From Escherichia phage SR02: a DNA stretch of 64,000 bases. The notes below the pieces were generated by a model that saw only the letters and a program-made list of their open reading frames with translations, made no database searches and had not been told where the DNA came from. Location of the stretch: sequence record OQ870566.1. One strand, 5' to 3'. Shown piece after piece: positions 1-64,000 of the stretch; within the stretch, counting starts at the first letter, position 1, and the number at the start of each line of letters is the position of its first letter. Both the position numbers and the translations under genes were made by a program.

Positions 1-548
1 CTCCCCGTTATTCTTTCCCCGTGTATACCATCCTATTCATTAGCTACCCGTTTATTTAGTTCCCCTTTAGAGAGTAAGAGAAAGGCTAGTCACTGATAAT
101 GATTAGATTAAGGCACTATGAATAAGCTAATAATACCCCTAGTTACTACCCCATTCCCCCATAGTTTGAGTGTAAATAGTTTCAATAGTAATGATTATGA
201 GTGCAATAATGATGTATGTATTAATTAAGTGGATAATAGTAATTAACAGTTATTATATTCTTTTTACTCTTTTCTTTTTTTCAGCGTTCTGTTGGTCTTT
301 TTCTTTTATGAGTTAACTAATTATTTAAGTGGTATATTATTACCGCACTATCTTGCTATGTTTCCCCGTGGTCTATCCTGCGGTTGTATACTCCCCGTGT
401 CCTGGTCTGTTGGTCTGTTACCCGTGGTGTTATCGTTAATGTTATAAAGTAACAATAGCTAGTAAGTTGATGCTCTGAGTATGGAAAGTTTAGTAAATTA
501 AATTCCTTTAGTATTCAGTGAGTTATGAAAAAGTTAGAAAATAAATGG
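1..548. repeat. ORF-poor leading region with short direct repeats (CCCCGTG, GTCTGTTGGTCT); possibly genome-end proximal
   Basis: Repeated short motifs at 1-30 and 280-440; no RBS-supported ORF before 621. Confidence 0.3.
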
Positions 549-576
549 TTGACAGGCTTTTCCTTTAATATATAGT
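549..576 (+). promoter_or_regulatory. sigma70-like promoter (TTGACA-16 nt-TATAGT)
   Basis: TTGACA 549-554, TATAGT 571-576, ~45 nt upstream of first gene. Confidence 0.5.
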
Positions 577-620
577 TGCAATCGTATTTTGTAGTTTTCA
601 TCAACCAAAAGGAATATCAA

Positions 621-1493
621 ATGTCTAAAGTAGCAATTAACCACTTGAACAAAGCAAACGAAAGCCTTTCCTCTTTGGGCTTGTCTGTTGGTAGTCCTGA
701 TGCGTGGATGGAAAACGAAAGTGCACGTAAAGGATTCAAAAACTCTGTAATGCTGGCTTGCTTGATCATTAATTCTACTGCGAACGCCTTACAGTGTGAA
801 GATGAAAGCACGTTCAAAGAGAATGGCTTTACCGATATGCAGGACGCTATCAACTGTTACATTCAGGCAAATTTGGATAGCTGGAATCAGAAAGATTGGC
901 CTGAGTCATGCCGTGATGTGAAAGCTGAATTATCCCGCTTGTCTGTCATGGTTGAAGCATGGAATAAGAAAAACAAGAAGCAACCTATCAAGCCTACTGT
1001 TGCAAGTAAGATTATGAAGTCTGTTAATCTGGCAAGTTATGCACTGGTTGCAGCGATCGGTGTTAGTGCACTGGTCACATCTCTTTCTGATAAGGCTGTT
1101 GCTAGTCCTACTCCTGCAACTGATGCGGCTAGTGTCTTCTCTAGTTCCATCAATAAGGGTTGGATGATTTGCAACGGTGCGGATAGTGACGGCAATAATA
1201 CCGTGCTAAAGATGAAATTTAGCAACGTTACTAATGATGGCGTTCTCTTTCAATCTAAAACGTTAGATAATCAGCCTAACAGTGATCTAGTTCTCAAGCG
1301 TACCGATAACGATGCGGATATGGTTACATTTGGCACTGTACAACGTTACGAAGACGTTAAAGCTGTCACCAACCTAGTGAGTTATGGTCCGGTTAATGAG
1401 TCGATGATCGCCACTACTGTTTACAATAATGCCGATAACGCTGTTTATACCGTTCACGTTAATTTAGCCAACTGCATTAAGGCTAGTAAGTAA
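621..1493 (+). CDS. hypothetical early protein with one predicted TM segment
   Basis: ATG 621 with AAGGAA RBS; long ORF; hydrophobic stretch VNLASYALVAAIGVSALVTSL. Confidence 0.6.
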   Translation: MSKVAINHLNKANESLSSLGLSVGSPDAWMENESARKGFKNSVMLACLIINSTANALQCEDESTFKENGFTDMQDAINCYIQANLDSWNQKDWPESCRDVKAELSRLSVMVEAWNKKNKKQPIKPTVASKIMKSVNLASYALVAAIGVSALVTSLSDKAVASPTPATDAASVFSSSINKGWMICNGADSDGNNTVLKMKFSNVTNDGVLFQSKTLDNQPNSDLVLKRTDNDADMVTFGTVQRYEDVKAVTNLVSYGPVNESMIATTVYNNADNAVYTVHVNLANCIKASK

Positions 1494-1519
1494 ATAACCT
1501 ATTTTTGGGAGTGTAAATA

Positions 1520-1786
1520 ATGGCTATTAAAGAAGTTAAATTATCTAACGGTTTTTCTTGTTTTGTTGGTGGAAGCTCTATCCTGTTTAATACACTTGAT
1601 GGTCAGATAACGTTACCTGTTATCACTTTTTGCAGGATGGAATTTCAACCTCTTAAGGATTGGTTAGCCTTTGCTAATTTTGAAATTACCCGTGAAGACT
1701 TCAAATCAATCTATATTGACGGTGATTTGTCACTGGCTAACCTGCTCAACCATGGGCTGAATGGGGATGATATTAATGGGGAATGA
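1520..1786 (+). CDS. hypothetical protein
   Basis: ATG with GGGAG RBS. Confidence 0.5.
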   Translation: MAIKEVKLSNGFSCFVGGSSILFNTLDGQITLPVITFCRMEFQPLKDWLAFANFEITREDFKSIYIDGDLSLANLLNHGLNGDDINGE

Positions 1787-2024
1787 AACTATCGCGTTAA
1801 TTGATACGCATAATTACGGTGGCGTTACGCTATCCTTTGATGAATCAACCGACGTTGGATATTTATCTTTTCTTTCTAAAGGTGAGATACAAACTATCCG
1901 CTTTCCTATTGTTTGTTTGGTGCAAGATTATCTAACTGTTGGGAAGTATTTAGCCCAACGTGGGATTCTTCTGTCGCTGGAAGAAGTGGAACAGGTTAGC
2001 GTAGCATTTTTTTGGCGAGGATAG
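1776..2024 (+). CDS. hypothetical protein
   Basis: Overlaps upstream stop; start choice among three ATGs uncertain. Confidence 0.4.
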   Translation: MGNETIALIDTHNYGGVTLSFDESTDVGYLSFLSKGEIQTIRFPIVCLVQDYLTVGKYLAQRGILLSLEEVEQVSVAFFWRG

Positions 2025-2134
2025 CAACTAGTGATTCATGATTATTTTTGGCGTTGCTTGTTCGTTGTTACAGTGGCGTTATTCGTCGCTGATGTGCTTT
2101 ATTCTTACGTTCTTTAATTAAGAGGTTTATTGCT

Positions 2135-2500
2135 ATGTGGTTTATTAAATTCATCGTTAAAACGGTTGTAGGCTTCTTTCTGGTCGTTCTTCTGTTGGGT
2201 GTCCTGCTATCGGCTATGGGTAGCGTTAAAGCTGCAACGTTTTCCCCTGCTACGGTGGAAGGTTTACAGTGCACCTATTTGATAGAAAACTATTCGACTG
2301 GTAAAAAGTCACCTAAGGTTATTATTTTACATGTAAATGATTTCGATCATGTACAATCATATGATAAAACTATTCAACTGGTAAATGAATCCACTGGTAA
2401 ACAAATCACGGTCGATCACTTGATGCGCTCATCGTTAACGCTCTTTGATGAGTCCATGAATGAAATGGCATCCGGTTTAGGTCAATGTGTAAATCCATAG
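2135..2500 (+). CDS. small membrane protein (N-terminal TM)
   Basis: AAGAGG RBS; N-terminal hydrophobic segment FFLVVLLLGVLL. Confidence 0.55.
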   Translation: MWFIKFIVKTVVGFFLVVLLLGVLLSAMGSVKAATFSPATVEGLQCTYLIENYSTGKKSPKVIILHVNDFDHVQSYDKTIQLVNESTGKQITVDHLMRSSLTLFDESMNEMASGLGQCVNP

Positions 2501-2576
2501 GCTTAATCTTTCTCCTTTATTGTGCCGTAGTCATGCCTATGGTCATAATTTATCTGATTCTCTAAATCCTTCCTGT

Positions 2577-2602
2577 AAGCCTCCTAGTGAGGCTTTTCTC
2601 TT
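2577..2602 (+). terminator. rho-independent terminator
   Basis: AAGCCTC/GAGGCTT hairpin followed by TTTTCTCTTTT. Confidence 0.55.
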
Positions 2603-2804
2603 TTATAGGGTGATTGTATTCCTTACTCCCTTTTAGCTCGTTGTGATGCGTTACAGGCCGTTAAATGGTGCTTTACAAGCCTTTTCCTACGATGTATCAC
2701 GCGCGCCCGTTCCTTTACCTCCTGATTTCTTCCGGTGTCCTATCAACAATAAAATAAATTCCTTTATAAAACAGTGAGATATAAAATAATTTGAAAAAAG
2801 GGTA

Positions 2805-2832
2805 TTGACAGGGTTTTCCTGTATAGTAATAT
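2805..2832 (+). promoter_or_regulatory. sigma70-like promoter (TTGACA-16-TAATAT) with A-rich upstream
   Basis: Consensus -35 at 2805-2810, -10 at 2827-2832; no ORF downstream. Confidence 0.5.
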
Positions 2833-3010
2833 GAATCCCGTAGTAAGCAGTAAGTAACAACAAGTAGTAAAAACTCCTCGATAGGTGATTAGCATCACGG
2901 TAAAAGGCTTCAACGGGGAGCGGTAGGAATACCGACAGTAAGACGCACAATGAAAGTGCTACGCTCTTTAAAAATCAGGCTAGAAAGTGAAAATATTCTT
3001 AAAAAGAGTA

Positions 3011-3039
3011 TTGACACCGAAAACAGCCTGATTCATAAT
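3011..3039 (+). promoter_or_regulatory. sigma70-like promoter (TTGACA-17-CATAAT)
   Basis: Near-identical ~50 nt unit to the promoter at 3462. Confidence 0.55.
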
Positions 3040-3461
3040 AAGCACTCAGTCAGCGATGACTTAAAACATCCCCGCTCTTTAAAAACTTATCATCTTGCCC
3101 TTTCGCAAAGATACACGCGAGATAAGGGAAAAGAATAAAAGAAGATGATAAAAAAGAGATTGCAAACGTGGTTAAGATAGTCCATACTAACCACAAGTTA
3201 ACAAAACAACGTTAACTAGTTCCCAAATCAACGTATCGCGGGAAAGGTGGCACATAGTGCGGCGAGTAGTTCAGGGTTAGGCGTCCTGTTAATGAATCAG
3301 TAAGCCTTCAATGCCATAGTGATTAGCAGACACTTTAAAAGGCTAACGCTCTTTAACAATATGAATCATAAGTTAAGCCTCACCGCTTAATCTTCAACCC
3401 AATAAAGCGGGTTGATATATCCTCCCAATAGCGGGAACGACGAAAAAAGATTAAAAAGTGG

Positions 3462-3490
3462 TTGACAGCGAAAACAACATGATTCATACT
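3462..3490 (+). promoter_or_regulatory. sigma70-like promoter (TTGACA-17-CATACT)
   Basis: Paralogous to the 3011 unit (AAAAAG.G.TTGACA.CGAAAACA.C.TGATTCATA). Confidence 0.55.
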
Positions 3491-4414
3491 GAGCACTCAC
3501 TAAGCAAATCACCGCTTCAGTGAAAAGCGTAACAACGGCTAACAGTTGCATAGTGTGAGAAAGCACACTGATAGATTTACCGCTCTTTAATAATTTAAAC
3601 ATTCTCCTATATCGGTTGATTATGTTAGATGATAATAACCATCGGATAACATACCAGATAAAACGGTGTAAGATTCTCTAAACTATCAGAGAAAACAATC
3701 TTACAATCCCTTACCGGAAACGTCACCACTGATAAACGGATTCATTGAGTACACGCAACGACTGAAGCTAATCGCCCACGGTTAAGGGTAGCGGCGGTCA
3801 TCGCTAACAAGGTGCTACAGTGAAAGAAGTTAATCAGGGTAGACAAGCCCGACGAATTAACGCTCAATTGAGAGCGGCGGTGAATGGTTAAAAAGTGGCA
3901 AATTGCTATTTAACAATAAGGTTTAGTGTGAACGTTTACGATGTGAACGGCTTGAGATTCATCACAAGATGAAAGTACATAGTCGGTTTATGTAGTAAAC
4001 TTGCCGAAAGATATAAAACGTCAGAACATTAGACGGTCAATGACTCTTTCACAATAGCATCCCGTTGTGGGCGATGGCTAGTGATTGAGAGTTGATACAA
4101 AAGGATAGGCGAGAGCGAAAGCAAAGTAGACGATATTGCCGACGGTTACAATAAACGTAACTAATTAGAGTCGGACGCACTGCCTTATTGTGATGATTGA
4201 TCATCGCTATCAGGTCGGCTTCGTTTATAGCGACTAATTAAAGATACCAGATGAAACATCACGGATAAGGGGGCGGCAAGGTTAACTCCTGATAAGACCG
4301 CCCCGCTTACCTATAACTACTTAACAACGAGTGGTTATAGTTAAGTTAATAGTGACTTAAACAAGCTCATAGAGAGCGGGGCAATAGCGCCCTTACAATT
4401 GAAAGGTGAATATC

Positions 4415-5314
4415 ATGGCTAAAATCTTTACTCTGGTTAACGAATCCGGTTTTAATGCTCTGGCTAACAACATTCGCAGTAATAACGCGGCGATCAAACA
4501 AGATGTTTCTAACTTCCTGTTAGGGCACTTACAGCACTTCCGCAGTAATGGTAAGAAGTTAGATGTATTGCAGGCGGCGGTTGACTTCCTGTTAACCGAA
4601 CGTTTCCGTGATATGGATGTTATTGCTACCTCAATTACTTTCTTAACTCCTATCAAGTTTAACACCGATGCGGCAAATGGTCGTAAAAAGTGGATTAATC
4701 TGGAAGGTGAGGCGAAAGCTAAAGAAGACGCGAAAGAAGCGCAAATTAAAACCAAAATGGAACAAAACCGCGCTCGATGGTCAAATGCTTTCGAAAACTT
4801 TGCTTTAGGCCGTGAAATTGAAGTTGATAACCCTAACTTCTACAAGGGTTGCAATGACAACGTGGCGGCACACCTGCAAATCCCGGCGAAAAACAAGGAA
4901 GATTTTAACCAAGATATTTACTCTTTAGTTGAACGCTTGAATGCAATCCGTATCGAAGCCAAATTGCTGGCTGATGAGCGAAACGGCGCAACTAGTGATA
5001 ACACTATCGCCCTGAGTGAAGAAGTTGGCAAGGTTAAAAAGTCCTTTGATTCACTCATCAAGAAAGTAACGGCCTCGACGGTAGCGATCTCAGACGATTA
5101 TCTGATGAACGCATCAAGCAAGGAGCTGGAATCACTCGATTCATACGCTGATGAAATGGAAAAAGCTGTTACAGCTATGCAGGAGAAGTTAGAGAGTCTG
5201 CGCGGTCGTATCTCTTCAACGGTTGCTACCCGTACCGAACAAGCGGCTAAAGAAGAAGAGGAAGAAGTATTGCGCAAGGCAGCTGAAATTATGGCGGCAC
5301 GTCAGGCAGCATAA
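4415..5314 (+). CDS. hypothetical protein, charged coiled-coil-like C-terminus
   Basis: ATG 4415 with GAAAGGTG RBS; 299 aa. Confidence 0.6.
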   Translation: MAKIFTLVNESGFNALANNIRSNNAAIKQDVSNFLLGHLQHFRSNGKKLDVLQAAVDFLLTERFRDMDVIATSITFLTPIKFNTDAANGRKKWINLEGEAKAKEDAKEAQIKTKMEQNRARWSNAFENFALGREIEVDNPNFYKGCNDNVAAHLQIPAKNKEDFNQDIYSLVERLNAIRIEAKLLADERNGATSDNTIALSEEVGKVKKSFDSLIKKVTASTVAISDDYLMNASSKELESLDSYADEMEKAVTAMQEKLESLRGRISSTVATRTEQAAKEEEEEVLRKAAEIMAARQAA

Positions 5315-5337
5315 GTAAGATAATTCAAATAAGCATA

Positions 5338-5372
5338 AGGCGCTATCTTAACGGGTAGCGCCTTTTCTTTTA
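5338..5372 (+). terminator. rho-independent terminator
   Basis: GGCGCTA..TAGCGCC hairpin + TTTTCTTTT. Confidence 0.6.
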
Positions 5373-5425
5373 TCAGTGCATTGATTCAGTGCATTAATCA
5401 AAGAATCCAATCAAAGGTGACGATC

Positions 5426-5644
5426 ATGTTAATTACACATACCACGATTTATCGGAATCTTGTCAACGGTCAACATTACCGACTATCTAAAAAGTATGGC
5501 GTTGAATGTAAATGTGTTATTACCGGTGAATGGTATCCGTCGCCAATGAAGATTGAAACGTTGGAACGTGAAGCGATCAGCTATATTATCACGCAAGAAA
5601 CAACGCTAGGCCGTGTCTTAAGAAAGTTGGGATTAAGAAAATGA
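5426..5644 (+). CDS. hypothetical small protein
   Basis: ATG with AAGGTGA RBS. Confidence 0.4.
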   Translation: MLITHTTIYRNLVNGQHYRLSKKYGVECKCVITGEWYPSPMKIETLEREAISYIITQETTLGRVLRKLGLRK

Positions 5645-5865
5645 TATTCAGTAATAATTTTGGCAAGTGTCCTATTTGTGAGAAACATCGCAGCACGGGA
5701 AACCATCGCAAATGTAGTAAGATATTACAGCGCCAACGTGATAACAATCATTGGGATACTGTACACACTAACCAGCGTAAAGAAGAAGTTAGGAAAATGG
5801 CTGTTAAAGCGTCATTTGCTCAATCCACCCGTATTGAACACATTCAAAGGTATCAAGCATCATGA
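5641..5865 (+). CDS. hypothetical Cys/His-containing small protein
   Basis: ATGA overlap coupling; CPICEKH motif. Confidence 0.4.
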   Translation: MIFSNNFGKCPICEKHRSTGNHRKCSKILQRQRDNNHWDTVHTNQRKEEVRKMAVKASFAQSTRIEHIQRYQAS

Positions 5866-6071
5866 TCACTAATATTTCAGAGTTTAAGAAAGCTCCCTCT
5901 CGTCTGTTAGGCCGTCGTGTAGTGTATCTTTATAGCAATAAAGGTAAATGTACAACCGGACGAATCACAACAGTAAGCAGTATCAACAAAAAACTATTGC
6001 AATTAAGCGTAGTTATGGACGATGGTACAATCCTGCTACGTAGTTGGAAATCGTTCGGTTTACTTGATTAA
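5862..6071 (+). CDS. hypothetical small protein
   Basis: ATGA overlap with upstream ORF. Confidence 0.4.
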   Translation: MITNISEFKKAPSRLLGRRVVYLYSNKGKCTTGRITTVSSINKKLLQLSVVMDDGTILLRSWKSFGLLD

Positions 6072-6140
6072 GTTATTTGTTCAAGCCTGTCGCCTTGATG
6101 GGCTTGCCCGATATAATTTATCACTGAAAGGAATAAGATT

Positions 6141-6584
6141 GTGGCTAAATCTAAAATCAGCATGAAGGGCGGGCGTTGTTTTGCTATCTCTGAACTAGAG
6201 AAAGAGAAACCGAAGGCAACTAATCACGTCAGTAAGCGTAGTTTAAAACGTCGTGCTGCAAAAGCTGAGGCTGAATCCCATGTCCCTTCCAGTGTGGCAA
6301 AACGTGTAGGTCATCGTGTCCATCGTGCTGATGCGTTGTTGTTAGCTGATCATAAACGTTCTTTGTTACAGAGCGGGGGCGCTAAAACAGAAGAAGAGAA
6401 GAAGTTAGAAATCTTCTGTAATGGTCGCACCCGTGGTAAACAGAAGTTTAAAGGTAGCACGAAAGACCCGCAAGCATTCCCTAAGACAAGTCAGTGTGCA
6501 CCTGATGTTTTCTACGCAGATAGTAAACACAAGTGGGGCGTTGAAAAATACATTGACCCCATCAAGGAGGCAAGGGTTAAGTAG
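6141..6584 (+). CDS. basic hypothetical protein
   Basis: GTG start with AAAGGA RBS; Lys/Arg-rich. Confidence 0.45.
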   Translation: MAKSKISMKGGRCFAISELEKEKPKATNHVSKRSLKRRAAKAEAESHVPSSVAKRVGHRVHRADALLLADHKRSLLQSGGAKTEEEKKLEIFCNGRTRGKQKFKGSTKDPQAFPKTSQCAPDVFYADSKHKWGVEKYIDPIKEARVK

Positions 6585-6664
6585 TAGGAATATAGCCCCC
6601 TCTTTTAGTACTATGACGCTCTTTCTGTAGCGTCGTGCCCTCTCCCCATTTGAAGCTTCCGCAT

Positions 6665-6687
6665 AGCCGCCTTTGAGCGGCTTTTTG
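6665..6687 (+). terminator. rho-independent terminator
   Basis: AGCCGC/GCGGCT hairpin + TTTTT. Confidence 0.55.
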
Positions 6688-6748
6688 CGTTGCTGTAAGT
6701 GCATTTGCGAGTGTATTTATAGCAACGGTCATGTGTTGCTTTCAGGTT

Positions 6749-6777
6749 TGCCCCGGCTACGGCTGGGGCTTTTTTTG
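6749..6777 (+). terminator. rho-independent terminator or leader attenuator
   Basis: GCCCCGGC..GCTGGGGC hairpin + TTTTTTT, 25 nt upstream of the HTH gene. Confidence 0.55.
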
Positions 6778-6801
6778 TATCTATTGTATAGGGAATTTTC
6801 T

Positions 6802-7101
6802 ATGAAAAACCCATTCGAGTTGATAAGTACAGACCCTGTAGAAATCAACATGCTTTCATTGAAGTCCAAGCTGATCATTATTCTTACGGAGTTGATCCGT
6901 GAGCAGGGGTGGTCACAACGTGTCGCAGCAGAGAAGCTAGGTGTTAGCCAGCCAAGGATTAGTAACCTTATGAATGGACAGCTTTCAAAGTTCTCCGTCG
7001 ATATGTTGTTGGAAATGGTTTTCAAGATGGGGTATAAGCTGGACATGAACTTCACTCCACTAAACACCAAGTCGCCACTGGCAATATTTGTAAAAAAGTG
7101 A
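6802..7101 (+). CDS. XRE-family helix-turn-helix DNA-binding protein (HigA/antitoxin-like fold)
   Basis: Motif QRVAAEKLGVSQPRISNLMNG typical of XRE HTH; ATG with RBS. Confidence 0.7.
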   Translation: MKNPFELISTDPVEINMLSLKSKLIIILTELIREQGWSQRVAAEKLGVSQPRISNLMNGQLSKFSVDMLLEMVFKMGYKLDMNFTPLNTKSPLAIFVKK

Positions 7102-7232
7102 TTGTGTAAGTTACAAATAGTAAGATAACACCTATTCCGAAAGAGTAGGTGTTTCTATAAACATCTTTTCGAGGGTGTTTATGGAAACAACAAAACAGGA
7201 GGTAGCAAGTTCTGATAACAACGGCCCAGCTA

Positions 7233-7622
7233 ATGTTGACATTGACTATTTATTATGAGGCAGGGAATCAGCCAACCGCATGTAAAGCTATGGTTGCGGA
7301 TACCGTGATAAATAGAATGGCCCAACGAAAACTGACCGCTGAACAGGTGATAAGACAAAAGAACCAGTTTGAGTGGATTCCGGTACTATTAAAACAGGAG
7401 AAACCTTATAAACGTTATGTAAAGCTGATTCGTGATAAAAATCCGATGACTAAGCAGGCCATTGGAGAAAGCGAGCGACTTGCTAAACGTGCCCTTAAAA
7501 AGAATTATGTTCCGCTGTACAGTGGGACTTACTTTCAGAGTAAGAGCGAAGGGGTGCCAAAATGGTATGCCAATCCTATGTATTGTGGTGATTTAGTGTT
7601 CGATAATAGCTCTAGGGAATAA
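7233..7622 (+). CDS. cell wall hydrolase, SleB/CwlJ-like
   Basis: IYYEAGNQ...AVADTVINRM...QFEWIP pattern matches SleB-type hydrolase core; weak RBS. Confidence 0.55.
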   Translation: MLTLTIYYEAGNQPTACKAMVADTVINRMAQRKLTAEQVIRQKNQFEWIPVLLKQEKPYKRYVKLIRDKNPMTKQAIGESERLAKRALKKNYVPLYSGTYFQSKSEGVPKWYANPMYCGDLVFDNSSRE

Positions 7623-7821
7623 TCACTAGTGCCAGATTTGACAAACTAAATTCCTTTATAAACCAACCACTTAGTAAATTTATTGAAAAAGATGGTAGTA
7701 TTCTGGGACTATGGGTAATGCTCTGTATATAGACCCTTTGAAAATTTCTTAGAAAATAAGTTTACTAAATATAACTTACTTAAATAATATTACTTTTAAT
7801 CTCTGATAAAGGGTAAATAAT

Positions 7822-8118
7822 ATGACTTTAGAGGTATATAAATTCCTTTTTGTACTCTGTTTAACTGTCAGCGTTCTAGGATTTATTGTTCTAAGAAACA
7901 AAGCAGCAAGCTGGGAGAGAATGTATAAATCTCTAGTCCGAGTGGATGAGATGTATAATGAGAAAGTTAAAGCAACTCTTAACGATCTTATTATGCAAGT
8001 TGAAGACAGAAACAAACGTCTTCAGAATCTCAACCACGAAGTGTTACGCCTTGCTCGTGCTAACGAAGACTTGCGAGTGGCGATTGCTAAGCAGCAGGAG
8101 ATTAACAGTGAAAGTTAA
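7822..8118 (+). CDS. membrane-anchored coiled-coil protein
   Basis: N-terminal TM (FLFVLCLTVSVLGFIVL) then heptad-like region. Confidence 0.5.
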   Translation: MTLEVYKFLFVLCLTVSVLGFIVLRNKAASWERMYKSLVRVDEMYNEKVKATLNDLIMQVEDRNKRLQNLNHEVLRLARANEDLRVAIAKQQEINSES

Positions 8119-8155
8119 TATCATATCTGACCGATCTATTATACGTTTGAATAAC

Positions 8156-8341
8156 ATGAAGCCTGGGCTTTTATTCTCTTTAAAAGATACGCTTTATATT
8201 CGAACCAATTCAACTACTGAAAACTATGTGAAGTGTGTCAATGTTATTAGTGGAACCTTACAACCTTTAGATAAGGATGCAATTTGCTGGGTAAGGGATG
8301 ACCTTCACATAACCAATATAGAGGCTAAAGATGAAGATTGA
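8156..8341 (+). CDS. small protein, member of multi-copy paralog family
   Basis: Shares G-D-x-F ... V-x-L-S/T-G pattern with 8331, 8590, 12308, 12559, 12804, 13520. Confidence 0.4.
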   Translation: MKPGLLFSLKDTLYIRTNSTTENYVKCVNVISGTLQPLDKDAICWVRDDLHITNIEAKDED

Positions 8342-8585
8342 TCTTAAGGTAAATGAACCCTCTCTGTGTGTTGGTGATCTTAAACTTGGAGATGTATTCC
8401 AAATAAGGGAAACACGAGCAGATTTCTACATGGTTGTTCAACTGTTTAGGTCACAGGTTGAGGAGACTAAACCTTCTGATGGTGGTTGTGTCGTCCTCAG
8501 TCTAACAAACAAGCAAGTCCTTAAGCTCAGCCCAAAAAGTAAGGTTGTTCTTCTTCATAACGTTGTAATTACCAATAAAGGGTAA
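8331..8585 (+). CDS. small protein, paralog family member
   Basis: LKLGDVFQI ... VVLSLTNK; RBS present. Confidence 0.5.
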   Translation: MKIDLKVNEPSLCVGDLKLGDVFQIRETRADFYMVVQLFRSQVEETKPSDGGCVVLSLTNKQVLKLSPKSKVVLLHNVVITNKG

Positions 8586-8589
8586 GTAG

Positions 8590-8805
8590 ATGGAAATTAA
8601 AGTATCTGAACACAAGTATGCAAACATAGAAGATATTAAGAGTGGTGATGTCTTCTCTTACGATAAACGTTTCTGGCTGATGCTAGATGATGATCTCTCT
8701 AATGGACTACGTAGGGCTGCTGATCTAAGCACCGGTCATGTTGGTAACTTCAACCCATCATCCACTGTTATGCCTCGTCCTGATTTGCATTTGACTCAAA
8801 AGTAA
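8590..8805 (+). CDS. small protein, paralog family member
   Basis: IKSGDVFSY ... ADLSTGHV; RBS present. Confidence 0.5.
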   Translation: MEIKVSEHKYANIEDIKSGDVFSYDKRFWLMLDDDLSNGLRRAADLSTGHVGNFNPSSTVMPRPDLHLTQK

Positions 8806-9163
8806 CACCGACTTATAGCCCTTGTGTCTATCAGAGGGCTATGTGAGGGTGTTCCTCATTAACTTATTAATTCAGGCATATGCCACACCGCTAGGGAGAG
8901 CTTGCTCAAACATCCGGTGCTAGACTAAAACCTGTTAATTTTCGAAAGACTTTCTGATATGTAGGGGTACATATTAGTTTGGGATTCAGGAGACTTCCTA
9001 GGGGTAGGGAGTCTTCACCAGTTGGAATAAGAGATAGCTCTAGAACCTGAACTCTTAGGCAGAGAAGGTCGGCAATGAGTACGCGGTCAGGATTAGTCTA
9101 CTGACTAGGGCTATCCCTTATATCAACTGGCAATAATGCCTCCACTAACAAAGAGAGATAGGT

Positions 9164-9304
9164 ATGAAAGTATCAACCAAACGTATGAACCGCCCTGAAC
9201 GTATGGATGCAGTAGCTAACGGTGCTCTGAAACTGGAAGGCTTCTGGATTCATGCAATGTCAGCCATCCGTAGTAAGCAAGGTAATTGGACATATAACAG
9301 TTAA
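9164..9304 (+). CDS. hypothetical 46-aa protein
   Basis: ATG with GAGATAGGT RBS; below ORF-track size cut-off. Confidence 0.35.
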   Translation: MKVSTKRMNRPERMDAVANGALKLEGFWIHAMSAIRSKQGNWTYNS

Positions 9305-9311
9305 TAATTAA

Positions 9312-9345
9312 AAGGCTGCCCAATCGGGTGGCCTTTGTTGTTTTA
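9312..9345 (+). terminator. rho-independent terminator (same family as 35472)
   Basis: AAGGCTGCCC-AATC-GGGTGGCCTT + TGTTGTTTT. Confidence 0.55.
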
Positions 9346-9443
9346 GGTAAATCACCTTTAATTGCTTTTCCCATCTGCATTCCACATGAATGAGTGCAGC
9401 AGTGATTGGGGTGGTTTACCTAAACTAACAAGAGGAAGCTAAA

Positions 9444-9620
9444 ATGTCTAAGCAAACAATCAAACATACGCAAGCTGGTTACTCTTATGTTAACTCTCCT
9501 TGCTGTGGTGCTCGTGTTAATCTGGTTAAAGAAGAGGTTCGTATCGTTCAGCGTGGCGCTACTGTTGTTCGTTCATGTTGCGTCTGTGGTAATGATATTT
9601 TTATTAAAGGTAAAGTATGA
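9444..9620 (+). CDS. 58-aa Cys-rich (zinc-ribbon-like) protein
   Basis: Strong AGAGGAAG RBS; CC..CCVC motifs. Confidence 0.5.
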   Translation: MSKQTIKHTQAGYSYVNSPCCGARVNLVKEEVRIVQRGATVVRSCCVCGNDIFIKGKV

Positions 9621-9868
9621 AAAACTTTCAAGCTGCACCAATCACTAAAGTGATCGAAGTTGACGGTGTAATGATGACTGTTCCTCTGAACACTCGTTAC
9701 ATTGCAATTGACAAGATGGGCTATGTATGGGCTTGGAAGATCAAGCCTAGTTATAACGCACTGTTTGATGAGTTTGTTTGTACTGGTACTTACAGTCCTA
9801 CATTCTTGGGTTTATTTGGAGAGTTTGATGGTAAGCATAAAATCATCACTCTCCCTGCTTGTGCTTGA
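9617..9868 (+). CDS. hypothetical protein
   Basis: ATGA overlap with upstream ORF. Confidence 0.5.
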   Translation: MKNFQAAPITKVIEVDGVMMTVPLNTRYIAIDKMGYVWAWKIKPSYNALFDEFVCTGTYSPTFLGLFGEFDGKHKIITLPACA

Positions 9869-9875
9869 GGTTATT

Positions 9876-10040
9876 ATGTTCAAGTGGTTTAAACGTTTCT
9901 TCCATCTCCATGATTGGGAGACAATAAAAGAAATTCGTTTACACATACATAATGAGATTGGTCAAATAGAAGACACAGGTACTCGTTATATACTTCGATG
10001 TAAAACATGTGGTCATATCACCAAGCGAGATATGATCTAA
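9876..10040 (+). CDS. hypothetical small protein with CxxC
   Basis: TGAGGTTATTATG initiation context shared with 11007. Confidence 0.4.
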   Translation: MFKWFKRFFHLHDWETIKEIRLHIHNEIGQIEDTGTRYILRCKTCGHITKRDMI

Positions 10041-10048
10041 ATAATTCT

Positions 10049-10124
10049 GCGCTCTTAGCTCAATGGATAGAGCAGTAGCCTTCTAAGCTATTGGTTACAG
10101 GTTCGAGTCCTGTAGGGCGCACCA
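10049..10124 (+). tRNA. tRNA-Arg(TCT): tRNA-Arg (anticodon TCT)
   Basis: Hand-folded cloverleaf: acceptor GCGCTCT/AGGGCGC, D-arm GCTC/GAGC, anticodon loop CTTCTAA, T-arm ACAGG-TTCGAGT-CCTGT, encoded CCA. Confidence 0.85.
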
Positions 10125-10129
10125 CATTT

Positions 10130-10245
10130 AGGGCTAGTATGGGTGCGGCACCAGAGTTAGTGTATCCCTGTTGAGGCGAGTGCTTTTATAACAGTGGGAA
10201 TTACTTTCTTAGTGAGCTTCTGGTTCGATTCCAGATAGTCCACCA
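10130..10245 (+). other. tRNA-like fragment (canonical T-arm plus 3' acceptor half) without a foldable 5' half
   Basis: TCTGG-TTCGATT-CCAGA followed by TAGTCCA-C; no matching 5' acceptor strand within tRNA distance. Confidence 0.2.
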
Positions 10246-10263
10246 AATTAAGTGAGAGGTATC

Positions 10264-10440
10264 ATGGGTAATAAACTTTTAGTTATCTCCATAACTGAAG
10301 TCAATCAAAAACTACAATCAAAAGTTAGAACCCTAGTCTTCTTAGATGAGGAAGAAGGTAGGGATTTTATTGAGAATTCCGGCAAAACAATAATCTCTGT
10401 TGAACTGGCCGAGGTTATGTGCTCTTACAAAGCTTTCTAG
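10264..10440 (+). CDS. hypothetical small protein
   Basis: ATG with GAGAGGT RBS. Confidence 0.4.
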   Translation: MGNKLLVISITEVNQKLQSKVRTLVFLDEEEGRDFIENSGKTIISVELAEVMCSYKAF

Positions 10441-10449
10441 GAGGTAATT

Positions 10450-10749
10450 ATGAGTTGGGGTGGTGTAATATCCTTAATCTGTATCTTCCTTGTCTGTATA
10501 GCCCTTACAGGCTGCGTACAGAGTCGTCCTGATGGATGGTGTGCAGTAGCAGTGGAAGGTGTTTGTGTTTCTCGCTGGCATAAAGGTAAGAAGGTTCCTT
10601 CTGGTGAAATTGATATGCGCTGGAACGGAGCAACCTGCTCTAATGCTAACCCTTCTATCAACGAAGAGAAATCTACACCGGATAATGTTGTGATTGATAC
10701 AGCGTTGTGGTGTGGTGGCTCTGTAACAACAACCGGTAAGGAGTGGTAA
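10450..10749 (+). CDS. lipoprotein (candidate superinfection-exclusion type)
   Basis: AGGAGG RBS; signal peptide with lipobox ALTG-C. Confidence 0.6.
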   Translation: MSWGGVISLICIFLVCIALTGCVQSRPDGWCAVAVEGVCVSRWHKGKKVPSGEIDMRWNGATCSNANPSINEEKSTPDNVVIDTALWCGGSVTTTGKEW

Positions 10750-10750
10750 T

Positions 10751-10999
10751 ATGACAGCTCATTATTGGAATACAAAGAAGCTTCTTGAAGAGATGGCTGG
10801 GGGTAGTAGAGTACAGCTAATCTCTATGCTTCGAATGGATGCTCGCTCTTTACGTTTTCAAGTAAAGATTGGTAACTTTAGTGATGGTCTTTATTACACA
10901 CTGAAGGAAAGAATTAAGAAGACTCACTTTATTATGTACGGAATCAAACCGAGAACGTATGTTAACTACATGTATTGGGATACATGCTACGATAATTGA
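10751..10999 (+). CDS. hypothetical protein
   Basis: AAGGAG RBS. Confidence 0.5.
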   Translation: MTAHYWNTKKLLEEMAGGSRVQLISMLRMDARSLRFQVKIGNFSDGLYYTLKERIKKTHFIMYGIKPRTYVNYMYWDTCYDN

Positions 11000-11006
11000 G
11001 GTTATT

Positions 11007-11228
11007 ATGTTATTTGAAGCTAAGCAAACATTACCAGTAGTTCCTTTGTCTACACTTCTTAGTGGGAGTGCTTTTAGACATGATAATGGTTTTTGGATTA
11101 AGGGCGACCAAGAGGTTGGAGGATATATTACCTGCATCAACATCTGCAACGGCGTTGTTGACGGATTTCGTCCAGCCGCTGAAGTCACTCCTCAATCCAA
11201 CGCAAAGGTTGTAGGTTTGGTATATTAA
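11007..11228 (+). CDS. hypothetical protein
   Basis: GAGGTTATTATG initiation context. Confidence 0.45.
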   Translation: MLFEAKQTLPVVPLSTLLSGSAFRHDNGFWIKGDQEVGGYITCINICNGVVDGFRPAAEVTPQSNAKVVGLVY

Positions 11229-11237
11229 GGAGTTCAT

Positions 11238-11411
11238 ATGAGCTGTTTTGGTGGCGGTGAAGTAGATGACGATGATGACATGGAATCCAACGGTACATGT
11301 CCTGATTGTGGGTGTGAGACATGGGATGGGGTGTCTGTCTATCCTGTCTGTAGTTACTCACCAGTGATTTGTAAAACATGTGGAGATCAACCTTGTGATC
11401 AGTCCTGTTAG
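11238..11411 (+). CDS. 57-aa acidic Cys-rich protein
   Basis: AAGGAG RBS; CPDCGC, CKTCGDQPC motifs. Confidence 0.45.
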   Translation: MSCFGGGEVDDDDDMESNGTCPDCGCETWDGVSVYPVCSYSPVICKTCGDQPCDQSC

Positions 11412-11412
11412 T

Positions 11413-11628
11413 ATGTTAATTGTTTACCTGATAGGTGTGGTGTTATCAGGTGTGTTTGTTAAGGTTGTTGATATTAAAGATGATCAAGTCTTCAGACATT
11501 GGAGCGGATATCCAAACCTCAGCAAAATAGCAATTGTCCTTTTCTTGTGGCCTATCATTGTTGCGTTGCTTATAATTATAGGACTTTGGACTTTGCTATG
11601 GGAGTTAATTCTTCCTGTCAAAAAGTAA
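11413..11628 (+). CDS. small two-TM membrane protein
   Basis: Hydrophobic segments; start overlaps upstream stop. Confidence 0.4.
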   Translation: MLIVYLIGVVLSGVFVKVVDIKDDQVFRHWSGYPNLSKIAIVLFLWPIIVALLIIIGLWTLLWELILPVKK

Positions 11629-11987
11629 GAGCTTATCGTGAAGGATTCTTACGAGAGTCCTTTGAGATAGGACTTCAGATCTCCTATCAAACTAACATTC
11701 ATGTAACTAGCCCATAAGGGCGTTACCCTTTAATAACCCAGCCCACTAAGGGGGCGGGAGTTTAGTGCTGGATTGGCTTTACGCTTATTCCTACAAAGGC
11801 AACCGATTGTTAGATCTTACATGCAACATTAATTAATAGGATAAGGGAGGATTCGTCCCCTCCCCCTATTCATAAACTATTAGGAGAGTACATTAGCTGA
11901 TTAGCTGTAGAAGGTAGGCCGATATCTACAGCGTGGCCCAGAGCTAGTGTGCTCCCCTGATAGTTTTAACATTTAATTGGAGGATGT

Positions 11988-12299
11988 ATGAAAGCACGAA
12001 GAACTATATGGACTCCGATGCAGATTGAAAATCTTCGGAGACTAATCAAAGAGTACTCGGTTCAAGAAGTTGCTCAGATTATGAATGTAACGGAGAATGC
12101 AGTTAATACAGCTTGCACTAAGTTCGGAATATCAAGAGCTGTAATCCGAGTTAAGTGGTCTAAAGAAGAGGACCAGTTCCTTATCCGTAATGCTGGGTTC
12201 ATGTCTATTCAGAGAATGGCTGACATGCTCGGTAGAAGTTATGCTGCTGTACAGAACAGGGCATGTATGCACCTTAACATTAGCCTCAAACTTAAATAG
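11988..12299 (+). CDS. DNA-binding protein with two tandem HTH (Myb/SANT-like) repeats
   Basis: Repeated W-x-x-E-x-x-L ... A-V-x-x-A motif twice; GGAGG RBS. Confidence 0.5.
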   Translation: MKARRTIWTPMQIENLRRLIKEYSVQEVAQIMNVTENAVNTACTKFGISRAVIRVKWSKEEDQFLIRNAGFMSIQRMADMLGRSYAAVQNRACMHLNISLKLK

Positions 12300-12307
12300 G
12301 AATCAAT

Positions 12308-12562
12308 ATGAAAGTTAACGAATTGAACAAAACTACCAAGACAGTGAAACTGCACACTCTGAAAAAGGGTGATACATTCCGTTTAGAGGAGAATGGACCA
12401 ATCCACATGGTCTGCACTGCTGAATCTACTAATTGGGTGGAAGTTGCACGAGATCGAGTAGTGTGTGTCAGGCTGGAAGATGGTAATCTGAGTGGTCCGG
12501 TCGAGGGTATTCCTGTTATCCCTGTTAAAGTTGAAGCTAACGTTATTAAGGGTTCTAAATGA
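12308..12562 (+). CDS. small protein, paralog family member
   Basis: LKKGDTFRL ... pattern; tandem with the next two. Confidence 0.5.
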   Translation: MKVNELNKTTKTVKLHTLKKGDTFRLEENGPIHMVCTAESTNWVEVARDRVVCVRLEDGNLSGPVEGIPVIPVKVEANVIKGSK

Positions 12563-12804
12563 AAATCATCCCTAAGAAAAAGGATAATACAGTAAAATTG
12601 GAAACAATTATTCCTGGAAATCCTTTCGTGGTTCAGAACGGAAGCGCCTCTCCTCAGTATTACATGAGGGTTGAAAATGCTTCTTGTAACATCCGTATAG
12701 CCAGTGGTTGGGTTCCTGTGGTAAACCTTTCCACAGGTGTACTATCTGTTAAAGGTCTTGACGATCAGGTAGAAATGATTCGTATGTCAGTGGTTCAGGA
12801 GTAG
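12559..12804 (+). CDS. small protein, paralog family member
   Basis: IIPGNPFVV ... VNLSTGVL. Confidence 0.5.
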   Translation: MKIIPKKKDNTVKLETIIPGNPFVVQNGSASPQYYMRVENASCNIRIASGWVPVVNLSTGVLSVKGLDDQVEMIRMSVVQE

Positions 12805-13058
12805 TGCATATGAGCATTATTAACATTAAAGTTAAAGACAAAGAGGAAAAAATCCTCCGTGTCAGAGATCTAAATATGTCAGATGTGTTTACTCTCCAAG
12901 AGTGCCAGAATCAAAAGGTTTATATGATGACAGCTAAAAGCAGGGGTTGTCAACCTGCTGGAGCTGTTAACTTAGGCACTGGAGAACTGCGTGTCATCTC
13001 TGGTGATATGGTTGTTGGTGAGAAGTTTATTAAGGCTGAAATCATCTTAACTTCGTAG
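12804..13058 (+). CDS. small protein, paralog family member
   Basis: LNMSDVFTL ... VNLGTGEL. Confidence 0.5.
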   Translation: MHMSIINIKVKDKEEKILRVRDLNMSDVFTLQECQNQKVYMMTAKSRGCQPAGAVNLGTGELRVISGDMVVGEKFIKAEIILTS

Positions 13059-13066
13059 GAAAACAA

Positions 13067-13183
13067 ATGAGACGTAAAGCATATTCTTATGACGATATGA
13101 TTAACCAGAAAGGCTTCGGTCAACGACAGCCTGACGGTTCAATTATCTGGTTCGTAAACGGACAGAAAAAGGTAGCTAAATAA
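13067..13183 (+). CDS. hypothetical 38-aa peptide
   Basis: AGGA RBS; very small. Confidence 0.3.
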   Translation: MRRKAYSYDDMINQKGFGQRQPDGSIIWFVNGQKKVAK

Positions 13184-13289
13184 GCCCTCTTCTCTCCTCC
13201 TTTTAGTACTATGACGCCTCTCTGTGGGCGGCCCAATTTGCGTAGGGAATTCCCTCTACGCAGCCATGACTTTTTAAGGAATTTCCCAT

Positions 13290-13523
13290 ATGTCTAAAGT
13301 AAGCGCAATCAATGCAATCCGTCAACCGTTCCAGTTCCAATCCAAATCAACCCAAACCTTCAGTGAGCCTAAGCAGATTCGCTTGGGTGGCACGGAGAAA
13401 ACTGTGTTCGATCTGGCTAAAAACAAGAGCGTTACTGTAGTTGATGGTGGCACTCTGGTTAACGTTTCACATCGTATCCGTACTGGCAAAACTGCCAAAG
13501 ATCGTGCCAAGAAAGGTGAATGA
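13290..13523 (+). CDS. small protein, possible paralog family member
   Basis: AAGGAA RBS; VVDGGTLVNVS. Confidence 0.5.
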   Translation: MSKVSAINAIRQPFQFQSKSTQTFSEPKQIRLGGTEKTVFDLAKNKSVTVVDGGTLVNVSHRIRTGKTAKDRAKKGE

Positions 13524-13789
13524 TGAAAGTAAAAAGAGCAAATGCTCCAATACCAAAAAAGGTCAGGATTGATCAAACGAAACCAGGTGAAGTTGTTCGA
13601 TTTATTGATAGTGAAAAACTCTACCTTGTGAGTAAACTGACCAATTTAGCATCTATCAGTGTTAACGATCCACTGATGCCACAACTCGTATACATAACCA
13701 ATCTTGATACTGGTAATGTTATTGACCTACGACCAGATACTCAGGTTGTTAGAGTTAAAGCTGAATGTGAATACATTGAGGATGTATGA
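13520..13789 (+). CDS. small protein, paralog family member
   Basis: TKPGEVVRF ... TNLDTGNV. Confidence 0.5.
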   Translation: MMKVKRANAPIPKKVRIDQTKPGEVVRFIDSEKLYLVSKLTNLASISVNDPLMPQLVYITNLDTGNVIDLRPDTQVVRVKAECEYIEDV

Positions 13790-14253
13790 TGATCAAGATT
13801 AACAAGAACGGATGGTTGCATAAGTTCAACAAAACCATGTCAGGTTTACCCAACTCTCATTGGGATAATATGACTAACTTTTGCGAATACTTCTGGCGTA
13901 CAGTGATGCACTTCATTGCACTGACGCTGCTGTTAGGGGTTGTATACGCTGCACTGTCCATGATTGGTGGCTCTTTCCTTGGACATGAGAATTTTTTGTC
14001 ATTCAATTGGTGGACATGGTTCACTGCTCCTGCTCTTGGTGCCTTATCTTTGGCTGCTTTGGCTGGTGTAGTGTTTGGTGGTGGTTGGGCATTTTATGAA
14101 CTTCGTGGAATATACCGTGACCACCGAACTAGCACATATGAAACTCGTGCTGAAAAGAAACGACGTAAGAAAGAGCGTCGTGATTCAAACTGGATTGTTG
14201 TGATGTATCGTAGCAAGAAAGAGAAATACTGTCCTTCAGTTAGGGTAGAGTAA
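13786..14253 (+). CDS. membrane protein (multiple TM) with basic C-terminus
   Basis: Hydrophobic segments; KKRRKKERR tail. Confidence 0.55.
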   Translation: MMIKINKNGWLHKFNKTMSGLPNSHWDNMTNFCEYFWRTVMHFIALTLLLGVVYAALSMIGGSFLGHENFLSFNWWTWFTAPALGALSLAALAGVVFGGGWAFYELRGIYRDHRTSTYETRAEKKRRKKERRDSNWIVVMYRSKKEKYCPSVRVE

Positions 14254-14468
14254 TGATAACACTTGTGTCGATCGTTTATAGAATACACTATCGTCTAGAC
14301 AAAGGTAAAACCTATAAGTGCAAGAGTAAGACAGGCAATAGATGCTCTGTAGAAAACAACTCTGGTCAATGGGTGGATGTACCTTGTTGTTGGTTCAGGA
14401 AAGATTTGACTAACAAAGAAATTGACGAAATCCTTAGTGATGATTTTGTAAAATCAGGTGATTTTTAG
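14253..14468 (+). CDS. hypothetical small protein
   Basis: Overlap coupling. Confidence 0.45.
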   Translation: MITLVSIVYRIHYRLDKGKTYKCKSKTGNRCSVENNSGQWVDVPCCWFRKDLTNKEIDEILSDDFVKSGDF

Positions 14469-14659
14469 TTGTAGTAACGCCTATAGCCTTCTTCGGAGGG
14501 CTATGTGAGTTATTCTGACTCAACTAACCTAATCTTAATATATTTCCCGTATGGGGCCGATGCTAGGGCGAGGAATACTCCTCAAACATCCGTCGGATAG
14601 ATATTTTAAGAGCAGGTTATCCACAGATATTGGGTAATATCTTTTTGGATTTAAAGCTT

Positions 14660-14684
14660 GACTCTTTTCGGAGAGTCCTTTTTT
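14660..14684 (+). terminator. rho-independent terminator
   Basis: GACTCT-TTTCGG-AGAGTC + CTTTTTT. Confidence 0.5.
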
Positions 14685-14703
14685 AAATTCAATGAGAGGA
14701 AAT

Positions 14704-14856
14704 ATGTCTAAATTAGATTTAAAACTGCTAGCAGCAGCGGTAGTGATTTGTGCACTAGCACTGGTAACGCAGAGAACATCTGGATTTATTCAGTGTTTCT
14801 TTTCTGGGCAATCCACTTATCAGTGGGTTATTGACGAGTGTAAACAACAGGAGTAA
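14704..14856 (+). CDS. 50-aa secreted/membrane peptide
   Basis: GAGAGGAA RBS; N-terminal hydrophobic LLAAAVVICALALV. Confidence 0.4.
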   Translation: MSKLDLKLLAAAVVICALALVTQRTSGFIQCFFSGQSTYQWVIDECKQQE

Positions 14857-14858
14857 GT

Positions 14859-15221
14859 ATGAATACACGTCCCATCAAGGGCAACGTTAATATTGAAACT
14901 CTGAACAAGGTTGCATCAAACCTCGGTGGAATGTCCAACGATGAGCTTGAGCAAGAACTTGCTTGGATTGCAAATGGTATCAAAGTTGCTAAAGGTAAGA
15001 TTACTCGTGAGCAAAGCAACATGAAAGCTCACAAGTATATCATCCGTCGTGCAAATGTGTTACCAGAGCGGGTTGTACATCTTGCCCGTAAAAACTATGC
15101 AGAAGCAAAGAAAGCTCTGGAAGAAGCTACTTTCCAGAAGCATCAATTTATGAACAACTATAGAAACTTCCGAGATATTCTTTATATCCGTAAGTCGATT
15201 GAGTTGATTAAAAACCAATAG
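14859..15221 (+). CDS. hypothetical protein
   Basis: CAGGAG RBS. Confidence 0.5.
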   Translation: MNTRPIKGNVNIETLNKVASNLGGMSNDELEQELAWIANGIKVAKGKITREQSNMKAHKYIIRRANVLPERVVHLARKNYAEAKKALEEATFQKHQFMNNYRNFRDILYIRKSIELIKNQ

Positions 15222-15232
15222 AGGTTGGTATA

Positions 15233-16432
15233 ATGTTTCCAGTAACATTAGAAGATACTGAAGGTAATGTTTTAACGGTCAACCCTCCTTGTTATGGGTT
15301 CCTTCAGCTTCGCAACTATAACGGTGGCGTTGATGAAGACGATGACGAATATGATGACTACTTCGACCCTAACATGTATGAGGCAACTCATGGGTGGAAT
15401 ATGCACGTTCGAGTGTGGCATGAAGAAGCTAACGTTCGTAGTGCTGATGGGGAAGAGTTCCTGTTAAGCCGAGAGATGGATATGTGTAAAATCAAGCATA
15501 TCTGGAACTCTGGAACTCATATGAAGATGTTAGGTTTTAGACGTTGGCGTGATGAAAAGCATGTAGCTGAAGCTTTAAGTTGGTGTTCGTATGAAGATGA
15601 AGACACACCTCCCAAGAATAACATTGAACGTTGGAACGACAAAAACCCTGAACATCGAACCACACCTCGTGCTGTACTGGAAGCTATGGAAGCATTTGTG
15701 GACAAAGGTCGTCCCTCCTGTTTACGCTGGCACGATAAAGGTTTTATGGGGGTAGCAACTGAGAACATTCCTGCTGATCGTTGTCTGTTCTATTTAATGT
15801 TAGACCGAACCTTCTATTGTGAAGATGAAGAGAGTCAAGTTGAAACCTTCCTTCATAAATGGTTGGTTGAGGGCTGGACAATCCTTCAGGCTTATGTTTA
15901 CTCACGAATGGTTAGCACTTACACTAACCTCTTAGGGGAAACGAAAGCAACTCTGGTTGGTAATGATTGGGATGCTTGTATTTTCCCAGCGTCACTGTTT
16001 ACAGTCGGCATGGCTGATAAATACGCTGAAGCATTTCAAGTTCCTTGGCGTCAACAGTCATATAGAGATGGGTGTGGTCATTTCCGTGATGAAGATTTTA
16101 AGTGGATTCATTATGAGAATGATGAAACAGCAGAGTTACGAGTGAACAACTCAATGTTCTTGCCGGTTATGCACCCTGATCTAGTAAAAGATGAGTCAGA
16201 AATACTCAAAGGTGACAACCTTCTGGTTACCTTTGCTCGTCGGGTATCTAAAGATGAAAGAACAGCTGACAGATTAGTCTACGCTTATCGCGCTGAGACT
16301 AAAGATATGTTCAACATCTACAACATTATTCAGCGATTTAGTAGTGGAACTCTGGACCAAAGTTCGGAGTATTCAGTGATTCCATCCTCTGAGTGGGATG
16401 GTATTATGAGCGGATTATTTTTAGGAAAATAA
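15233..16432 (+). CDS. hypothetical protein (first gene of amidoligase cluster)
   Basis: AGAGG RBS; 399 aa; no motif recognised. Confidence 0.6.
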   Translation: MFPVTLEDTEGNVLTVNPPCYGFLQLRNYNGGVDEDDDEYDDYFDPNMYEATHGWNMHVRVWHEEANVRSADGEEFLLSREMDMCKIKHIWNSGTHMKMLGFRRWRDEKHVAEALSWCSYEDEDTPPKNNIERWNDKNPEHRTTPRAVLEAMEAFVDKGRPSCLRWHDKGFMGVATENIPADRCLFYLMLDRTFYCEDEESQVETFLHKWLVEGWTILQAYVYSRMVSTYTNLLGETKATLVGNDWDACIFPASLFTVGMADKYAEAFQVPWRQQSYRDGCGHFRDEDFKWIHYENDETAELRVNNSMFLPVMHPDLVKDESEILKGDNLLVTFARRVSKDERTADRLVYAYRAETKDMFNIYNIIQRFSSGTLDQSSEYSVIPSSEWDGIMSGLFLGK

Positions 16433-16442
16433 AAGGTTAGTT

Positions 16443-17414
16443 ATGTCAATCTCCACAACGATCGTACCTCTGAATCTTCAACAAGATTTAGGGGAACAGA
16501 AGTTCTTAGGTCGTGGGTGCTTCGGTATCCACAACTACATGCAAGGCCAGTGTGTAAATGATATTAATGGTGAAGTTATAACTGAAGAGGGGCGTTATAG
16601 ACGCTTCAACCGTGATATCAACTTGCAATTGGAGATGTTGAATTACTGGACTCACTCTTTTCACGGTCATATTGCATCTGATATTGAAAAGAACTTGGTT
16701 GAAACAGCAGACATTATGAACTCTATGTCTTGCTATCGTGATGTATTTACGATCACTTCAGCGAATAGTGTTGCTGTCAACCTTCGTGAGCATCCAGCAG
16801 ATCAGATCTTCACAGGACTTATGCTCTTCCGTAGTATTCTGGAAGGGCAATATCGTGGAATGGATTTCCTAGCAGAAGGAATTGAAGACAGGGAAGAGTG
16901 GCTGAAGCGTAAACGCATCGGCATCGCTCTAGTGTTAGCTGGGTTGGGTCGTGACTTCTTCGGTGGATGGTCTCAACGAGGAAGAGCCAATGGGAGTAGT
17001 GAGAGCACCTCTATTGTTATTAACAACAATATGTCAGCAGCAGCATTCCTTCCTTTGGTTGTAGACTCTGATGAATACACGAAGCAAGTGTGGGTTCAAA
17101 ACCCCTTCGGTGTTGGCGACAACGAGAATGGTTATGTTCGTAACCATAACCAAGATGCCTTACGAAGATTTGCTCGTGCTAAAGATCAAGACCCGGACGA
17201 GTATGAAACAATGTCAGAGTGGTTAAGACTCTGGTCCAACTGTTATGGTCACAAACGTGAAGCAATAGACGACAAGTTGGGAAACATTACAGTACAAAAC
17301 TTTACAGCCCGACTAATTCAGCGTACTGGTCCAAGCTCTGGCCTTACTACTGAAGAAGTTGGTAACACAATCTCATCTCTCTTTTCTGAACTAGTGGAGT
17401 ATTACAATGACTAA
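16443..17414 (+). CDS. hypothetical protein
   Basis: 323 aa; tightly packed with neighbours. Confidence 0.6.
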   Translation: MSISTTIVPLNLQQDLGEQKFLGRGCFGIHNYMQGQCVNDINGEVITEEGRYRRFNRDINLQLEMLNYWTHSFHGHIASDIEKNLVETADIMNSMSCYRDVFTITSANSVAVNLREHPADQIFTGLMLFRSILEGQYRGMDFLAEGIEDREEWLKRKRIGIALVLAGLGRDFFGGWSQRGRANGSSESTSIVINNNMSAAAFLPLVVDSDEYTKQVWVQNPFGVGDNENGYVRNHNQDALRRFARAKDQDPDEYETMSEWLRLWSNCYGHKREAIDDKLGNITVQNFTARLIQRTGPSSGLTTEEVGNTISSLFSELVEYYND

Positions 17415-18213
17415 GCGCAAATTCCTTATCGGCTCTGACCCTGAAATGTTTGTTCGTACCAGCAATGGTATTATCACCTCTGTGGCTGGTCTGTTAGGCT
17501 GTTCTAAGGACGATAAGATCACTCTGGCTAAGGATGTTCGTCTTCAAGAGGACAACGTACTGGCTGAGTTTGATATTGACCCACAGAGCGGCTTTGAGGC
17601 GTTTAACGATAACATGCAACGTGGTATCGATCTCACCAACAATGTCCTGAACAAACTGGACATGGAAACAGCTCCGGGTGTTAGCTCTCACATCTTCACT
17701 GAAGAAGAGATGAAGACTTTCAACGAATCAGCGTTCATCTTCGGGTGTACTCCTGATTTCAACGCTTTCACTGGTCAGAAGAATCCATCCCCGACTTCTC
17801 AGAATAAAGGGCTTCGTACTGCCGGTGGTCACGTACATCTCGGCGTAGTTGGTGCTTTGGATATTACTTTGCAAACTCAGATGATGCTGGGTGTGCTGTG
17901 TGACTACTTCCTGTCCCTCCCAGCAGTTATTATGGATAAAGATACTCGCCGTAAAGAACTGTACGGCAAAGCTTCTGCAATCCGTTATAAAGACTATGGT
18001 ATTGAATACCGTTCACTGTCTAACTTCTGGATTAGTGATCGTGAAAACCGTAAGTTTGTTTACGATCAGGTTGACAAGGTTGTTCAGCAGTGTGATATGT
18101 CCACTCTGATGGCATTGCACTCTCGCCTTCCGATTGAGAAGCTTCATGAAATCATTAACGGCAACAACGTTAAAGAAGCGGACCAGCAGATCAAACTCCT
18201 TCAGGTAGCATAA
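17407..18213 (+). CDS. amidoligase-like protein (divergent GS-like COOH-NH2 ligase paralog)
   Basis: GSDPEMF and GGHVHLG motifs resemble the amidoligase core; divergent. Confidence 0.45.
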   Translation: MTKRKFLIGSDPEMFVRTSNGIITSVAGLLGCSKDDKITLAKDVRLQEDNVLAEFDIDPQSGFEAFNDNMQRGIDLTNNVLNKLDMETAPGVSSHIFTEEEMKTFNESAFIFGCTPDFNAFTGQKNPSPTSQNKGLRTAGGHVHLGVVGALDITLQTQMMLGVLCDYFLSLPAVIMDKDTRRKELYGKASAIRYKDYGIEYRSLSNFWISDRENRKFVYDQVDKVVQQCDMSTLMALHSRLPIEKLHEIINGNNVKEADQQIKLLQVA

Positions 18214-18222
18214 GAGGTTATC

Positions 18223-18840
18223 GTGAGCTTAGTAGCTGATTTTTCTCATTACTATAATGGTACATGGATTGCTAAACGAGCAGGTAATATCAACCTTCCA
18301 TGTTTTGTGATTGGTGTTGAGCAGAGCGGTAACTTCCGCAGCGATGACTTCTCTCACGAAGCAGAGCAGGCTCTGTATTTTGTTGTAGAGCAGTGGTACA
18401 AGAATGAGCAAGGGAATCTTCGAAACACTACGATGAATATTCCAGTGTTCGACCCAACCTTGATTCTTGAATCACCTGATGTTGGTTATCTGTTCCATAA
18501 CGGTAACACTGTAAGCTGGACTCATATTAACCCTGTTCGTCAGAGAGCAAAGGGTTTGATGGGTAATAAGATTCGAAATGCTCCGGGTGTTGGTCGTGCC
18601 ATCTCCGGGGAGATGGTTTACAGCCTGTTCAATCCTGAATTCGAGGGATTGGTTACTCGTTATATTTACATCAACCCTACTGATGGTAAGGTGCATTATA
18701 AAGGTGCACTGGTAGGACAAGTAGATCTGGAAGCACCTCGTGACTCTTACGGTCAGCAATCAATGCGACTTCTGGAACACTTTCATCACATTTCTGAAAA
18801 CCTTAGCAATTACAATATTACGTTGGTGGATTCGTTATGA
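18223..18840 (+). CDS. hypothetical protein
   Basis: GTG start with AAGAGG RBS. Confidence 0.5.
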   Translation: MSLVADFSHYYNGTWIAKRAGNINLPCFVIGVEQSGNFRSDDFSHEAEQALYFVVEQWYKNEQGNLRNTTMNIPVFDPTLILESPDVGYLFHNGNTVSWTHINPVRQRAKGLMGNKIRNAPGVGRAISGEMVYSLFNPEFEGLVTRYIYINPTDGKVHYKGALVGQVDLEAPRDSYGQQSMRLLEHFHHISENLSNYNITLVDSL

Positions 18841-19940
18841 CAACTGTAGCGCAAACTTTTGGATATCGAGAAGGTCGTTTAACTGAGGCGCATAGTTCAA
18901 TTGCACTTCAGTGCGGTGTCGGTATTGAACTTGAACTCGAAGGTTCCGATCATATCGAAGCAGATATGTGGGATTGTACAGAGGATGGTTCCCTGCGTAA
19001 TGGTTGTGAAATGGTATGTTCACGACCTTACAACGGACAGGAGTTGTTAGACGCTATCAACAACCTGAGTGAAGCAGTAGCTGAATCGCACGCCGAGGGG
19101 ACTTGGCGTTGCTCTACTCACGTTCATATGGATATGAGGGATGCTGATAGTAATATCCTCAAGAAAACCATTCTCGCTTGGACCTTCTATGAAAAGATGT
19201 TGTTCAAGTGTTCAGGCTATCATCGTTACCGTAGCAACTTCTGCCCTGCGTTTGCAGTGGTACAAGCACAGGTAATGAATGCCTCTGACGCATTTAACTA
19301 CGACGATGAAGAGTTCTTCAACCGTCTGGTTCGTTCATGGGATAAGTATACATCCCTGAACCTTCTGCCACTTGCCCAATACGGTTCGATTGAATTCCGT
19401 ATCAGTGAGCCTAAGTGGAAACGTGGTCAACTTCTCAATCTGGTTAACCGCTTCTTGATGTTGAAGAAGCTGGCTTTAGATAACGCAGAGATGAGCAATG
19501 ATCAGTTTATTGAGCATTTAAATACTGTACGATTTGCCCCAATGCTTCCTTACCTTCCTCTGGATTACAATCTGGACGAATCGGATTTGCATTCAGGGTA
19601 TTGTATGGCCCGTGATGTTTTGTATTGCCGTTCTCATGGAGTAGAGCAGTCTGGTCGTATTCGTTTACGTCGAACCAACTCCAACGGAGAAGTTCTTGTT
19701 GACTTACGTCTTATCTCAGACTTCTACGGATTCCTTGGATATGTACGAGGGAACGCTAACAACTTGTACCAAGAGATTCTGGTTATGCTTCGTACAACTG
19801 ACCTATCTACTGTACGATCTGCACCAGAGCAACGTATCCGTGCTATTTTTGACTTACTGCGTGAGTCAGGTCACAGTGATAGCAATATCACAGGGTACAT
19901 TCCAGATCATCTGGAAAATCAGTTAGAGCAAGCGCTGTAA
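18837..19940 (+). CDS. putative amidoligase (glutamine-synthetase-like COOH-NH2 ligase)
   Basis: GVGIELELEG and CSTHVHMDM motifs. Confidence 0.55.
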   Translation: MTTVAQTFGYREGRLTEAHSSIALQCGVGIELELEGSDHIEADMWDCTEDGSLRNGCEMVCSRPYNGQELLDAINNLSEAVAESHAEGTWRCSTHVHMDMRDADSNILKKTILAWTFYEKMLFKCSGYHRYRSNFCPAFAVVQAQVMNASDAFNYDDEEFFNRLVRSWDKYTSLNLLPLAQYGSIEFRISEPKWKRGQLLNLVNRFLMLKKLALDNAEMSNDQFIEHLNTVRFAPMLPYLPLDYNLDESDLHSGYCMARDVLYCRSHGVEQSGRIRLRRTNSNGEVLVDLRLISDFYGFLGYVRGNANNLYQEILVMLRTTDLSTVRSAPEQRIRAIFDLLRESGHSDSNITGYIPDHLENQLEQAL

Positions 19941-20019
19941 TCAATGGGTGCCTCTGATAAAGGGGCACAATTTAAAGGTTAATTAGATGAAAGGGTTTAC
20001 CCTTCAGGTGGATTAGAAA

Positions 20020-22050
20020 ATTTGTGGCATCGTATTAGCTGGCGGTAATCTGTCAAGCACTGATTTAGATGTATTCAACCAACTCTTTTATGCTGGAGTG
20101 TTCCGAGGACAACATTCCTCTGGTATCTTTGGTCAGCGTAAGAGCACTAAGGAAGTCTTCACCTATAAAGAAGCCCTTCCTTCTTTCGCATTCATCCTTC
20201 AAGATGAGTACAAGAAGCACACCACTGGTGAAACAGCTTACACTGTAGCACCTTCATGGATTGTTGGTCATAGCCGTCATGCAACGAAAGGTGCAGTTAA
20301 CGCCAAGAACGCCCATCCTTTCCAACATGGTAACATCACTCTGGTTCATAACGGAACCTTGATGGACCAAGATCTGTTACCTGACAGCAAAAACTTCGAG
20401 GTAGACAGTGAGAACATCTGCCACTCTATTAACACTATTGGTGCAGCAGAGACTATTCAAAAGCTGGATGGTGCTTTCACCTTAATCTGGCATGATGCTT
20501 CTGACAACCGTCTTCATATCATCCGTAACGAAGAGCGTCCATTCCATCTCGCACGTTGTAACAGAGATTGGTTTGGTGCTTCTGAAGAAGACATGTTGAT
20601 GTGGATTCTGAAGCGTTCTAAGTCTCACAAGAACCGTATTGATGAGCACTTTGAATGTAAAGTTGGTACAGAGTATATCTTTGACATGTCAAACAACAGT
20701 ATGACTCTAGTTGAAGAGGTCGCCCACGAGCTTCCGGTTTTTACGGTAATCAATCGTTGGGGCAATTACTACTCGAACAACTACAGCCAAAGCAATTATC
20801 AAAGTTCCTCAAAAAGCAGTACAAGCAATCCTTACGACACGAAGCCGGGAGTGACAGCGGCAGACGTTCGTCGAAGAAACGCAGTGGTAAGTCAAAACAA
20901 AATCGCAAGCGATCGAAACATTGATATTCGCCGCGATATGACTGTGGAAATCACACCACATGAGTTTATTCCTTATGCAACTGCTGGTGCTGTTCCTTCT
21001 CGTGGTAAGATGATCGGTTATATCTACGATGAGAAGTCTCAAGAGTATATCGAAGGTGATGTTCATAACGTAGACATTAAGGCTTATCAGGATGCCCTGA
21101 AAGACCCTAAAATTGTTTACCGTGGGACAGTATCCTGTATCTCCGAAGTTAATGCTATGGTTCGTTTAGTGATCACAGCAGGTCGTTTTGTTGACCCATC
21201 TCTGGAGAAAAAGGAGCCTGAGTCTACTACTGCTGACTTTGATGATGATATCCCTTTTGATATGAATGATAGTTTCGTCAATAAGAATGGCGTTACTATC
21301 ACTCGTAAATTCTGGGAAGCACACTCTCATGGCGATTGCGGTGGTTGTGACAAACACATTGATTGGAAGGATGCACCTAAAGCAGTCTTCGCATATCAGT
21401 GCTATTGGCACCCTGAATGTCTGGAAGGTTTGACTAAACCTAAAGATGAAGAAGAGGAGGAAACTCCTATTGGTGTTTGTGAAATCTGCGGTGAAGTTAA
21501 AACAGAGAACGAGTTCGATGATGAACTTAGTCGTCTTCGTGGTGAAGATATCTGTAAAGTCTGCGCTGTAGATGTAAAGAAGAAAGTATCTAATGCTACA
21601 ATCAAAGATGGTTATGTCTGGATTAAAGCAACAGATACAACAAACGCCCGTCGTCCTGAATTTGCTTTACGTGTAACTGAAGATATGATTGGTCGTATGA
21701 CTGTATTACCTTCCTCAGCGAAACAGACAGGCATCACTCTGGAGGATGTTGTTGACGCTTATGTTGAGAAACGTAGCAACAGTATTTTTGCAATCTCAAC
21801 TAAGCCAAAAAAGGAGGAACCTGCTGAGAAAGCAGGTGTGTTTCCTGAATCACGAACAGCTCTCCGCAAAACTGTTGTCAGCTTCGACGGAAACCGAAGC
21901 ACTGACTTCACCAAAGCCATGTGGTCAACCCTCGGCTACTGCTCAGAGTGTTTTAAGCAGATTCCGTGGCGCGATGCTGAAAGTTGTACGCTTGGTTCTA
22001 TGAATCAAGTTTATTGTAATTCTCCTAAATGTTCATTGAATAGAGGTTAA
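20020..22050 (+). CDS. class-II (Ntn) glutamine amidotransferase with C-terminal Cys-rich metal-binding region
   Basis: CGIVLAGG...RGQHSSGIFG...GHSRHATKG...NAHPF...VHNGT; catalytic Cys codon at 20023 lies upstream of the first canonical start (GTG 20098); start drawn at ATT 20020 with AGGTGG RBS. Confidence 0.65.
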   Translation: MCGIVLAGGNLSSTDLDVFNQLFYAGVFRGQHSSGIFGQRKSTKEVFTYKEALPSFAFILQDEYKKHTTGETAYTVAPSWIVGHSRHATKGAVNAKNAHPFQHGNITLVHNGTLMDQDLLPDSKNFEVDSENICHSINTIGAAETIQKLDGAFTLIWHDASDNRLHIIRNEERPFHLARCNRDWFGASEEDMLMWILKRSKSHKNRIDEHFECKVGTEYIFDMSNNSMTLVEEVAHELPVFTVINRWGNYYSNNYSQSNYQSSSKSSTSNPYDTKPGVTAADVRRRNAVVSQNKIASDRNIDIRRDMTVEITPHEFIPYATAGAVPSRGKMIGYIYDEKSQEYIEGDVHNVDIKAYQDALKDPKIVYRGTVSCISEVNAMVRLVITAGRFVDPSLEKKEPESTTADFDDDIPFDMNDSFVNKNGVTITRKFWEAHSHGDCGGCDKHIDWKDAPKAVFAYQCYWHPECLEGLTKPKDEEEEETPIGVCEICGEVKTENEFDDELSRLRGEDICKVCAVDVKKKVSNATIKDGYVWIKATDTTNARRPEFALRVTEDMIGRMTVLPSSAKQTGITLEDVVDAYVEKRSNSIFAISTKPKKEEPAEKAGVFPESRTALRKTVVSFDGNRSTDFTKAMWSTLGYCSECFKQIPWRDAESCTLGSMNQVYCNSPKCSLNRG

Positions 22051-22052
22051 GT

Positions 22053-22286
22053 ATGGAAATTCGTAAGATGATGCTGGATAACGTTGTAACTACTCGACGT
22101 ATCCCGATGACGAGCACAGGATGTGATAACCTTCGTGCAATCCAGAAGTGGATGCAAGCTGGTATTGGTCAAGTACTTGAGACACAGGTTGAGGTTCCTT
22201 TCCCAACGGTGATCAATAACGTACTTGCTGATTATGTAAAAATCAAAGGCATTAAGGTAGAACCTCATGTCAAATCTGGTTCCTAA
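22053..22286 (+). CDS. hypothetical small protein
   Basis: ATG 3 nt after the amidotransferase stop. Confidence 0.4.
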   Translation: MEIRKMMLDNVVTTRRIPMTSTGCDNLRAIQKWMQAGIGQVLETQVEVPFPTVINNVLADYVKIKGIKVEPHVKSGS

Positions 22287-22491
22287 GAAACCGAAGATCA
22301 CTCTCCTACAATATTACATAGGAGTTCATATCGAATTAGTAACGGAGCAGCGAAAGCTGTATCCGTTCGCTTTCGGTCTGATTGATGCACCATCCGATGA
22401 AGTAGAGAACGACGCGTTCAACGACTACTTCGAAATTGAAGCTCAGATTCAAAAAACTCGTAACGAAATTCTTAAACTTAAAGGTATCTAA
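22267..22491 (+). CDS. hypothetical small acidic protein
   Basis: Overlapping start. Confidence 0.4.
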   Translation: MSNLVPKKPKITLLQYYIGVHIELVTEQRKLYPFAFGLIDAPSDEVENDAFNDYFEIEAQIQKTRNEILKLKGI

Positions 22492-22493
22492 CA

Positions 22494-23690
22494 ATGACTA
22501 CTCGTATCCGTGTTCTTCCTTATGGCCCTTCTGATTCAGTTCGTGAACTTACTTCTGCAATTAACACTAAGATTCAGGAACTTCGACTAAATGCTAACGT
22601 AATGTCTCTGGTATCAGAAGGCTCTCGTTATCGTTCTCGTGTTGGTGATATTGTTGTCAACTACGGAAACCGTCGATACAACGACTCTTTCTTTGGTGGC
22701 GCAACTGTGTTGAACTCTGTGGTTGCCTTGAACCGAGCGGCTAACAAAGTTGCAGCATTTAACGCACTGCGTTTAGCTGAAGTCAAAACTGTTGAATACA
22801 CCGTCGATCGTGAAGTAGCTCAGAACTGGAACCGGAATGAAATTGTTTATGAACGTGGAACCTTAACTGGTCACTCTGGAGAAGGTATTACTGTTCGTCT
22901 TACGCGAGAAGGTGTTGCGGATGCTCCTCTATACACCAAAGGCATCCAAGGCCCACGTCGTGAATGGCGTGTTCATGTGTTCGAAGGTGTTATCACTTAC
23001 GTTCAGAAGAAGATTCGTCGTAATGGTTATCGTGAACTGGAAAGTTATCGTGAAGATATTCGTAACCATCACACTGGTTGGGTTTATTCTAACTCCTTCA
23101 CTGAAGCGCCTCCTGATCAAGTTCTTATTCAAGCTCACAAAGCTGTATCTGCTCTGGGTTTGAACTTCGGTGCTGTTGACCTGATTAGCAAAGGTACTAA
23201 CGCATGGGTTCTGGAAGTTAATACAGCTCCGGGCCTGACTGGCACAACTCTGGAAACCTACACTCACAACATCGTTGAGTTTGTTAAGAGTTTCTCTGGT
23301 GTTGATCCTGACTACCGCGTTGCTTACGAACTGCCTGTTGAAGAAGTGGAAGAAGAATTTGCTGAATCGGCAGATGACGAAAACTTTGCATTGGCAGCTG
23401 AGCCAGTTGCTGAAGAGTCTTCGGAGCCTGTTCCTGAAACAATGCAAGTTGAAGAACAAGGGTTAGAGATCAACCCGGTAACCCGTCGTAATCTGCGTCG
23501 TGGTTATTATATCGCTAACATCAAGCATCCTGAAAACGGTTCGACTGTAGCAAGTAACGTGATCTTGTTCTTCTGTGGTCGTAACTTCTACCGCTCTGGA
23601 TGGAACGCACCAATTAGTGATCGTCAGCTTGGTCGTGTGTTGCAGATTAATAGCCTTACCCTGAATGATGGCACTGTTGTAAACTACTAA
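22494..23690 (+). CDS. ATP-grasp family ligase (RimK-like) with acidic C-terminal extension
   Basis: ATP-grasp core including WVLEVNTAPGL. Confidence 0.7.
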   Translation: MTTRIRVLPYGPSDSVRELTSAINTKIQELRLNANVMSLVSEGSRYRSRVGDIVVNYGNRRYNDSFFGGATVLNSVVALNRAANKVAAFNALRLAEVKTVEYTVDREVAQNWNRNEIVYERGTLTGHSGEGITVRLTREGVADAPLYTKGIQGPRREWRVHVFEGVITYVQKKIRRNGYRELESYREDIRNHHTGWVYSNSFTEAPPDQVLIQAHKAVSALGLNFGAVDLISKGTNAWVLEVNTAPGLTGTTLETYTHNIVEFVKSFSGVDPDYRVAYELPVEEVEEEFAESADDENFALAAEPVAEESSEPVPETMQVEEQGLEINPVTRRNLRRGYYIANIKHPENGSTVASNVILFFCGRNFYRSGWNAPISDRQLGRVLQINSLTLNDGTVVNY

Positions 23691-23696
23691 GGATAT

Positions 23697-23945
23697 ATGG
23701 ATATGTTTTCATTGGAAGATCTAGTACAAAATGGAATGATGGAACAAAAAGAGCCTCTGATTGTAGGCTCTCGTAAAGAGTTGCGTAAATTGTGTGAGGA
23801 GTGGGGTATTACTAATCAGCGAATGATTGGTAATCAATTCTCTGCAATTGTAACTTTCCTAAAACGTGGTGATAAGTATTCTATGGAATGTGTAGAACGT
23901 ATCATCGCTGAAGCACAACAAGATAAAGGAGTAACATATCTGTGA
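23697..23945 (+). CDS. hypothetical small protein
   Basis: AAGGA RBS. Confidence 0.4.
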   Translation: MDMFSLEDLVQNGMMEQKEPLIVGSRKELRKLCEEWGITNQRMIGNQFSAIVTFLKRGDKYSMECVERIIAEAQQDKGVTYL

Positions 23946-24148
23946 ATAAGTATAAAGTCCTGTTTAAAGATACCAATGCAGCTGGCGAAATGCGAGCAAT
24001 GGATATTGACGCTGAATACTTCCGAAGTGAGCTTGATCAGATAGTATTCTATGAGCGCGGTAGTCGACCTGCTAATGAATCAGAAGTTATTGCTTCATTC
24101 GGTAAAGAAGCAATCTGCGGTGTAATCAAAATCTTTATTACAGAGTAA
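23942..24148 (+). CDS. hypothetical small protein (GTG start)
   Basis: ORF-track only. Confidence 0.3.
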   Translation: MNKYKVLFKDTNAAGEMRAMDIDAEYFRSELDQIVFYERGSRPANESEVIASFGKEAICGVIKIFITE

Positions 24149-24217
24149 TCTGCTCTAGTCTCTTCGAAAGAGGAGGCTAGTTCGGATAAACTAAACAAAC
24201 CAACAAAGGTATAGATA

Positions 24218-24637
24218 ATGTCAGAAGTAATTTACGTAGCAACTTATGGTTCTCTTCGTCGTGGTCAAGCTAACTATCTAGTTAATGACCGAGCTGGTGC
24301 TAAGTCAATTGGTGAAGGTTGGACTGAAGACAACTTTGATCTGTTCCGCTATGGTGGTTCCTACTTCCCAAGCATCTCTCTCGCACACAGCAATAACAAT
24401 AAGCCTGTTCGTGTAGAAGTGTTTGCTACTGACAAAGCAGGTCTGGAAGGTCCATACGATCGTCTGGAAGGTTACAATAAACGTAGCCCTGAAGATAGCT
24501 TCTATCAACGAACTCAGATTGCCGTTAAGCTGGACTCAGGTGAAACTGTTATCGCTTGGATTTATCACATTGACGAAGAACAAGATGTTCTGGTTGAATC
24601 TGGCGACTGGTCAGAGTATCTGAAAAGTGAATCTTGA
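24218..24637 (+). CDS. AIG2/gamma-glutamyl cyclotransferase-like protein
   Basis: ATYGSLRRG and LDRLEGY motifs. Confidence 0.55.
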   Translation: MSEVIYVATYGSLRRGQANYLVNDRAGAKSIGEGWTEDNFDLFRYGGSYFPSISLAHSNNNKPVRVEVFATDKAGLEGPYDRLEGYNKRSPEDSFYQRTQIAVKLDSGETVIAWIYHIDEEQDVLVESGDWSEYLKSES

Positions 24638-24830
24638 GAAAAGACAGGCTCTTCGGAGACTTGAAGCCAAATACTTAATGCTACGGTGCAAAATCAACCG
24701 ACATGAACGTTTCGTTGAAGCTGCACAATCTAAAAACTTTGAATCATCAGTGGAGATGTTCAAGACCCAACTTTCTTTTTATAGGAAAGAACAGGAACAA
24801 GTGTGGGATGAAATTCGTTCGTTCTACTAA
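24627..24830 (+). CDS. hypothetical small protein
   Basis: ORF-track only; GTG start. Confidence 0.3.
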   Translation: MNLEKRQALRRLEAKYLMLRCKINRHERFVEAAQSKNFESSVEMFKTQLSFYRKEQEQVWDEIRSFY

Positions 24831-24856
24831 GCTCAAGGATTCCAAGGAGGAAGAGC

Positions 24857-26647
24857 ATGTCAAAGATCATTTTGGGAGACACAGGTTGTAAGGAATGTAT
24901 CTCTCATGGTCGTGATAAAACCCACAACCACATGATTCTCTTCCGTAACGAAGAGACAGGTGAGGAGTGGGGAAGTTGTAACCGTTGTGGGAATTACGAA
25001 GTGTTCGAAAAGGGCACTACACCTACTCCAAACGAGAAGAAAGAGTTGTCCCCTGAAGAGTTAAGAGAAGTCTTAGATGATTGCTTAGAGCTTCCTCAGG
25101 GTGAACTCACTCGACGTTTAATCCCTAAAGCCGTATCAGAGCGTTTTGAGTGTCGCATTGGTCTAAGTCAGACTGATGGTCAGACTCCAGACAGCTACTT
25201 CTTTCCTCGTGAACGTGATGGAAACATTGTCGGTTATGAGGTTAAGCTGCTTGACAGTAAGAAGTTCTATTACGTTGGCAGTGTGAAAGAAGCAGATTTA
25301 TTTGGTATGGCACAGGCTCAGCGTGGTGATGTGTACAACAAGAAGCTCTTCATTTTTGAAGACCCGCTATCTTGTATGTCTGGTTTCCATGTCCTTACAG
25401 CTTTTACAAATGCAACAAACATTAAACCAGCATGTGTTTCTTTACCGTTCGGTGCAGGTTCAATCTCTTCTGTGTTGTCTCGTAATCGAGACTTCGTAAA
25501 TGGTTTTGAGGAGGTTGTGCTCTGCATGGACAACGATGATGCAGGTGAGATAGCTTTAACAAAAGGTCGTTCTTTATTCCCTCATGTTAAATTTGCTCGT
25601 ATCCCTAAAGGAACTTTCCCATACAACGGTGTGGAGAAAGAGATTAAGGATGCGAATGACATGCTTCTGTCTGGTCGTGGTCAAGAGTTATTCAACATTC
25701 TCAAGTACTCAGCAAAGCGGGAATCTCCTGCTGGAGCTGTAACAATCTTTGATTGCCTTGATGATGCTCTGAAGAAAGCGGAGTGGGGTATCCCATATCC
25801 GTGGAAGACTCTGAATGAGATGACCTTCGGTATTCGATGGGGAGAGGTGGTAGCAATCGGTGGTGGTGTAGGTAGTGGTAAAACATTAATTGCTCACGAA
25901 CTTGTTGCTCATCTGTGCTTAGAGCATGGTTTTAATGGAGGTGGCTTCTTCTTGGAAGAGAAGGTAGGCATGTCTGTTAAGAATATCGCTGGTAAGTCAG
26001 CATCAATCCCTTTCCACCGACCTGATGTTGAATATGACGAGGAGGATTTGCGTAATGAAGCACTTCGTTATGCAGACAAATTCTTCTTGTATGACAACTT
26101 CGGGCAGAATGAATGGGAAGACATTAAACAGTGTATCCGTTTCTGGGTAGTTGAAAACCAGTGTAAGTTCATCATCCTTGATAACATTACCGCTCTGGTA
26201 TCTCATTTAACACCTTCAGAAATTAACACCGAAATTAGTAAGATTGCTTCCGAGCTTGCTGGTATGTGTAAAGAGTTAGACTTTACCGCTTTCGTACTAT
26301 CTCACCTTAATGCTCCGGCAGGTGGTGCTCCTCACGAAGAAGGTGGACAGGTACGTGAAGTCCAGTTCACTGGCTCTCGTTCTCTTATGCGTTGGTGTCA
26401 GTGTATCATTGGCTTTGAGCGTGACAAGCAAGCTGATGGCTTAGCTAAGAACCTCTCAGTCATTCGATTACTGAAAGAACGTAATTACGGTCAGACGGGT
26501 GTCTGCTATACTAAGTATATCAGTGAAACCGGTAGACTTGTAGAAAGGGAAGACTTTGAAGTTGATGAAGATAATCCATTCGTTTTAACTAACGGAGAGG
26601 ATGCAGCTTCTCTCGTCAACCAAGCAGATGGAGCTTCACCGTGGTAA
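24857..26647 (+). CDS. DNA primase/helicase (T7 gp4-like)
   Basis: N-terminal Zn finger CKEC...CNRC, TOPRIM-like region, Walker [10 protein letters not shown]. Confidence 0.85.
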
Positions 26648-27195
26648 AGAAAAAGAAAGTGTTTGCATTCGATATCGAGAGTAATGCACTGTACGATGAC
26701 ATAACTAAAGTGTGGTGTATTTACATCTTCGATGTTGAAACTGGTGAAAGGTGGGGCTATCGGCCTCACCAAATTGAAGATGGGATTCGTAAACTTACAG
26801 AAGCTGATGTGCTCGTAGGTCATAATATTATTGACTTCGACCTTTGTGCTCTGAAGAAGATGTATCCCAATCTGATCGACTATCGTTTTAACGTCTTTGA
26901 CACTTTATGTCTTAGTCGATATCTTAAACCTGACCGTATTGGTGACAGTCCTGAGTATCCGAAAGGCGACCCTAGACATGGCCCAAGAGGTCATGGCTTG
27001 AAGCAATGGGGTGAGTTCTTAGAGGAACTTAAAGGTGACTACGGTGAGCAAGAGGAAGCATGGGATGCTTTCACTGAGGATATGTTTACTTATTGTGAAC
27101 AGGACGTTAACTTAACTGTTAAGGTTTATCTTTTCTTGTGTGAACTCACGGGATTTGACCCTTACGACCCACCTTCATTATATTGGAAAATGTAA
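26641..27195 (+). CDS. DNA polymerase 3'-5' exonuclease domain protein (split family A polymerase, N-terminal part)
   Basis: FDIESN, HNIIDFD, YCEQDV exo motifs aligned by eye to T7 polymerase residues 1-190. Confidence 0.8.
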
Positions 27196-27196
27196 A

Positions 27197-28495
27197 ATGA
27201 TTGTTATCCCGATTAACCGAATTGAAGATAAGGTTGCTCAACAACCTGATATCACTGTTGGTCGTCACTTTATTGAACAGTTGATTAACAACAACTTGAT
27301 TCCAGATTGTATTTGTCCCATCATCACTGGTGGGGCTGTTCGTGATGCTGTTCTTAATAATAGAGCACCTCATGACATTGATATCTTTATTGTCAGAGGA
27401 CAGGCACCAAGAACCCAAAATACTTTTATCCATCATGACCAGTGGCAAGATCTCGGACGAGAGGTTGAAAGTAATGTGAAAGAGTGGCTCGAGTCTCAAG
27501 ATATTGAGTACTCTTCCCTTCTTGCTGAATCTACAGATGAGCCGTATACTGGGACTTCTCAACTAACATTCACTGATATTATTGAGTTTCAGTGGAATGG
27601 GGTTCGTATCCAATTCATGTTTAACTATCCTACTTCTATTGAAGAGGTATTGGATAATTTTCCTATGATGTGTCGTGGTGCGATGACTCTTGACAAGCTG
27701 TTCATGACCCCCCATGGATATTTGTCTATGACCTCTCCTTGTCCAGTAGTTGTCTCTGGTCGTGAAATCAAGTATGTTCACAAGAAGTGGCCTAATTCAC
27801 AGGTATTAAGATTCTCCTCTCCATCTGTTGCATACCAATATATGGCACAATCTCGATATCTTCCTACACCTCAACCAGTTAATCATCTGGTCAACGAACG
27901 AGGTCAGGTTGCTCTTATTGAGGATACAACAAGTGCTCAGTATTGTGTTGACCGTGACATGAGTCGATTCTTTGGAATCCCTTATGAAGAGATTCAGTTA
28001 ATGTCAAGCACACATGGCTCTAGCCAGATTCATGCGTATTGGTCTGAAGGGTTGACAAATTTAACAACTAACACGGGTGGTGATCTACTTGGTCGAGAAG
28101 AGGAACCTAACCGACACAATGCAATTGAAGGGGTGTTTGTAGCCCCTGCAATGCGTAGAGCACAAGAGTCACGAAGAGTAAGCCCTACTCGTAGAACATC
28201 TTTTGAAGAAGCTCTTGGTATTACAAGAGATTCTATGGAGAGATGGATGGCTAGCACCTCTCGTGGTCGACCAAATGGTTTGACTGTCAGCCGTCATCAG
28301 TTCTCTGGTCAGGGCTTTGCTGTTGGCGATCTTGATATTCCTTCTCATGGTGAGCTGGCTGAGACTGTCAGTCGCAGTCTCGCTGATCGCTTTGTTGCTA
28401 ACAACCCTGAAGTATTAGAACCTCAAACCCGTACAGTTCGGTTTGCTGATGAAGCGGGTCGTGGAATCTCTTTTGACGTAGAAACAAATAACTAA
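27197..28495 (+). CDS. nucleotidyltransferase (pol-beta superfamily, CCA-adding/poly(A)-polymerase-type head) with unknown C-terminal extension
   Basis: GGAVRDAVL...HDIDIF motif. Confidence 0.55.
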   Translation: MIVIPINRIEDKVAQQPDITVGRHFIEQLINNNLIPDCICPIITGGAVRDAVLNNRAPHDIDIFIVRGQAPRTQNTFIHHDQWQDLGREVESNVKEWLESQDIEYSSLLAESTDEPYTGTSQLTFTDIIEFQWNGVRIQFMFNYPTSIEEVLDNFPMMCRGAMTLDKLFMTPHGYLSMTSPCPVVVSGREIKYVHKKWPNSQVLRFSSPSVAYQYMAQSRYLPTPQPVNHLVNERGQVALIEDTTSAQYCVDRDMSRFFGIPYEEIQLMSSTHGSSQIHAYWSEGLTNLTTNTGGDLLGREEEPNRHNAIEGVFVAPAMRRAQESRRVSPTRRTSFEEALGITRDSMERWMASTSRGRPNGLTVSRHQFSGQGFAVGDLDIPSHGELAETVSRSLADRFVANNPEVLEPQTRTVRFADEAGRGISFDVETNN

Positions 28496-28504
28496 GGAAT
28501 AAGA

Positions 28505-29059
28505 ATGAGTTTACTAGGAAGCCCAGAGTTACATAAACTAATTGATGATGGTGTTATTGATGCACCACACTCAGCTGTTAACTCCTCCAGCATTGACGTC
28601 CGTATTGGAGATCGTGTTCTGATGGAAGGTGCAGCTAATGGGGTTGTTGATATCTCTGCTAAAGAATCTCCTAACTTCAACGAGGTTATGATTCCAGAGG
28701 AAGGGTTGGTGATCAAACCGGGTGAGTGTTTCTTGGCTCATACAGTGGAGACATTCAATCTTCCAGACAACATTAGCTGTGACTTCATGCTACGATCTAC
28801 TGTCGGTCGTTGCTTCTTAGAGCACATGCACGCTGGTCATGCAGATGGCGGTTGGCATGGCAGTCAGTTAACTATGGAATTCAAGAATGTCCTACAACAT
28901 CACTCTCTTCTGATCAAGCCGGGGATGCGTATTGGTCAAATGGAGTTCTTTAAACACTCCTCATCCGAAGAGGACAGTTACGCAACGAAAGGTTCATATA
29001 ATAACCAACAAGGGCCGACAAAAGCTTTTGGTGGAACAAACCATGCTGATATGCTATGA
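28505..29059 (+). CDS. dCTP deaminase/dUTPase-family protein
   Basis: SSIDVRIG, RSTVGR, ADGGWHGSQLTMEF motifs. Confidence 0.65.
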   Translation: MSLLGSPELHKLIDDGVIDAPHSAVNSSSIDVRIGDRVLMEGAANGVVDISAKESPNFNEVMIPEEGLVIKPGECFLAHTVETFNLPDNISCDFMLRSTVGRCFLEHMHAGHADGGWHGSQLTMEFKNVLQHHSLLIKPGMRIGQMEFFKHSSSEEDSYATKGSYNNQQGPTKAFGGTNHADML

Positions 29060-29552
29060 TGAAGTAGTTGACCTCTTTAATATAGACATGTCAGCACCTT
29101 CAGGGCTTTCTTGGAAAAGGAAGCCTAGTAAGTTTGCTAATGATATAGTAGGTAAACCTGCTGGTAAGCTCACAAAAGATGGATATTATCAAATTCCCTT
29201 AGGAGGAGTTCGTGTCCATAATCATAGGATTCTTTTTGTTCTTTATACTGGTGAGGATTTATCGGATGAATATCAAATAGATCATGCTGACGGTAATAGA
29301 GAAAACCTAGAAGAAACTAACCTGAGAAAATGCTCTCACTCTGAGAATAGTCAGAATGCTAAGACAAGGGTTGATAACAAACTAGGAATCAAGAATGTCT
29401 ACCGAGAGAAAGGTGGAACGTTCTGTGTATCTGTTCAAAAAGACGGTAAACGTGAGTCTGTATATGGGGTGAAAACTCTTGAAGAGGCTAAGATTTTGGC
29501 TAAGTCTATGAGAAGTAGACTTCATCTCTCCTTTAATGTGGATGAAAGATAA
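29043..29552 (+). CDS. HNH homing endonuclease with C-terminal AP2-like DNA-binding domain
   Basis: YQIDHADGNRENLEE...HSEN HNH motif; AP2-like VYREKGGTFCVSV. Confidence 0.7.
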   Translation: MLICYDEVVDLFNIDMSAPSGLSWKRKPSKFANDIVGKPAGKLTKDGYYQIPLGGVRVHNHRILFVLYTGEDLSDEYQIDHADGNRENLEETNLRKCSHSENSQNAKTRVDNKLGIKNVYREKGGTFCVSVQKDGKRESVYGVKTLEEAKILAKSMRSRLHLSFNVDER

Positions 29553-29747
29553 ATGAAAAAGTTTTGGTTAGTGAAGATTAAGTGGTCATCTGGTTGTACG
29601 ACTATGACCGCACTACCTACTCGTCAACAGGCTCGAGATTTTAAAAAGTCTATGTTCCATGGAGATTTAACTAAGAGCGTTAGTATCCATAAGGCCAAGG
29701 AGTATTCTTCTGGTCGTGTTTATATCAGCGGAAAGGTACATTACTAA
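29553..29747 (+). CDS. small protein (MKK..W...Y-terminal paralog group)
   Basis: Similar N/C termini to 29747 and 31165. Confidence 0.4.
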   Translation: MKKFWLVKIKWSSGCTTMTALPTRQQARDFKKSMFHGDLTKSVSIHKAKEYSSGRVYISGKVHY

Positions 29748-29956
29748 TGAAAAAGATGTGGGCTATTCATGTTGTTTGGGATCTTGAGCAACACATGAGA
29801 AAAGATAACATCAAATTGTTTGACACTCGCAAAGAGGCTCGTATTGCTAAGAAACAGTTGAAGACTCTGGGCACAATAGTAAAAAGCGCTGACATACATC
29901 GCTGGTATGAAGACCCTAACACTGGTTCTTTTATGTCTAAAGTAATTTACTACTGA
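29747..29956 (+). CDS. small protein (paralog group)
   Basis: MKKMW...VIYY. Confidence 0.4.
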   Translation: MKKMWAIHVVWDLEQHMRKDNIKLFDTRKEARIAKKQLKTLGTIVKSADIHRWYEDPNTGSFMSKVIYY

Positions 29957-29980
29957 TTGGTAGTAGATATGATAACTCTC

Positions 29981-29989
29981 AAATGTATA
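29981..29989 (+). promoter_or_regulatory. AAATGTATA motif (variant of TAATGTATA) upstream of 30029
   Basis: Motif ~40 nt upstream of start. Confidence 0.35.
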
Positions 29990-30028
29990 TAGAGTACAAT
30001 AAGAATTTGTATTTTACAGGAGAGAGTT

Positions 30029-30358
30029 ATGTTAGATTTGAGTAAAGTGGCCCCGCCCACTGAAGAGATTACAAAATCCAAGGTGATGCAACAGTTTTAT
30101 CATCGTGATATGCTTGGTCGCTTTATCAAGAATCGTGATGTTGTTGCTTGGTCTATCGGTAATCAGGGATATCTGTTGAAGGTTCTTCAGGTCACAGGTT
30201 CAACTGCTAAGCGAGTTAAGGTGTATGACCCTGAAATGGGGCGTTCTAAGTCAGTAGACCCACAGAACTGCATCGTAATTACCCAGCAGGTAATGGATAA
30301 CATTGCACGTAACGTTGCTAACTCAGTTGAACTTGATGGAGAAAACCCAAATGCATAA
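30029..30358 (+). CDS. hypothetical protein
   Basis: GGAGAG RBS; preceded by AAATGTATA motif. Confidence 0.5.
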   Translation: MLDLSKVAPPTEEITKSKVMQQFYHRDMLGRFIKNRDVVAWSIGNQGYLLKVLQVTGSTAKRVKVYDPEMGRSKSVDPQNCIVITQQVMDNIARNVANSVELDGENPNA

Positions 30359-30914
30359 GAATGTCTTTGATTTACCTGAGATTGGTCGTGTCGACTACAA
30401 TATGTTAGACCGGTCTGAGCTTTCAATCTCTCGCCTTGAAACAATGCAAGGCATGATTAGTGGAAACAGCCTAGAACACATCCTGAGCTGCTTACAAGCT
30501 AACATGGAACTCTTGCATATCAAAGCTAAAAACTACCACTGGAACGTCTCTGGTGCAGGATTTCAGGGTGTTCATGGTATGTTTGATGAGCTTGAAGATT
30601 ACGCACGACAAGTAGGAGATCGTATTGCTGAACGTATGCGTTACCACTGTGTTAAAGTGGATGCTACAGCAGCCAATTATCTTTCTCATGCTTGGTTCTC
30701 AGAGGGTAATGCTGACCTAGACATGGACGGTATGCTCTCTGATATGTGCATGACCTTGATGTGTATTATTGAGAAGATGGATGAGTTTGATGGTGATTTA
30801 GCCACTTATCCAGTTGATCAGAGTATGCTTCAAGAAATTAATGAAGGTCTTGGCAAGTATTGCTACTTCGTCAAGAGCAACATGTCCCACTCAAGTGGTG
30901 ATGTGTCTTATTAA
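30351..30914 (+). CDS. Dps/ferritin-like protein
   Basis: KNYHWNVSGAGFQGVHGMFDELEDYARQVGDRIAERM matches Dps ferroxidase-site region. Confidence 0.6.
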   Translation: MHKNVFDLPEIGRVDYNMLDRSELSISRLETMQGMISGNSLEHILSCLQANMELLHIKAKNYHWNVSGAGFQGVHGMFDELEDYARQVGDRIAERMRYHCVKVDATAANYLSHAWFSEGNADLDMDGMLSDMCMTLMCIIEKMDEFDGDLATYPVDQSMLQEINEGLGKYCYFVKSNMSHSSGDVSY

Positions 30915-30975
30915 AAACCTCCGCCCTGTCTCCTAATCCGAGGTGGGGCGAACTCATTTATAAGGATATAAATAT

Positions 30976-31155
30976 ATGTTATCAGCAATCGTATGGGGTA
31001 TTTGGGCTATCTTTATTGGTGGTGGTATCTATTGGGCTTCTGGCAAGCTTATTGAAGAAACTCCTGACAAGAAAGGTGAGATTCAAACAGCATCAACCAT
31101 CATGGTTATCGTAGCTGTTGTTATCCCATTCCTGCTTCACCTCCTGACTGCATAA
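30976..31155 (+). CDS. 59-aa two-TM membrane protein
   Basis: AAGGA RBS; two hydrophobic segments. Confidence 0.4.
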   Translation: MLSAIVWGIWAIFIGGGIYWASGKLIEETPDKKGEIQTASTIMVIVAVVIPFLLHLLTA

Positions 31156-31164
31156 GGTTCTTAA

Positions 31165-31365
31165 ATGAAAAAATGGTCCGTAGTTTGTGTTGACCCTTCA
31201 GGTGCTATTCTATGGGACTTGACTGGTGATACAAGGAAAGAGATGCGTATTCTTAAAAAGATGCTCAAAGAAGATAACCCTCAAGGGGATGTTTTTCATT
31301 TAGTAAAAACAGAAATGTCCAAAAGTGGGAAGGTCCAACCTGACTTGAGTAAAATTTACTATTAA
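31165..31365 (+). CDS. small protein (paralog group)
   Basis: MKKWSVV...KIYY. Confidence 0.4.
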   Translation: MKKWSVVCVDPSGAILWDLTGDTRKEMRILKKMLKEDNPQGDVFHLVKTEMSKSGKVQPDLSKIYY

Positions 31366-31373
31366 GGAACCGA

Positions 31374-31649
31374 ATGTCTAAAGTAATTAAGTTTTATAGT
31401 GATCAGTGCGCTCCATGTAAAGCAATGGCTCCTACCTTTGAGAAGGTTGTTAAGGAGTTCGATGTAGAAGTGGAAGAGATTAACATCCTTGAAGGTGATG
31501 GTCGTGAACAAGCTGTTAAGTATGGTGTACGAAGCATCCCTGCTTTTGTTGTACCTGACCGTAACAGTGGTGCACACTACAGCCTCTCCGGTATGCAGAC
31601 TGAAGCAAACCTGAAAGCATTTTTGGACACAGCCCTGAGAAATAAGTAA
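31374..31649 (+). CDS. thioredoxin-family protein
   Basis: CAPC active-site motif followed by KAMAP. Confidence 0.7.
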   Translation: MSKVIKFYSDQCAPCKAMAPTFEKVVKEFDVEVEEINILEGDGREQAVKYGVRSIPAFVVPDRNSGAHYSLSGMQTEANLKAFLDTALRNK

Positions 31650-31664
31650 TAAGGATATTCACGG

Positions 31665-32321
31665 ATGAATGAACAACTACAAGCAACATTAATCGAAGCT
31701 ATGGGAAGTGATCGTAGCGTAGTAAACGCAGCTCGAGTTTCCTTTGGCGTAACCCGTGAAGGTGATTTAAATGAACGTGATGAACGTCTCATCAACTTCC
31801 TCGCAAGAGAGAAGCATGTCACGCCTTTCAGGCACCCGCAAGTCAGTTTCCGATGCAAAGCACCTATCGCAATTGCGAGACAGTTGGGCAAGCATCAGGT
31901 TGGATTCTCGTGGAACGAAATGTCCCGGCGGTATAAAGATGGAGCAGTTGAAGTCTTCATCCCTAAAGAGATTTTTGCGAGACCTTCGGACCTCCATGCA
32001 GGTTCAGGGATTCAACTCATCGACGGAGAGCGAGCTGAAGCATTAATGCTGATTAACGATGCATATGAAGCTTCTCTAGCAGCATATGACAAGTTGATTG
32101 AATTTATTGCACCAGAGCAAGCTCGATTTGTTCTTCCTCAGGGGATGATCACTGAGTGGGTATGGACTGGTTCTTTATATGGCTGGTTTGAGTTATGTCG
32201 TCAGCGACTCTCCTCTCACGCTCAATATGAAGTTCGAGTGTTTGCTAAATCTCTGGATGAAGAGATGGCTAAACTTTACCCAATCTCATGGGCAGCTCTG
32301 AAGAAAACTTTGGAGAATTAA
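31665..32321 (+). CDS. thyX: ThyX-like flavin-dependent thymidylate synthase with divergent signature
   Basis: AARVSFG...HVTPFRHPQVSF...SWNEMSRRY; canonical RHR replaced by KHQ. Confidence 0.65.
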   Translation: MNEQLQATLIEAMGSDRSVVNAARVSFGVTREGDLNERDERLINFLAREKHVTPFRHPQVSFRCKAPIAIARQLGKHQVGFSWNEMSRRYKDGAVEVFIPKEIFARPSDLHAGSGIQLIDGERAEALMLINDAYEASLAAYDKLIEFIAPEQARFVLPQGMITEWVWTGSLYGWFELCRQRLSSHAQYEVRVFAKSLDEEMAKLYPISWAALKKTLEN

Positions 32322-32455
32322 TGTTGGAAGAAGATGACGATGTGTTCTGCACCAAGTGTGGGATGACAGTTGATGATGCATATGACCCAAGTGTAGAAAT
32401 TTGCCCTTGTTGTGGAGTATGTGAATATTGCTGTTCCCATAACTCAGAGGATTAG
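32321..32455 (+). CDS. 44-aa Cys-rich peptide
   Basis: TAATG coupling; CTKCG, CPCCGVCEYCC. Confidence 0.35.
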   Translation: MLEEDDDVFCTKCGMTVDDAYDPSVEICPCCGVCEYCCSHNSED

Positions 32456-32509
32456 CAGGAATTTCTGATGAAAATAAAACATATTACAGATATTCAGGAA
32501 GCATTCTAA

Positions 32510-32701
32510 ATGCCTCCTCGAAGAGAGAAGGATAAGATTAAAAAGCTTATTCAAGTTTATGGTCATACATCTAAAGATGATATAGACTATATGCCTTCTA
32601 CTTTCGTAGAATGTGGGATTGCTAGCGGTTTCACATTCGACCATAAAGTGTTTCAGCAATTCGTTGACCACTGGAGAAAAGATGGAAAAGAAGATCTGTA
32701 G
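32510..32701 (+). CDS. hypothetical small protein
   Basis: ORF-track. Confidence 0.4.
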   Translation: MPPRREKDKIKKLIQVYGHTSKDDIDYMPSTFVECGIASGFTFDHKVFQQFVDHWRKDGKEDL

Positions 32702-32867
32702 CTTCTGTAAGAAAGAGAAGCCTATCGCCAACTTTAAGCCCAATCCTGTGACTGGTCTGAATCATGTGATGTGTCACTCTTGTAGGATATATCTTGAAAC
32801 AAAGCACACCATTAACAGGTTGCACTATTATCACCCAACAACATTCAAATTTAAGGTTGTGAAATGA
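32682..32867 (+). CDS. small zinc-finger-like protein
   Basis: CSFCKK...CHSC. Confidence 0.4.
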   Translation: MEKKICSFCKKEKPIANFKPNPVTGLNHVMCHSCRIYLETKHTINRLHYYHPTTFKFKVVK

Positions 32868-33187
32868 TTGACAGTAATACATTTAGGACTTCAAATGGAA
32901 GTGAAATAAGTCCTGCTGAAGTAATTAATCGGCATAGAAGGCAATTGATCATCCATTCCTATTTGTATTACTGGTTGGATGACCCTATCTGGTCTGATGA
33001 TAAATGGCAACAAGTTGCTAATGATTTGGTTGAGTTGCAAGCCTTATATCCAGAGCCTACCGGAGTCTTTGACAATGAGTTCAAAGATTGGGATGGTTCT
33101 ACAGGAATGCACCTCCCACATAACGAAGCTGTTGCTTGTATGGCGACAGCTGTTTACAGACTTCATAAAGGGGTTAACTTCGCATGA
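32864..33187 (+). CDS. hypothetical protein
   Basis: Overlap coupling. Confidence 0.45.
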   Translation: MIDSNTFRTSNGSEISPAEVINRHRRQLIIHSYLYYWLDDPIWSDDKWQQVANDLVELQALYPEPTGVFDNEFKDWDGSTGMHLPHNEAVACMATAVYRLHKGVNFA

Positions 33188-33384
33188 GCGTAGTTTATGT
33201 TCTAGAAAGATATGCTGAAGATCACAACAGTATTGTTGCCATATTTAAATATGCCCCGGATGTTGAGGATATTTTGAATGTGACTCACTTAACTGATGTT
33301 GATAAAATCAAAGACCTCATCAGGAATGACAATGCCCACATAGGTGACTCCCTGTGGTCTCTTACTGAATGGACATTGTGGTGA
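33184..33384 (+). CDS. hypothetical small protein
   Basis: Overlap coupling. Confidence 0.4.
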   Translation: MSVVYVLERYAEDHNSIVAIFKYAPDVEDILNVTHLTDVDKIKDLIRNDNAHIGDSLWSLTEWTLW

Positions 33385-33566
33385 AGTGCTCTAAATGTGA
33401 AGGAACAAACCTTCATTTAAGTAACAAGGTTATCAGAGAGCTTGCCAAAGGCTCTCCAACCAAAGGGAAGAACAAACGATTTACTAATGTCAGGGTTTAT
33501 ACAGCAATCTGTAAAGACTGCTTAACTACTGAGTGTCATTACGAAGAAATTGGAGAGCGTAAATGA
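33369..33566 (+). CDS. small zinc-ribbon protein
   Basis: CSKCEG...CKDC. Confidence 0.4.
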   Translation: MDIVVKCSKCEGTNLHLSNKVIRELAKGSPTKGKNKRFTNVRVYTAICKDCLTTECHYEEIGERK

Positions 33567-34300
33567 GTCGTCGTCAATCACGGAAAGAATCACGGAAAGA
33601 TCTTCGTCGGGAAGCACTTGTTACTCGTAAGGGTAAGCGAGAGTATGAAGAGGTGGTTTTAGCAAAGCCTGTAGTCCCTCAGAACCAGTTTCAGTCTGAG
33701 CTACTCAATGCTATTAAGACTAAACAAGTTGTGTTCACAGACGCTCCTGCGGGCTGTGGTAAGACCTTTGTAATCACTTCCACAGTTATTGATGCACTGA
33801 AGAGTGGTAAGATTCAGAAGATCATTCTGAGTCGCCCTTCGGTAGGCATGGGTAATTCTCTTGGGTTACTTCCGGGAGGAATGCGTGAGAAGTTTGAACC
33901 ATACCTGATGCCTATCATTGATGTTATTACTCAGCGATACGGTAAGGGATTCTATGAATGCCAAATCGGAAATGGTAACATTGAGTTTGTACCTCTGGAA
34001 TATCTCCGTGGTCGTTCTTTCAATGATGCTATTGTTATTGTTGATGAGTTCCAGAACACAACTAAAGATGAAGCCTTCTCCATCATGACTCGATTGGGAG
34101 AAACCTCTCAGCTGTTCTGTATGGGTGATACAAACCAGCATGATATGCGTGGTCGTGAGAGTGGTCTTACTTGGGCTACTAACTTTATTGATGAACACGA
34201 TCTGTATGAGTTCGCTGAGATTGTAGATGGTGAATCAGATGATATTGTTCGTTCTGGTTTCTGTAAGGCGATTGTTAAAGCAATGGAAAAGAAAGCTTAA
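33563..34300 (+). CDS. phoH: PhoH-like ATPase
   Basis: Walker A APAGCGKTF and IVDEFQNTT. Confidence 0.8.
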   Translation: MSRRQSRKESRKDLRREALVTRKGKREYEEVVLAKPVVPQNQFQSELLNAIKTKQVVFTDAPAGCGKTFVITSTVIDALKSGKIQKIILSRPSVGMGNSLGLLPGGMREKFEPYLMPIIDVITQRYGKGFYECQIGNGNIEFVPLEYLRGRSFNDAIVIVDEFQNTTKDEAFSIMTRLGETSQLFCMGDTNQHDMRGRESGLTWATNFIDEHDLYEFAEIVDGESDDIVRSGFCKAIVKAMEKKA

Positions 34301-34311
34301 ACAGTAACTTA

Positions 34312-34320
34312 TAATGTATA
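34312..34320 (+). promoter_or_regulatory. TAATGTATA motif 36 nt upstream of 34357
   Basis: Exact TATAATGTATA. Confidence 0.45.
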
Positions 34321-34356
34321 CTCCTTAGTGTACACTGATATATTAAGGAGTTTTAA

Positions 34357-34674
34357 ATGGCAGACCATGTAGGAAAGAGAGATTATGCACAAGAAAGACG
34401 TACCGCAATTGCCCGTGGTGAAACAGGCGTTGGGAGCAAGAGCGGAGATGCTCAGCGCCACCGTGCACGTCGCATCGTTGAAAAGCGCGATGGAAAAGCT
34501 GCTGTCAGAGGTAAAGATGTTGGACACAAACGAGCTGTCAAGTCTGGAGGCTCTAATGCGTCAAGCAACTTACGTGTTGAATCAGTCAGCTCAAACCGTT
34601 CAAACGGCGGCAAAAGTGGTGATCGAGCTGGAAAAGCAAACGGAGCTAGGAAGGGGGCGTTGAGTGGTTCTTGA
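34357..34674 (+). CDS. basic Gly/Ser/Arg-rich hypothetical protein (frame ambiguous; overlapping +1 frame ORF 34385-34663)
   Basis: Strong AAGGAG RBS 36 nt after TAATGTATA motif; the alternative frame encodes a more helical protein. Confidence 0.35.
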   Translation: MADHVGKRDYAQERRTAIARGETGVGSKSGDAQRHRARRIVEKRDGKAAVRGKDVGHKRAVKSGGSNASSNLRVESVSSNRSNGGKSGDRAGKANGARKGALSGS

Positions 34675-35014
34675 TGACACCCTATCTTATGATGCGGTCA
34701 CAGGTAACCTATACTACACAAAATCTCCAAGCAAAGGAGTGATGTGGAACAAAAGCCATCCCGGAAAGATAGCTGGATGTAGGATATCGAAAGGCTATAT
34801 CGGTGTGTATTTCCAAGGAAGACAATGGAGAGCGCACCGGCTTATAGCTACACACTTTATACCAAACCCTAACAATTATCCAGAAGTCAACCACATAAAT
34901 GGGGTAAAAGACGATAATCGACTGGAGAATCTTGAATGGGTATCCGCTTCTGAAAACATACAACACTCCTTTGATACAGGGTTGAATAAAGGACATATTC
35001 GTGACAATAACTGA
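34664..35014 (+). CDS. HNH homing endonuclease (GTG start), separated by an in-frame TGA from a downstream HTH ORF
   Basis: HRLIATHF...VNHINGVKDDNRLENLEWVSASEN; by eye, collinear with the HNH at 29043. Confidence 0.6.
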   Translation: MVLDDTLSYDAVTGNLYYTKSPSKGVMWNKSHPGKIAGCRISKGYIGVYFQGRQWRAHRLIATHFIPNPNNYPEVNHINGVKDDNRLENLEWVSASENIQHSFDTGLNKGHIRDNN

Positions 35015-35155
35015 ATGACCAAGCTATCTTCTGAGGATGTTGTAAAGATTAAACAGATGTATGTGAAGGGTTCTAGGGATTTTGGCTCTAGAGGTCTTGG
35101 TAAGTTGTTTGGCGTGAGTCATACAGCAATACTTCATGCTTTAAAGGAGCTTTAA
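35015..35155 (+). CDS. 46-aa HTH peptide, probable detached C-terminal DNA-binding module of the HNH endonuclease
   Basis: ATG directly after the in-frame TGA; GLGKLFGVSHTAILHAL HTH. Confidence 0.4.
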   Translation: MTKLSSEDVVKIKQMYVKGSRDFGSRGLGKLFGVSHTAILHALKEL

Positions 35156-35173
35156 GCTCATAAAGAGGTTATA

Positions 35174-35467
35174 GTGTCAGCAGAAACAAAAAGATGTACA
35201 ATTCATACTTATTGTAAATTCTGTAAAGCAGAGGGTGTAAAAAGAGTTGCAACTTTAATGACCAAGTATTCTCCAAGTAGAGGATACAGGGACCACTATA
35301 AGCACTACTCTTGTAGTGATCACTCCCATCTATTAGAAGATACAGACCCGAATAGAACAAGGAGAGAGCATAACATTGACCTGAGAGCTACTCTCAAGGA
35401 AATGAAAAACAACTCTCGAAACAACCATTACACTGAAGCTGACTATCAAACTTGGCTTCGTCTCTAG
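35174..35467 (+). CDS. Cys/His-rich hypothetical protein (GTG start)
   Basis: AAGAGG RBS. Confidence 0.45.
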   Translation: MSAETKRCTIHTYCKFCKAEGVKRVATLMTKYSPSRGYRDHYKHYSCSDHSHLLEDTDPNRTRREHNIDLRATLKEMKNNSRNNHYTEADYQTWLRL

Positions 35468-35471
35468 AACA

Positions 35472-35503
35472 AAGGCTGCCTAATCAGGTGGCCTTTTCTT
35501 TTA
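35472..35503 (+). terminator. rho-independent terminator
   Basis: AAGGCTGCC-TAATCA-GGTGGCCTT + TTTCTTTT; same hairpin family as 9312. Confidence 0.6.
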
Positions 35504-35536
35504 TATAAACCAAATTAAACTTCTTAGGTAATAAAT

Positions 35537-35791
35537 ATGTCTATTGTAAAAATCGTAAATATCATTGATGTAACTCGTACCGGTAAAACTATCAGTTGGA
35601 AATTCACCAATAAGCATAGAGGTTCAGAGAACATCATTCGTTATATGATTCAACAAAACCCAAATACAGCTCGCACTAACGTACTCCTTCGCGGAGCTGA
35701 TGGAAAATTTATCTCTTATAAGAATAAGAACGTAGAAAAATCTTTCCGTGTTGCAGTAGAAAACCTCATCCCATTCCCTAAAGGAGTTTAA
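35537..35791 (+). CDS. small protein, paralog of 35793
   Basis: Shared FISYKNK/FISYRDA and LIPFPKG/LMPFPKG. Confidence 0.5.
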   Translation: MSIVKIVNIIDVTRTGKTISWKFTNKHRGSENIIRYMIQQNPNTARTNVLLRGADGKFISYKNKNVEKSFRVAVENLIPFPKGV

Positions 35792-35792
35792 T

Positions 35793-36077
35793 ATGAATAA
35801 GTTAGCTATGGTTCAGATTCGAGACACATACCCCAATCGCCCAGAGCAGAAACCACGTACTTGGTCTTATCTATTGGCTGAGAGTAAGACTATTGATAGT
35901 TTCTCTGTAGAGATTGACACTATCCCAAAAAGCATCACGCTGCTTCCACATAAAACAGCAAGAACTCATGTGATGTTACGAGATAGCAAAGGTAAATTTA
36001 TCTCTTATCGAGATGCTCGAATCAACAGTGAAATTAAAGCTGCTATGGAATCTTTAATGCCATTCCCAAAAGGTTAA
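35793..36077 (+). CDS. small protein, paralog of 35537
   Basis: Tandem duplicate. Confidence 0.5.
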   Translation: MNKLAMVQIRDTYPNRPEQKPRTWSYLLAESKTIDSFSVEIDTIPKSITLLPHKTARTHVMLRDSKGKFISYRDARINSEIKAAMESLMPFPKG

Positions 36078-36080
36078 ACA

Positions 36081-36239
36081 ATGAAAGAGTATATTTACGT
36101 TGGTCAGCGCTGGTATGGTGATGAATGGGAAGGTGGATACTGCGTTGTGAAAGCTTTTAAGTCTGAAGAAGATGCCAAGGCATGGGTCTTAAAAGATGAC
36201 GTTGGCGAGAGAACTTACATTGAAGTGGAGGTGGAATAG
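36081..36239 (+). CDS. 52-aa hypothetical protein
   Basis: AAAGGTTA RBS. Confidence 0.4.
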   Translation: MKEYIYVGQRWYGDEWEGGYCVVKAFKSEEDAKAWVLKDDVGERTYIEVEVE

Positions 36240-36240
36240 G

Positions 36241-36645
36241 ATGCCATTACCAGCTAGACACCAAAACCGTTTCCTAGTTCTCAAGTGGGATGATATTGAA
36301 ATGAATCTCACTGAACATGAACTGGACTTGTTCCATGAACTTTTATCAGAAATTCGATCTGGTATCCCTGAACGTCAGTATGTAGTTATCAGTGATAAAC
36401 ACCCTCAAGAGTTTGAAGAAGCTTGGGGCATGAAGCTGGCCTACATTCAGAGAGCTATTAGAGAAAGAGAGGAAGTTGCCCATCAGAGGGTCATGGCCCA
36501 TCTGATCAGAGAGCAGCCTCTTGAAGTTAGGTCTTCACCCACACCAACTCCGTGGAGAGTTGAAGGTAACACTATCCGAGTATCTCCTAGTGACCTAGAT
36601 GCAATAACTGACAACCAAGCATTCACAGATTTACTTTACCAATAA
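36241..36645 (+). CDS. hypothetical protein
   Basis: GGAGG RBS. Confidence 0.5.
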   Translation: MPLPARHQNRFLVLKWDDIEMNLTEHELDLFHELLSEIRSGIPERQYVVISDKHPQEFEEAWGMKLAYIQRAIREREEVAHQRVMAHLIREQPLEVRSSPTPTPWRVEGNTIRVSPSDLDAITDNQAFTDLLYQ

Positions 36646-36661
36646 TTTAAAGGAGTATAAA

Positions 36662-38506
36662 GTGAGCAACCCGGACGCTCTCCCATTTTTGACAGAGATG
36701 ACTGTCGCTGATATAATCTCTAAGCAAGCAAAGCACGGAGTGAGTTTCAACCGAAGAAATGCTCGGTGGTATGTTCACCTCCTTAAAGAGATTATTGTTA
36801 ATATTGACAGAGAGTTGATTCCTCTCTTACCTAAGATGAGATTAGATGGCTCTACTTATATGAAGCCATTTAAGAAGTCTGGAGCTTTACAGAAGTGGCC
36901 CCAAGCCTATTGCGATAGGGTTGGCCTTAAGAGAGAAGACATTGGTGGAGCATTCACCTGTGTCGAATACGTAGACTTTGACCCATCGAAAGATGCACGA
37001 GTTAAAGAAGCCCTTATGGACGAGGGTTTTCTTCCTCCAGAGTTTAATGTATCAAAGAAACCTTGGAATACTTTTGAAATCAAGAAAGATATGAAAAAGT
37101 ATGGAACATACCAAGCGTGGTATTCAGCTTGGATGCGAGGTAATGCTAAGCAGAAGCAGACAGCCGAGATGGTTGACGCTGATATTAGGAAGTTCTTAGA
37201 AAAGCATTTTAGGTTTAAAACTAAGAACTACATGAAGGCTTATGTATTTGGTTTAGGTTTAAACCCTAACCGACGTAGACCTATCACTTTTGATGAGATT
37301 AAGATAGCACTAGCTACCTCAAACAAGTGGCCTACAGCTCCTACAAACCTCGAAGAGACTCTTGAAGAAGGGTTAGGGGGTGAGCTAGGGAGTGTCGGAA
37401 GTTTGCTTAAGAGACGCGTTGTAGCGGCTCACAGGTTAGGTCTTATTAGTGGACTCATAGCAAAGGAGCGCGAAGATGGTAAACTTTCGGCAGAAGCTAA
37501 CAGCTGTGCTACGCCGACTTTTCGATTCAAACATCGTATCGTGGTTAATATTCCCTCCCGTGGTTTGTTTGGTCACGAGTGTCGCAGTTTGTTTGAATCT
37601 GACTATAACTCAGATGATGATCACTCTCGTCCTTTCGTTATTACTAACGTTGTTCCTGATGGTTGTTATATACGAAAAGGTACTAACGTAATTTATGAGA
37701 AAGGTAAGCCGGGGAAGAAAGACAAACCTGTAGGTGCTTACAAATATTACATACCCGCTGGTAAAGAAGTATTCTTAGGGTATGATGGTTCTGGATTAGA
37801 ATTGCGTATGCTCGCACACTACCTCATTAAAGAGTGTAGGGACATGCTTGCTGAAGCAATAGAAGAGAATAACCCAGCTAAGAAAGCTCTGGCAGAACGT
37901 GGTTTAGCTTCTGCTATTATGTATCGTGATATTCTCCTTGAAGGTGATATCCACTCCCACAACCAGAAACTTGCTGGTCTTCCTACTCGCGACAACGCTA
38001 AGACGTTTATCTACGCATTCAACTATGGTGCTGGTGATGCTAAGCTTGGTTCAATTGTAGGTGGTGGGGCTGACGAAGGTTCAGTGATGCGAGCACGTTT
38101 CTTGGCAGAGAACCCATGTATTGCAATCCTCATTGATCGTATGACAGAGAAAGCTGCTCAAGGATACTTGATTGGTGTTGATGGTCGTAAGATTACAATG
38201 AGACGGGATGCCACTGGTAAGGTTATGGTTCATAAAGCACTTAACACTCTCCTGCAATGTGCTGGTGCTGTTGTTATGAAATATGCTATGATGTTCCTTA
38301 ACAAGTGGATTGAGAAAGATAAGGTTCGTTGTGCTAAGGTAATTGATATGCATGATGAAGGTCAATTCTCAGTGAACCGTAATGATGTACAGAAGCTAAA
38401 AGAGCACACCGAGCTTTGTGTTAAGAAGGCTGGTGAGTACTTGAAGATGGAATGCCCTCTGGCTTCTGATTGTCAGATTGGACTTAACTGGATGCACACA
38501 CACTAA
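36662..38506 (+). CDS. DNA polymerase, family A polymerase domain (C-terminal part of split T7-like polymerase)
   Basis: DGSGLELRMLAH, RDNAKTFIYAFNYGAGDAKLG, KALNTLLQCAG, DMHDEGQF motifs. Confidence 0.9.
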   Translation: MSNPDALPFLTEMTVADIISKQAKHGVSFNRRNARWYVHLLKEIIVNIDRELIPLLPKMRLDGSTYMKPFKKSGALQKWPQAYCDRVGLKREDIGGAFTCVEYVDFDPSKDARVKEALMDEGFLPPEFNVSKKPWNTFEIKKDMKKYGTYQAWYSAWMRGNAKQKQTAEMVDADIRKFLEKHFRFKTKNYMKAYVFGLGLNPNRRRPITFDEIKIALATSNKWPTAPTNLEETLEEGLGGELGSVGSLLKRRVVAAHRLGLISGLIAKEREDGKLSAEANSCATPTFRFKHRIVVNIPSRGLFGHECRSLFESDYNSDDDHSRPFVITNVVPDGCYIRKGTNVIYEKGKPGKKDKPVGAYKYYIPAGKEVFLGYDGSGLELRMLAHYLIKECRDMLAEAIEENNPAKKALAERGLASAIMYRDILLEGDIHSHNQKLAGLPTRDNAKTFIYAFNYGAGDAKLGSIVGGGADEGSVMRARFLAENPCIAILIDRMTEKAAQGYLIGVDGRKITMRRDATGKVMVHKALNTLLQCAGAVVMKYAMMFLNKWIEKDKVRCAKVIDMHDEGQFSVNRNDVQKLKEHTELCVKKAGEYLKMECPLASDCQIGLNWMHTH

Positions 38507-38514
38507 GGTGAGTG

Positions 38515-38880
38515 ATGAAAGAAACTAATATAATCTATAGAACACTTAGGTGTTTATTCAAGGAGAGAGGGATGGAAGATTTCCTCCTCCAGTATTATCA
38601 TATAACTCAAACAGAAGAGTGTCCTCCTTGGCTTAACGAAGATCACGGACTATGCTTCAACTTCCGCTGTTATAAGAAGTATTATTATTTCACAAAACAT
38701 CTAGACGTGGATGACATGAAGAATATGTTTAACCAAGATAAATTCTCGGACCATACATACCCTTTTGGCTGTGACCAATATTTCAGAGATAGGGATAACA
38801 GATCACACCACAAGAACCAAAAACGAATTACTTGGATTAAAGATACACTGAAAACTTTATATAATATTGAGGTTGAGTGA
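38515..38880 (+). CDS. hypothetical Cys-containing protein
   Basis: AAGGTGA RBS. Confidence 0.5.
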   Translation: MKETNIIYRTLRCLFKERGMEDFLLQYYHITQTEECPPWLNEDHGLCFNFRCYKKYYYFTKHLDVDDMKNMFNQDKFSDHTYPFGCDQYFRDRDNRSHHKNQKRITWIKDTLKTLYNIEVE

Positions 38881-39071
38881 TGAGTGTTTGTGGTTATTAT
38901 GAATCTTGGGCCGTCTTCAGCGGTGGCTCTACTCTCGTATCATTAAATGGTCAACTGTGTATCTTTGAGACAGAGAACTTAGCAATAACCAAAGCAGCAG
39001 AGCTAGTTCGAAAGTTTCCAAACAAGACATTCACAGTTAAAAGGATAGAAGTACCTGCATTGGTAGAGTGA
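38877..39071 (+). CDS. hypothetical small protein
   Basis: Overlap coupling. Confidence 0.45.
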   Translation: MMSVCGYYESWAVFSGGSTLVSLNGQLCIFETENLAITKAAELVRKFPNKTFTVKRIEVPALVE

Positions 39072-39254
39072 ATAAATAAGACGAATGAACTATTCTTATT
39101 GATTGGTTCGTAACAAGGAGATAGAAGTGGAAGAGATGCCATCGGATTGGTGTTATCGTCAAAGCGCCATCTGTAATGAACAAGGACGTCCTGATGAAGC
39201 TGAGTTTTATTTAGAACTTGCTGAACTATGGAAAGAGCGAGAGGAGAAAGAGTG

Positions 39255-39422
39255 ATGGAAGGTATTTACCGTAAGCCACCTCCAAAGTACAACATCCTTT
39301 ATACTGATGCAACAGGTGAGTTTAGAAGTGTGTTAGTTTACACGGATGAAGAACGAAACCAAATGGTTGCTGCTATTGAAGCCAGTGGCGGTACAATCAT
39401 GCGAATTTATAACATAACATAA
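39255..39422 (+). CDS. hypothetical small protein
   Basis: GAGAGGAGAAAGAG RBS. Confidence 0.4.
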   Translation: MEGIYRKPPPKYNILYTDATGEFRSVLVYTDEERNQMVAAIEASGGTIMRIYNIT

Positions 39423-39431
39423 GGAATACTA

Positions 39432-39608
39432 ATGACTGCTTCTGAATTAAAAGAAACCCTGTCCACTGAAGAAGGTAAAGCTTTCTTCTTATCTCAAGTA
39501 CACTCTATGGGTAAAGATGCCCTTCGCCAAGCAGTCGTTGAGCTTACTGGCGTAGTGATTGACTTGAGTATCGAAAATGAAGCACTTGAAGCTAAAGTGA
39601 ATAGTTAA
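39432..39608 (+). CDS. 58-aa hypothetical protein
   Basis: AAGGAA RBS; followed by terminator. Confidence 0.45.
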   Translation: MTASELKETLSTEEGKAFFLSQVHSMGKDALRQAVVELTGVVIDLSIENEALEAKVNS

Positions 39609-39613
39609 ATAAG

Positions 39614-39637
39614 AAGCTGCCTTAGGGCGGCTTTTCT
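39614..39637 (+). terminator. rho-independent terminator
   Basis: AAGCTGCC-TTAG-GGCGGCTT + TTCTTGT. Confidence 0.55.
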
Positions 39638-39654
39638 TGTCTAAAGGACTTGAC

Positions 39655-40047
39655 ATGAATATTGGTTTAGATTATGATGACACTTACACAGCAGATAGAC
39701 GTCTGTGGAGAGATGTGATAGGCTTGATGAAAGAATATGGACATGATGTAAGATTCGTGACTTTCCGTTTCTCAGAGCCTAATGGTTATGATAACGTAGA
39801 TATCCTCTACGACGCAGAGACCCTGCAAATCCCTGTCATCTTTTGCAATGGTGTGCAGAAGGATGAGGTCTGTCGACAGTTAGGTTTCTTTGTAGATATC
39901 TGGATTGACGACTTCCCTGTTGGAATCCCCAAAAAGGACCACCTAGATGGGATGCTGAAGGGCGTAAGACTTAATGACCTTAGGGCAGCACCTCCTGTAG
40001 AAATAGCCGCTCCTGTGTACTCTGAAGAGCCTTTGGTGATTCGATGA
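39655..40047 (+). CDS. HAD-superfamily phosphatase (possible nucleotidase)
   Basis: Motif I GLDYDDT and motif IV DIWIDDF. Confidence 0.5.
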   Translation: MNIGLDYDDTYTADRRLWRDVIGLMKEYGHDVRFVTFRFSEPNGYDNVDILYDAETLQIPVIFCNGVQKDEVCRQLGFFVDIWIDDFPVGIPKKDHLDGMLKGVRLNDLRAAPPVEIAAPVYSEEPLVIR

Positions 40048-40220
40048 AGAAGATAATTCTTTGGGCTTTAGGTATAGCTCTATTCCTGTATCTGATTGAT
40101 ATCGGAGGAGATGCCAGTAGAGAAGACTGTGAAGTGAGATTGTCTCAGGAATTTAAGTCAGAGACAAAGTGGGTTAACGGTCGATGCTATGTAAAAGATT
40201 GGGGAAGAACTTCTCGATGA
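40044..40220 (+). CDS. 58-aa secreted/membrane peptide
   Basis: ATGA coupling; N-terminal hydrophobic segment. Confidence 0.4.
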   Translation: MKKIILWALGIALFLYLIDIGGDASREDCEVRLSQEFKSETKWVNGRCYVKDWGRTSR

Positions 40221-40384
40221 AAAAGTATAGTGTATGGTTTAACGAAGTAGAAGAAGGTTTTGATGAAGTTGGAGGATGGGTAAATATCCTAAACACTGAC
40301 GACATAGAAGAGGCCGAGAAGTGCGCCCTAAACTACAACTCTGGGTATTATGAAAGAAATTGGGAATATGAGGAAGAAGTATGA
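40217..40384 (+). CDS. acidic hypothetical small protein
   Basis: ATGA coupling. Confidence 0.4.
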   Translation: MKKYSVWFNEVEEGFDEVGGWVNILNTDDIEEAEKCALNYNSGYYERNWEYEEEV

Positions 40385-40539
40385 TTTGGATTCACACTTA
40401 TAAGATTGGAAAGAAAGAGATCACCGTTGTACATCACTCTGAGGAAAGTGCAAATGCTTCTCAGGAAGTCTTGAAAGGTGAAGTTAAAACATACGTCGAA
40501 GTGAAAGTTAAATCTTGGTCATAATTAATAGGAGTAAAA

Positions 40540-40755
40540 ATGGAATACATTGATAAATATTCAAGTGAAGATTCAACAGACGCTGAAGTTTTATTTATAC
40601 TAAAAACAGACTGTCTTGAACATGGTCAGCTTATCAATTTTATGGAATTGGCAAAACTTAAAGAAGAGATTGATCAACTGTACAGCGATGAGCAATCCAG
40701 ATTACTTTCCCTGTCCCTGCTAGGTGACTTAACCTGTGATGGGTGTACAATTTAA
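40540..40755 (+). CDS. hypothetical small protein
   Basis: TAGGAG RBS. Confidence 0.45.
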   Translation: MEYIDKYSSEDSTDAEVLFILKTDCLEHGQLINFMELAKLKEEIDQLYSDEQSRLLSLSLLGDLTCDGCTI

Positions 40756-40764
40756 GAGGTCTTT

Positions 40765-41268
40765 ATGGCTGAAGTTTATTTTGCAGGAGATGGTCACTTA
40801 GGCCATCGCAACATCTGTAGTTTTCGTAAGCAATTTAAAAACATAGAAGAACATGACAAAGCAATTCTAGCTGCTTTTGACCATGTAACCAAACGTGATA
40901 AAATCTTCTTTACTGGTGATTGGGTGTTTGAAAAGTATGCCCTTGATATTATCGCTGAAGTAAAAGGAGAGAAGCATCTGGTCTTAGGAAACCATGACAG
41001 GTTAGAGCTTCTCCCTGATATGATGAAAGTCTTTCGTAGAATCTCTGGTGATTTTAAATATAAAGAGTTTTGGGTAACTCATATTCCTATTCACACTGAT
41101 GAGATGAGAGGGAAGTTTAATATTTATGCTCATACTCATAACCATGTAATTGATGATTGGAGATATTTCTGTACATCAATGGAGCAAATTAATTATAAAG
41201 CTGTTTCTCTGCAAGAGATTAGGAAGGTTTTCGATGAAAGAAGAAAAGAACAAGATCTCATTATTTAA
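40765..41268 (+). CDS. metallophosphoesterase (calcineurin-like)
   Basis: GDGHLGH, TGDWV, GNHD motifs. Confidence 0.7.
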   Translation: MAEVYFAGDGHLGHRNICSFRKQFKNIEEHDKAILAAFDHVTKRDKIFFTGDWVFEKYALDIIAEVKGEKHLVLGNHDRLELLPDMMKVFRRISGDFKYKEFWVTHIPIHTDEMRGKFNIYAHTHNHVIDDWRYFCTSMEQINYKAVSLQEIRKVFDERRKEQDLII

Positions 41269-41398
41269 AGAACCTGTAGTTTATAAAGACTCTATCAGAG
41301 ATCAATATAATGAGATGTTAAAGAAACAAGCTGATTCTAATCTTCGTTATCAGAGGATAGTAGAACAATCTAACTTTAAGGGTTTACTTGAATGGTAA
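41234..41398 (+). CDS. hypothetical small protein overlapping the phosphoesterase 3' end
   Basis: AGGAAGG RBS; low support. Confidence 0.3.
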   Translation: MKEEKNKISLFKEPVVYKDSIRDQYNEMLKKQADSNLRYQRIVEQSNFKGLLEW

Positions 41399-41676
41399 CT
41401 TATATTCTTTACTTTTTGGCTTTCTTAGGAATAATCTTTTTATCTATTATTCTTGAATTTGGTTTAAGTAAGTTAGTTAATTATTTAGGTAGTAAGTAAT
41501 TAATATTCTTTTAAATAGAGAATCAAAGTCCCTAGGAGTCCCTACAACCTAAATCAAGGATTCCTTAATTCTCTATTTTTATCTCGCAGGTGGCTCCTGC
41601 CCTTCGGTACTTGCAAGGGATTCTGTGAATTGCCCAATGTACAAGCCTGCAAGAGTTATTCTCTAACTCTACCTTA

Positions 41677-41685
41677 TATACATTA
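41677..41685 (-). promoter_or_regulatory. TAATGTATA motif on minus strand, divergent from the 41737 copy
   Basis: Reverse complement TATACATTA on plus strand; no minus-strand ORF downstream. Confidence 0.3.
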
Positions 41686-41736
41686 CCATTAGTGAGTATC
41701 TACTACCAATAAAATGATACTTATCTTACAAAAGTT

Positions 41737-41745
41737 ATAATGTAT
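41737..41745 (+). promoter_or_regulatory. TAATGTATA motif, candidate promoter element for the phage sigma factor
   Basis: Recurs upstream of genes on both strands (29981, 34312, 41737, 51921 minus). Confidence 0.45.
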
Positions 41746-41805
41746 ATTATACATAACCGCTCAAAGAGAGCAACAATCTATCAAATTAAATAAGGAAATT
41801 AAAAT

Positions 41806-42552
41806 ATGTCTATGATTCCAACTATCGCAACTTCTTCCCGTAAATCCAACTACGACATTATCCCTGATGGTGAGTACGAAGCACGTATTGTTCGTGTAGT
41901 AGGTTTAGGTGTTCACAATCGTGACCCTTGGGTTGACCCGAAGACCAAAGCAGTAACTCCTAAGAATCCAGCTTTCCGTATGGATTTGGCTTTCGAGCTG
42001 ATTGGTGTTGATGCTACTGGTAAAGATTCCGATGGTAAGGCATTAGAACCGCGTCCAGCTTGCCAGTTCAAGAGCTATGATGTAAACCCACGAGCTAAGA
42101 ACTCTGGTATTCTTGATCTTTGCAAGATGATTGACCCAAGTATTCAAGCACTGAAAGGTGATCTGTCTTGGTTCAAGGATGTTCTGTTAGGCCAGCCTGT
42201 TAACATTCTGGTTAACTCTTACACTAACAAAGCTGGTGAAGTTAAAAACTCCATCAAGACCATTTCTCCAATCCCAACCAAATATCGTGCAGCAGTTGGT
42301 GAAGCTCGTAGTCCTCTGGTATTCTTCGAACCGTATGCTGAAACCGATGAGAACGTAGCATCCTATCAACTGATGTTCCCGTTCCAGCGCAACCTGCTTA
42401 CCCAAGCTAATGACGCTAAGAACATGCCTCTGGCTGGTCGTGAAATTACTCGTGCTTCTGAAACAGAACAGAAAGAAGCTACTCCTTCAATCCCTACGAT
42501 TGATAGAGAGCCTACTTCTACTTACGAAGACGACAACGATAGCCCATTCTAA
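41806..42552 (+). CDS. ssDNA-binding protein candidate (gp2.5-like)
   Basis: Acidic C-terminal tail ending YEDDNDSPF; position in replication module. Confidence 0.45.
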   Translation: MSMIPTIATSSRKSNYDIIPDGEYEARIVRVVGLGVHNRDPWVDPKTKAVTPKNPAFRMDLAFELIGVDATGKDSDGKALEPRPACQFKSYDVNPRAKNSGILDLCKMIDPSIQALKGDLSWFKDVLLGQPVNILVNSYTNKAGEVKNSIKTISPIPTKYRAAVGEARSPLVFFEPYAETDENVASYQLMFPFQRNLLTQANDAKNMPLAGREITRASETEQKEATPSIPTIDREPTSTYEDDNDSPF

Positions 42553-42573
42553 TAACTCTCCTTGTTATAGCTT

Positions 42574-42597
42574 AGCCACCTTCGGGTGGCTTTTTTC
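42574..42597 (+). terminator. rho-independent terminator
   Basis: AGCCACC-TTCG-GGTGGCT + TTTTTT. Confidence 0.65.
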
Positions 42598-42609
42598 GTT
42601 GGAGATAAC

Positions 42610-42960
42610 ATGCAAAACACGTTAAGTGATAACTTAGGGTTTATCATTTTCTCAGCTCTTGTGTTCTTTGGTGGTATGAAGTTTAACGAATATCAAACAG
42701 ACAGCAGTAATCTGGACAAAGAGAAGCACCAGCAAGAGTTAGAGATTGAAAGAAGTAGGGCAGCTGATGAAGTTGCTCAGAGGGTTCTTACCGGTATATC
42801 TAACTGGAAGAAGAACACGGAAACCGTTTATAAAGAGATGCATTATGAGAAAACTAAACCAGTTTTTTATAATGTCTGCGCTAGTGATGAGTATGTCAGC
42901 TTGTTCAACGAGCGACAACAGCAGGCAATCAATGCCCTTACCAACAAACCTAAAAGCTGA
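42610..42960 (+). CDS. i-spanin-like protein (N-terminal TM + coiled coil)
   Basis: TM LGFIIFSALVFFGG then charged helical region; overlapped by a lipoprotein ORF. Confidence 0.45.
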   Translation: MQNTLSDNLGFIIFSALVFFGGMKFNEYQTDSSNLDKEKHQQELEIERSRAADEVAQRVLTGISNWKKNTETVYKEMHYEKTKPVFYNVCASDEYVSLFNERQQQAINALTNKPKS

Positions 42961-43104
42961 GTGTAGGGTTGATCTACCTTTTTTAGGGAGTGCTCAAGGA
43001 AAGGCACTAGCCACTACGTTGGAGTGGTATCAGGACCAGTACACAGAATGTGCTGCTAATCACAATGGATTGTTAGAAGCCCTTAAAGAGCGTGGAATAG
43101 AGTG

Positions 43105-43105
<1 letters not shown>
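42845..43105 (+). CDS. o-spanin-like lipoprotein (overlapped gene in +1 frame)
   Basis: Signal peptide with lipobox MSA-C. Confidence 0.4.
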
Positions 43106-44597
<1,492 letters not shown>

Positions 44598-44601
<4 letters not shown>

Positions 44602-45491
44602 ATGAAGAGGTAAAAGCTTTAAAGAAAGCTCTTGCAATTAAAATCAAACATTTAAATTTCGTCAGAGATGAGTTGGAGGAGCTATCCAACTTATCAGGAT
44701 ATGAGTTACAGAATGAGCTTGTAGAGTTTCAAATCAATATTGATGGCGGTAAATACGTAGAAACAACTAGAGCGATTTTACCTAAAGTTACTGGTAACAA
44801 AACTCCTCCAATAGACTACTCACATGACCACATGGAGCAATTAGAAATGGAATCTCAAGGCAATCCAGCACTGACCAATATGGTGGGAGGTTCTCACTAT
44901 AAGCCTTTAGTAGTAATTCTTAATGGGCCTCCGGGTTGTGGTAAAGATACGATAGCCAATGCTTGGGTCAATGCACATTCATACCATCACAATCATTTAA
45001 CCAAATCCTTCAAGGAGCCGATGTATAGAGTGGCTGCTGCTGCACTAGGAATGCCTCTAGAAAACTTCCTAGCACGCTATGAAGATCGTGAATGGAAAGA
45101 AAAATCTAGACCAGAGTGGGGAGGGAAGTCTGTAAGAGATTTGATGATTTCTACAAGTGAAGACTTCTTAAAACCTATGTTTGGCAACAATCATATGGGG
45201 AATCTCGCTGTAAAGAGCATCAAACAAGAGGAGTTAGGTCAGGATGACATTATTGTTTTTACTGACGGAGGTTTTGATGCAGAGGTACGAGAACTAGAAA
45301 AGAATTTCAATGTCCAAGTTGTCCAAGTGCTTAGGGATGGTTGTTCTTTCGATGGAGACTCTCGCTCGTACATTGAAGGGGAGCAGAGAAAAACATATCT
45401 GCTGTTTAATGACTCAACTATTGAATCAGCAGTGTCAGATTTAGATTGGATTATATCTCAAGCTCAGGATGATATTTATGGAAGACGTTAA
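44598..45491 (+). CDS. P-loop kinase (dNMP kinase-like) with N-terminal coiled-coil extension
   Basis: Walker A NGPPGCGKDT. Confidence 0.55.
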
Positions 45492-46296
45492 GCTCCCTGA
45501 AGTAGCTATAGTGGATGCTGACGTTCTTCGATATGAAGTGGGTGCTCTTACTCAGGAGCATCCCTTTCTTGACACAGGACGTGTTCCCGTTGATTACAAT
45601 TTCATGATTGAACGACTTCAGTACAAGATAGATACTATCATTGCTCGCTCAGGTTGCAGTAAGGTTGTGTTCTACTTCAGCGAAGGTGGTAACTTCCGTT
45701 TTGATGTTGCTAAGCAGCAAGACTACAAAGCAAATAGACCTCCCGGAGAAAGACCTTTTCACTGGCAAAACGTTGGTGATTATATTAAAGGTAAATATGA
45801 ATACATAGATGTATTTGGTAGAGAAGCTGATGATGCACTAGCTGAAAGGCAACGTAGAGATAAGAACACTATCATCTGTACTAGAGACAAAGATTTGTTG
45901 ATAACTCCCGGATGGCATTACCGTTGGGCTTGTGGAGAAAGACAAAAAGAGGTTCCTCCTCACTATGTATCTGATTTAGTTTCATGGCAAAACTTCTTCT
46001 ATCAAATGTTGATTGGAGATGGTACGGATAATATCCCCGGATGTGGGGAACGTGAAGAAGTCATGTGGGGTGGTAAGCTTCAGCTTCGACGTCAAGGAGT
46101 AGGGAAGAAGGCAGCAGCTAAATTACTAGCTGGTGTTACAGATAAGTGGACCATGTATCATATAGTACGAATGGAATATTATAAGAAGTTCGATACTGAA
46201 GATGAAGAGAAGATGCTTGAGAATGCTCGGCTGCTCTTTGTTGGTCAGACTCCGGAAGACCTGTTCGACTGGACATGGTTAGATAAATCTTGGTAA
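45478..46296 (+). CDS. 5'-3' exonuclease (T7 gp6-like)
   Basis: YKANRP, CTRDKDLL, GDGTDNIPG motifs. Confidence 0.75.
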   Translation: MEDVKLPEVAIVDADVLRYEVGALTQEHPFLDTGRVPVDYNFMIERLQYKIDTIIARSGCSKVVFYFSEGGNFRFDVAKQQDYKANRPPGERPFHWQNVGDYIKGKYEYIDVFGREADDALAERQRRDKNTIICTRDKDLLITPGWHYRWACGERQKEVPPHYVSDLVSWQNFFYQMLIGDGTDNIPGCGEREEVMWGGKLQLRRQGVGKKAAAKLLAGVTDKWTMYHIVRMEYYKKFDTEDEEKMLENARLLFVGQTPEDLFDWTWLDKSW

Positions 46297-46309
46297 TAAG
46301 GATATTATA

Positions 46310-46489
46310 ATGGGTAAATTTGATTATCGTTCATATGATGAAAACTCCTCCAATCGTGAATCTCGTAAAGATCAAAAGATTAAACATCAACTGTTTGATC
46401 AGCGAACTGGTCGTATTCCTCGTGAGGGCAAAGTGAGCCATCGTGTAAACAAACGAGTTTGGGAAGAAGCTGATTATGGCGAAGTCTGA
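46310..46489 (+). CDS. 59-aa hypothetical protein
   Basis: AAGGA RBS. Confidence 0.35.
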   Translation: MGKFDYRSYDENSSNRESRKDQKIKHQLFDQRTGRIPREGKVSHRVNKRVWEEADYGEV

Positions 46490-46877
46490 GAAGACTCGCT
46501 GTAGTGGAATGTGGACTGAAGCTCGTTATAACTCTTTCATCAAGTCAGGGATTCGTTCTCTGACTAGAAAGTGGAAGCCCATGTTCGATGCACTAGCAGA
46601 CGCCAAGACAGAGCAGAAGATTAATCCAAAGACAGGAAGACTGGCAATGCACTTTAAGTGTGCCATGTGTGGTAATGACCACCCTGTAAAGGATATGGCT
46701 ATTGACCACATAGAGCCTATAGTTCCCTTAGATCATGAAGCAACTTGGGATGAAATCATCTCTCGTGCTCTGTGTGAGAAAGAGGGGTTTCAAGTTCTGT
46801 GTAAAGACCCTTGTCATAAGATTAAAACAAAAGAAGAGAATGATGCAAGAAAACAATTCAAAAAAGGAAATGAGTGA
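46476..46877 (+). CDS. HNH endonuclease
   Basis: CAMCG...DHIEP...CKDPCHKIK. Confidence 0.65.
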   Translation: MAKSEKTRCSGMWTEARYNSFIKSGIRSLTRKWKPMFDALADAKTEQKINPKTGRLAMHFKCAMCGNDHPVKDMAIDHIEPIVPLDHEATWDEIISRALCEKEGFQVLCKDPCHKIKTKEENDARKQFKKGNE

Positions 46878-47097
46878 TGATCAAAAATCTACGCAACAAG
46901 TGCTTCGCTTTCGCTATCGCAATTGGAGAGGCGAGGTTGCTGACCGGTCCGTTATTCCACTCCGAACCTCCATTGCTAGCTCCCGTTTTCATAACGGTGG
47001 CAAACCTTGTTGGATTATGACAGCGATAGATGTAGAGAAAGATGAGATTCGAGAGTTCAAACTCTCTGACATTATTCAGTATTACGATTTAATCTAG
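46870..47097 (+). CDS. hypothetical protein
   Basis: Start uncertain (46840 or 46870). Confidence 0.4.
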   Translation: MSDDQKSTQQVLRFRYRNWRGEVADRSVIPLRTSIASSRFHNGGKPCWIMTAIDVEKDEIREFKLSDIIQYYDLI

Positions 47098-47105
47098 GAA
47101 CTGAC

Positions 47106-47267
47106 ATGATCACACAAGCAGATAAAAATAAACTCTTCGACTTAATCCACGATCTATTAGAAGCTCAGAGCTTTATTAATAATGCCAATACTTGGGAGAT
47201 GGAAGCAGCTGGAAAAGCTTTTGATGAAAGTGAAGAGAAACTTACTAATTTTATAAACGCAATCTAG
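47106..47267 (+). CDS. 53-aa hypothetical protein
   Basis: AGGAA RBS. Confidence 0.4.
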   Translation: MITQADKNKLFDLIHDLLEAQSFINNANTWEMEAAGKAFDESEEKLTNFINAI

Positions 47268-47421
47268 GAGGGTGTATGAATGAAGAAGTTGTTATTCTTG
47301 GCAGTAAATCGGATTGGTTCTACGGAGGCATCTCAGGATGCTTTGAAGATGAACATCCAGACTTCTGAAGAGAATTGGGATGTATGACGAATTTGATGGT
47401 TTTTAAAACTTAGAAACAAAT

Positions 47422-47459
47422 AAAGCCCTCTTGGATTTCTCCTTGAGGGCTTTTCTTTT
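47422..47459. terminator. bidirectional terminator at the convergence of plus and minus transcription
   Basis: AAAGCCCTC...GAGGGCTTT hairpin with U-tracts on both sides; minus-strand gene stops at 47461. Confidence 0.55.
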
Positions 47460-47460
47460 A

Positions 47461-50400
47461 TCACTCCTTAGGTCGAACTCTTACACGGAGTCTCGATTGA
47501 CGCTTACTGCGTTCAAGCTTCTCTGACAATGAGCCACGTTTAATCTTCGGCTTCCCTTCGTCATTAAACTTCTCCAAGAACTGCAAATACTCAGTACGAT
47601 TAGTTGTCTTGTAAGAAGGAATCTTAATATCAGGGTTCTCTTCAATCACACGTCTCATCTTCGCTACATCATCCCTACCAAGCAACTTACTCTTAGCCTG
47701 TTCAGCTGTAGAACCAAAGATCTTCTCCAGTGCTCTAGATTTGTTACCACCTGCGGAAGAAGCACCAAGTTTAGCAATAGCAGAGTAATCATCAGCACTA
47801 AACCAAGCTACTGGATTATCACCATACTTCTTCTTGTTTTCAGCAGCAGTCTGCAATGCACGTACAAAGCGACGGTTGTTACCAGCCTTATCTGCACCAT
47901 GAACCCTGTCTAAAACTTCAGCCACACTAGCCAACTCATCCAAGCTCTTCCCACTCAAGAAAGCTTTCTCTACTTTATCAGCAAAGACCTCTTCCTGTTG
48001 TTTAATGCTCTCCAAGATATCAGAATTTGCTTGAGATCTTTCATCATCAGGCAGAGCAGAACGAATCTTCTCCATCTCCAACTCTTCCTCTTGCAGTTTC
48101 TTAATATCGGAGTCAACCTTCTGAGCCTCCTCAATAGCCTTCCTAGTATCCGCATCCAAGTTATCAAGCTTACCTTCAGTATCTCCAGTAACCTTAACAA
48201 TCTCTTTCTCGATAGGAGTCATTGATTCGTACTTCTTAGCAAACTTCTCAACATCAGCTTCGATACGAGAACGAGCATTCTGATGTTCAGTGGGAGTCAT
48301 AGGCTTCTCAAGAAGTGCATAACGGTTGTCCATATAGGAACCAGCAAATGCTTCAGCATCCTCTCTAGATATGCCCTTATCTTCCATAGTACGCATCAGG
48401 CGGCGATGAATGTCATCACGTTGACGTTGTACTGCCATAAGATCATTCTCACGCTCTTGGGCCGCTTTAAGCTCTTCACTGCGCTTAACTCTCTTGTCCA
48501 CATCAAACTTACGGTTCATCTCTTCCGCTTGCTCATACATCTTGTTCCACTTGGCCTGACGAGCATCTTCCTCTGCATCAGTTAAACGACGCTGACGATC
48601 AAGGTAATCTGACTCGGCGTTGTGGATACGTTCAATGTAACTACGGAACTTCTCTGGAGGAACTGGAGAGTTCTTGTCATGGTGAGCAGCCAACTGTTTC
48701 AATGTACGAGATTCCTGAGCCTCACGAACAGGTTTAGGTAAACCTTCCATCATCTTCTCAATCTCACTCTTCTGAGCTGCAATAGCCTCTAGAGTTTTAC
48801 GTTCATTCTCAACAGCAGCCTTAGCATCTGAACGAGCCTGGGCTTTGTTTTTCAGAGTGGCAAGACGTTCTTCACGAGCCTGTAAATGCTTAGCAGCAGC
48901 TTCATACTGAGAGTTCTTGTTAGCTTTGTTGAAGGCATTCACTTCTCTGTTATAGGTGTTAATAAACCCATCCCAAATATCCTTCATCTGACCAACTTCT
49001 AAAGCCTCTTCCCTACCAGCCTTCTCTGAAGATTTAAACTTCCCATCTACATAATCATTCATCAGCCTACGCATAGCATCTTTCTGAGCAGGACGTAAAG
49101 GTTCTGAATCAATCAAAGTATCAATCTCAGACTGAAGCTCTTTCTTCTGGTCAACCAGCTTAGGAGCATCCTTCTTATCAAAAGCTTTGTTCTCTTCTAG
49201 AGCTTGTTGATACAGTCTATCAAACTCATCCTCACGCTGCTTCTGATACAACCTTTCAGCACGACGTTTCAGACCATCCAAGTTAGTTACGTTCCCACCT
49301 AAACCTTTCTCTTCAGCACGTAATGCCTTAGTAGCAATGTCTTCTGGCAGACCACGTTCCTTAACCCATTCAGCAAAATTAGTTCGTACAGTGTTGTTCT
49401 TAGCAGTAGCAATACCTTGCTGAGAAGCTAGCTGATTACGAGCCATCTCTTCATGACGTTCAGTGTTGATAGCATTATCTTCCTGACGAATACGACGCAT
49501 CAACTCCTTAGGATCACCCTTGTAAGCCAAGAAGTTTTCAGCAGTAGCTTTAGCCTTAGCAGCCTTAGAGTACAGAGAGCGAGCAAAACGTTCTGCACGA
49601 TCTTTAGTAGCCTGACGAGCAGCACTAGACATAGCAGCTAAACGTTCTACACCACTTGCCGGTTTAACATCCTGTACAGCTTCCTTAGGAGCTTTAGGAG
49701 CACGGGCAGGTAATGGCTCAGCTTTGACTGTTGGTTCCTCTACGGTTGGTTCTGGAGCCTGTGCGGCCTCTTCTTGAGCACGTTGTTGTTCCATTGCACG
49801 ACGTTCCTCTAAAGGATTACGAGCAGGGAGTGGTTCAGCCTGTGGAGTCTGTTCAACCGGAGCTTCTTGAGCAGCAGCTGCCTCTTCTTCAGCACGACGC
49901 TGTTCAGCCTGACGGATAGCACGTCTTTGCGCAACTAAATCGCGAGCTGTAAGAGGAGATTCTTGAGGAGCAGAAGAAGGAAGATTTTCTTCCGTCACAG
50001 TACTAGAAGAAGGCTCCCGAACCGGTTCGGTTTCTACATCGTTTTGCGTCTTAAATTTAATGTCATCAACAACTGGTTCTTCTTCCATTTTAGCACGAGC
50101 TTCATCAGCAGTAGACTTAGCACGAGCAACTTCCAAATCACCACGAGCCAGAGAGCGGATAGCTTCACTGTTAGCTTCTTGTTGCTTAACACGTTGAGAG
50201 CGAGCACGCTGAGAAGAGAAGCGGTTTATAGCATACTTAGCAGCACCAAGTGTATTCATAACCAGACTAGGAGAAGAAGCCTCACGGAAGCCATCATCAG
50301 TCAGAGAAGTCCAACCACGGTCTTGGTTGCTCATGAACTTAGCTGTATTGTTCAGAGTATAAGCATCTTGAATAGGATTAAAACCTTCAGGCATACCCTT

Positions 50401-51882
50401 CAGTTTCTTCAACCCACCAATAGCTTGTTTCATCTCTGGAGAAACATTGTCAGCCATCTTCTGTAGTTCAGTAGCTTTCTCTACAAAGTTATTAAAGTCT
50501 TCACCATCACGAGCTTTGAATCGGTTTGCTTCATTGTAGAAAGTCTTGTAAGCATCAATGAAATCACGGTCAGCTTGTGTGCGATTCTTAATATCAATCG
50601 GACTACCAGTAAAATCACCAGAAGCTCGGAGAGAGGTTAATTCACGATCTAGATTATCTAGAACATCTGTAAGGGCTTTAGTGTTATCCTTGGTGTAGTC
50701 AGCCATTGCATCTTTCATAGCGACAGCTTGCTTCTGGTTGTGCTCATTATCAGCGAAAGCTTTACCACGAACTTTAGAAGGAGCAGCCAAAGGATTAAGA
50801 CCCGGAATATTAGAATGTTCTTTCTGAACAGAAGCAGCTTTCTCAGCACGAGCTTGGTCAGTGTTAAGGATACGCTGAGCAGAAGGAGAATCTACAGCAA
50901 CAGCATCGGTAATACGGAATCCATTCTCATCCAGAAGATTCAGAGCAGAAGCAGCGTTAGCAGTTTCAGCTTTAGAGTAAGCTTCTTTCAGTTCATCAAT
51001 GTTCTTAGCACTACGAATTAGTTCATCATCAGCAGCAATATCAGTCTTCGCATACTCTGGAGTATTCTTGAAGACAGCAGAATCCGGACGGCTAATCAAA
51101 CCATGAACCCCACCAACTGCACCACCGAATGCAGCACCCATAGCACCTTCTTCGATAGCACCTTCTAATACATTAGCAAAGGTTGTGTCATCTCCGTGCT
51201 TATTCTGAGCTTCAGCAGCACCCACAAGAGCACCACCTTTAGCACCAGCCACTGCGTTACTAGCAACGTTCTGACCAATACGTCCAAGTGTGGATTCAGC
51301 TGTACCGACAGCACCCGGAAGGATTCTCTGAGCCGCATAGTTAGCACCACCAACAAGAGCTGCATCCAGAACCGATTTGTCTTCTCCCTCTTCAGGGGTT
51401 TGGTCTGCATATGCACGACCTGTCTCACGACCTGCGATGATAGCAGCGGCAGCTAATGGGTTAGCAACTGTCAAACCAATATCACCAACAACGCCAGCAT
51501 ACTGCCCAGCAGTTTTACCAATCCCATCCTCAATCTTATCCATACGTTCTTTCAGAAGGTTCTGAGAGTTTTCTTGGATACGCTTACCGTAACTAGTTTG
51601 TGCTCCAGCTAGATTCTCACCAATCTCAACTAAACCACCAATACCTTTAGCAGCACTAGCTGCAATGTTTGCACCACCAGATTGAAGAGCATTTGACACA
51701 CCTTGAGCAAACTCACCTATAGCACCACGTTCTTCTTGTTGTGGTTGTGCTACTGGTTGTTCCTCAGGAATAGAGCCACCTGCTGCCTTATATTGTTCTC
51801 TCATTTGAGCTTGTTGCTCCGGAGAGGCATTCAGATACGCAGGAGCTTTGGAAGCTTCTTCCCACGGTTTAATGTTAGCCAT
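47461..51882 (-). CDS. large internal virion/ejection protein (1473 aa)
   Basis: AAGGAG RBS; Gly/Ala-rich N-terminus and long coiled-coil regions. Confidence 0.8.
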   Translation of the reverse strand: MANIKPWEEASKAPAYLNASPEQQAQMREQYKAAGGSIPEEQPVAQPQQEERGAIGEFAQGVSNALQSGGANIAASAAKGIGGLVEIGENLAGAQTSYGKRIQENSQNLLKERMDKIEDGIGKTAGQYAGVVGDIGLTVANPLAAAAIIAGRETGRAYADQTPEEGEDKSVLDAALVGGANYAAQRILPGAVGTAESTLGRIGQNVASNAVAGAKGGALVGAAEAQNKHGDDTTFANVLEGAIEEGAMGAAFGGAVGGVHGLISRPDSAVFKNTPEYAKTDIAADDELIRSAKNIDELKEAYSKAETANAASALNLLDENGFRITDAVAVDSPSAQRILNTDQARAEKAASVQKEHSNIPGLNPLAAPSKVRGKAFADNEHNQKQAVAMKDAMADYTKDNTKALTDVLDNLDRELTSLRASGDFTGSPIDIKNRTQADRDFIDAYKTFYNEANRFKARDGEDFNNFVEKATELQKMADNVSPEMKQAIGGLKKLKGMPEGFNPIQDAYTLNNTAKFMSNQDRGWTSLTDDGFREASSPSLVMNTLGAAKYAINRFSSQRARSQRVKQQEANSEAIRSLARGDLEVARAKSTADEARAKMEEEPVVDDIKFKTQNDVETEPVREPSSSTVTEENLPSSAPQESPLTARDLVAQRRAIRQAEQRRAEEEAAAAQEAPVEQTPQAEPLPARNPLEERRAMEQQRAQEEAAQAPEPTVEEPTVKAEPLPARAPKAPKEAVQDVKPASGVERLAAMSSAARQATKDRAERFARSLYSKAAKAKATAENFLAYKGDPKELMRRIRQEDNAINTERHEEMARNQLASQQGIATAKNNTVRTNFAEWVKERGLPEDIATKALRAEEKGLGGNVTNLDGLKRRAERLYQKQREDEFDRLYQQALEENKAFDKKDAPKLVDQKKELQSEIDTLIDSEPLRPAQKDAMRRLMNDYVDGKFKSSEKAGREEALEVGQMKDIWDGFINTYNREVNAFNKANKNSQYEAAAKHLQAREERLATLKNKAQARSDAKAAVENERKTLEAIAAQKSEIEKMMEGLPKPVREAQESRTLKQLAAHHDKNSPVPPEKFRSYIERIHNAESDYLDRQRRLTDAEEDARQAKWNKMYEQAEEMNRKFDVDKRVKRSEELKAAQERENDLMAVQRQRDDIHRRLMRTMEDKGISREDAEAFAGSYMDNRYALLEKPMTPTEHQNARSRIEADVEKFAKKYESMTPIEKEIVKVTGDTEGKLDNLDADTRKAIEEAQKVDSDIKKLQEEELEMEKIRSALPDDERSQANSDILESIKQQEEVFADKVEKAFLSGKSLDELASVAEVLDRVHGADKAGNNRRFVRALQTAAENKKKYGDNPVAWFSADDYSAIAKLGASSAGGNKSRALEKIFGSTAEQAKSKLLGRDDVAKMRRVIEENPDIKIPSYKTTNRTEYLQFLEKFNDEGKPKIKRGSLSEKLERSKRQSRLRVRVRPKE

Positions 51883-51920
51883 AACGTCTCCTTTTATAAA
51901 TAAAAATGTCCTACCCCCTA

Positions 51921-51929
51921 TATACATTA
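51921..51929 (-). promoter_or_regulatory. TAATGTATA motif (minus strand) ~36 nt upstream of the 1473-aa gene
   Basis: Same motif and spacing as the plus-strand copy at 34312. Confidence 0.45.
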
Positions 51930-51949
51930 TAGAAGGCAGGACTTAGGTC

Positions 51950-53629
51950 TTACTTAGTGAACCAGCTAGTATCTGAAGAACCAGATAAAGCACCACCCTT
52001 CAATTTAGAAGGCTTGTCATCAGGGAATGTTTTATCGTGAACTTTACTATGTCCACGAGACCACTCTTTAAACTCTTCAGTAGTGAGTCGAACAGAGCCA
52101 GGAGCAAAAATAGAGTTAGCAGCTCTAATAGCATTTTCAGGAGCTAAACCACTATCAAGCATCAAAGATTCTACTAGAGGGGCTACTTGGTATTTAGTTG
52201 CCTCTTTATCAATTTCTTGAATCTCTGTACCGAGAGCTTTAAGCCACTTGATATTTGCTTCGGTCGGACCTTGACCTGCCATCATCTGAATCTTATTCAA
52301 CTTGTTGTTAACCCAATCTGGATCGCCTGTAAGCTCATTCATAACTTCGCCATTAATGGAAGCTAAACCACCTTGAATAAGTTTAGTCAAGTTCTCAATA
52401 GCAGCACGTTGCTGAGCTGCATTCTCTTGTGAGCTTGCACCAGTTCCTAGTTTAGCAATAGCAGCTTCTGTAGGAGCCATCCACTTGTTTCGAGAAGATA
52501 GGACATTAATAACAGGACGATAAGATTGCTGTAATTTATCTCGCAAGTTAGGAGTAATACCACCAAGCTCCTCTGATTTCTCCCACTTAGGAGACGTTTT
52601 ACGAACACTGTGTTCATTCTTGAACACTTGGTTTTCACGAGTAATCTCACCACGCGCTTCAGCCAGAGCTAGTTGGTTTTCCAAAGTAGCCTTACGATTT
52701 CTCTCAGCAGATTCTTCGTTGATAGCTTGACGTCTATCCCATTCAGCATTCTGACGTCTTTCACGCTCAGCGTATAAAGCTTCCTGTTGAAGAGGATTTT
52801 TAGCTCTCATCTTCAGAAGAGAAGGGTCTCCGCTTGCGATAGCAGCAGCAATAGAGTCTTGAGAGAAACCTTGTTCAACCAATGCATCACGGTTAGCTTC
52901 TAGTTGTTTCTTAGTCTCATCTTGGTTAGCCATACCCTGACCAATTTGGAAAGCTTCAATTGGAGACTTACCTGACATGATTGAAAGACCTACACCCATT
53001 AAGCCTGCGTAGAAACTAGAGTTCTGATAGAACGGCTCTTTCTGTAACTTATTCCAAGCCTCTGAAGGGTCTTTAGCTTTAGCAACTTGCATGATATCGT
53101 TGTTAACACGTTCCTGATCTTTAGCACGAGTAGCAGCAGCCATACCATCACCAGTGTCCTGACCTTGAGCAAGAGTGTTAACAACACCTTGTGCTTGTTC
53201 TACTTGAGAAGGAGTAAACTCCATAGGACCAGATTCTAGCGGTTTAGTAGGAGGTGTTACCGGAAGAGGGTCACTAGGCATAAGTCCAGCATCCTGCAAA
53301 CCTTGATCAGTGGATAGATTAGGGTTAGCTACTACAGGGGCTGGTGCTCCAATATCAATACCCTGAAGACTTGTTGGGGCTCCTTGATTCTGTTGTTCCA
53401 TAAGACGTTGCTGGAATCCCGGATTCACCATAGCATTCTGATCTTCTTCTGCCTGAGAGACAAGACCTGCGAGAGATGAAGGTACAGCAGGACGTTGATA
53501 CATAGAAACATCCGCTGTCTGAGTAGGTCTAGCCATATAAGGAGAGGCCGAAGCCGCTCCCGGATTAACACCATAGAAAGTATTTCTCGGATCACGACTT
53601 CTGACCTGAGCATAAGTTGTCTGTTGCAT
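51950..53629 (-). CDS. internal virion protein (559 aa)
   Basis: AGGAGA RBS; Pro/Gln/Ala-rich. Confidence 0.7.
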   Translation of the reverse strand: MQQTTYAQVRSRDPRNTFYGVNPGAASASPYMARPTQTADVSMYQRPAVPSSLAGLVSQAEEDQNAMVNPGFQQRLMEQQNQGAPTSLQGIDIGAPAPVVANPNLSTDQGLQDAGLMPSDPLPVTPPTKPLESGPMEFTPSQVEQAQGVVNTLAQGQDTGDGMAAATRAKDQERVNNDIMQVAKAKDPSEAWNKLQKEPFYQNSSFYAGLMGVGLSIMSGKSPIEAFQIGQGMANQDETKKQLEANRDALVEQGFSQDSIAAAIASGDPSLLKMRAKNPLQQEALYAERERRQNAEWDRRQAINEESAERNRKATLENQLALAEARGEITRENQVFKNEHSVRKTSPKWEKSEELGGITPNLRDKLQQSYRPVINVLSSRNKWMAPTEAAIAKLGTGASSQENAAQQRAAIENLTKLIQGGLASINGEVMNELTGDPDWVNNKLNKIQMMAGQGPTEANIKWLKALGTEIQEIDKEATKYQVAPLVESLMLDSGLAPENAIRAANSIFAPGSVRLTTEEFKEWSRGHSKVHDKTFPDDKPSKLKGGALSGSSDTSWFTK

Positions 53630-53642
53630 ATTTATCTCCTAA

Positions 53643-54611
53643 TTAAGAACTCGCCAACCCACCGATTACACCCCCAGCCAATGCACCCCAAGGCCCAAAG
53701 GAAGAGCCAGCTGCTGCACCACTCATAGCTCCACCAAGGAAACCACCTTTGCCACCAGATGTTTTAGTAGTTGTAGTTTGTCCGAGAGCACCGTTAAGTA
53801 CACCTGCTGCACCGAGTTGGTTATTGATATCTTGCCATCCCCAATTAGCTGCGTTCTGAGCATTCTGGTAGGCATTATCATATTCATTCTGTTGTTGCTG
53901 TTGTTGCTGCAACCCAGCCTTCCATTGGTTTAGTATTTGCTGTTGAGATAGATCAGCACCTTGTTGACCTAAATTGGAAAGGTTAGAACCAATAGTAGAA
54001 AGACCTGAGAGAGCAGCTGCCTGATTCTGTCTATTACCAGAGAGAATGCTTTCAGCTTGGTTGATAGCCGAGTTATAAGCACTATTGGTAATATCTGTTG
54101 CTTGACTTTGCATCTGATTCAGAGCATCACCCTGAGCAAAAGATTTAGCCATACGAGCACCTGAACCCTGCTGACCAGCATACTGTTGAGCCAATTGAGG
54201 AAGAGCATTACGTGCTAGGTTCTGTTGAATTTGTTCGTTATTAGCTGTAATAGCTGCCTGAACAGCATCGTCGTCATACAATTGACCAGCAAGAGCACCA
54301 ACCTGTTCTCCAGTAATCCCACCTTGTCCAGAGAGGCTCTGATAGCCTTTATAGGCATTATCTAGATAACCCAACCCTTGGCCTGCTGCATCCATGTATT
54401 GTTGTGAGAGAGTCCCTAGAGCACCAGATTGTGCCAAGTTGTTAAGAGCTTCTGTCTGGTTGTTATTAAACCCTACATTGTCACGATAAACATAATCCCC
54501 TGAACTAGTATTACCAATCTGTTGATTAAGCTGGTCAATATACTGTTGAATGTATTCAGGGCGAATCATTTGAGAAGTAGTCTTACTACCCCCGCCTCCG
54601 AAAAGTCCCAT
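53643..54611 (-). CDS. Gln/Gly/Ala-rich virion protein, paralog of 54624
   Basis: AAGGAGA RBS; N-terminus MGLFGGGGSKTT parallels MSLFGKSASSKTT. Confidence 0.65.
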   Translation of the reverse strand: MGLFGGGGSKTTSQMIRPEYIQQYIDQLNQQIGNTSSGDYVYRDNVGFNNNQTEALNNLAQSGALGTLSQQYMDAAGQGLGYLDNAYKGYQSLSGQGGITGEQVGALAGQLYDDDAVQAAITANNEQIQQNLARNALPQLAQQYAGQQGSGARMAKSFAQGDALNQMQSQATDITNSAYNSAINQAESILSGNRQNQAAALSGLSTIGSNLSNLGQQGADLSQQQILNQWKAGLQQQQQQQNEYDNAYQNAQNAANWGWQDINNQLGAAGVLNGALGQTTTTKTSGGKGGFLGGAMSGAAAGSSFGPWGALAGGVIGGLASS

Positions 54612-54623
54612 ATTAAATCTCCT

Positions 54624-55676
54624 TTAGTTTGCTCCGAATGCCCCTAAGACCCCACCTAAGATATTATTACCCGTTGTGGATAACCAGTTAGACTGACCTT
54701 TCTGTTGAGAAAGATTAGAACCTCCAATCATAGGACCAGCCATTCCAGATTGCCCACCTGAGTTGTTATAGGAACTCCAAGCATTCTGGGTCTGTTGGTT
54801 AGGAGAGAAAGCTCCCATACGACCTGCAATACCCAAACCAGTGATACCAGCACCTAGGAGCTGTTGTCCAGTATTAATCCCCGGAGCAGCATTCTTAATC
54901 GTGTATCCAGCCATCGGACTTACACTATTTAGTACATTAAGCTGATTGTTAAGCTGATTCCATCCATACTGCTGAGAGCCAATAGCATTCTGCCAATTAA
55001 TATCAGCCTGAGCTTGGGCTTGTTGCTGTTGCAGATTGCCAGCCATGAGTTGATTCTGAATGGCCTGTTGAGTTGCCTGAACACCTTGTGCACCGAGATT
55101 GAGGTTCTGTCCAGCTAAACCAGATTGAGCACCAAGTAACCCTCTCTGGAAGTTCTGATCTTGTTGCAGAGCACTTACACCCATATTCTTTCCACTGATA
55201 GTACGAGACAGGTTTGTATTAGCACCATTCAAAGCAGCCCCTTGAGCCGCAGCCCTACGGAGAGAACCAGAATCAGAGCCATTGCCAAGAGAGACATTAG
55301 AAGCTGCTTTGCTAGTAGCTTGTGCAAGAGCTGAGTTATTCAAACCTTTACTAAAGTTATTAACCCCTTCAGCCGTAACCCCACCACCATTAACAATATT
55401 CTGATACTGTTGAGCAAGGGAGTTAAGTTGGTCTAAACCTTGCTGTGTACGAGGTGTGTACATATCAGCTAATTGTTTTTGAGTTGTAGAAGCTGCTAAG
55501 TTATTCAGAGCACCTTGTTGGTTGCCATTGAACCCAGCCAGTTGTTGGGAAATAAATCCCTGATCGTTGTTCTGCATATTCTGAGCATTAGCAACAATCT
55601 GCTTCAGCAGGGCATCAACCTGAGAGGAAGGAGCCACTGTGGTTTTGCTAGAAGCTGATTTTCCAAATAAAGACAT
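54624..55676 (-). CDS. Gln/Gly/Asn-rich virion protein, paralog of 53643
   Basis: AAGGAGG RBS; low-complexity Q/N/G. Confidence 0.65.
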   Translation of the reverse strand: MSLFGKSASSKTTVAPSSQVDALLKQIVANAQNMQNNDQGFISQQLAGFNGNQQGALNNLAASTTQKQLADMYTPRTQQGLDQLNSLAQQYQNIVNGGGVTAEGVNNFSKGLNNSALAQATSKAASNVSLGNGSDSGSLRRAAAQGAALNGANTNLSRTISGKNMGVSALQQDQNFQRGLLGAQSGLAGQNLNLGAQGVQATQQAIQNQLMAGNLQQQQAQAQADINWQNAIGSQQYGWNQLNNQLNVLNSVSPMAGYTIKNAAPGINTGQQLLGAGITGLGIAGRMGAFSPNQQTQNAWSSYNNSGGQSGMAGPMIGGSNLSQQKGQSNWLSTTGNNILGGVLGAFGAN

Positions 55677-55695
55677 AAGTCCTCCTTAAAGATTA

Positions 55696-56478
55696 TTACT
55701 TTACACCAATGCTAGCCAAACGTCTGAGCACTGCTTGTGTTTGTGGACTGTACTGAGAACCTGCTGCATGTGGTGCACTTGCCCTCTGAACTGTTTGAGA
55801 AGTCGGAGGTTTACCAGCAAGCATAGCAGCTACGCCTAATACTGCATTACCAAAGTTCTGTTGAGGCTTCTGATCTTCCCCTTCTTGTGCTTCATCAGAG
55901 TAAAACTCTACTGGATTTCCGCCTAAAGCACCTGTCTTAGAAGCAGTAATGTCTGCCTGAGTGGGAGCTTGTGCAGCCTTCTCTCTGTCTAACAAGTCAG
56001 GATTAAACTGATTGACTGGTTGAACAGCTTGCAAAGCTCCAACAGGGTTAGCAATCTGAGAAGCTGCATCACCATAGAAAGGAAGAAAGTGTTTGTTGTT
56101 CATTGAGTCAAGGGCTTGAGGTGTAAATCCCTTTTTACCAGCGAACATTTGCTTAGCACCACCGATACCTTCTGAGTAACCAACCATTGCTTTCTTAACA
56201 TCACCATTAAAAGCCTTTAAGTTATCTCTAATATAACGAGCACCCATATCAATATTCTTTGCTGGGTCAAGTCTGTCTTCTAGTTTGTAACCGTAATCTT
56301 TAGCCAACCCTTTACTAATCTGCATTAAACCTACAGGACCAGTTCCAGAAGCCACTGTAGGACGACCACTAGACTCTCTTTGGATTACAGCATGAATCAA
56401 AGCAGCAGGAATCCCATACTTCTTTGAAGCCTGTTGAACCATTGGGTCTAGTTCTTCAATACCCATTCTAATTGACAT
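55696..56478 (-). CDS. lytic transglycosylase (SLT domain) virion protein
   Basis: QRESSGR...GLMQIS SLT active-site motif. Confidence 0.75.
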   Translation of the reverse strand: MSIRMGIEELDPMVQQASKKYGIPAALIHAVIQRESSGRPTVASGTGPVGLMQISKGLAKDYGYKLEDRLDPAKNIDMGARYIRDNLKAFNGDVKKAMVGYSEGIGGAKQMFAGKKGFTPQALDSMNNKHFLPFYGDAASQIANPVGALQAVQPVNQFNPDLLDREKAAQAPTQADITASKTGALGGNPVEFYSDEAQEGEDQKPQQNFGNAVLGVAAMLAGKPPTSQTVQRASAPHAAGSQYSPQTQAVLRRLASIGVK

Positions 56479-56487
56479 AATAACTCC

Positions 56488-57522
56488 TTATTGTATACTC
56501 CTGAATATTTTCCTAGCATCTAATATCGGAATGTTTAATCCGAGAGCACCACCCCCTCCTAAATCGTATTGGTCACTCCAAGAGTAAATCATCCTACCGA
56601 AACCTGTGCTGAAAGAAGAGCCATTCATCATGTGAGATCTTGTGTGTTGAAAATACCAACCACTAGTCCTGCCTCTTATTGCTCCGGCTCCGTAAGATAG
56701 TGGTATCATTGGATAGGACAGAGATGTGTTACCACCACTCATAGGCATAAATCCCTCAACACTAAAAGGGGTTCTGTATGTAGAAAATACACACTGAGAC
56801 CCATTTGGAGAAAAGATATTTAAACCTCCATTGTGAGTTGGTACTCCAGAACCATCACAGAAGACAGCAATTCTAACACCGCCAATGGATCCTGTTTGGT
56901 TTGTGTTACCATTATCATGAGACCTGTTCTGGTACACATAAACAACCCTATTGGATGGATTGTATAGAAGCCCTGCTCCTCCGTTACTCCAATTTGCGTA
57001 GACAGTTGCTCGGCTCATATCAAAACCACCAATATCTGGTATTTGAAGAGAACCATTTATGTCACCTTCCCAAGCCCAAATACATTGACCAACAACCCCA
57101 GAATCAGAGATTGAGAAATAGTCAGCAGAGTTGGAGAATGTGATTCCATAGTTCCTATTAGCTCTAGGCCATATTTGATATACATTAAAAGCCATATCAA
57201 ATATCCAACCGTTTACGTTATAGTCCATAGTAACTCTGAAGGTTGAGTTATTAATAACAGATATGTCAGTTATCCAATATACATCAGATGTTAAATTGGG
57301 AGGTATGTATCTCTCCCAAACAACAGACCCTGTTGGAACTATAACTATCTGACCACTACCATCCCAACCACTTATAGGCAAGTCACAGGTATTTCCACTA
57401 AAAGAGAAATTCCCACTGACCCTATTTCTGAGTTGAGGGAATGTGCTACCACTATCAATATAAATATCAGCAGGGGCCGCTGGACCCGGACCAACCGGGC
57501 GTGTCCATATTCCATATGCCAT
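56488..57522 (-). CDS. tail/receptor-binding protein candidate
   Basis: GGAG RBS; Gly/Ser/Asn-rich beta-type composition. Confidence 0.6.
   Translation of the reverse strand: MAYGIWTRPVGPGPAAPADIYIDSGSTFPQLRNRVSGNFSFSGNTCDLPISGWDGSGQIVIVPTGSVVWERYIPPNLTSDVYWITDISVINNSTFRVTMDYNVNGWIFDMAFNVYQIWPRANRNYGITFSNSADYFSISDSGVVGQCIWAWEGDINGSLQIPDIGGFDMSRATVYANWSNGGAGLLYNPSNRVVYVYQNRSHDNGNTNQTGSIGGVRIAVFCDGSGVPTHNGGLNIFSPNGSQCVFSTYRTPFSVEGFMPMSGGNTSLSYPMIPLSYGAGAIRGRTSGWYFQHTRSHMMNGSSFSTGFGRMIYSWSDQYDLGGGGALGLNIPILDARKIFRSIQ
57181..57189 (-). promoter_or_regulatory. TAATGTATA motif inside a late gene (possible internal promoter)
   Basis: Motif only. Confidence 0.2.
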
Positions 57523-57523
57523 G

Positions 57524-58492
57524 TTACCAACTCCCTATTCTTATGCGAAGAGTTCCACTCCCATCATAAAAATCTATTCTATTACCATTCATCCACAACT
57601 GAGAACCACCTGTACCACCCATAACAAAATCACCACCAACAGTAAGTCTCCAGTTAGAACCCCACATAGAACCAGCAGTGATTTTATCCGCTGATAAGTT
57701 CTGAATCTGAGCATTGGAGATAGATACGTTATCAATCTGTGCCCATTGGATCCTAGCGTTGGCAATCTGAGCAGTTGTGATGTTGACGTTCTTTATGTCA
57801 GCGAACTCCATTCTAGCCCTACCACCCTCAAACACAAAAGGTGTGTTACCAGAGCTGCCATCACCAACAATAAACTTGTTAGCTGTTACTTGGAATTGAC
57901 TGTTTGTTCCGTTGTTAGTTAACTTGACCCCAGCATATCTTCCGTTTACTGTAGAGTTAATACCCCACGTAGCTTCATACTCAGAGAGCTTCATATACTG
58001 AGATAGGCTTCCATTAATATTTTGAATCTCTGTCTGAACTAAAGCAATCTCTTGACCTTGGTCATTGACAATACCTTCTACCGTTTGAATCTTAGTTGTG
58101 TTACCCTCAATACTTGTTTTAAAGCCAGATACAGTGCTTTCTAATTTTACAGGAGGTTGAACAGAATTATCCCAAATATCTTCAGTGGAGAGATTCCCCA
58201 TCTGTGTTTGGATATCGGCAATAGCTGTCTCTATCTCTGTAGTAATTCTATTCTCAAGCTCATCAAATTGTAAGTTCATCGCATGGAGAGCTTTGATACG
58301 AACATCAATCTCATCGTGAATCTCATCAATAGCTTGGAACATTTGGTTAGTAGCTGTACTAACTTTTTGTAGCTCATCATACACGGCTACGTTGTATGTT
58401 TCTGTGTCCTGTACATTATTGAGAAACCCAACGTTGTACGGGAGTGTGGTGTTGTTGCGACCAGTGTTCTTACGAAAACCACCTGCACCCAT
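57524..58492 (-). CDS. tail fiber-like protein (coiled coil + C-terminal beta region)
   Basis: Start moved to ATG 58492 with GGAGGA RBS. Confidence 0.6.
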   Translation of the reverse strand: MGAGGFRKNTGRNNTTLPYNVGFLNNVQDTETYNVAVYDELQKVSTATNQMFQAIDEIHDEIDVRIKALHAMNLQFDELENRITTEIETAIADIQTQMGNLSTEDIWDNSVQPPVKLESTVSGFKTSIEGNTTKIQTVEGIVNDQGQEIALVQTEIQNINGSLSQYMKLSEYEATWGINSTVNGRYAGVKLTNNGTNSQFQVTANKFIVGDGSSGNTPFVFEGGRARMEFADIKNVNITTAQIANARIQWAQIDNVSISNAQIQNLSADKITAGSMWGSNWRLTVGGDFVMGGTGGSQLWMNGNRIDFYDGSGTLRIRIGSW

Positions 58493-58510
58493 AAGTTCCT
58501 CCAAAACAAT

Positions 58511-58530
58511 AAAAGGGGCACGAAGCCCCT
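58511..58530 (-). terminator. hairpin/terminator-like element between tail genes
   Basis: GGGGC-ACGAA-GCCCC with T-run on minus strand. Confidence 0.4.
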
Positions 58531-58535
58531 TGTTG

Positions 58536-61500
58536 TTATCTCCGCCCGCCAACAGCAAACTCTATCGTTAAACCATTGATAGCAGCATTACTGTTAACAT
58601 CATTATCTATAACATTATAGAAAAGGTATGGATGGTTCAGTCTCACAGAGACATGCCTGTCAACACCGATCGTGTATGTCTTAGATGTGTGTGGGTGTCC
58701 ATATTCATTTGAGAATTGACTACCACCAGCTTCAAATATGTAAGTACCTGAGCCAGTTGTCTGAGGACGGAATCTATTAATATGCTTCTGATTCCACTCA
58801 TTTGTCACATTATCAAAATCTATACCAGTTCTCTCCAACCTCATCTCCAGAGGCTTCTCTATAACAACATCATTTAACCTGTCATAGAAATAATCAAGAG
58901 CACCTACATCCACTTGATAGAATCCCCTCAAGAACGAACCTACTATCGTAACCCTCTGTCTAAAGTTTGTTGCATCCTTTCTCCAAACGAGTTCTTTAAT
59001 AGATGGGTCATCCCAAGTGATTTCTTGGAAGTCAGACCAGATTGGACCTCTTTCTAAAACAGGAGGATCAACAAGACCAATACACTGAGCATATGGAATA
59101 GTACGGAAAGACCAAGTATCAAACTCATAATTCCATACAGCAGCCTTGGTACAAGCGAAGCTTTCTTTTGGTTCTCCCGGACCTACGTACAGAACCCAAA
59201 CTTCTTTCTTATCCTGATGCAAGTGTACTCGAGTTGCTAGAGGATTGACCAGACACACCTCATTAATCAGCATGTTCTTAACACGGTTAGATGCAATTGA
59301 CTTCTTGGTTGCACCATTATGTAAGATTACATCGTTCTGAGTGACTACGAAGTGACTACCTTCTACTTCAACCACACACTCAGGAGCAAGGATACCAGAG
59401 TCGTTAAAGAGCTTCTTGAACATTAGAGGTTGGTACGTGTTATTAGTCGGAGAACCAATATACGTTTCAAACTCTGTGTAAACGAACAAGTAATCTTTAA
59501 GAGGCAGAATATCAATCAAGCTACCATTAGAGTCAGCTAAGTCAATGTAACCAGCATACCCATTCTCTAGAGCCTGAGTCTGCCCTACGATGTTAGAAGC
59601 TAAGTCCGAAGACACAACTCGATCATAGGCAAAGTCATCCCACAGTGTAGGAGCCTTGTTCTCATTGGCAAAGTTAGACCAACGAAGACGAAGCGGATAG
59701 TTAGTGGTAACACCAGAAGCATTAGCCTCTCTCATATTCAGAGCAAAAAGGCGGTTGTTAAAAGATCTTACTCTTTCACATTTCCAGTTAAACTTCTTGA
59801 CTGAAGGGTTTCCATCATTATCAACAACTGTTTGCTCACCCCATCCCGGAAGATCTACAAAGTATTCCGATTCGAATTCTTTTACCTGAGGAGTTTCATA
59901 GTGAGTTGTAGCAACTGCACAGTTAGAGATAACAGCGTGATACCAAGGATAGTCATCAAAAGCATCGTAATCTTTCTGAGTCATCTGACTGACAGTACAT
60001 GTTACGTTAATCTCCCCTTTACGAAGAGCAACCAGTTTGATAGATTTACCAGTAACTGAGGTTGTAGAAACATAACCAGTTTTATCAACAGACCACTGAT
60101 AAGAGTACTCACCTTCTGGAGAAGCTGTGGCTGTAATGACAATCTCTTCACCAACATCAAGAGAAGCGCTGACAATATCTAAGGTTACAGATGACAGAGG
60201 GGTTGCCAGTAAAGAAGCTCTTGCAAAACCTTCAATGTCATTCACGTTAGAGTAGTCATAGAAGTTGTTACCTTCATACATCCCTGACGTATCAATACCG
60301 GATGTAGGCTCAGCAAAATAAACCGTCTCTTCACTTTCAGGAGGAGTTACTACTTCTTCCTCTTGAGTTTCTACTGACTCTGACATAGGAGCAGCAAATG
60401 CCATAGCACTTGTTCTCATTGTCCTTCCAGCTAAATCTACACGTACAGTACAGACAGCAACTCTATTACCTTCTTCAGTGGTAGCTGTAATCTCAGTAAA
60501 ACCAGCAAGTAGAGCATTTACTGTCCCTTGTGTGCTAGTCCCTGATACTGTTGCAATATTTGGATTAGAAGAGGTCCAAGTAATATTTTGATTAGGAGCA
60601 TTAGCAGGAGAAAGGGTAGCAGTTAAGATATACTGAGAACCTCTACTCACAATAACATCTGACTGGCTTAAAGAGATACTATCAATCTGAGGAATGGAAA
60701 CAATCTCACAAGAAGCAGTCTTAGTTCCGTTATCAGCAGTGATTGTTACATTACCTTCTCCATTCGCTGTAATGACAGCAGTTAAAGAGTTGGCGTTAGG
60801 AGTTACAGATACAATAGAAGCGTTATTGCTGGACCAAGTTACAGGAGTCTTGCCAGTAACAGCCGTGAGAGTAGTAGTCCCTCCTTTACGAATTGTAACA
60901 GTGTCTTGACTCAAGAAGATGCCTGAATCACCATCGACGATATTAACAGCAATCTGAGCCACTACGGATTCATTGGCAGTAGAGATAGTTACTACAAGAT
61001 TACCCTCTTTCTCAAAAGATGTTAGAGTAGCAAGTTTAGAGTCACTAGGGTTTACCGTAACACTTCCATAGGCCGAGTTACTAACCTCCCAAATAAGATC
61101 GGTATTGTTAGCATCAGCAGGGAGAAGAGAAACCTCTAGATTCTTGGTCTGATTGAAGTTCATTGAGATAGTTGATTCTTTAGGAACGATCTGAGAAACA
61201 ACCGGATAAATCTTAATTGAGGCAGAAGCCTTCTTAGTGACTGTAGCAACCTTACGGCTAATGTCAGTCAAGCTTTCATCTGTCAGTTTATATAACTTCT
61301 TATCCGTACCTACAACAAGAAAGCTATTACCTGCGCTATAATAATCGAAAGGCATAGATATGAAAGACAGAGGGGTTAAATCCTTATCTTCATCTACATA
61401 AGAAAGAGGGGCATTGCCCCCCGTCTTAAAGACTCTCTGCTCAACAAATCGAGCATTTATAGCATTAGTGAAAGCATTAGGAGCTAAGTCTGTCGGAGCC

Positions 61501-61553
61501 TGATCAGCGATAACGCCTATAGCACCTAACGACTTTATTGGATACAGCGCCAT
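58536..61553 (-). CDS. large tail protein with three Big_2-like Ig domains (1005 aa)
   Basis: AAGGAGG RBS; three ~80-aa Thr/Ser/Asn-rich repeats (e.g. ITWTSSNPNIATVSG). Confidence 0.75.
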   Translation of the reverse strand: MALYPIKSLGAIGVIADQAPTDLAPNAFTNAINARFVEQRVFKTGGNAPLSYVDEDKDLTPLSFISMPFDYYSAGNSFLVVGTDKKLYKLTDESLTDISRKVATVTKKASASIKIYPVVSQIVPKESTISMNFNQTKNLEVSLLPADANNTDLIWEVSNSAYGSVTVNPSDSKLATLTSFEKEGNLVVTISTANESVVAQIAVNIVDGDSGIFLSQDTVTIRKGGTTTLTAVTGKTPVTWSSNNASIVSVTPNANSLTAVITANGEGNVTITADNGTKTASCEIVSIPQIDSISLSQSDVIVSRGSQYILTATLSPANAPNQNITWTSSNPNIATVSGTSTQGTVNALLAGFTEITATTEEGNRVAVCTVRVDLAGRTMRTSAMAFAAPMSESVETQEEEVVTPPESEETVYFAEPTSGIDTSGMYEGNNFYDYSNVNDIEGFARASLLATPLSSVTLDIVSASLDVGEEIVITATASPEGEYSYQWSVDKTGYVSTTSVTGKSIKLVALRKGEINVTCTVSQMTQKDYDAFDDYPWYHAVISNCAVATTHYETPQVKEFESEYFVDLPGWGEQTVVDNDGNPSVKKFNWKCERVRSFNNRLFALNMREANASGVTTNYPLRLRWSNFANENKAPTLWDDFAYDRVVSSDLASNIVGQTQALENGYAGYIDLADSNGSLIDILPLKDYLFVYTEFETYIGSPTNNTYQPLMFKKLFNDSGILAPECVVEVEGSHFVVTQNDVILHNGATKKSIASNRVKNMLINEVCLVNPLATRVHLHQDKKEVWVLYVGPGEPKESFACTKAAVWNYEFDTWSFRTIPYAQCIGLVDPPVLERGPIWSDFQEITWDDPSIKELVWRKDATNFRQRVTIVGSFLRGFYQVDVGALDYFYDRLNDVVIEKPLEMRLERTGIDFDNVTNEWNQKHINRFRPQTTGSGTYIFEAGGSQFSNEYGHPHTSKTYTIGVDRHVSVRLNHPYLFYNVIDNDVNSNAAINGLTIEFAVGGRR

Positions 61554-61562
61554 AATTCCTCC

Positions 61563-62366
61563 TTAGCTAATACGTCTCCAAATGTGAGCCGCTCTGAATG
61601 GTGGCAAAGTGTTAATAGGTTGACGAGAGATATCATCACGACCAAGACTCACACTACCAGAGATTGTATGAGAGTGTGTATCATTCTCTGTTCTCTGACT
61701 GTAACCCCCACCTGGACTATACCAGTTAGGTGAGCTGTTATGACCACTAGCATCCCCACGACCAAATACCATGTTGTGACTATGGGTGTTGCTGGATAAG
61801 GAGAAGCTGGAGCCATTGACTGTCATCAAAGGCACGTTCTCTGTACGAATGGTATTGAAGACACGACCACCTGTACCACCTGCTTGGAACTCAACTCTCT
61901 GAGCATTAGGAACAGAGCCATCAGGGTTTACAACACCAGTACCCATGATAACACCAGTCACTTTAGCCCAAGAGCCAAACCCTAAGGAGATTGAATCACC
62001 GGGGTTAATGTCTTCTTCAGTGATGTAGTAAGAACCAATTCGATAGAGCTTATTCTCCATCCAGTTCTTCATGAACGCTTCCATCTGACCTTTAGTAACA
62101 ACATCCTTGTCACCAGTTCCCGGAGTAACGTTCTTGATCATAAGACCACCAACATCCATTGCATCACCAGTAAACTTGAGCTTCTCTGACATAATCTTAA
62201 AGGTGTCAGAATCTATATCAACCGGTTCTGTAACATTGGGGAATGTGTTCTGTAACGTTTGCTTAATGAGGCGGATTTGAGCCGCCCCTTCGTAGATGTA
62301 ATCCCTGTCTCTAGGATAGAGTGGGTTTAAGTCGGTAATAACTACCGCATTAGTTTCGATAGCCAA
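61563..62366 (-). CDS. tail fiber/adaptor protein (TTG start)
   Basis: GGAGGTG RBS before TTG. Confidence 0.55.
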   Translation of the reverse strand: MAIETNAVVITDLNPLYPRDRDYIYEGAAQIRLIKQTLQNTFPNVTEPVDIDSDTFKIMSEKLKFTGDAMDVGGLMIKNVTPGTGDKDVVTKGQMEAFMKNWMENKLYRIGSYYITEEDINPGDSISLGFGSWAKVTGVIMGTGVVNPDGSVPNAQRVEFQAGGTGGRVFNTIRTENVPLMTVNGSSFSLSSNTHSHNMVFGRGDASGHNSSPNWYSPGGGYSQRTENDTHSHTISGSVSLGRDDISRQPINTLPPFRAAHIWRRIS

Positions 62367-62378
62367 AAGGCACCTCCA

Positions 62379-62870
62379 TTAATATTTACCTTCGGTGTAA
62401 AGATCAGCTTCTGCAACCCTTCTATTATGAAGACCCTGACTTCTCTGCTTCTCTCCCTTGACCGTTATTTTATCCCAACGAAGAAATTCGGAATATACAT
62501 CCCCTTTCACCTCTCCATTGATAACCTTCCTTAACTTAGATGTGCTCAAAGCCCCACTGCCAACATTGAAGTTGAAAGAAGTGAGTGCATCAAACTCATG
62601 AACTAGTAAAGGAACCTTTATGTTCTTCTGAGTAGCACGAACAGAGTCTTGTGTGTCTCTATCTAGCAGAGCTAGACAATCCTCTATAGAATACGTTAAT
62701 CCTTGTCTAACCGGATAACCATTCATATCGCGCGTAGCCCCTACACATATCGTCCAGATACCTGCGGAATCTTTATAAGCCTTTGTTCTCATACCTTCAT
62801 GCTTCATGATGAATTCCATTCCAGCTGGGCTTAAGTTTAGTTGTACAGGTGGCAATGCGACGTTATCCAT
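62379..62870 (-). CDS. lysozyme (GH24, T4 e-like)
   Basis: HEGMRTKAYKDSAGIWTICVG matches the E/D/T catalytic triad region. Confidence 0.8.
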   Translation of the reverse strand: MDNVALPPVQLNLSPAGMEFIMKHEGMRTKAYKDSAGIWTICVGATRDMNGYPVRQGLTYSIEDCLALLDRDTQDSVRATQKNIKVPLLVHEFDALTSFNFNVGSGALSTSKLRKVINGEVKGDVYSEFLRWDKITVKGEKQRSQGLHNRRVAEADLYTEGKY

Positions 62871-62899
62871 TTCTAACCTCCTTTTGTAGTCCCTTTAAA

Positions 62900-63118
62900 T
62901 TAAGGTAGTATCTTTCTCAGAGCGTTAGATTCAGCATCAGGGCAAATAACAACTAAGTTATTTTGAATTGTTCTCTGCTTACATTGAGAGCTGATCTTCT
63001 CTACTGGAGCAGGGACAGTTACTAATGGATGAACTGCGCCTACAGGAACTGCGGTGGATACCACAACACCTGCGCCTAAACATATTAAACCATATGCAGC
63101 TTGTTTCATCATTTTCAT
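62900..63118 (-). CDS. small membrane/secreted protein next to lysozyme (holin/spanin-like candidate)
   Basis: AGGAGA RBS; N-terminal hydrophobic segment, Pro-rich stretch. Confidence 0.45.
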   Translation of the reverse strand: MKMMKQAAYGLICLGAGVVVSTAVPVGAVHPLVTVPAPVEKISSQCKQRTIQNNLVVICPDAESNALRKILP

Positions 63119-63189
63119 TTGAGTGTCTCCTATATATTAACCTCTTGGGATATATTAGTTTCATTACTTACTAAGGGTACTTACTACTA

Positions 63190-63207
63190 AAGCCCCCGAA
63201 GGGGCTT
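63190..63207 (-). terminator. hairpin after tail fiber gene stop
   Basis: AAGCCCC-CGAA-GGGGCTT; weak U-tract. Confidence 0.4.
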
Positions 63208-63210
63208 ATC

Positions 63211-63999
63211 TTACTTCTCTGCTAACTTCGATTCCAGAACTTCAATACGCTTCAGAAGGTCTTGAACCACTTGCATAGTGTCAAGAAGCATTGGAGTAGT
63301 GTCTAGCTCTTTCTGCTCGATCTCTGGATCACCTTCCTTCATTCCTGGGTATTTGCGAGTTTTAACATAAAGAGGTTCCACTTTCTCTGCCTGTTGAGCA
63401 ATAACCCCACGGCGAACTCTTTCTTGTTCATCATTAGTGTATATAAAAGATTTGAAATTTAAACCCTTAATAACACTAATGGCTTTCTCTGGAGAGATAT
63501 CTCTAATCTCACGTTTTATTCTCTCATCTGATGCTCCATTTTTCGTATAACTAAATTGACCATCTTTAGTTGTGCCACTAATCTGCCCAAAGTGGTCGAA
63601 TAAATAGCGAGAAAAGAATCCCCCATCCCCATTGACATAAATTAAACCTTTGGCAAAATCGTCTGAACCAGGAGAGTATGCCCCAAAACCAGTCTTGGTA
63701 GGGTATCCAGTATCTATTGAGGAGAAGATATTAATACCAGTTGTGACCTTATCTCGAACCTGATTATCACTTATGACGTTAATCCCACCCCCTGTAGTCT
63801 CTCTTGAGTATCCAGAATCTAGTTGTATATCGTTCCAGCCCCGATTAACCCCTTTCAGTGAAATTGAAGTGCCAGCAGTATCAGGACCACTGTTGGTTAT
63901 TTGCAGCCTCCCTTTTTCATTAAAAGAGTAGTGACCAAGACTGCCTTCGGAAGTTTTAACATCGATATCACCAAATGCTTCAGATTTTCCATCACTCAT
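63211..63999 (-). CDS. tail fiber C-terminal fragment with intramolecular chaperone (peptidase S74-like) domain; 5' end beyond window
   Basis: DERIKREI...GVIAQQAEKVEP chaperone-like motifs. Confidence 0.65.
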   Translation of the reverse strand: MSDGKSEAFGDIDVKTSEGSLGHYSFNEKGRLQITNSGPDTAGTSISLKGVNRGWNDIQLDSGYSRETTGGGINVISDNQVRDKVTTGINIFSSIDTGYPTKTGFGAYSPGSDDFAKGLIYVNGDGGFFSRYLFDHFGQISGTTKDGQFSYTKNGASDERIKREIRDISPEKAISVIKGLNFKSFIYTNDEQERVRRGVIAQQAEKVEPLYVKTRKYPGMKEGDPEIEQKELDTTPMLLDTMQVVQDLLKRIEVLESKLAEK

Positions 64000-64000
64000 C

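Follow-up and report, generated by a model that had tools for sequence, protein, structure and literature searches.

Judged by comparison with its homologues, the K-H-Q motif carried by the flavin-dependent thymidylate synthase (ThyX) of Escherichia phage SR02 in place of the canonical R-H-R triad is typical of a large ThyX subclass found mostly in viruses, and no lesion of this particular gene. The gene lies within the 64,000 nucleotides of OQ870566.1 that were analyzed here, hereafter called the window. We consider that the encoded protein, window ThyX, is most probably a catalytically competent thymidylate synthase that makes plain dTMP, and that its flavin-phosphate pocket has been remodelled.

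The thyX reading frame (Table 1) starts with ATG, ~10 nt downstream of AAGGA, and its product contains the strings AARVSF, HVTPFRHPQVSF and SWNEMSRRY. A preliminary description of this DNA had placed the match to ThyX in the N-terminal half of the protein. The match itself was confirmed, but its restriction to the N-terminal half was not: residues 8-206 aligned with profile positions 1-190/191 of Pfam Thy1 (PF02511; 149 bits compared to a gathering score of 24.8 bits, E = 1.8e-43), and the alignment spans the whole protein. Thy1 was the sole Pfam match, the Thymidylat_synt domain of the ThyA family was absent, and the score against the NCBIfam equivalog TIGR02170 (thyX) was 128.2 bits vs a curated cutoff of 87.9. 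Comparison with solved structures using HMMER returned ThyX of T. thermophilus (6j61, E = 3e-31) and of T. maritima (1kq4, E = 8e-25). The AF2 monomer model, based on an alignment of 45 sequences, displayed a mean pLDDT of 95.4 (~91 over the motif region), and the top 50 matches in a Foldseek search of the PDB were all T. maritima ThyX (TM 0.78-0.82).

Phage VTCCBPA_211 (Kuravirus) encodes a protein, annotated 'flavin-dependent thymidylate synthase', that has 99.5% amino acid identity with window ThyX. At the nucleotide level, positions 31000-33000 of the window share 95-98.6% identity with E. coli and Shigella podophages (Kuravirus/Gordonclarkvirinae), namely SU10, MN05, SGF2, NJ01 and the BASEL phages Bas90 and Bas91, where the gene is labelled thymidylate synthase/ThyX. 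We measured dN/dS (Nei-Gojobori) for thyX relative to its orthologues in Bas91, LAMP and ECBP2 (Gordonclarkvirinae), and obtained values of 0.06-0.16. The gene is under purifying selection, and its reading as a pseudogene is ruled out by these values.

Table 1. Coordinates in the window of thyX, of its signature residues and of further genes
Feature	Position	Strand	Evidence or remark
thyX, 218-aa flavin-dependent thymidylate synthase, KHx/SRRY subclass	31665..32321	+	ORF, Pfam Thy1, TIGR02170, AF2/Foldseek, Kuravirus homologues
Variant ThyX signature A71-RQLG-K76-H77-Q78-VGF-SWNEM-S87-R88-R89-Y90	31875..31934	+	Aligned to T. maritima A73..Y91
K76-H77-Q78 at the canonical R-H-R positions	31890..31898 (AAG CAT CAG)	+	HMMER and MAFFT
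R88, replacing T. maritima Gly89 (SRRY for SGRY); candidate compensating arginine	31926..31928	+	Alignment; subclass counts
Primase-helicase	24857-26647
3'-5' exonuclease	26641-27195
Nucleotidyltransferase	27140-28495
dCTP deaminase, likely dUTP/dUMP supplier	28505..29059	+	Pfam DCD 110 bits; TIGR02274 100.3 bits vs cutoff 92.8
Dps/ferritin-like protein	30303-30914
Thioredoxin, directly upstream of thyX	31374..31649	+	Pfam Thioredoxin 50.6 bits; CAPC motif
Stand-alone Nlig-Ia domain	32864-33187
PhoH	33563-34300
Family A DNA polymerase	36662-38506
P-loop ORF, possible dTMP to dTDP step	44592..45491	+	Bas91 counterpart annotated deoxynucleoside monophosphate kinase; weak AAA_18 match; start codon uncertain

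HMMER and MAFFT agreed in pairing A71-R72-Q73-L74-G75-K76-H77-Q78 without a gap with A73-R74-Q75-W76-F77-R78-H79-R80 of T. maritima ThyX (Tm; native numbering, that is, chain numbering minus 12), and a search of the whole of window ThyX found no RHR anywhere. As neither alignment places a gap between ARQ and the triad, a different register, or an RHR located elsewhere, is ruled out. Thus, both the replacement of RHR by KHQ and the presence of the SxNxxSxRY element, in the form SWNEMSRRY, were correctly recognized in the preliminary description. Two further differences went unmentioned there: R88 takes the place of Tm G89 (SRRY vs SGRY), and the triad is followed by a one-residue insertion (V79-G80-F81 vs Tm I81-A82) that spaces S87 at X8 and not X7. 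Whereas the ThyX signature is quoted as RHRX7S (PMC2826268), window ThyX reads K76-H77-Q78-X8-S87, with His and Ser kept, the first Arg changed to Lys and the third to Gln.

These deviations are shared by the nearest relatives of window ThyX. The subclass combines three linked features, namely K/R-H-x at the triad, the one-residue insertion and SRRY for SGRY, which recurred in ~95% of the nearest 150 representatives of clusters built at 50% identity; its signature is (K/R)-H-x-x-G-phi-x-W-(N/S)-E-x-S-R-R-Y, vs the canonical R-H-R-x-x-S-x-N-E-x-S-G-R-Y. Likewise, the 120 proteins nearest to window ThyX in a collection of 5.8 billion, with identities down to 54%, include 115 with KHQxG[F/H]SWNExS[R/M]RY. 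When 1.84 billion cluster representatives were searched using HMMER with its filters off, 6,912 matched at E <= 0.001, 347 of them at E <= 1e-30, and residues were counted in the best 150 of these 6,912, which are 39-63% identical to window ThyX. Among these 150, triad position 1 was Lys in 119 and Arg in 30, position 2 was His in 132 and Ser in 16, and position 3 was variable (Q 85, T 19, K 16, V, H and others). The equivalent of R88, which precedes the conserved Arg-Tyr, was Arg in 142/150, and the Gly of the insertion was shared by 139 of 153 sequences in the alignment, which comprised these 150, window ThyX and two reference ThyX. A variable third triad position together with a near-invariant Arg in SRRY suggests, as far as alignments can tell, that an arginine has been relocated.

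The linkage between triad and SRRY was also apparent in individual proteins. SRRY was found in all four of the K[HY]x-type phage ThyX inspected (Pectobacterium phiTE, KHQ; an N4-like Klebsiella phage, KHK; Streptomyces phage Angela, KYT; and a Bacillus phage, KYL), and SGRY in every RHR-type ThyX inspected (Tm, T. thermophilus, and phages I3, PaMx25, Sujidade and Fazel). One cellular ThyX from Petrotogaceae, which bears RHR together with the insertion and SRRY, represents an intermediate form. In total, 1,211 phage records carry a homologue of window ThyX. Two homologues from metagenomes, P0122 and P0135, have their motif split, exactly between G-F and S-W-N-E, by HNH-containing inteins; inteins tend toward functionally critical sites. 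We failed to find a description of the KHx/SRRY subclass in the searchable literature, or, in the literature searched, a member that had been purified, assayed or tested for thyA complementation.

The main hydrogen-bonding partners of the RHR residues are parts of FAD, namely its AMP phosphate, its ribityl and its FMN phosphate, and only the first Arg also contacts the isoalloxazine and dUMP (PMC6514825). Besides this first Arg, the residues that hold dUMP are two more arginines, a Tyr serving as lid and, within S-x-R-Y, both the Ser and the Arg (PMC6514825). The earlier statement that the triad contacts the nucleotide substrate therefore holds for the first Arg, which is Lys here, but not for the triad as a whole, whose main partners are the phosphates and ribityl of FAD. 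K76 is a conservative swap in which the charge is kept. Outside the triad, the dUMP and catalytic residues of window ThyX, H51, R72, Q73, E85, S87, R89, Y90, R154 and R181, are all as in Tm (H53, R74, Q75, E86, S88, R90, Y91, R147 and R174, respectively). Conservation of these positions among the 150 representatives was 89-100% (Tm numbering: R147 and R174, 150 each; S88, 149; R90, Y91 and E86, 148 each; H53, 145; Q75, 142; and R74, 133). By alignment to Tm, then, the dUMP pocket residues of window ThyX are unchanged. The class-specific changes affect R78 (to K), R80 (variable), R165 (to Y, A or L) and N163 (to S); R165, an FAD-phosphate ligand in Tm, corresponds to Y172 of window ThyX. Since the changes hit R78, R80, R165 and N163 while the dUMP residues are kept, it is the flavin-phosphate side of the pocket that appears to differ, and not the uracil side.

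Members of the subclass also occur on cellular chromosomes. We scanned one genome per bacterial or archaeal species with two narrow KHQ-type peptides derived from 10 close sequences, and recovered 7 loci, a number that is no gauge of how rare the subclass is in cells. The view that the subclass is restricted to viruses was dropped on finding chromosomal copies in Spirochaetia. The complete 1.79-Mb Spirochaetia chromosome OZ251568.1 encodes a KHQ/SRRY ThyX that is 47% identical to window ThyX and has the motif ARQLGKHQVGLAWNEVSRRY. The gene is flanked on one side by 2-oxoacid dehydrogenase E2/E3, citrate synthase and two reductases, and on the other by pyrD (dihydroorotate dehydrogenase), pyrF/E (a fusion of OMP decarboxylase and phosphoribosyltransferase) and pyrB (aspartate carbamoyltransferase), with no phage genes in the flanking region. 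A 66%-identical orthologue of this ThyX lies on a 186-kb contig that retains the gene order and adds pyrC (dihydroorotase). Synteny kept beside a pyrimidine operon on two diverged Spirochaetia-type contigs is the arrangement that a housekeeping thymidylate synthase should show. The closest relatives of Spirochaetia ThyX otherwise reside on phage-sized contigs, 120 of 120 bearing SRRY with KHQ or KHT, a pattern that suggests that the Spirochaetia gene was captured from a phage.

Taken together, the kept dUMP and catalytic residues, the purifying selection, the confidently predicted fold and the Spirochaetia synteny indicate that window ThyX is most likely an active enzyme. The preliminary description had proposed altered specificity or loss of catalysis, which finds no support given the retained dUMP residues, the low dN/dS and the occurrence of the KHQ/SRRY form beside bacterial pyr genes. 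By analogy with the family, a homotetramer would bind flavin, NAD(P)H would reduce the flavin, flavin N5 would relay the carbon of methylene-tetrahydrofolate to dUMP C5, and the reduced flavin would donate the hydride that completes dTMP. Within the flavin-phosphate clamp, Lys76 would carry the charge that the first Arg has in canonical enzymes, the third Arg may be dispensable in the subclass because its position varies, and Arg88 of SRRY, together with the Gly-containing insertion, probably replaces the missing positive charge. Because two triad residues and the R165 equivalent differ, flavin binding by window ThyX is a prediction only.

It is possible, albeit less likely than not, that the enzyme is active but handles its flavin differently, either because FAD is more weakly or differently anchored or because FMN is used instead, in which case its kinetics or inhibitor sensitivity could shift; such a difference would refine rather than exclude the synthesis of plain dTMP. 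Consistent with this, the class-specific changes cluster on the FAD-phosphate clamp (R78 to K, R80 variable, and R165 to Y/A/L; for roles, see PMC6514825), and SRRY contributes a new near-invariant Arg. However, Tm R165 and its neighbors vary in canonical enzymes as well, T. thermophilus ThyX having His.

The setting of thyX in the replication and nucleotide module of the window (Table 1) bears on what the enzyme supplies. The best solved relative of the dCTP deaminase is that of M. tuberculosis (2qxx), and the aligned Ser, Asp and Glu are kept; the M. tuberculosis enzyme is a bifunctional dCTP deaminase-dUTPase. GC content is 40-45% in the window and 42% in the phage genome, compared to ~51% in E. 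coli. Since a dCTP deaminase is present and GC lies below that of the host, a shunt from dCTP through dU(T/M)P to dTMP makes metabolic sense: the deaminase (with host Dut, unless the deaminase is bifunctional), ThyX and a dNMP kinase would convert dC nucleotides to dTTP for an AT-richer genome. A like argument exists for the chlorovirus PBCV-1 (PMC10142491). The annotation of the related genome Bas91 holds no other thymidylate synthase or ThyA-family gene. Although the dCTP deaminase and thioredoxin had been taken as signs of a pathway other than plain dTMP synthesis, both fit ordinary dTMP supply in a phage of 42% GC whose host has ~51%. Comparable neighborhoods are found elsewhere. A Salmonella phage 7-11-like locus groups DCD, PhoH, thioredoxin, ThyX and ferritin; a KHQ-type ThyX adjoins NT5C, class I RNR, glutaredoxin and NrdD on an Aeromonas-phage-like contig; and another subclass member adjoins an RNR beta subunit.

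Some room for a non-standard nucleotide pathway is left because the restriction resistance of the Gordonclarkvirinae is unexplained. These phages strongly resist restriction-modification systems although no modification pathway is known for them, and those who described the resistance suspect modification at the nucleotide level (PMC11990801). ThyX might accordingly be imagined to have altered chemistry or substrate, either forming 5-hydroxymethyl-dUMP through capture of water by the exocyclic methylene intermediate, or using dCMP or UMP, with the resulting non-canonical pyrimidine nucleotide feeding DNA modification. Beyond the resistance and the deviating signature, this idea draws on 5-hmdUMP having been trapped with acid as an intermediate during ThyX catalysis (PMC3498832), as well as on a cluster of amidoligase, glutamine amidotransferase, ATP-grasp and GGACT genes just upstream of the replication genes; such domains are recorded on contigs with thymidine-hypermodification genes (PMC8989533). 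We nevertheless regard altered chemistry as very improbable. The residues for uracil and the dUMP phosphate are kept, the changes fall on flavin-phosphate ligands, and the uracil-binding arginines show none of the acidic substitution expected for a switch to cytosine. Moreover, the motif extends beyond Kuravirus to very different phages with ordinary RNR modules and to bacterial chromosomes by the pyr operon. Pfam matches to a classical dUMP hydroxymethylase, a 5-hmdU DNA kinase or aGPT-Pplase were absent from the 37 window ORFs scanned, as was classical ThyA, and the Bas91 annotation lists neither the kinase nor aGPT-Pplase; small window ORFs, and three larger ones without any Pfam match, carry no assignment. 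About as improbable, in our estimation, is the specific proposal that the KHx/SRRY subclass, or at least its Gordonclarkvirinae members, releases another C5-modified deoxyuridylate (e.g., 5-hydroxymethyl-dUMP), which would be incorporated and perhaps decorated via the amidoligase/amidotransferase/ATP-grasp cluster. If true, it would explain the restriction resistance, and no modified DNA base would previously have been made by way of a flavin-dependent enzyme.

The composition of the window speaks to the same question. Fourteen six-base palindromes are missing from it, and the avoidance is substantial for CTGCAG (0 vs 9.9 expected) and GAGCTC (0 vs 12.0 expected). Avoidance of many T-containing palindromes suggests that the phage DNA meets restriction, and is therefore restrictable, in nature, which counts against altered chemistry. 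Sites for EcoRI (9) and EcoRV (27) nevertheless persist in the window, so that the avoidance does not account for the experimental resistance; their presence counts in favor of altered chemistry. On the basis of the dCTP deaminase and the nucleotidyltransferase, dU-DNA has been speculated (PMC11990801); an intact, selected thymidylate synthase argues against such wholesale replacement of T by U. For Kuravirus, the intact enzyme turns thymidine replacement into a question testable by nucleoside analysis, and we found nothing on Kuravirus DNA composition or restriction digests in the literature searched.

That window ThyX is a non-catalytic, ThyX-like pseudoenzyme or regulator with cofactor binding lost is scarcely credible: although two RHR residues and the Tm R165 equivalent, all FAD-phosphate ligands in canonical enzymes, differ, dN/dS is low, H51 (Tm H53) is kept, the catalytic and dUMP residues are near-invariant down to ~40% identity, the modelled fold is confidently that of ThyX, and the chromosomal setting in Spirochaetia is a housekeeping one.

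Window ThyX resembles canonical ThyX/FDTS (T. maritima TM0449, 1O26/1KQ4; T. thermophilus 6J61) in fold (TM 0.81), full-length identity (32-34%), length (~220 aa) and the dUMP-binding and catalytic residues common to both, and differs in KHQ for RHR, X8 for X7, SRRY for SGRY, Tyr for Tm R165 and Ser for N163. RHR-type phage ThyX (I3/Bxz1 type, Sujidade, Fazel and PaMx25) are likewise phage genes in replication/nucleotide modules, annotated as ThyX-like thymidylate synthases; in contrast to window ThyX, to which they are 27-32% identical, they keep RHR and SGRY. The ThyA-family dUMP/dCMP hydroxymethylases of SPO1, T4 and thymidine-hypermodifying phages (PMC8989533) are also phage enzymes that act on C5 of pyrimidine deoxynucleotides, but their fold is unrelated, their mechanism relies on a thiol and needs no flavin, and window ThyX gave no match to their family.

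A known precedent for a shifted substrate preference in the ThyX family is PolB (4P5A/4P5B), which we take to be the UMP/dUMP C5-methylase of polyoxin biosynthesis, deposited under the name 'Thymidylate synthase ThyX'. Its specificity is ascribed to extra loops and to tyrosines that recognize the ribose 2'-OH. PolB was a ThyX-family sequence match (E = 1.4e-16), far weaker than bona fide ThyX (3e-31 and ~1e-24); window ThyX is a ThyX of minimal length, and its comparison with PolB is by match score only.

The textbook RHRX7S does not fit a large branch of ThyX whose members are mostly viral. The spacing is given as X7-8 in later work. Motif-based filters (as in PMC2826268) could drop sequences of the subclass if substitutions count as dissimilar. 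The linkage of RHR with SGRY on the one hand, and of K/R-H-x with SRRY on the other, raises the question of a relocated flavin-phosphate arginine, and bears on the design of ThyX inhibitors. Finally, ThyX of chlorovirus PBCV-1 (2CFA/4FZB), which presumably retains RHR, was a distant match to window ThyX (E = 1.7e-7). This virus-encoded enzyme is described as raising the supply of dTMP, the virus being richer in AT than the cells it infects (PMC10142491).

The thyX gene of SR02, whose product carries K76-H77-Q78 at the canonical R-H-R positions, has a Dps/ferritin-like gene close by, and in the Salmonella phage 7-11-like locus a ferritin-domain gene lies immediately downstream of thyX. The association between the two genes is therefore conserved. 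The thyX stop codon is overlapped (TAATG) by a small Cys-rich ORF that has no Pfam match and is annotated as 'membrane protein' in the related phage Bas91; the encoded product looks more like a zinc-ribbon peptide. Also in this region is a stand-alone Nlig-Ia domain, which in NAD-dependent ligases forms the N-terminal part that binds NAD+; here it is encoded without the ligase catalytic domain, and its annotation in related phages is either 'DNA ligase' or 'NAD+ diphosphatase'. A nucleotidyltransferase gene sits between those for the exonuclease and the dCTP deaminase, and has been flagged by the BASEL authors as a possible link to DNA modification (PMC11990801).

Features discussed in the text (window coordinates unless a locus is named)
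Feature	Position	Strand	Remarks
tRNA-Arg(TCT), single	10049-10124	+	Rfam/ARAGORN
COOH-NH2 ligase	17407-18213	+	phiEco32-type cluster
Amidoligase_2	18837-19940	+	phiEco32-type cluster
Class-II glutamine amidotransferase	20098-22050	+	phiEco32-type cluster
ATP-grasp-like protein	22494-23690	+	phiEco32-type cluster
GGACT	24218-24637	+	phiEco32-type cluster
Nucleotidyltransferase, 451 aa	27140-28495	+	weak PolyA_pol head domain; phrog_12715, E = 6e-239
HNH_3 homing-endonuclease ORF	28932-29552	+	overlaps 3' end of dCTP deaminase gene
Dps/ferritin-like protein	30303-30914	+	close to thyX
Small Cys-rich ORF	32288-32455, or from ATG at 32321	+	CTKCG...CPCCGVCEYCC
Stand-alone Nlig-Ia domain, 107 aa	32864-33187	+	
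HNH_3 homing-endonuclease ORF	34664-35014	+	
Macro-domain protein	43102-43545	+	
SLOG (YAcAr) domain protein	44209-44601	+	
KHQ/SRRY-type ThyX	L006 5980-6636		Spirochaetia chromosome OZ251568.1
KHQ/SRRY-type ThyX	L025 7001-7657		

Since Bas91 has neither of the two HNH_3 ORFs at the equivalent position, both appear to have been inserted into the nucleotide module recently. Among metagenomic ThyX homologues, the 480-aa P0122 and the 352-aa P0135 contain inteins bearing HNH-like sequence within the ThyX signature itself, between KHQxGF and SWNExS, and the further long homologues P0187, P0224 and P0225 may harbor inteins as well.

ThyX proteins of the KHQ/SRRY subclass are also encoded on a Spirochaetia chromosome (L006) and on a 186-kb contig carrying the orthologue (L025), where they share a conserved chromosomal synteny, with TCA-cycle genes on one side and pyrD-pyrF/E-pyrB(-pyrC) on the other. 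Because their closest relatives reside on phage-sized contigs, these findings suggest that this thymidylate synthase moved from phage to cell.

Directly upstream of the primase-helicase lies a phiEco32-type gene cluster (15233-24637, +), which includes three more ORFs without a Pfam match (15233-16432, 16443-17414 and 18223-18840, all +). Contigs with thymidine-hypermodification genes have been observed to carry such domains (PMC8989533), and SR02's phage group shows an unexplained resistance to restriction-modification systems (PMC11990801).

Restriction sites are strongly avoided across the whole window: 14 6-bp palindromes do not occur at all, among them CTGCAG (9.9 expected) and GAGCTC (12.0 expected), while ATCGAT occurs twice (10.9 expected), GATC 150 times (299 expected) and CCWGG ~9 times (~83 expected). 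Sites for EcoRI (9), EcoRV (27), EcoKI (9) and EcoP1 (89) were found.

Rfam and ARAGORN scans of the window returned no match besides the single tRNA. Elsewhere, a phage sigma-factor-like gene is flanked by the Macro-domain and SLOG (YAcAr) genes.

Follow-up and report, generated by a model that had tools for sequence, protein, structure and literature searches.

A probable recent nonsense mutation in an I-HmuI-like homing endonuclease gene of Escherichia phage SR02

Three collinear reading frames around an HNH endonuclease

On the plus strand of the genome of Escherichia phage SR02, three open reading frames (ORFs) follow one another in the same frame, separated only by single TGA codons. The middle one encodes an HNH endonuclease, and a further ORF in a different frame overlaps its start from upstream. 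Does this arrangement represent one gene interrupted by a stop codon, an enzyme made in two pieces, a product of readthrough or, in part, a coincidence, and which of the two upstream frames is the coding one? The window analysed here is a stretch of 64,000 nucleotides of sequence record OQ870566.1, and all positions refer to it. The complete SR02 genome, of 78.7 kb and assigned to Kuravirus, was sequenced by Illumina MiSeq at more than 12,000x coverage (PMC11997193).

Re-reading of the sequence bore out the coordinates, the shared frame and both TGA codons of the first-pass annotation (Table 1). SR02 proteins identical to the 105-aa, 116-aa and 97-aa products are deposited as WLW38278, WLW38279.1 and WLW38280, respectively. 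The answer that we regard with good confidence as the probable one is that the segment 34664-35155 constitutes a single gene of the I-HmuI type, lying inside a conserved 105-aa gene and split in SR02 only, and recently, by a nonsense mutation.

Table 1. Features of the endonuclease locus of phage SR02 (positions within the window).
Feature	Position	Strand	Remarks
Promoter-like element TAATGTATA	34312-34320	+	matches phiEco32 gp36 sigma consensus
105-aa gene (phrog_4590), host gene of the endonuclease	34357-34674	+	frame differs from that of the three collinear ORFs
92-aa ORF	34385-34663	+	same frame as the 116-aa and 46-aa ORFs
Replacement 3' end, in recoded form, of the 105-aa gene (NGARKGALSGS*), left cassette edge	34639-34674	+	
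TGA between 92-aa ORF and HNH ORF	34661-34663	+	
N-terminal 116 codons of I-HmuI-like HNH homing endonuclease	34664-35014	+	GTG start, ends at premature TGA
Premature stop TGA	35012-35014	+	GGA (Gly117) in the intact enzyme, interdomain linker
46-aa ORF, detached C-terminal three-helix HTH DNA-binding domain (predicted)	35015-35155	+	residues 118-163 of the intact protein
Relic of the original 105-aa gene 3' end (AAAGGAGCTTTAAGCTCATAA), right cassette junction	35143-35163	+	
97-aa gene (phrog_9585), function not assigned	35174-35467	+	
Intrinsic-terminator-like hairpin, followed by T-run	35471-35496	+	terminator scan

Domains and fold of the endonuclease

The 116-aa product matches Pfam family HNH_3 (PF13392) with 40.8 bits (cut-off 24.8), as well as phrog_59, phrog_99 and phrog_959 with E-values between 3e-28 and 2e-24. 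A beta-hairpin region at its N-terminus is followed by the HNH catalytic core, and the five catalytic-motif residues that are invariant in the family alignment (H58, N76, H77, N89 and N98) all lie within the 116 aa. The 46-aa product gave weak HTH matches only (E=0.01; Pfam, NCBIfam). Relatives of the enzyme carry PF13392, and more distant ones PF07463 (NUMOD4) in addition; members of the wider family, typically 155-200 aa in length, retain the same C-terminal KLT...HTH domain.

An AlphaFold model of an intact ortholog (99% identical to the SGF2 protein), built on an alignment of 39 sequences, has a mean pLDDT of 92 and features an N-terminal beta region, the HNH core, a linker and three C-terminal helices (residues 123-132, 142-149 and 153-161). 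Model confidence is lowest in the linker, at about residues 105-122 (pLDDT 74-85), and it is there that residue 117, the position of the stop in SR02, is found. The top structural match of the intact ortholog in the PDB is I-HmuI (1u3e_M; Foldseek, full-length match, E=1.6e-6, probability 1.00, 174 aligned columns). I-HmuI 1u3e is also the only significant PDB match by sequence (phmmer, E=6.9e-6), and in the alignment of the two H77 and N98 fall opposite their I-HmuI counterparts. As far as sequence and model indicate, the intact enzyme of this lineage is an I-HmuI-like free-standing HNH homing endonuclease, of a kind that is well known.

The first-pass annotation had likened the joined HNH and HTH parts to an intact "HNH-AP2" endonuclease encoded at 29043-29552. 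That product, of 169 aa, does match HNH_3 and shows 23% identity to the HNH product over 104 aa (E=1e-5), but the likeness is a loose one. An AP2 domain was not detected in it by Pfam search (E<=0.1).

A stop codon private to SR02

In phages SGF2 and EC.W2-6, the same 492 nucleotides form an uninterrupted 163-aa ORF with 96% DNA identity to SR02. These phages read NN-G-MTKLS where SR02 reads NN-stop-MTKLS. The difference lies at position 35012, which is T in SR02 and G in all eight of the closest DNA copies drawn from GenBank, ENA and Logan contigs (L001, L002, L010-L015). The picture is the same at the protein level. Ten of the 11 members of the 90% protein cluster are 163 aa long, the exception being SR02 with 116 aa, and six sister clusters add 25 distinct members, all of 163-164 aa. 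Altogether, 35 of the 36 distinct sequences of the endonuclease lineage are 163-164 aa long with HNH and HTH parts contiguous, SR02 being the odd one out. The codon in place of the stop is GGA, GCA or another sense codon in relatives, and the ATG directly after it in SR02 (TGAATG) is an internal methionine codon in relatives. The 46-aa product was absent from the protein collection, and none of the sources annotates it as a gene. The proposal that the HTH module has been detached from the HNH part by a stop is thus borne out by the single 163-aa ORF, with GGA, of the closest relatives.

Codon differences between SR02 and its relatives comprise 14-17 synonymous and 2-6 non-synonymous changes. 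Relative to L012, non-synonymous differences are confined to G117* and Y140F. Besides the stop, the changes private to SR02 (34682, 34840, 34897, 34993, 35119, 35128 and 35134) are all synonymous as judged by their position in the reading frame. This dominance of synonymous differences indicates that the endonuclease gene was under purifying selection essentially until the nonsense change, and the mutation would be recent since the rest of the gene still looks selected. Most likely, then, the G-to-T change at 35012, by which Gly117 (GGA) became TGA, is a real, recent and lineage-private nonsense mutation. Three options had been put forward at the outset, namely a decaying homing endonuclease, a two-piece enzyme and a readthrough product. 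The first fits best, although "freshly broken" describes the gene more exactly, as no further decay is apparent; the other two find no support in the comparison of the locus among relatives, where orthologs with the same stop had been considered as a possible outcome and where none of the 35 other sequences carries it.

Alternatives to a simple nonsense mutation

A stop seen in one phage could also be an artefact of sequencing, assembly or consensus calling, or stem from a mixed stock in which it is the minority variant, with the endonuclease of SR02 being intact in reality. The T at 35012 is indeed a singleton among all copies found, the assembly involved SPAdes contigs joined with CAP3 (PMC11997193), and the pairing of the HNH gene with the 97-aa gene, unique to SR02, could hint at a chimeric assembly. 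Nevertheless, an erroneous consensus substitution is improbable with Illumina MiSeq data at the coverage given above (PMC11997193), and the SR02 copy, with private synonymous changes of its own, represents a distinct lineage and no mis-merge of known sequences. We therefore consider an artefact unlikely.

Unlikely too, and somewhat less plausible still, is a functional split, in which either leaky UGA readthrough would yield a low dose of full-length enzyme, or reinitiation at the ATG would give a separate HTH peptide acting with the nuclease in trans or competing for its target site. Several features are compatible with this reading: the stop lies exactly in the flexible interdomain linker and is followed directly by ATG, the linker position is occupied by G, A or P in relatives so that Trp might be tolerated, and no SR02-private change in the HTH part is non-synonymous. 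The lack of decay downstream of the stop is expected if the mutation is very recent, and equally expected under selection on two products. Against a functional split, the stop is conserved in none of the 35 other sequences, the ATG is ancestral as an internal Met codon and no new start, no Shine-Dalgarno-like sequence is seen within useful distance 5' of 35015, no suppressor tRNA was found (the only tRNA of the window is Arg-TCT), and gene calling in all sources passes over the 46-aa product. One may still speculate, with slender odds, that the stop in the linker does no harm or is even of use, the UGA leak setting a very low dose of full-length enzyme while the core and a reinitiated HTH are made separately and free HTH damps cleavage. 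If true, SR02 would offer a view of a homing endonuclease, naturally attenuated or in two pieces, very soon after it had arisen.

Two related candidates were rejected. TGA is a normal stop in the window, where it ends 13 of the 45 long ORFs of the plus strand; together with Arg-TCT as sole tRNA, this speaks against an alternative genetic code or a suppressor tRNA. Programmed readthrough and a conserved two-piece enzyme are likewise unsupported, as the stop is unique to SR02.

The upstream frame

The second question concerns the frame upstream of the endonuclease, which had appeared ambiguous. The 105-aa ORF is preceded, six bases 5' of its ATG, by AAGGAG (34345-34350), and its end overlaps the GTG start of the HNH ORF by 11 nt. 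Its product matches phrog_4590 (PHROG search, E=1.5e-40), and tblastn retrieved homologs from 266 phage records, including phages of Escherichia, Pseudomonas (LUZ24-like), Vibrio, Aeromonas, Salmonella and Cronobacter, among others. In seven aligned Kuraviruses, 13 of the 19 variable sites are third codon positions of the 105-aa frame, and these same sites are second positions of the 92-aa frame. More distant relatives differ in 3-8 of 83 amino acids when read in the 105-aa frame, compared to 20-26 of 82 in the 92-aa frame. No PHROG match and only sub-threshold Pfam matches were obtained with the 92-aa product, the exact sequence of which was not found in a collection of 15 billion proteins. 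In the homolog of Cronobacter phage A24, the 92-aa frame contains three stops.

That this frame is open at all within the subfamily can be traced to the composition of the 105-aa protein, which is poor in hydrophobic residues. T occupies the second position in only 13 of the 105 codons of the gene, and the second position is the sole place where a stop in the +1 frame can begin. In random synonymous recodings of the 105-aa protein, the 92-aa frame was stop-free over the same span in 11% of cases. The family match, the 266 records and the third-position substitutions all favour the 105-aa ORF with its ribosome binding site, which by these indications is the real gene, and the frame ambiguity is thereby resolved cleanly. 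The 92-aa ORF, in turn, is best described as a non-coding shadow frame, open by chance in the +1 frame of this gene; as a dual-coding gene it was rejected on account of the second-position substitutions, the A24 stops and the absence of purifying selection in frame 2. The TGA at 34661 does no more than close that frame ahead of the HNH start.

The idea that the 92-aa ORF overlaps the 105-aa ORF as a true gene of its own and that all three same-frame ORFs make up one readthrough polyprotein is scarcely credible: the 92-aa frame is open in every member of Gordonclarkvirinae examined, it is annotated in place of the 105-aa gene in GenBank record YW01, and DNA between 34430 and 34637 is unusually invariant among aligned phages, but such a polyprotein runs counter to the preponderance of second-position substitutions and amino-acid differences in that frame, to the three A24 stops and the lack of a family match, to the ease with which the frame stays open by chance, and to the different frame in which other HNH alleles begin. 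Indeed, in the two other HNH alleles found at this locus, HNH begins in frame 3 with respect to the upstream gene, instead of frame 2, so that the three collinear ORFs are a coincidence of the SR02-type allele. The first-pass description of them as a unit does not survive, their collinearity being no more than what chance provides. As for the 105-aa ORF, its ribosome binding site, separate frame, basic product and overlap with HNH were correctly described; the term "low-complexity" was not apt for a member of a widespread conserved family with an invariant H..N..N motif.

This motif deserves brief mention. H57, N71 and N80 are invariant in an alignment of 30 diverse homologs of the 105-aa protein, with VDH as family consensus and VGH in Kuravirus. 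A model of the 105-aa protein, of low confidence (pLDDT 65), places strands at residues 53-57 and 72-76, followed by a helix at 77-81. Alignment of the 105-aa family with the HNH_3 alignment using hhalign lined up the motif with E=0.007, at a probability of only 5%, and the 105-aa product had no Pfam, NCBIfam or PDB sequence match. H57..N71..N80 may possibly mark a minimal HNH-like fold.

Insertion site and neighbouring genes

The locus has matches in about 99 records of related phages, and 11 of these contain the HNH gene, as three diverged alleles with the same junctions. Patchy occurrence at one fixed site, together with the recoded duplicate of the host gene's end described next, forms a signature of mobility. 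In phiEco32 and NJ01, the empty site reads GCT GGA GCA CGC AAA GGA GCT TTA AGC TCA TCG TAA, with the terminator directly 3' of the host gene end; the empty-site sequence of phiEco32 or SU10 includes GCAGCTGGAGCACGCAAAGGAGCTTTAAGCTCA. The occupied site of SR02 reads AAC GGA GCT AGG AAG GGG GCG TTG AGT GGT TCT TGA. The peptide RKGALS is the same at both sites, and 7 of the 18 underlying bases differ (5-8 of 18 depending on the allele). The approximately 200 nt before this recoded end are nearly invariant among aligned phages. The original AAAGGAGCTTTAAGCTCA persists at 35143-35160, where the last endonuclease codons read through it. The same 18-21 nt end the 104/105-aa gene in the HNH-less phages EcM-vB1, phiEco32 and NJ01, and the relic bases follow HNH in all three HNH alleles. 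By this evidence the recoded 3' end travels with the HNH cassette, which begins at about 34639. By supplying a recoded replacement C-terminus, the cassette leaves the host 105-aa gene intact.

The 97-aa product matches phrog_9585 (E=5.5e-46) and is identical to the product found in SU10 and ES17. In other phages, its gene is inserted directly after AAGCTCA. It is absent from all the other HNH loci for which downstream sequence was recovered (L001-L003, L005-L008, L010, L012-L014). The 97-aa gene represents an accessory insertion in its own right at this hotspot. Since SR02 alone has both HNH and the 97-aa gene, a crossover inside the shared segment of 18-21 nt is required. Homing or recombination into a genome in which the 97-aa gene was already present would account for the pair; an assembly chimera is the less likely explanation. 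An attempt to delimit a left co-conversion tract by flank divergence did not discriminate, with 23 differences between SR02 and EC.W2-6 (HNH-positive) and 20 between SR02 and EcM-vB1 (HNH-less). The exact pattern of the HNH/97-aa junction gave no hit in a scan of JGI metagenomes. Exact scans of IMG/VR with this junction and with the 23-mer containing TGA also returned nothing, and were uninformative since the control 23-mer with GGA was equally without hits, IMG/VR thus having no exact match to this allele.

Expression and proposed mode of homing

The consensus of middle/late promoters recognised by the phage sigma factor gp36 of phiEco32 is tAATGTAtA, and transcription begins 6-8 bp downstream of it (PMC8948821). 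The element TAATGTATA upstream of the 105-aa gene is invariant in all seven aligned phages and is likely the promoter of a unit formed by the 105-aa, HNH and 97-aa genes. A hairpin similar to the one downstream of the 97-aa gene follows the locus in all relatives. Transcription of the unit would accordingly start from the phage-sigma promoter and end at the terminator listed in Table 1. The overlap of the GTG start with the end of the 105-aa gene suggests translational coupling, and low-level coupled translation from this GTG may yield the 163-aa enzyme in intact relatives.

If I-HmuI and other homing endonucleases of phages are taken as a guide, the HTH of the intact enzyme would anchor it near the 3' end of an HNH-less allele, where the HNH core would nick or cut. 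Repair from an HNH-carrying genome would then copy the cassette into the HNH-less allele. In SR02, the main product is expected to be the 116-aa nuclease core, which keeps the catalytic residues and has lost the target-anchoring domain. As a mobile element, the gene has most likely been inactivated or greatly weakened, with targeting and mobility lost or greatly reduced. In E. coli, termination at UGA is not strong when the next base is A. Some full-length protein may therefore still form, and "inactivated" may be too strong a word.

Implications

The premature stop private to SR02 is a normal stage in the life cycle of homing endonucleases, of a kind already known, and the case is otherwise ordinary. 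Its importance beyond annotation is small. The locus nevertheless illustrates the life cycle neatly, with an insertion that provides its host gene with a new end, patchy spread, and then a knockout by a single base. WLW38279.1 of SR02 (OQ870566), at present a "hypothetical protein", would be better annotated as a truncated HNH homing endonuclease, i.e. as a pseudogene. The 105-aa frame is the annotation to keep, and at least one related GenBank record (YW01) carries the shadow frame instead. SR02 is under development as a therapeutic phage, for which a probably disabled mobile nuclease is a small but concrete point of genome description.

Comparison with known systems

The nearest counterparts are the intact Kuravirus alleles of SGF2 (QEM42626.1), EC.W2-6 (WYA78370.1), EcoN5, YF01 and 4E8, annotated in GenBank as HNH homing endonuclease, which share locus, start and junctions with the SR02 gene. 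Identity to SR02 is 96% in DNA for the SGF2 type, and 65-77% in protein for the two other alleles. These genes are unbroken (163-164 aa) and are found without the 97-aa gene, whereas SR02 has both the TGA and the 97-aa gene.

Free-standing homing endonuclease genes of the Seg and Mob families in T4-like phages, and degenerate homing endonuclease genes in general, occur sporadically among close relatives, between conserved genes or at their ends. Their flanks are diverged at the junction, and point mutations inactivate them in the course of the homing life cycle. The Kuravirus HNH gene resembles them in its sporadic presence, its insertion at the end of a conserved gene, its diverged junction and its loss by point mutation. 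It differs in that it overlaps its host gene and re-supplies the C-terminus, unlike insertions in an intergenic spacer.

I-HmuI of Bacillus phage SPO1 (1u3e), with 174 aa compared to 163 aa here, has the same order of N-terminal beta region, HNH beta-beta-alpha-metal core, linker and C-terminal helix-turn-helix. Sequence identity between the two is only about 20%, and the catalytic pair is N-H in the Kuravirus enzyme and D-H in I-HmuI. I-HmuI resides within a group I intron, whereas the Kuravirus gene is free-standing in the 3' end of a protein-coding gene and, in SR02, has its helix-turn-helix cut off by the stop.

Endonuclease alleles and gene content around the 105-aa gene

The C-terminal HTH domain of the endonuclease shows 100% protein identity between SGF2-type and YW01-type alleles (SR02 against the homologous loci L003, L005 and L006 of relatives; rows P0002 and P0041 of A2, the alignment of the endonuclease family), whereas identity in the N-terminal nuclease part amounts to only about 64%. 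At the DNA level, divergence between these alleles is about 30% before it falls to about 6% close to the linker. Taken together, these sequence comparisons point to endonuclease alleles that are domain-level mosaics, with a breakpoint close to the site of the SR02 stop. A second HNH_3 endonuclease gene of SR02, encoding 169 aa, is intact and matches phrog_99 (E=5e-41), with a product only 23% identical to the broken endonuclease. The AP2 domain attributed to it by the first-pass annotation was not recovered in a Pfam search at E<=0.1.

In none of the other genomes and contigs examined (loci L001-L015) does the HNH cassette occur together with the 97-aa gene (phrog_9585); SR02 is the sole one with both. 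Having both implies either that recombination took place inside the 18-21 nt common segment, or that homing, exceptionally, left the adjoining gene in place. The 97-aa product itself found no match in either Pfam or NCBIfam, and its C-x2-C and several further Cys/His residues (CKFCKAEG ... HYSCSDHSH) suggest a small, putatively zinc-binding protein.

The 105-aa gene is a hotspot, bordered by mobile nuclease genes on one side or the other depending on the phage, since phage OliverMaurmann_Bas86 (L017) carries another, different HNH endonuclease gene directly upstream, overlapping the start of the 105-aa gene, and HNH insertions elsewhere lie on the other side. The interval separating the 105-aa gene from the PhoH gene is a further variable spot of the same module; one or two additional small genes (61 and 62 aa) are found there in some relatives (L005, L009, L010, L012), and SR02 is without them. 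Within the 105-aa gene, a stretch of about 200 nt displays nearly no DNA variation: 3 of its sites vary across seven Kuraviruses, whose neighbouring PhoH genes diverge by several percent. This near-invariance could reflect repeated co-conversion beside the homing site, or additional constraint. The shadow ORF does not explain it.

Coordinates of features in SR02 (window positions) and in related loci (positions within the locus)
Feature	Sequence	Position	Strand
Second HNH_3 endonuclease gene	SR02	29043-29552	
105-aa gene (phrog_4590)	SR02	34357-34674	+
Near-invariant stretch	SR02	34430-34637	
Broken endonuclease gene	SR02	34664-35155	
HTH domain	SR02	35015-35155	
Segment compared for co-occurrence	SR02	35143-35467	
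97-aa gene (phrog_9585)	SR02	35174-35467	+
Frame-2 shadow ORF (XQW40834.1)	YW01, L003	1386-1670	
Upstream HNH endonuclease gene	Bas86, L017	531-911	

The 105-aa protein and its family

In the GenBank record of phage YW01 (PV018828.1), the frame-2 shadow ORF is annotated and the conserved frame-1 gene is not, and in the Ptacy1532 and Ptacy1479 records the frame-1 homolog is named “Cas8 protein”, a label that looks spurious. The basic 105-aa protein belongs to an unnamed, widely distributed family of 95-115 aa, whose genes adjoin replication genes in several podophage groups, and could represent a minimal HNH-like protein for which Pfam has no model. In A3, the alignment of this family, H57, N71 and N80 are invariant, a GGS-N..SNL..N motif is present, and the consensus VDH is replaced by VGH in Kuraviruses.

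Follow-up and report, generated by a model that had tools for sequence, protein, structure and literature searches.

The DNA analyzed here, a 64,000-nt stretch of Escherichia phage SR02 (OQ870566.1) referred to below as the window, comes from a Kuravirus (phiEco32-like) coliphage. The interval under study and its flanks are 87–99% identical to approximately 100 Kuravirus/Suseptimavirus coliphages (phiEco32-like, Gordonclarkvirinae), including NJ01, phiEco32, and SU10; by BLAST, approximately 98 phage records match the region. The interval is a spacer between the homologues of genes 41 and 40, and the region contains the following features:

41392–41499, plus strand: gene 41, homologue of phi32_41 and SU7_35, a 35-aa hydrophobic ORF (phrog_24970; E value, 4e-23)
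41510–41606: invariant block (mean pairwise identity 97.7%, minimum 94.7%)
41677–41685, minus strand: gp36-type promoter element TAATGTATA, extended as TAATGTATATA, with a predicted start at approximately 41669–41671
41698–41707, minus strand: upstream box GGTAGTAGAT, 12 nt before the minus-strand element (block identity 96.7%)
41738–41746, plus strand: P40, a known gp36-dependent middle promoter with the element TAATGTATA, serving gene 40
41759–41771, plus strand: conserved hairpin GCTC-AAAGA-GAGC in the gene 40 5′-UTR, the UTR being 90% identical
41792–41796, plus strand: gene 40 ribosome-binding site AAGGA
41806–42552, plus strand: gene 40 homologue, predicted to encode an OB-fold SSB-like protein with the acidic C-terminal tail that marks an SSB
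42574–42591 (to 42600 with the T-run), plus strand: terminator AGCCACC-TTCG-GGTGGCT followed by T6, directly after gene 40
43565–44212: gp36 sigma factor homologue (phrog_1740, RNA polymerase sigma factor; E value, 6e-46; weak Sigma70_r2 match)

The initial annotation had described 41399–41805 as an AT-rich interval without an ORF. The composition agreed with this description (30.2% GC compared with 41.8% window-wide), and the 306 bp at 41500–41805 are indeed non-coding, but 41392–41499 is occupied by the 35-aa gene 41, the ATG of which overlaps the stop codon of the preceding gene, so that the two are translationally coupled. No 100 bp of the window are more AT-rich than 41430–41529 (18% GC), which tie with an intergenic segment at 7730–7820 (18% GC) in front of an ORF at 7822; this segment is probably an early promoter region.

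Conservation of the spacer

The spacer was aligned in 25 sequences, comprising 19 phage genomes and 6 metagenomic contigs; pattern scans of IMG/VR and metagenomes for further relatives returned close relatives only. Conservation was strongly uneven. Mean pairwise identity was 73% at the 3′ end of the upstream gene, 84% in gene 41, and 42% and 65% in the two variable spacers that flank the upstream box, whereas the element within the spacer was nearly invariant in the approximately 25 aligned relatives. The invariant block comprises an inverted repeat with its loop, a T5 run, the hairpin GCAGG-N5-CCTGC, and CCCTTC. To its right follow a cassette, a short hairpin of variable sequence, the invariant TATATACATTA containing the minus-strand promoter element, and a variable spacer; beyond these lie the invariant ATCTACTACCA, the second variable spacer, P40, and the conserved 5′-UTR. 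Gene 41 is not part of this conserved unit. It is missing from phages of the ECBP2/Paul/TH43 type, and at least eight aligned phages (ECBP2, TH43, Bas88, Paul, Bas86, EK010, NC-B, and XT32) lack it and keep the promoter, the short hairpin described below as H1, and the block.

The element matched nothing in E. coli genomes, and a search for exact copies in 185,579 species genomes was likewise negative. At gathering thresholds, Rfam returned nothing in the spacer, and a permissive search gave only chance-level matches (E values, 3 and 7). The sole Rfam or ARAGORN match in the window was a tRNA-Arg (anticodon TCT) at 10049–10124 on the plus strand. A blastn-short search for a second copy of the element or for long complementarity within the window found nothing above chance.

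Some relatives depart from this layout. For phage 101114UKE3 (L022, 350–511), the GenBank record has a plus-strand CDS of 53 aa within the spacer. The window and most relatives lack this ORF, and the CDS is probably an over-call. Three distant metagenomic relatives (L007–L009), whose gp40 is 66–69% identical, do not carry the element. They have another near-invariant structured segment before the gp40 homologue, at approximately 1360–1440 (GCATATAGCTTAGCTTAGCTTTGATATGC TAGCTTTGCTAG), which may be a positional analogue of the spacer element.

P40 and a predicted divergent gp36-type promoter

The gp36 promoter element has been reported as tAATGTAtA, with transcription starting 6–8 nt downstream (PMC8948821, PMC4331800). 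Six such promoters have been published, located before phiEco32 genes 6, 13, 26, 40, 58, and 68, and they have been described as single-element promoters, recognized by the E. coli RNA polymerase when it contains the phage sigma factor gp36. The motif TAATGTATA is this published element. It occurs in five exact copies in the window compared with 0.8 expected, and five copies were reached in none of 100 shuffled sequences.

Two of these copies had been proposed to face away from each other at the right edge of the interval. An exact copy is present on the minus strand at 41677 as proposed. The plus-strand copy directed toward the SSB-like gene is also present, except that it starts at 41738 and not at 41737; it was identified as P40 because the ORF at 41806–42552 is the phi32_40 homologue. 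P40 forms a near-palindrome with the minus-strand sequence TTATGTATA at 41748–41756. Across this region (41738–41756, TAATGTATA t TATACATAA), the arms TGTATA...TATACA are kept in the relatives around a center of T, C, or TAG, and in the window a perfect sigma70 −10 hexamer, TATAAT (41736–41741), overlaps the palindrome. The leftward promoter and P40 stand back to back, 52 bp apart.

The minus-strand 9-mer was exact in 24 of the 25 relatives, the remaining one carrying the variant TAATATATA, in spite of an identity of only 42% in the adjacent spacer, and the extended form TAATGTATATA was also retained. Both strands of the 64-kb window were searched for the exact 10-mer GGTAGTAGAT, and only two copies were found, each exactly 12 nt before a gp36 element. 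One belongs to the leftward promoter, and the other to the following feature:

29959–29989, plus strand: P68 homologue, with the box GGTAGTAGAT at 29959–29968 and the element AAATGTATA at 29981

In a scan of the collection, phiEco32, NJ01, ECBP2, and KBNP1711 each carried two copies of the composite of box, N12, and element, one per strand. The second composite of phiEco32 was recognized as P68 because it lies directly upstream of phi32_68. In the ES17 group, the box has a one-base variant and the spacing is unchanged. The accessory box at equal distance, together with the invariance of the motif amid variable flanks, indicates that the minus-strand motif is more than a chance 9-mer, and the assignment of this motif as a gp36-type promoter of the P68 class is well supported by these sequence comparisons. 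The proposal of divergent promoters thus stands on a published gp36 element, the known P40, and a conserved minus-strand copy that shares its box and spacing with P68. A sigma-70 reading of the box was also considered and discarded, since TTGGTA-N18-TAATGT is only a weak look-alike that the scan did not call.

The leftward promoter resembles P68 and P40 of phiEco32 in its 9-nt element and in the gp36 sigma factor encoded nearby. With P68 it further shares the GGTAGTAGAT box, at 12 nt upstream of the element, as well as a hairpin that starts at the predicted start site. It differs from both in pointing against the middle genes and in having no ORF downstream. It is not among the six promoters given in the literature consulted and apparently has not been listed so far. 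The P68 transcript begins with the hairpin UACAA-UAAGAAU-UUGUA, which is extended in ECBP2 and KBNP1711, and the P68 box GGTAGTAGAT is not explained by the single-element description of gp36 promoters.

In the ES17 group (L019, 453–596; L003 and L028–L032), an insertion of approximately 150 bp separates the divergent promoters. It encodes a basic ORF of 47 aa (ES17_37), in which the differences between contigs look mostly synonymous, and CTACTACC repeats border it on both sides, the promoter box being one of them.

Gene 40 as a one-gene transcription unit

Gene 40 has its own promoter and, directly behind it, a canonical terminator, which makes it a one-gene transcription unit. This terminator overlaps the start of an Rz-like spanin ORF. 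By analogy with T4 gene 32, the hairpin in the gene 40 5′-UTR may be an autoregulatory site. At the same position, the distant metagenomic relatives L007–L009 (approximately 1455–1475) have a different hairpin with compensatory changes (TGTCCA/TGGACA versus AGTTCA/TGAACT).

Reading gp40 as a replication initiator was rejected. The match to the NCBIfam NGO0469 family spanned most of the family model but was below threshold (E value, 1.3e-5; 24.9 bits versus a cutoff of 75), the name of that family rests on weak BLAST hits reported in a 2007 paper, and the predicted fold is of the OB-fold SSB type. The designation “phage replication initiation protein, NGO0469 family” may therefore be a misnomer. 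A single-sequence structure model of gp40 reached a pLDDT of 36 and was unusable.

Structure of the predicted leftward transcript

The initial annotation had pointed to a long imperfect inverted repeat and further GC hairpins in the spacer, and all of these were recovered. The arms of the inverted repeat are AAATAGAGAAT (41513–41523) and ATTCTCTATTT (41568–41578), for which a repeat search gave 14-nt arms with 93% complementarity; the other hairpins are GCAGG-TGGCT-CCTGC (41586–41600) and CTTGCAAG (41611–41618) with CCTGCAAG (41646–41653). Read from the leftward promoter, a transcript would pass through these features in the following order:

41653–41670, minus strand: H1, a 5′-terminal 6-bp hairpin AGAGUU-loop-AACUCU that begins at the predicted start
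41606–41650, minus strand: middle domain in the form of cassette A, a GCUUGUA/UGCAAGU helix plus GGG/CCC with a variable loop
41586–41600, minus strand: H3, a small hairpin GCAGG/CCTGC with a 5-nt loop, invariant except for one loop position (G/T)
41513–41578, minus strand: H4, a long 3′ hairpin with a 16-bp outer stem (41513–41528 with 41563–41578, including G·U) followed by inner stems

H1 varies in sequence and keeps its pairing. All 12 haplotypes were 100% paired, compared with 22–58% in slid controls, and two of the five pairs showed compensatory changes (U-A to G-C, and C-G to U-A to A-U). The covariation score was 0.44 versus 0.19 in shuffled alignments, and none of 500 shuffles reached it. 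At one pair, half of the haplotypes (6 of 12) carry a change from GC to GU, which on the plus strand reads as an A·C mismatch. Since the P68 transcript likewise has a hairpin at its start, H1 may belong to the promoter class and not to a dedicated RNA gene.

The middle domain is exchangeable. The window and phiEco32 carry cassette A; a non-homologous cassette B, approximately 26 nt longer, replaces it in ECBP2, MN05, the ES17 group, and several metagenomic contigs. Phages with cassette B retain the RNA architecture unchanged and add one compensatory pair (U-A to C-G). Covariation was confined to H1 and this one pair; H2–H4 are invariant and hence neutral toward the fold.

RNAalifold analysis of the cassette-A sequences yielded four helices, H1, H2, H3, and the long H4. 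The consensus fold was better on the minus strand (−39.4 kcal/mol, 43 pairs) than on the plus strand (−29.4 kcal/mol, 33 pairs), where H1 was lost. G·U pairs, available only on the minus strand, also lengthen the outer stem of H4 from 11 bp to 16 bp, whereas on the plus strand H4 is an 11-bp inverted repeat followed by T5 (41576–41580). Single-sequence folding gave z scores of −2.97 for the minus and −3.36 for the plus strand and so did not separate the strands. Of the two alternatives first raised for this interval, a replication origin or a non-coding RNA, the latter finds comparative support in the covarying 5′ hairpin, the minus-only wobble pairs, and the better minus-strand consensus fold. 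Within H4 lies a direct repeat of AGTCCCTA (41527–41534 and 41537–41544) at a spacing of 10 bp.

The proposed RNA contains no ATG. A hidden minus-strand gene was considered and rejected, as the sole ORF on this strand, which has 32 aa and a TTG start, is not conserved and contains a stop codon in phiEco32. On the minus strand H4 is followed by UUUAAAAG, which has no U-tract, and the terminator scan made no call there. Possible trans targets were screened by duplex folding, a crude measure, against 205 translation-initiation regions, and the best duplex (−47 kcal/mol) was no better than those of shuffled RNA (mean best, −45.6 kcal/mol).

Interpretation of the junction and alternative explanations

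Sequence and comparison establish the promoter signature and its conservation, the covariation of H1, the constancy of the 3′ block, and the lack of a conserved ORF. From these patterns we infer the synthesis of a leftward RNA, its 3′ end, and its function. The 306-bp spacer would be a compact transcription junction of three units that also encodes a small RNA gene. The leftward gp36-type promoter with its GGTAGTAGAT-N12 box would fire away from gene 40 and produce a non-coding RNA of approximately 160 nt, extending from about 41670 to about 41510. Such an RNA would open with H1, which probably shields its 5′ end, continue with the exchangeable cassette A or B, and end in a near-invariant 3′ domain made of the GCAGG/CCUGC hairpin and the long rod-like inverted-repeat hairpin. 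On the plus strand, the inverted repeat and T5 probably terminate or process the rightward middle operon, after which P40 would restart transcription for the one-gene unit of gene 40. As to function, our best guess is a stable regulatory RNA that appears along with the middle genes and, in the manner of lambda oop, is antisense to any transcript reading through from the upstream operon. It would thereby uncouple gene 40 from that operon, while a protein partner would hold the 3′ scaffold constant. The antisense or insulating effect would come free, because the RNA is complementary to operon read-through. Antisense action alone does not explain the near-invariance of both stems and loops, which points to a partner in trans, whether a protein bound to the RNA or proteins bound to the DNA; this near-invariance fits a DNA-level site equally well. 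The leftward transcript could instead continue as a long antisense RNA. On the comparative data, we put the chance that a gp36-driven, structured non-coding RNA of about 160 nt is the selected product of the leftward promoter at about even.

Lambda oop is a 77-nt antisense RNA transcribed from pO beside the replication genes, overlapping the 3′ end of cII and ending at a canonical terminator, and it was once suspected of priming replication. The proposed spacer RNA would be similar in being short, having its own promoter, running opposite to the major operon beside replication-related genes, and being antisense to read-through from a convergent operon. It would differ in being about twice as long, in lying clear of coding sequence, provided that it stops at the hairpin, and in having no U-tract; it would also need a phage sigma factor for its transcription, and it is similar neither in sequence nor by Rfam. 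In type, the proposed RNA would resemble known small antisense and non-coding RNAs of phages, and its promoter is of a known class.

One alternative, which we regard as unlikely, is that only the plus strand matters: the inverted repeat and T5 would form a terminator or a T7-like RNase III processing or stabilizing hairpin, the RNA would be functionless, and the leftward promoter would be auxiliary, for example by aiding P40 through the supercoiling of divergent transcription or by blocking read-through through collision. The T5 run lies directly after the stem and is kept in 24 of the 25 sequences, the plus strand folds well by its z score, P40 restarts transcription 160 nt downstream in front of a gene with its own strong terminator, and the two promoters lie back to back. 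T7 RNase III sites and bidirectional terminators offer a likeness, being long intergenic hairpins with internal loops between convergent units, and an A-run and a T-run flank the spacer stem. On the other hand, the stem is AT-rich and encloses a structured loop of 43 nt, the terminator scan made no call, and the inverted repeat is not among the four terminators given for SU10. Neither invariant loops nor an additional invariant GCAGG hairpin past the T-run is needed by a terminator or required of an RNase III site. Also against this reading stand the A·C mismatch of H1 on the plus strand in half of the haplotypes and the 150-bp insertion that the ES17 group tolerates between the promoters. A regulatory role in cis appears hardly credible, namely that the leftward RNA silences gene 41 as an antisense regulator or as the antitoxin of a type I toxin-antitoxin-like pair. 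The leftward RNA would be followed directly by a gene for a hydrophobic peptide of 35 aa, an arrangement typical of type I pairs, but 14 nt lie between the end of the hairpin and the stop codon of gene 41, so that an RNA ending there would not overlap the gene, and the phages listed above that have lost gene 41 keep the promoter, H1, and the block. A type I system with gene 41 was rejected on the ground that many relatives lack this gene.

The remaining alternative is the transcription-activated origin raised at the outset, in which the block would be a DNA site for replication proteins and the leftward promoter would open AT-rich DNA or prime replication. The primary origin of T7 and oriF/oriG of T4 combine a promoter with a downstream AT-rich unwinding element. 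The spacer shares with them a phage-specific promoter aimed at very AT-rich DNA, here the stretch 41430–41529 noted above as jointly the richest in AT, near replication genes: it adjoins the gene for the OB-fold SSB-like protein, and the DNA polymerase is 3 kb off. The 97-bp block, with its twofold AGTCCCTA and the palindrome GCAGG-N5-CCTGC, has invariant loops of a kind natural for DNA-binding sites. Unlike in the T7 and T4 origins, approximately 160 nt of structured, GC-richer sequence separate the promoter from the AT-rich stretch, and this stretch consists mostly of gene 41 coding sequence that is deleted in phages retaining the promoter and block; a conserved unwinding element was not found directly past the promoter. 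The cumulative GC skew makes no turn here and only tracks gene orientation, in the distant relatives GAP52 and Privateer the gp40 homologue is preceded by little or no spacer, and the wobble pairs and covariation of H1 indicate selection at the RNA level. In the literature that could be searched, nothing relevant on Kuravirus origins, RNA-seq, or non-coding RNA was found. Nothing computed here favors the origin reading; an origin role is much less supported than an RNA of approximately 160 bases, and we consider it distinctly unlikely. A bolder pair of proposals strikes us as similarly improbable: the block could be the long-sought origin of the Kuravirus phages with C3 morphotype, with a P68-class promoter firing it, or the RNA could be a protein-binding scaffold in the switch of the host RNA polymerase from sigma70 to gp36, with the exchangeable cassette as its specificity module. 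Either case would reveal a new type of element tied to a phage sigma factor that recognizes a single promoter element.

Implications for phiEco32-like phages

Phage phiEco32 is a model for the reprogramming of host RNA polymerase by the sigma factor gp36 and the RNA polymerase-binding protein gp79, and its relatives are widely isolated therapeutic coliphages. Being near-invariant in the relatives and absent from the bacterial genomes searched, the spacer element is a practical landmark for these phages. If the leftward promoter is genuine, it would be a seventh conserved gp36 promoter and would share its box with P68, so that gp36 promoters would not all be single-element; the shared box would then offer a handle on the separation and timing of promoter classes and add a new detail to gp36-dependent transcription. 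If the RNA is made as proposed, it would give the phiEco32-like group its first described non-coding RNA gene, a highly constrained one, and would be a candidate regulator at the junction of the replication/nucleotide-metabolism operon and the SSB-like gene.
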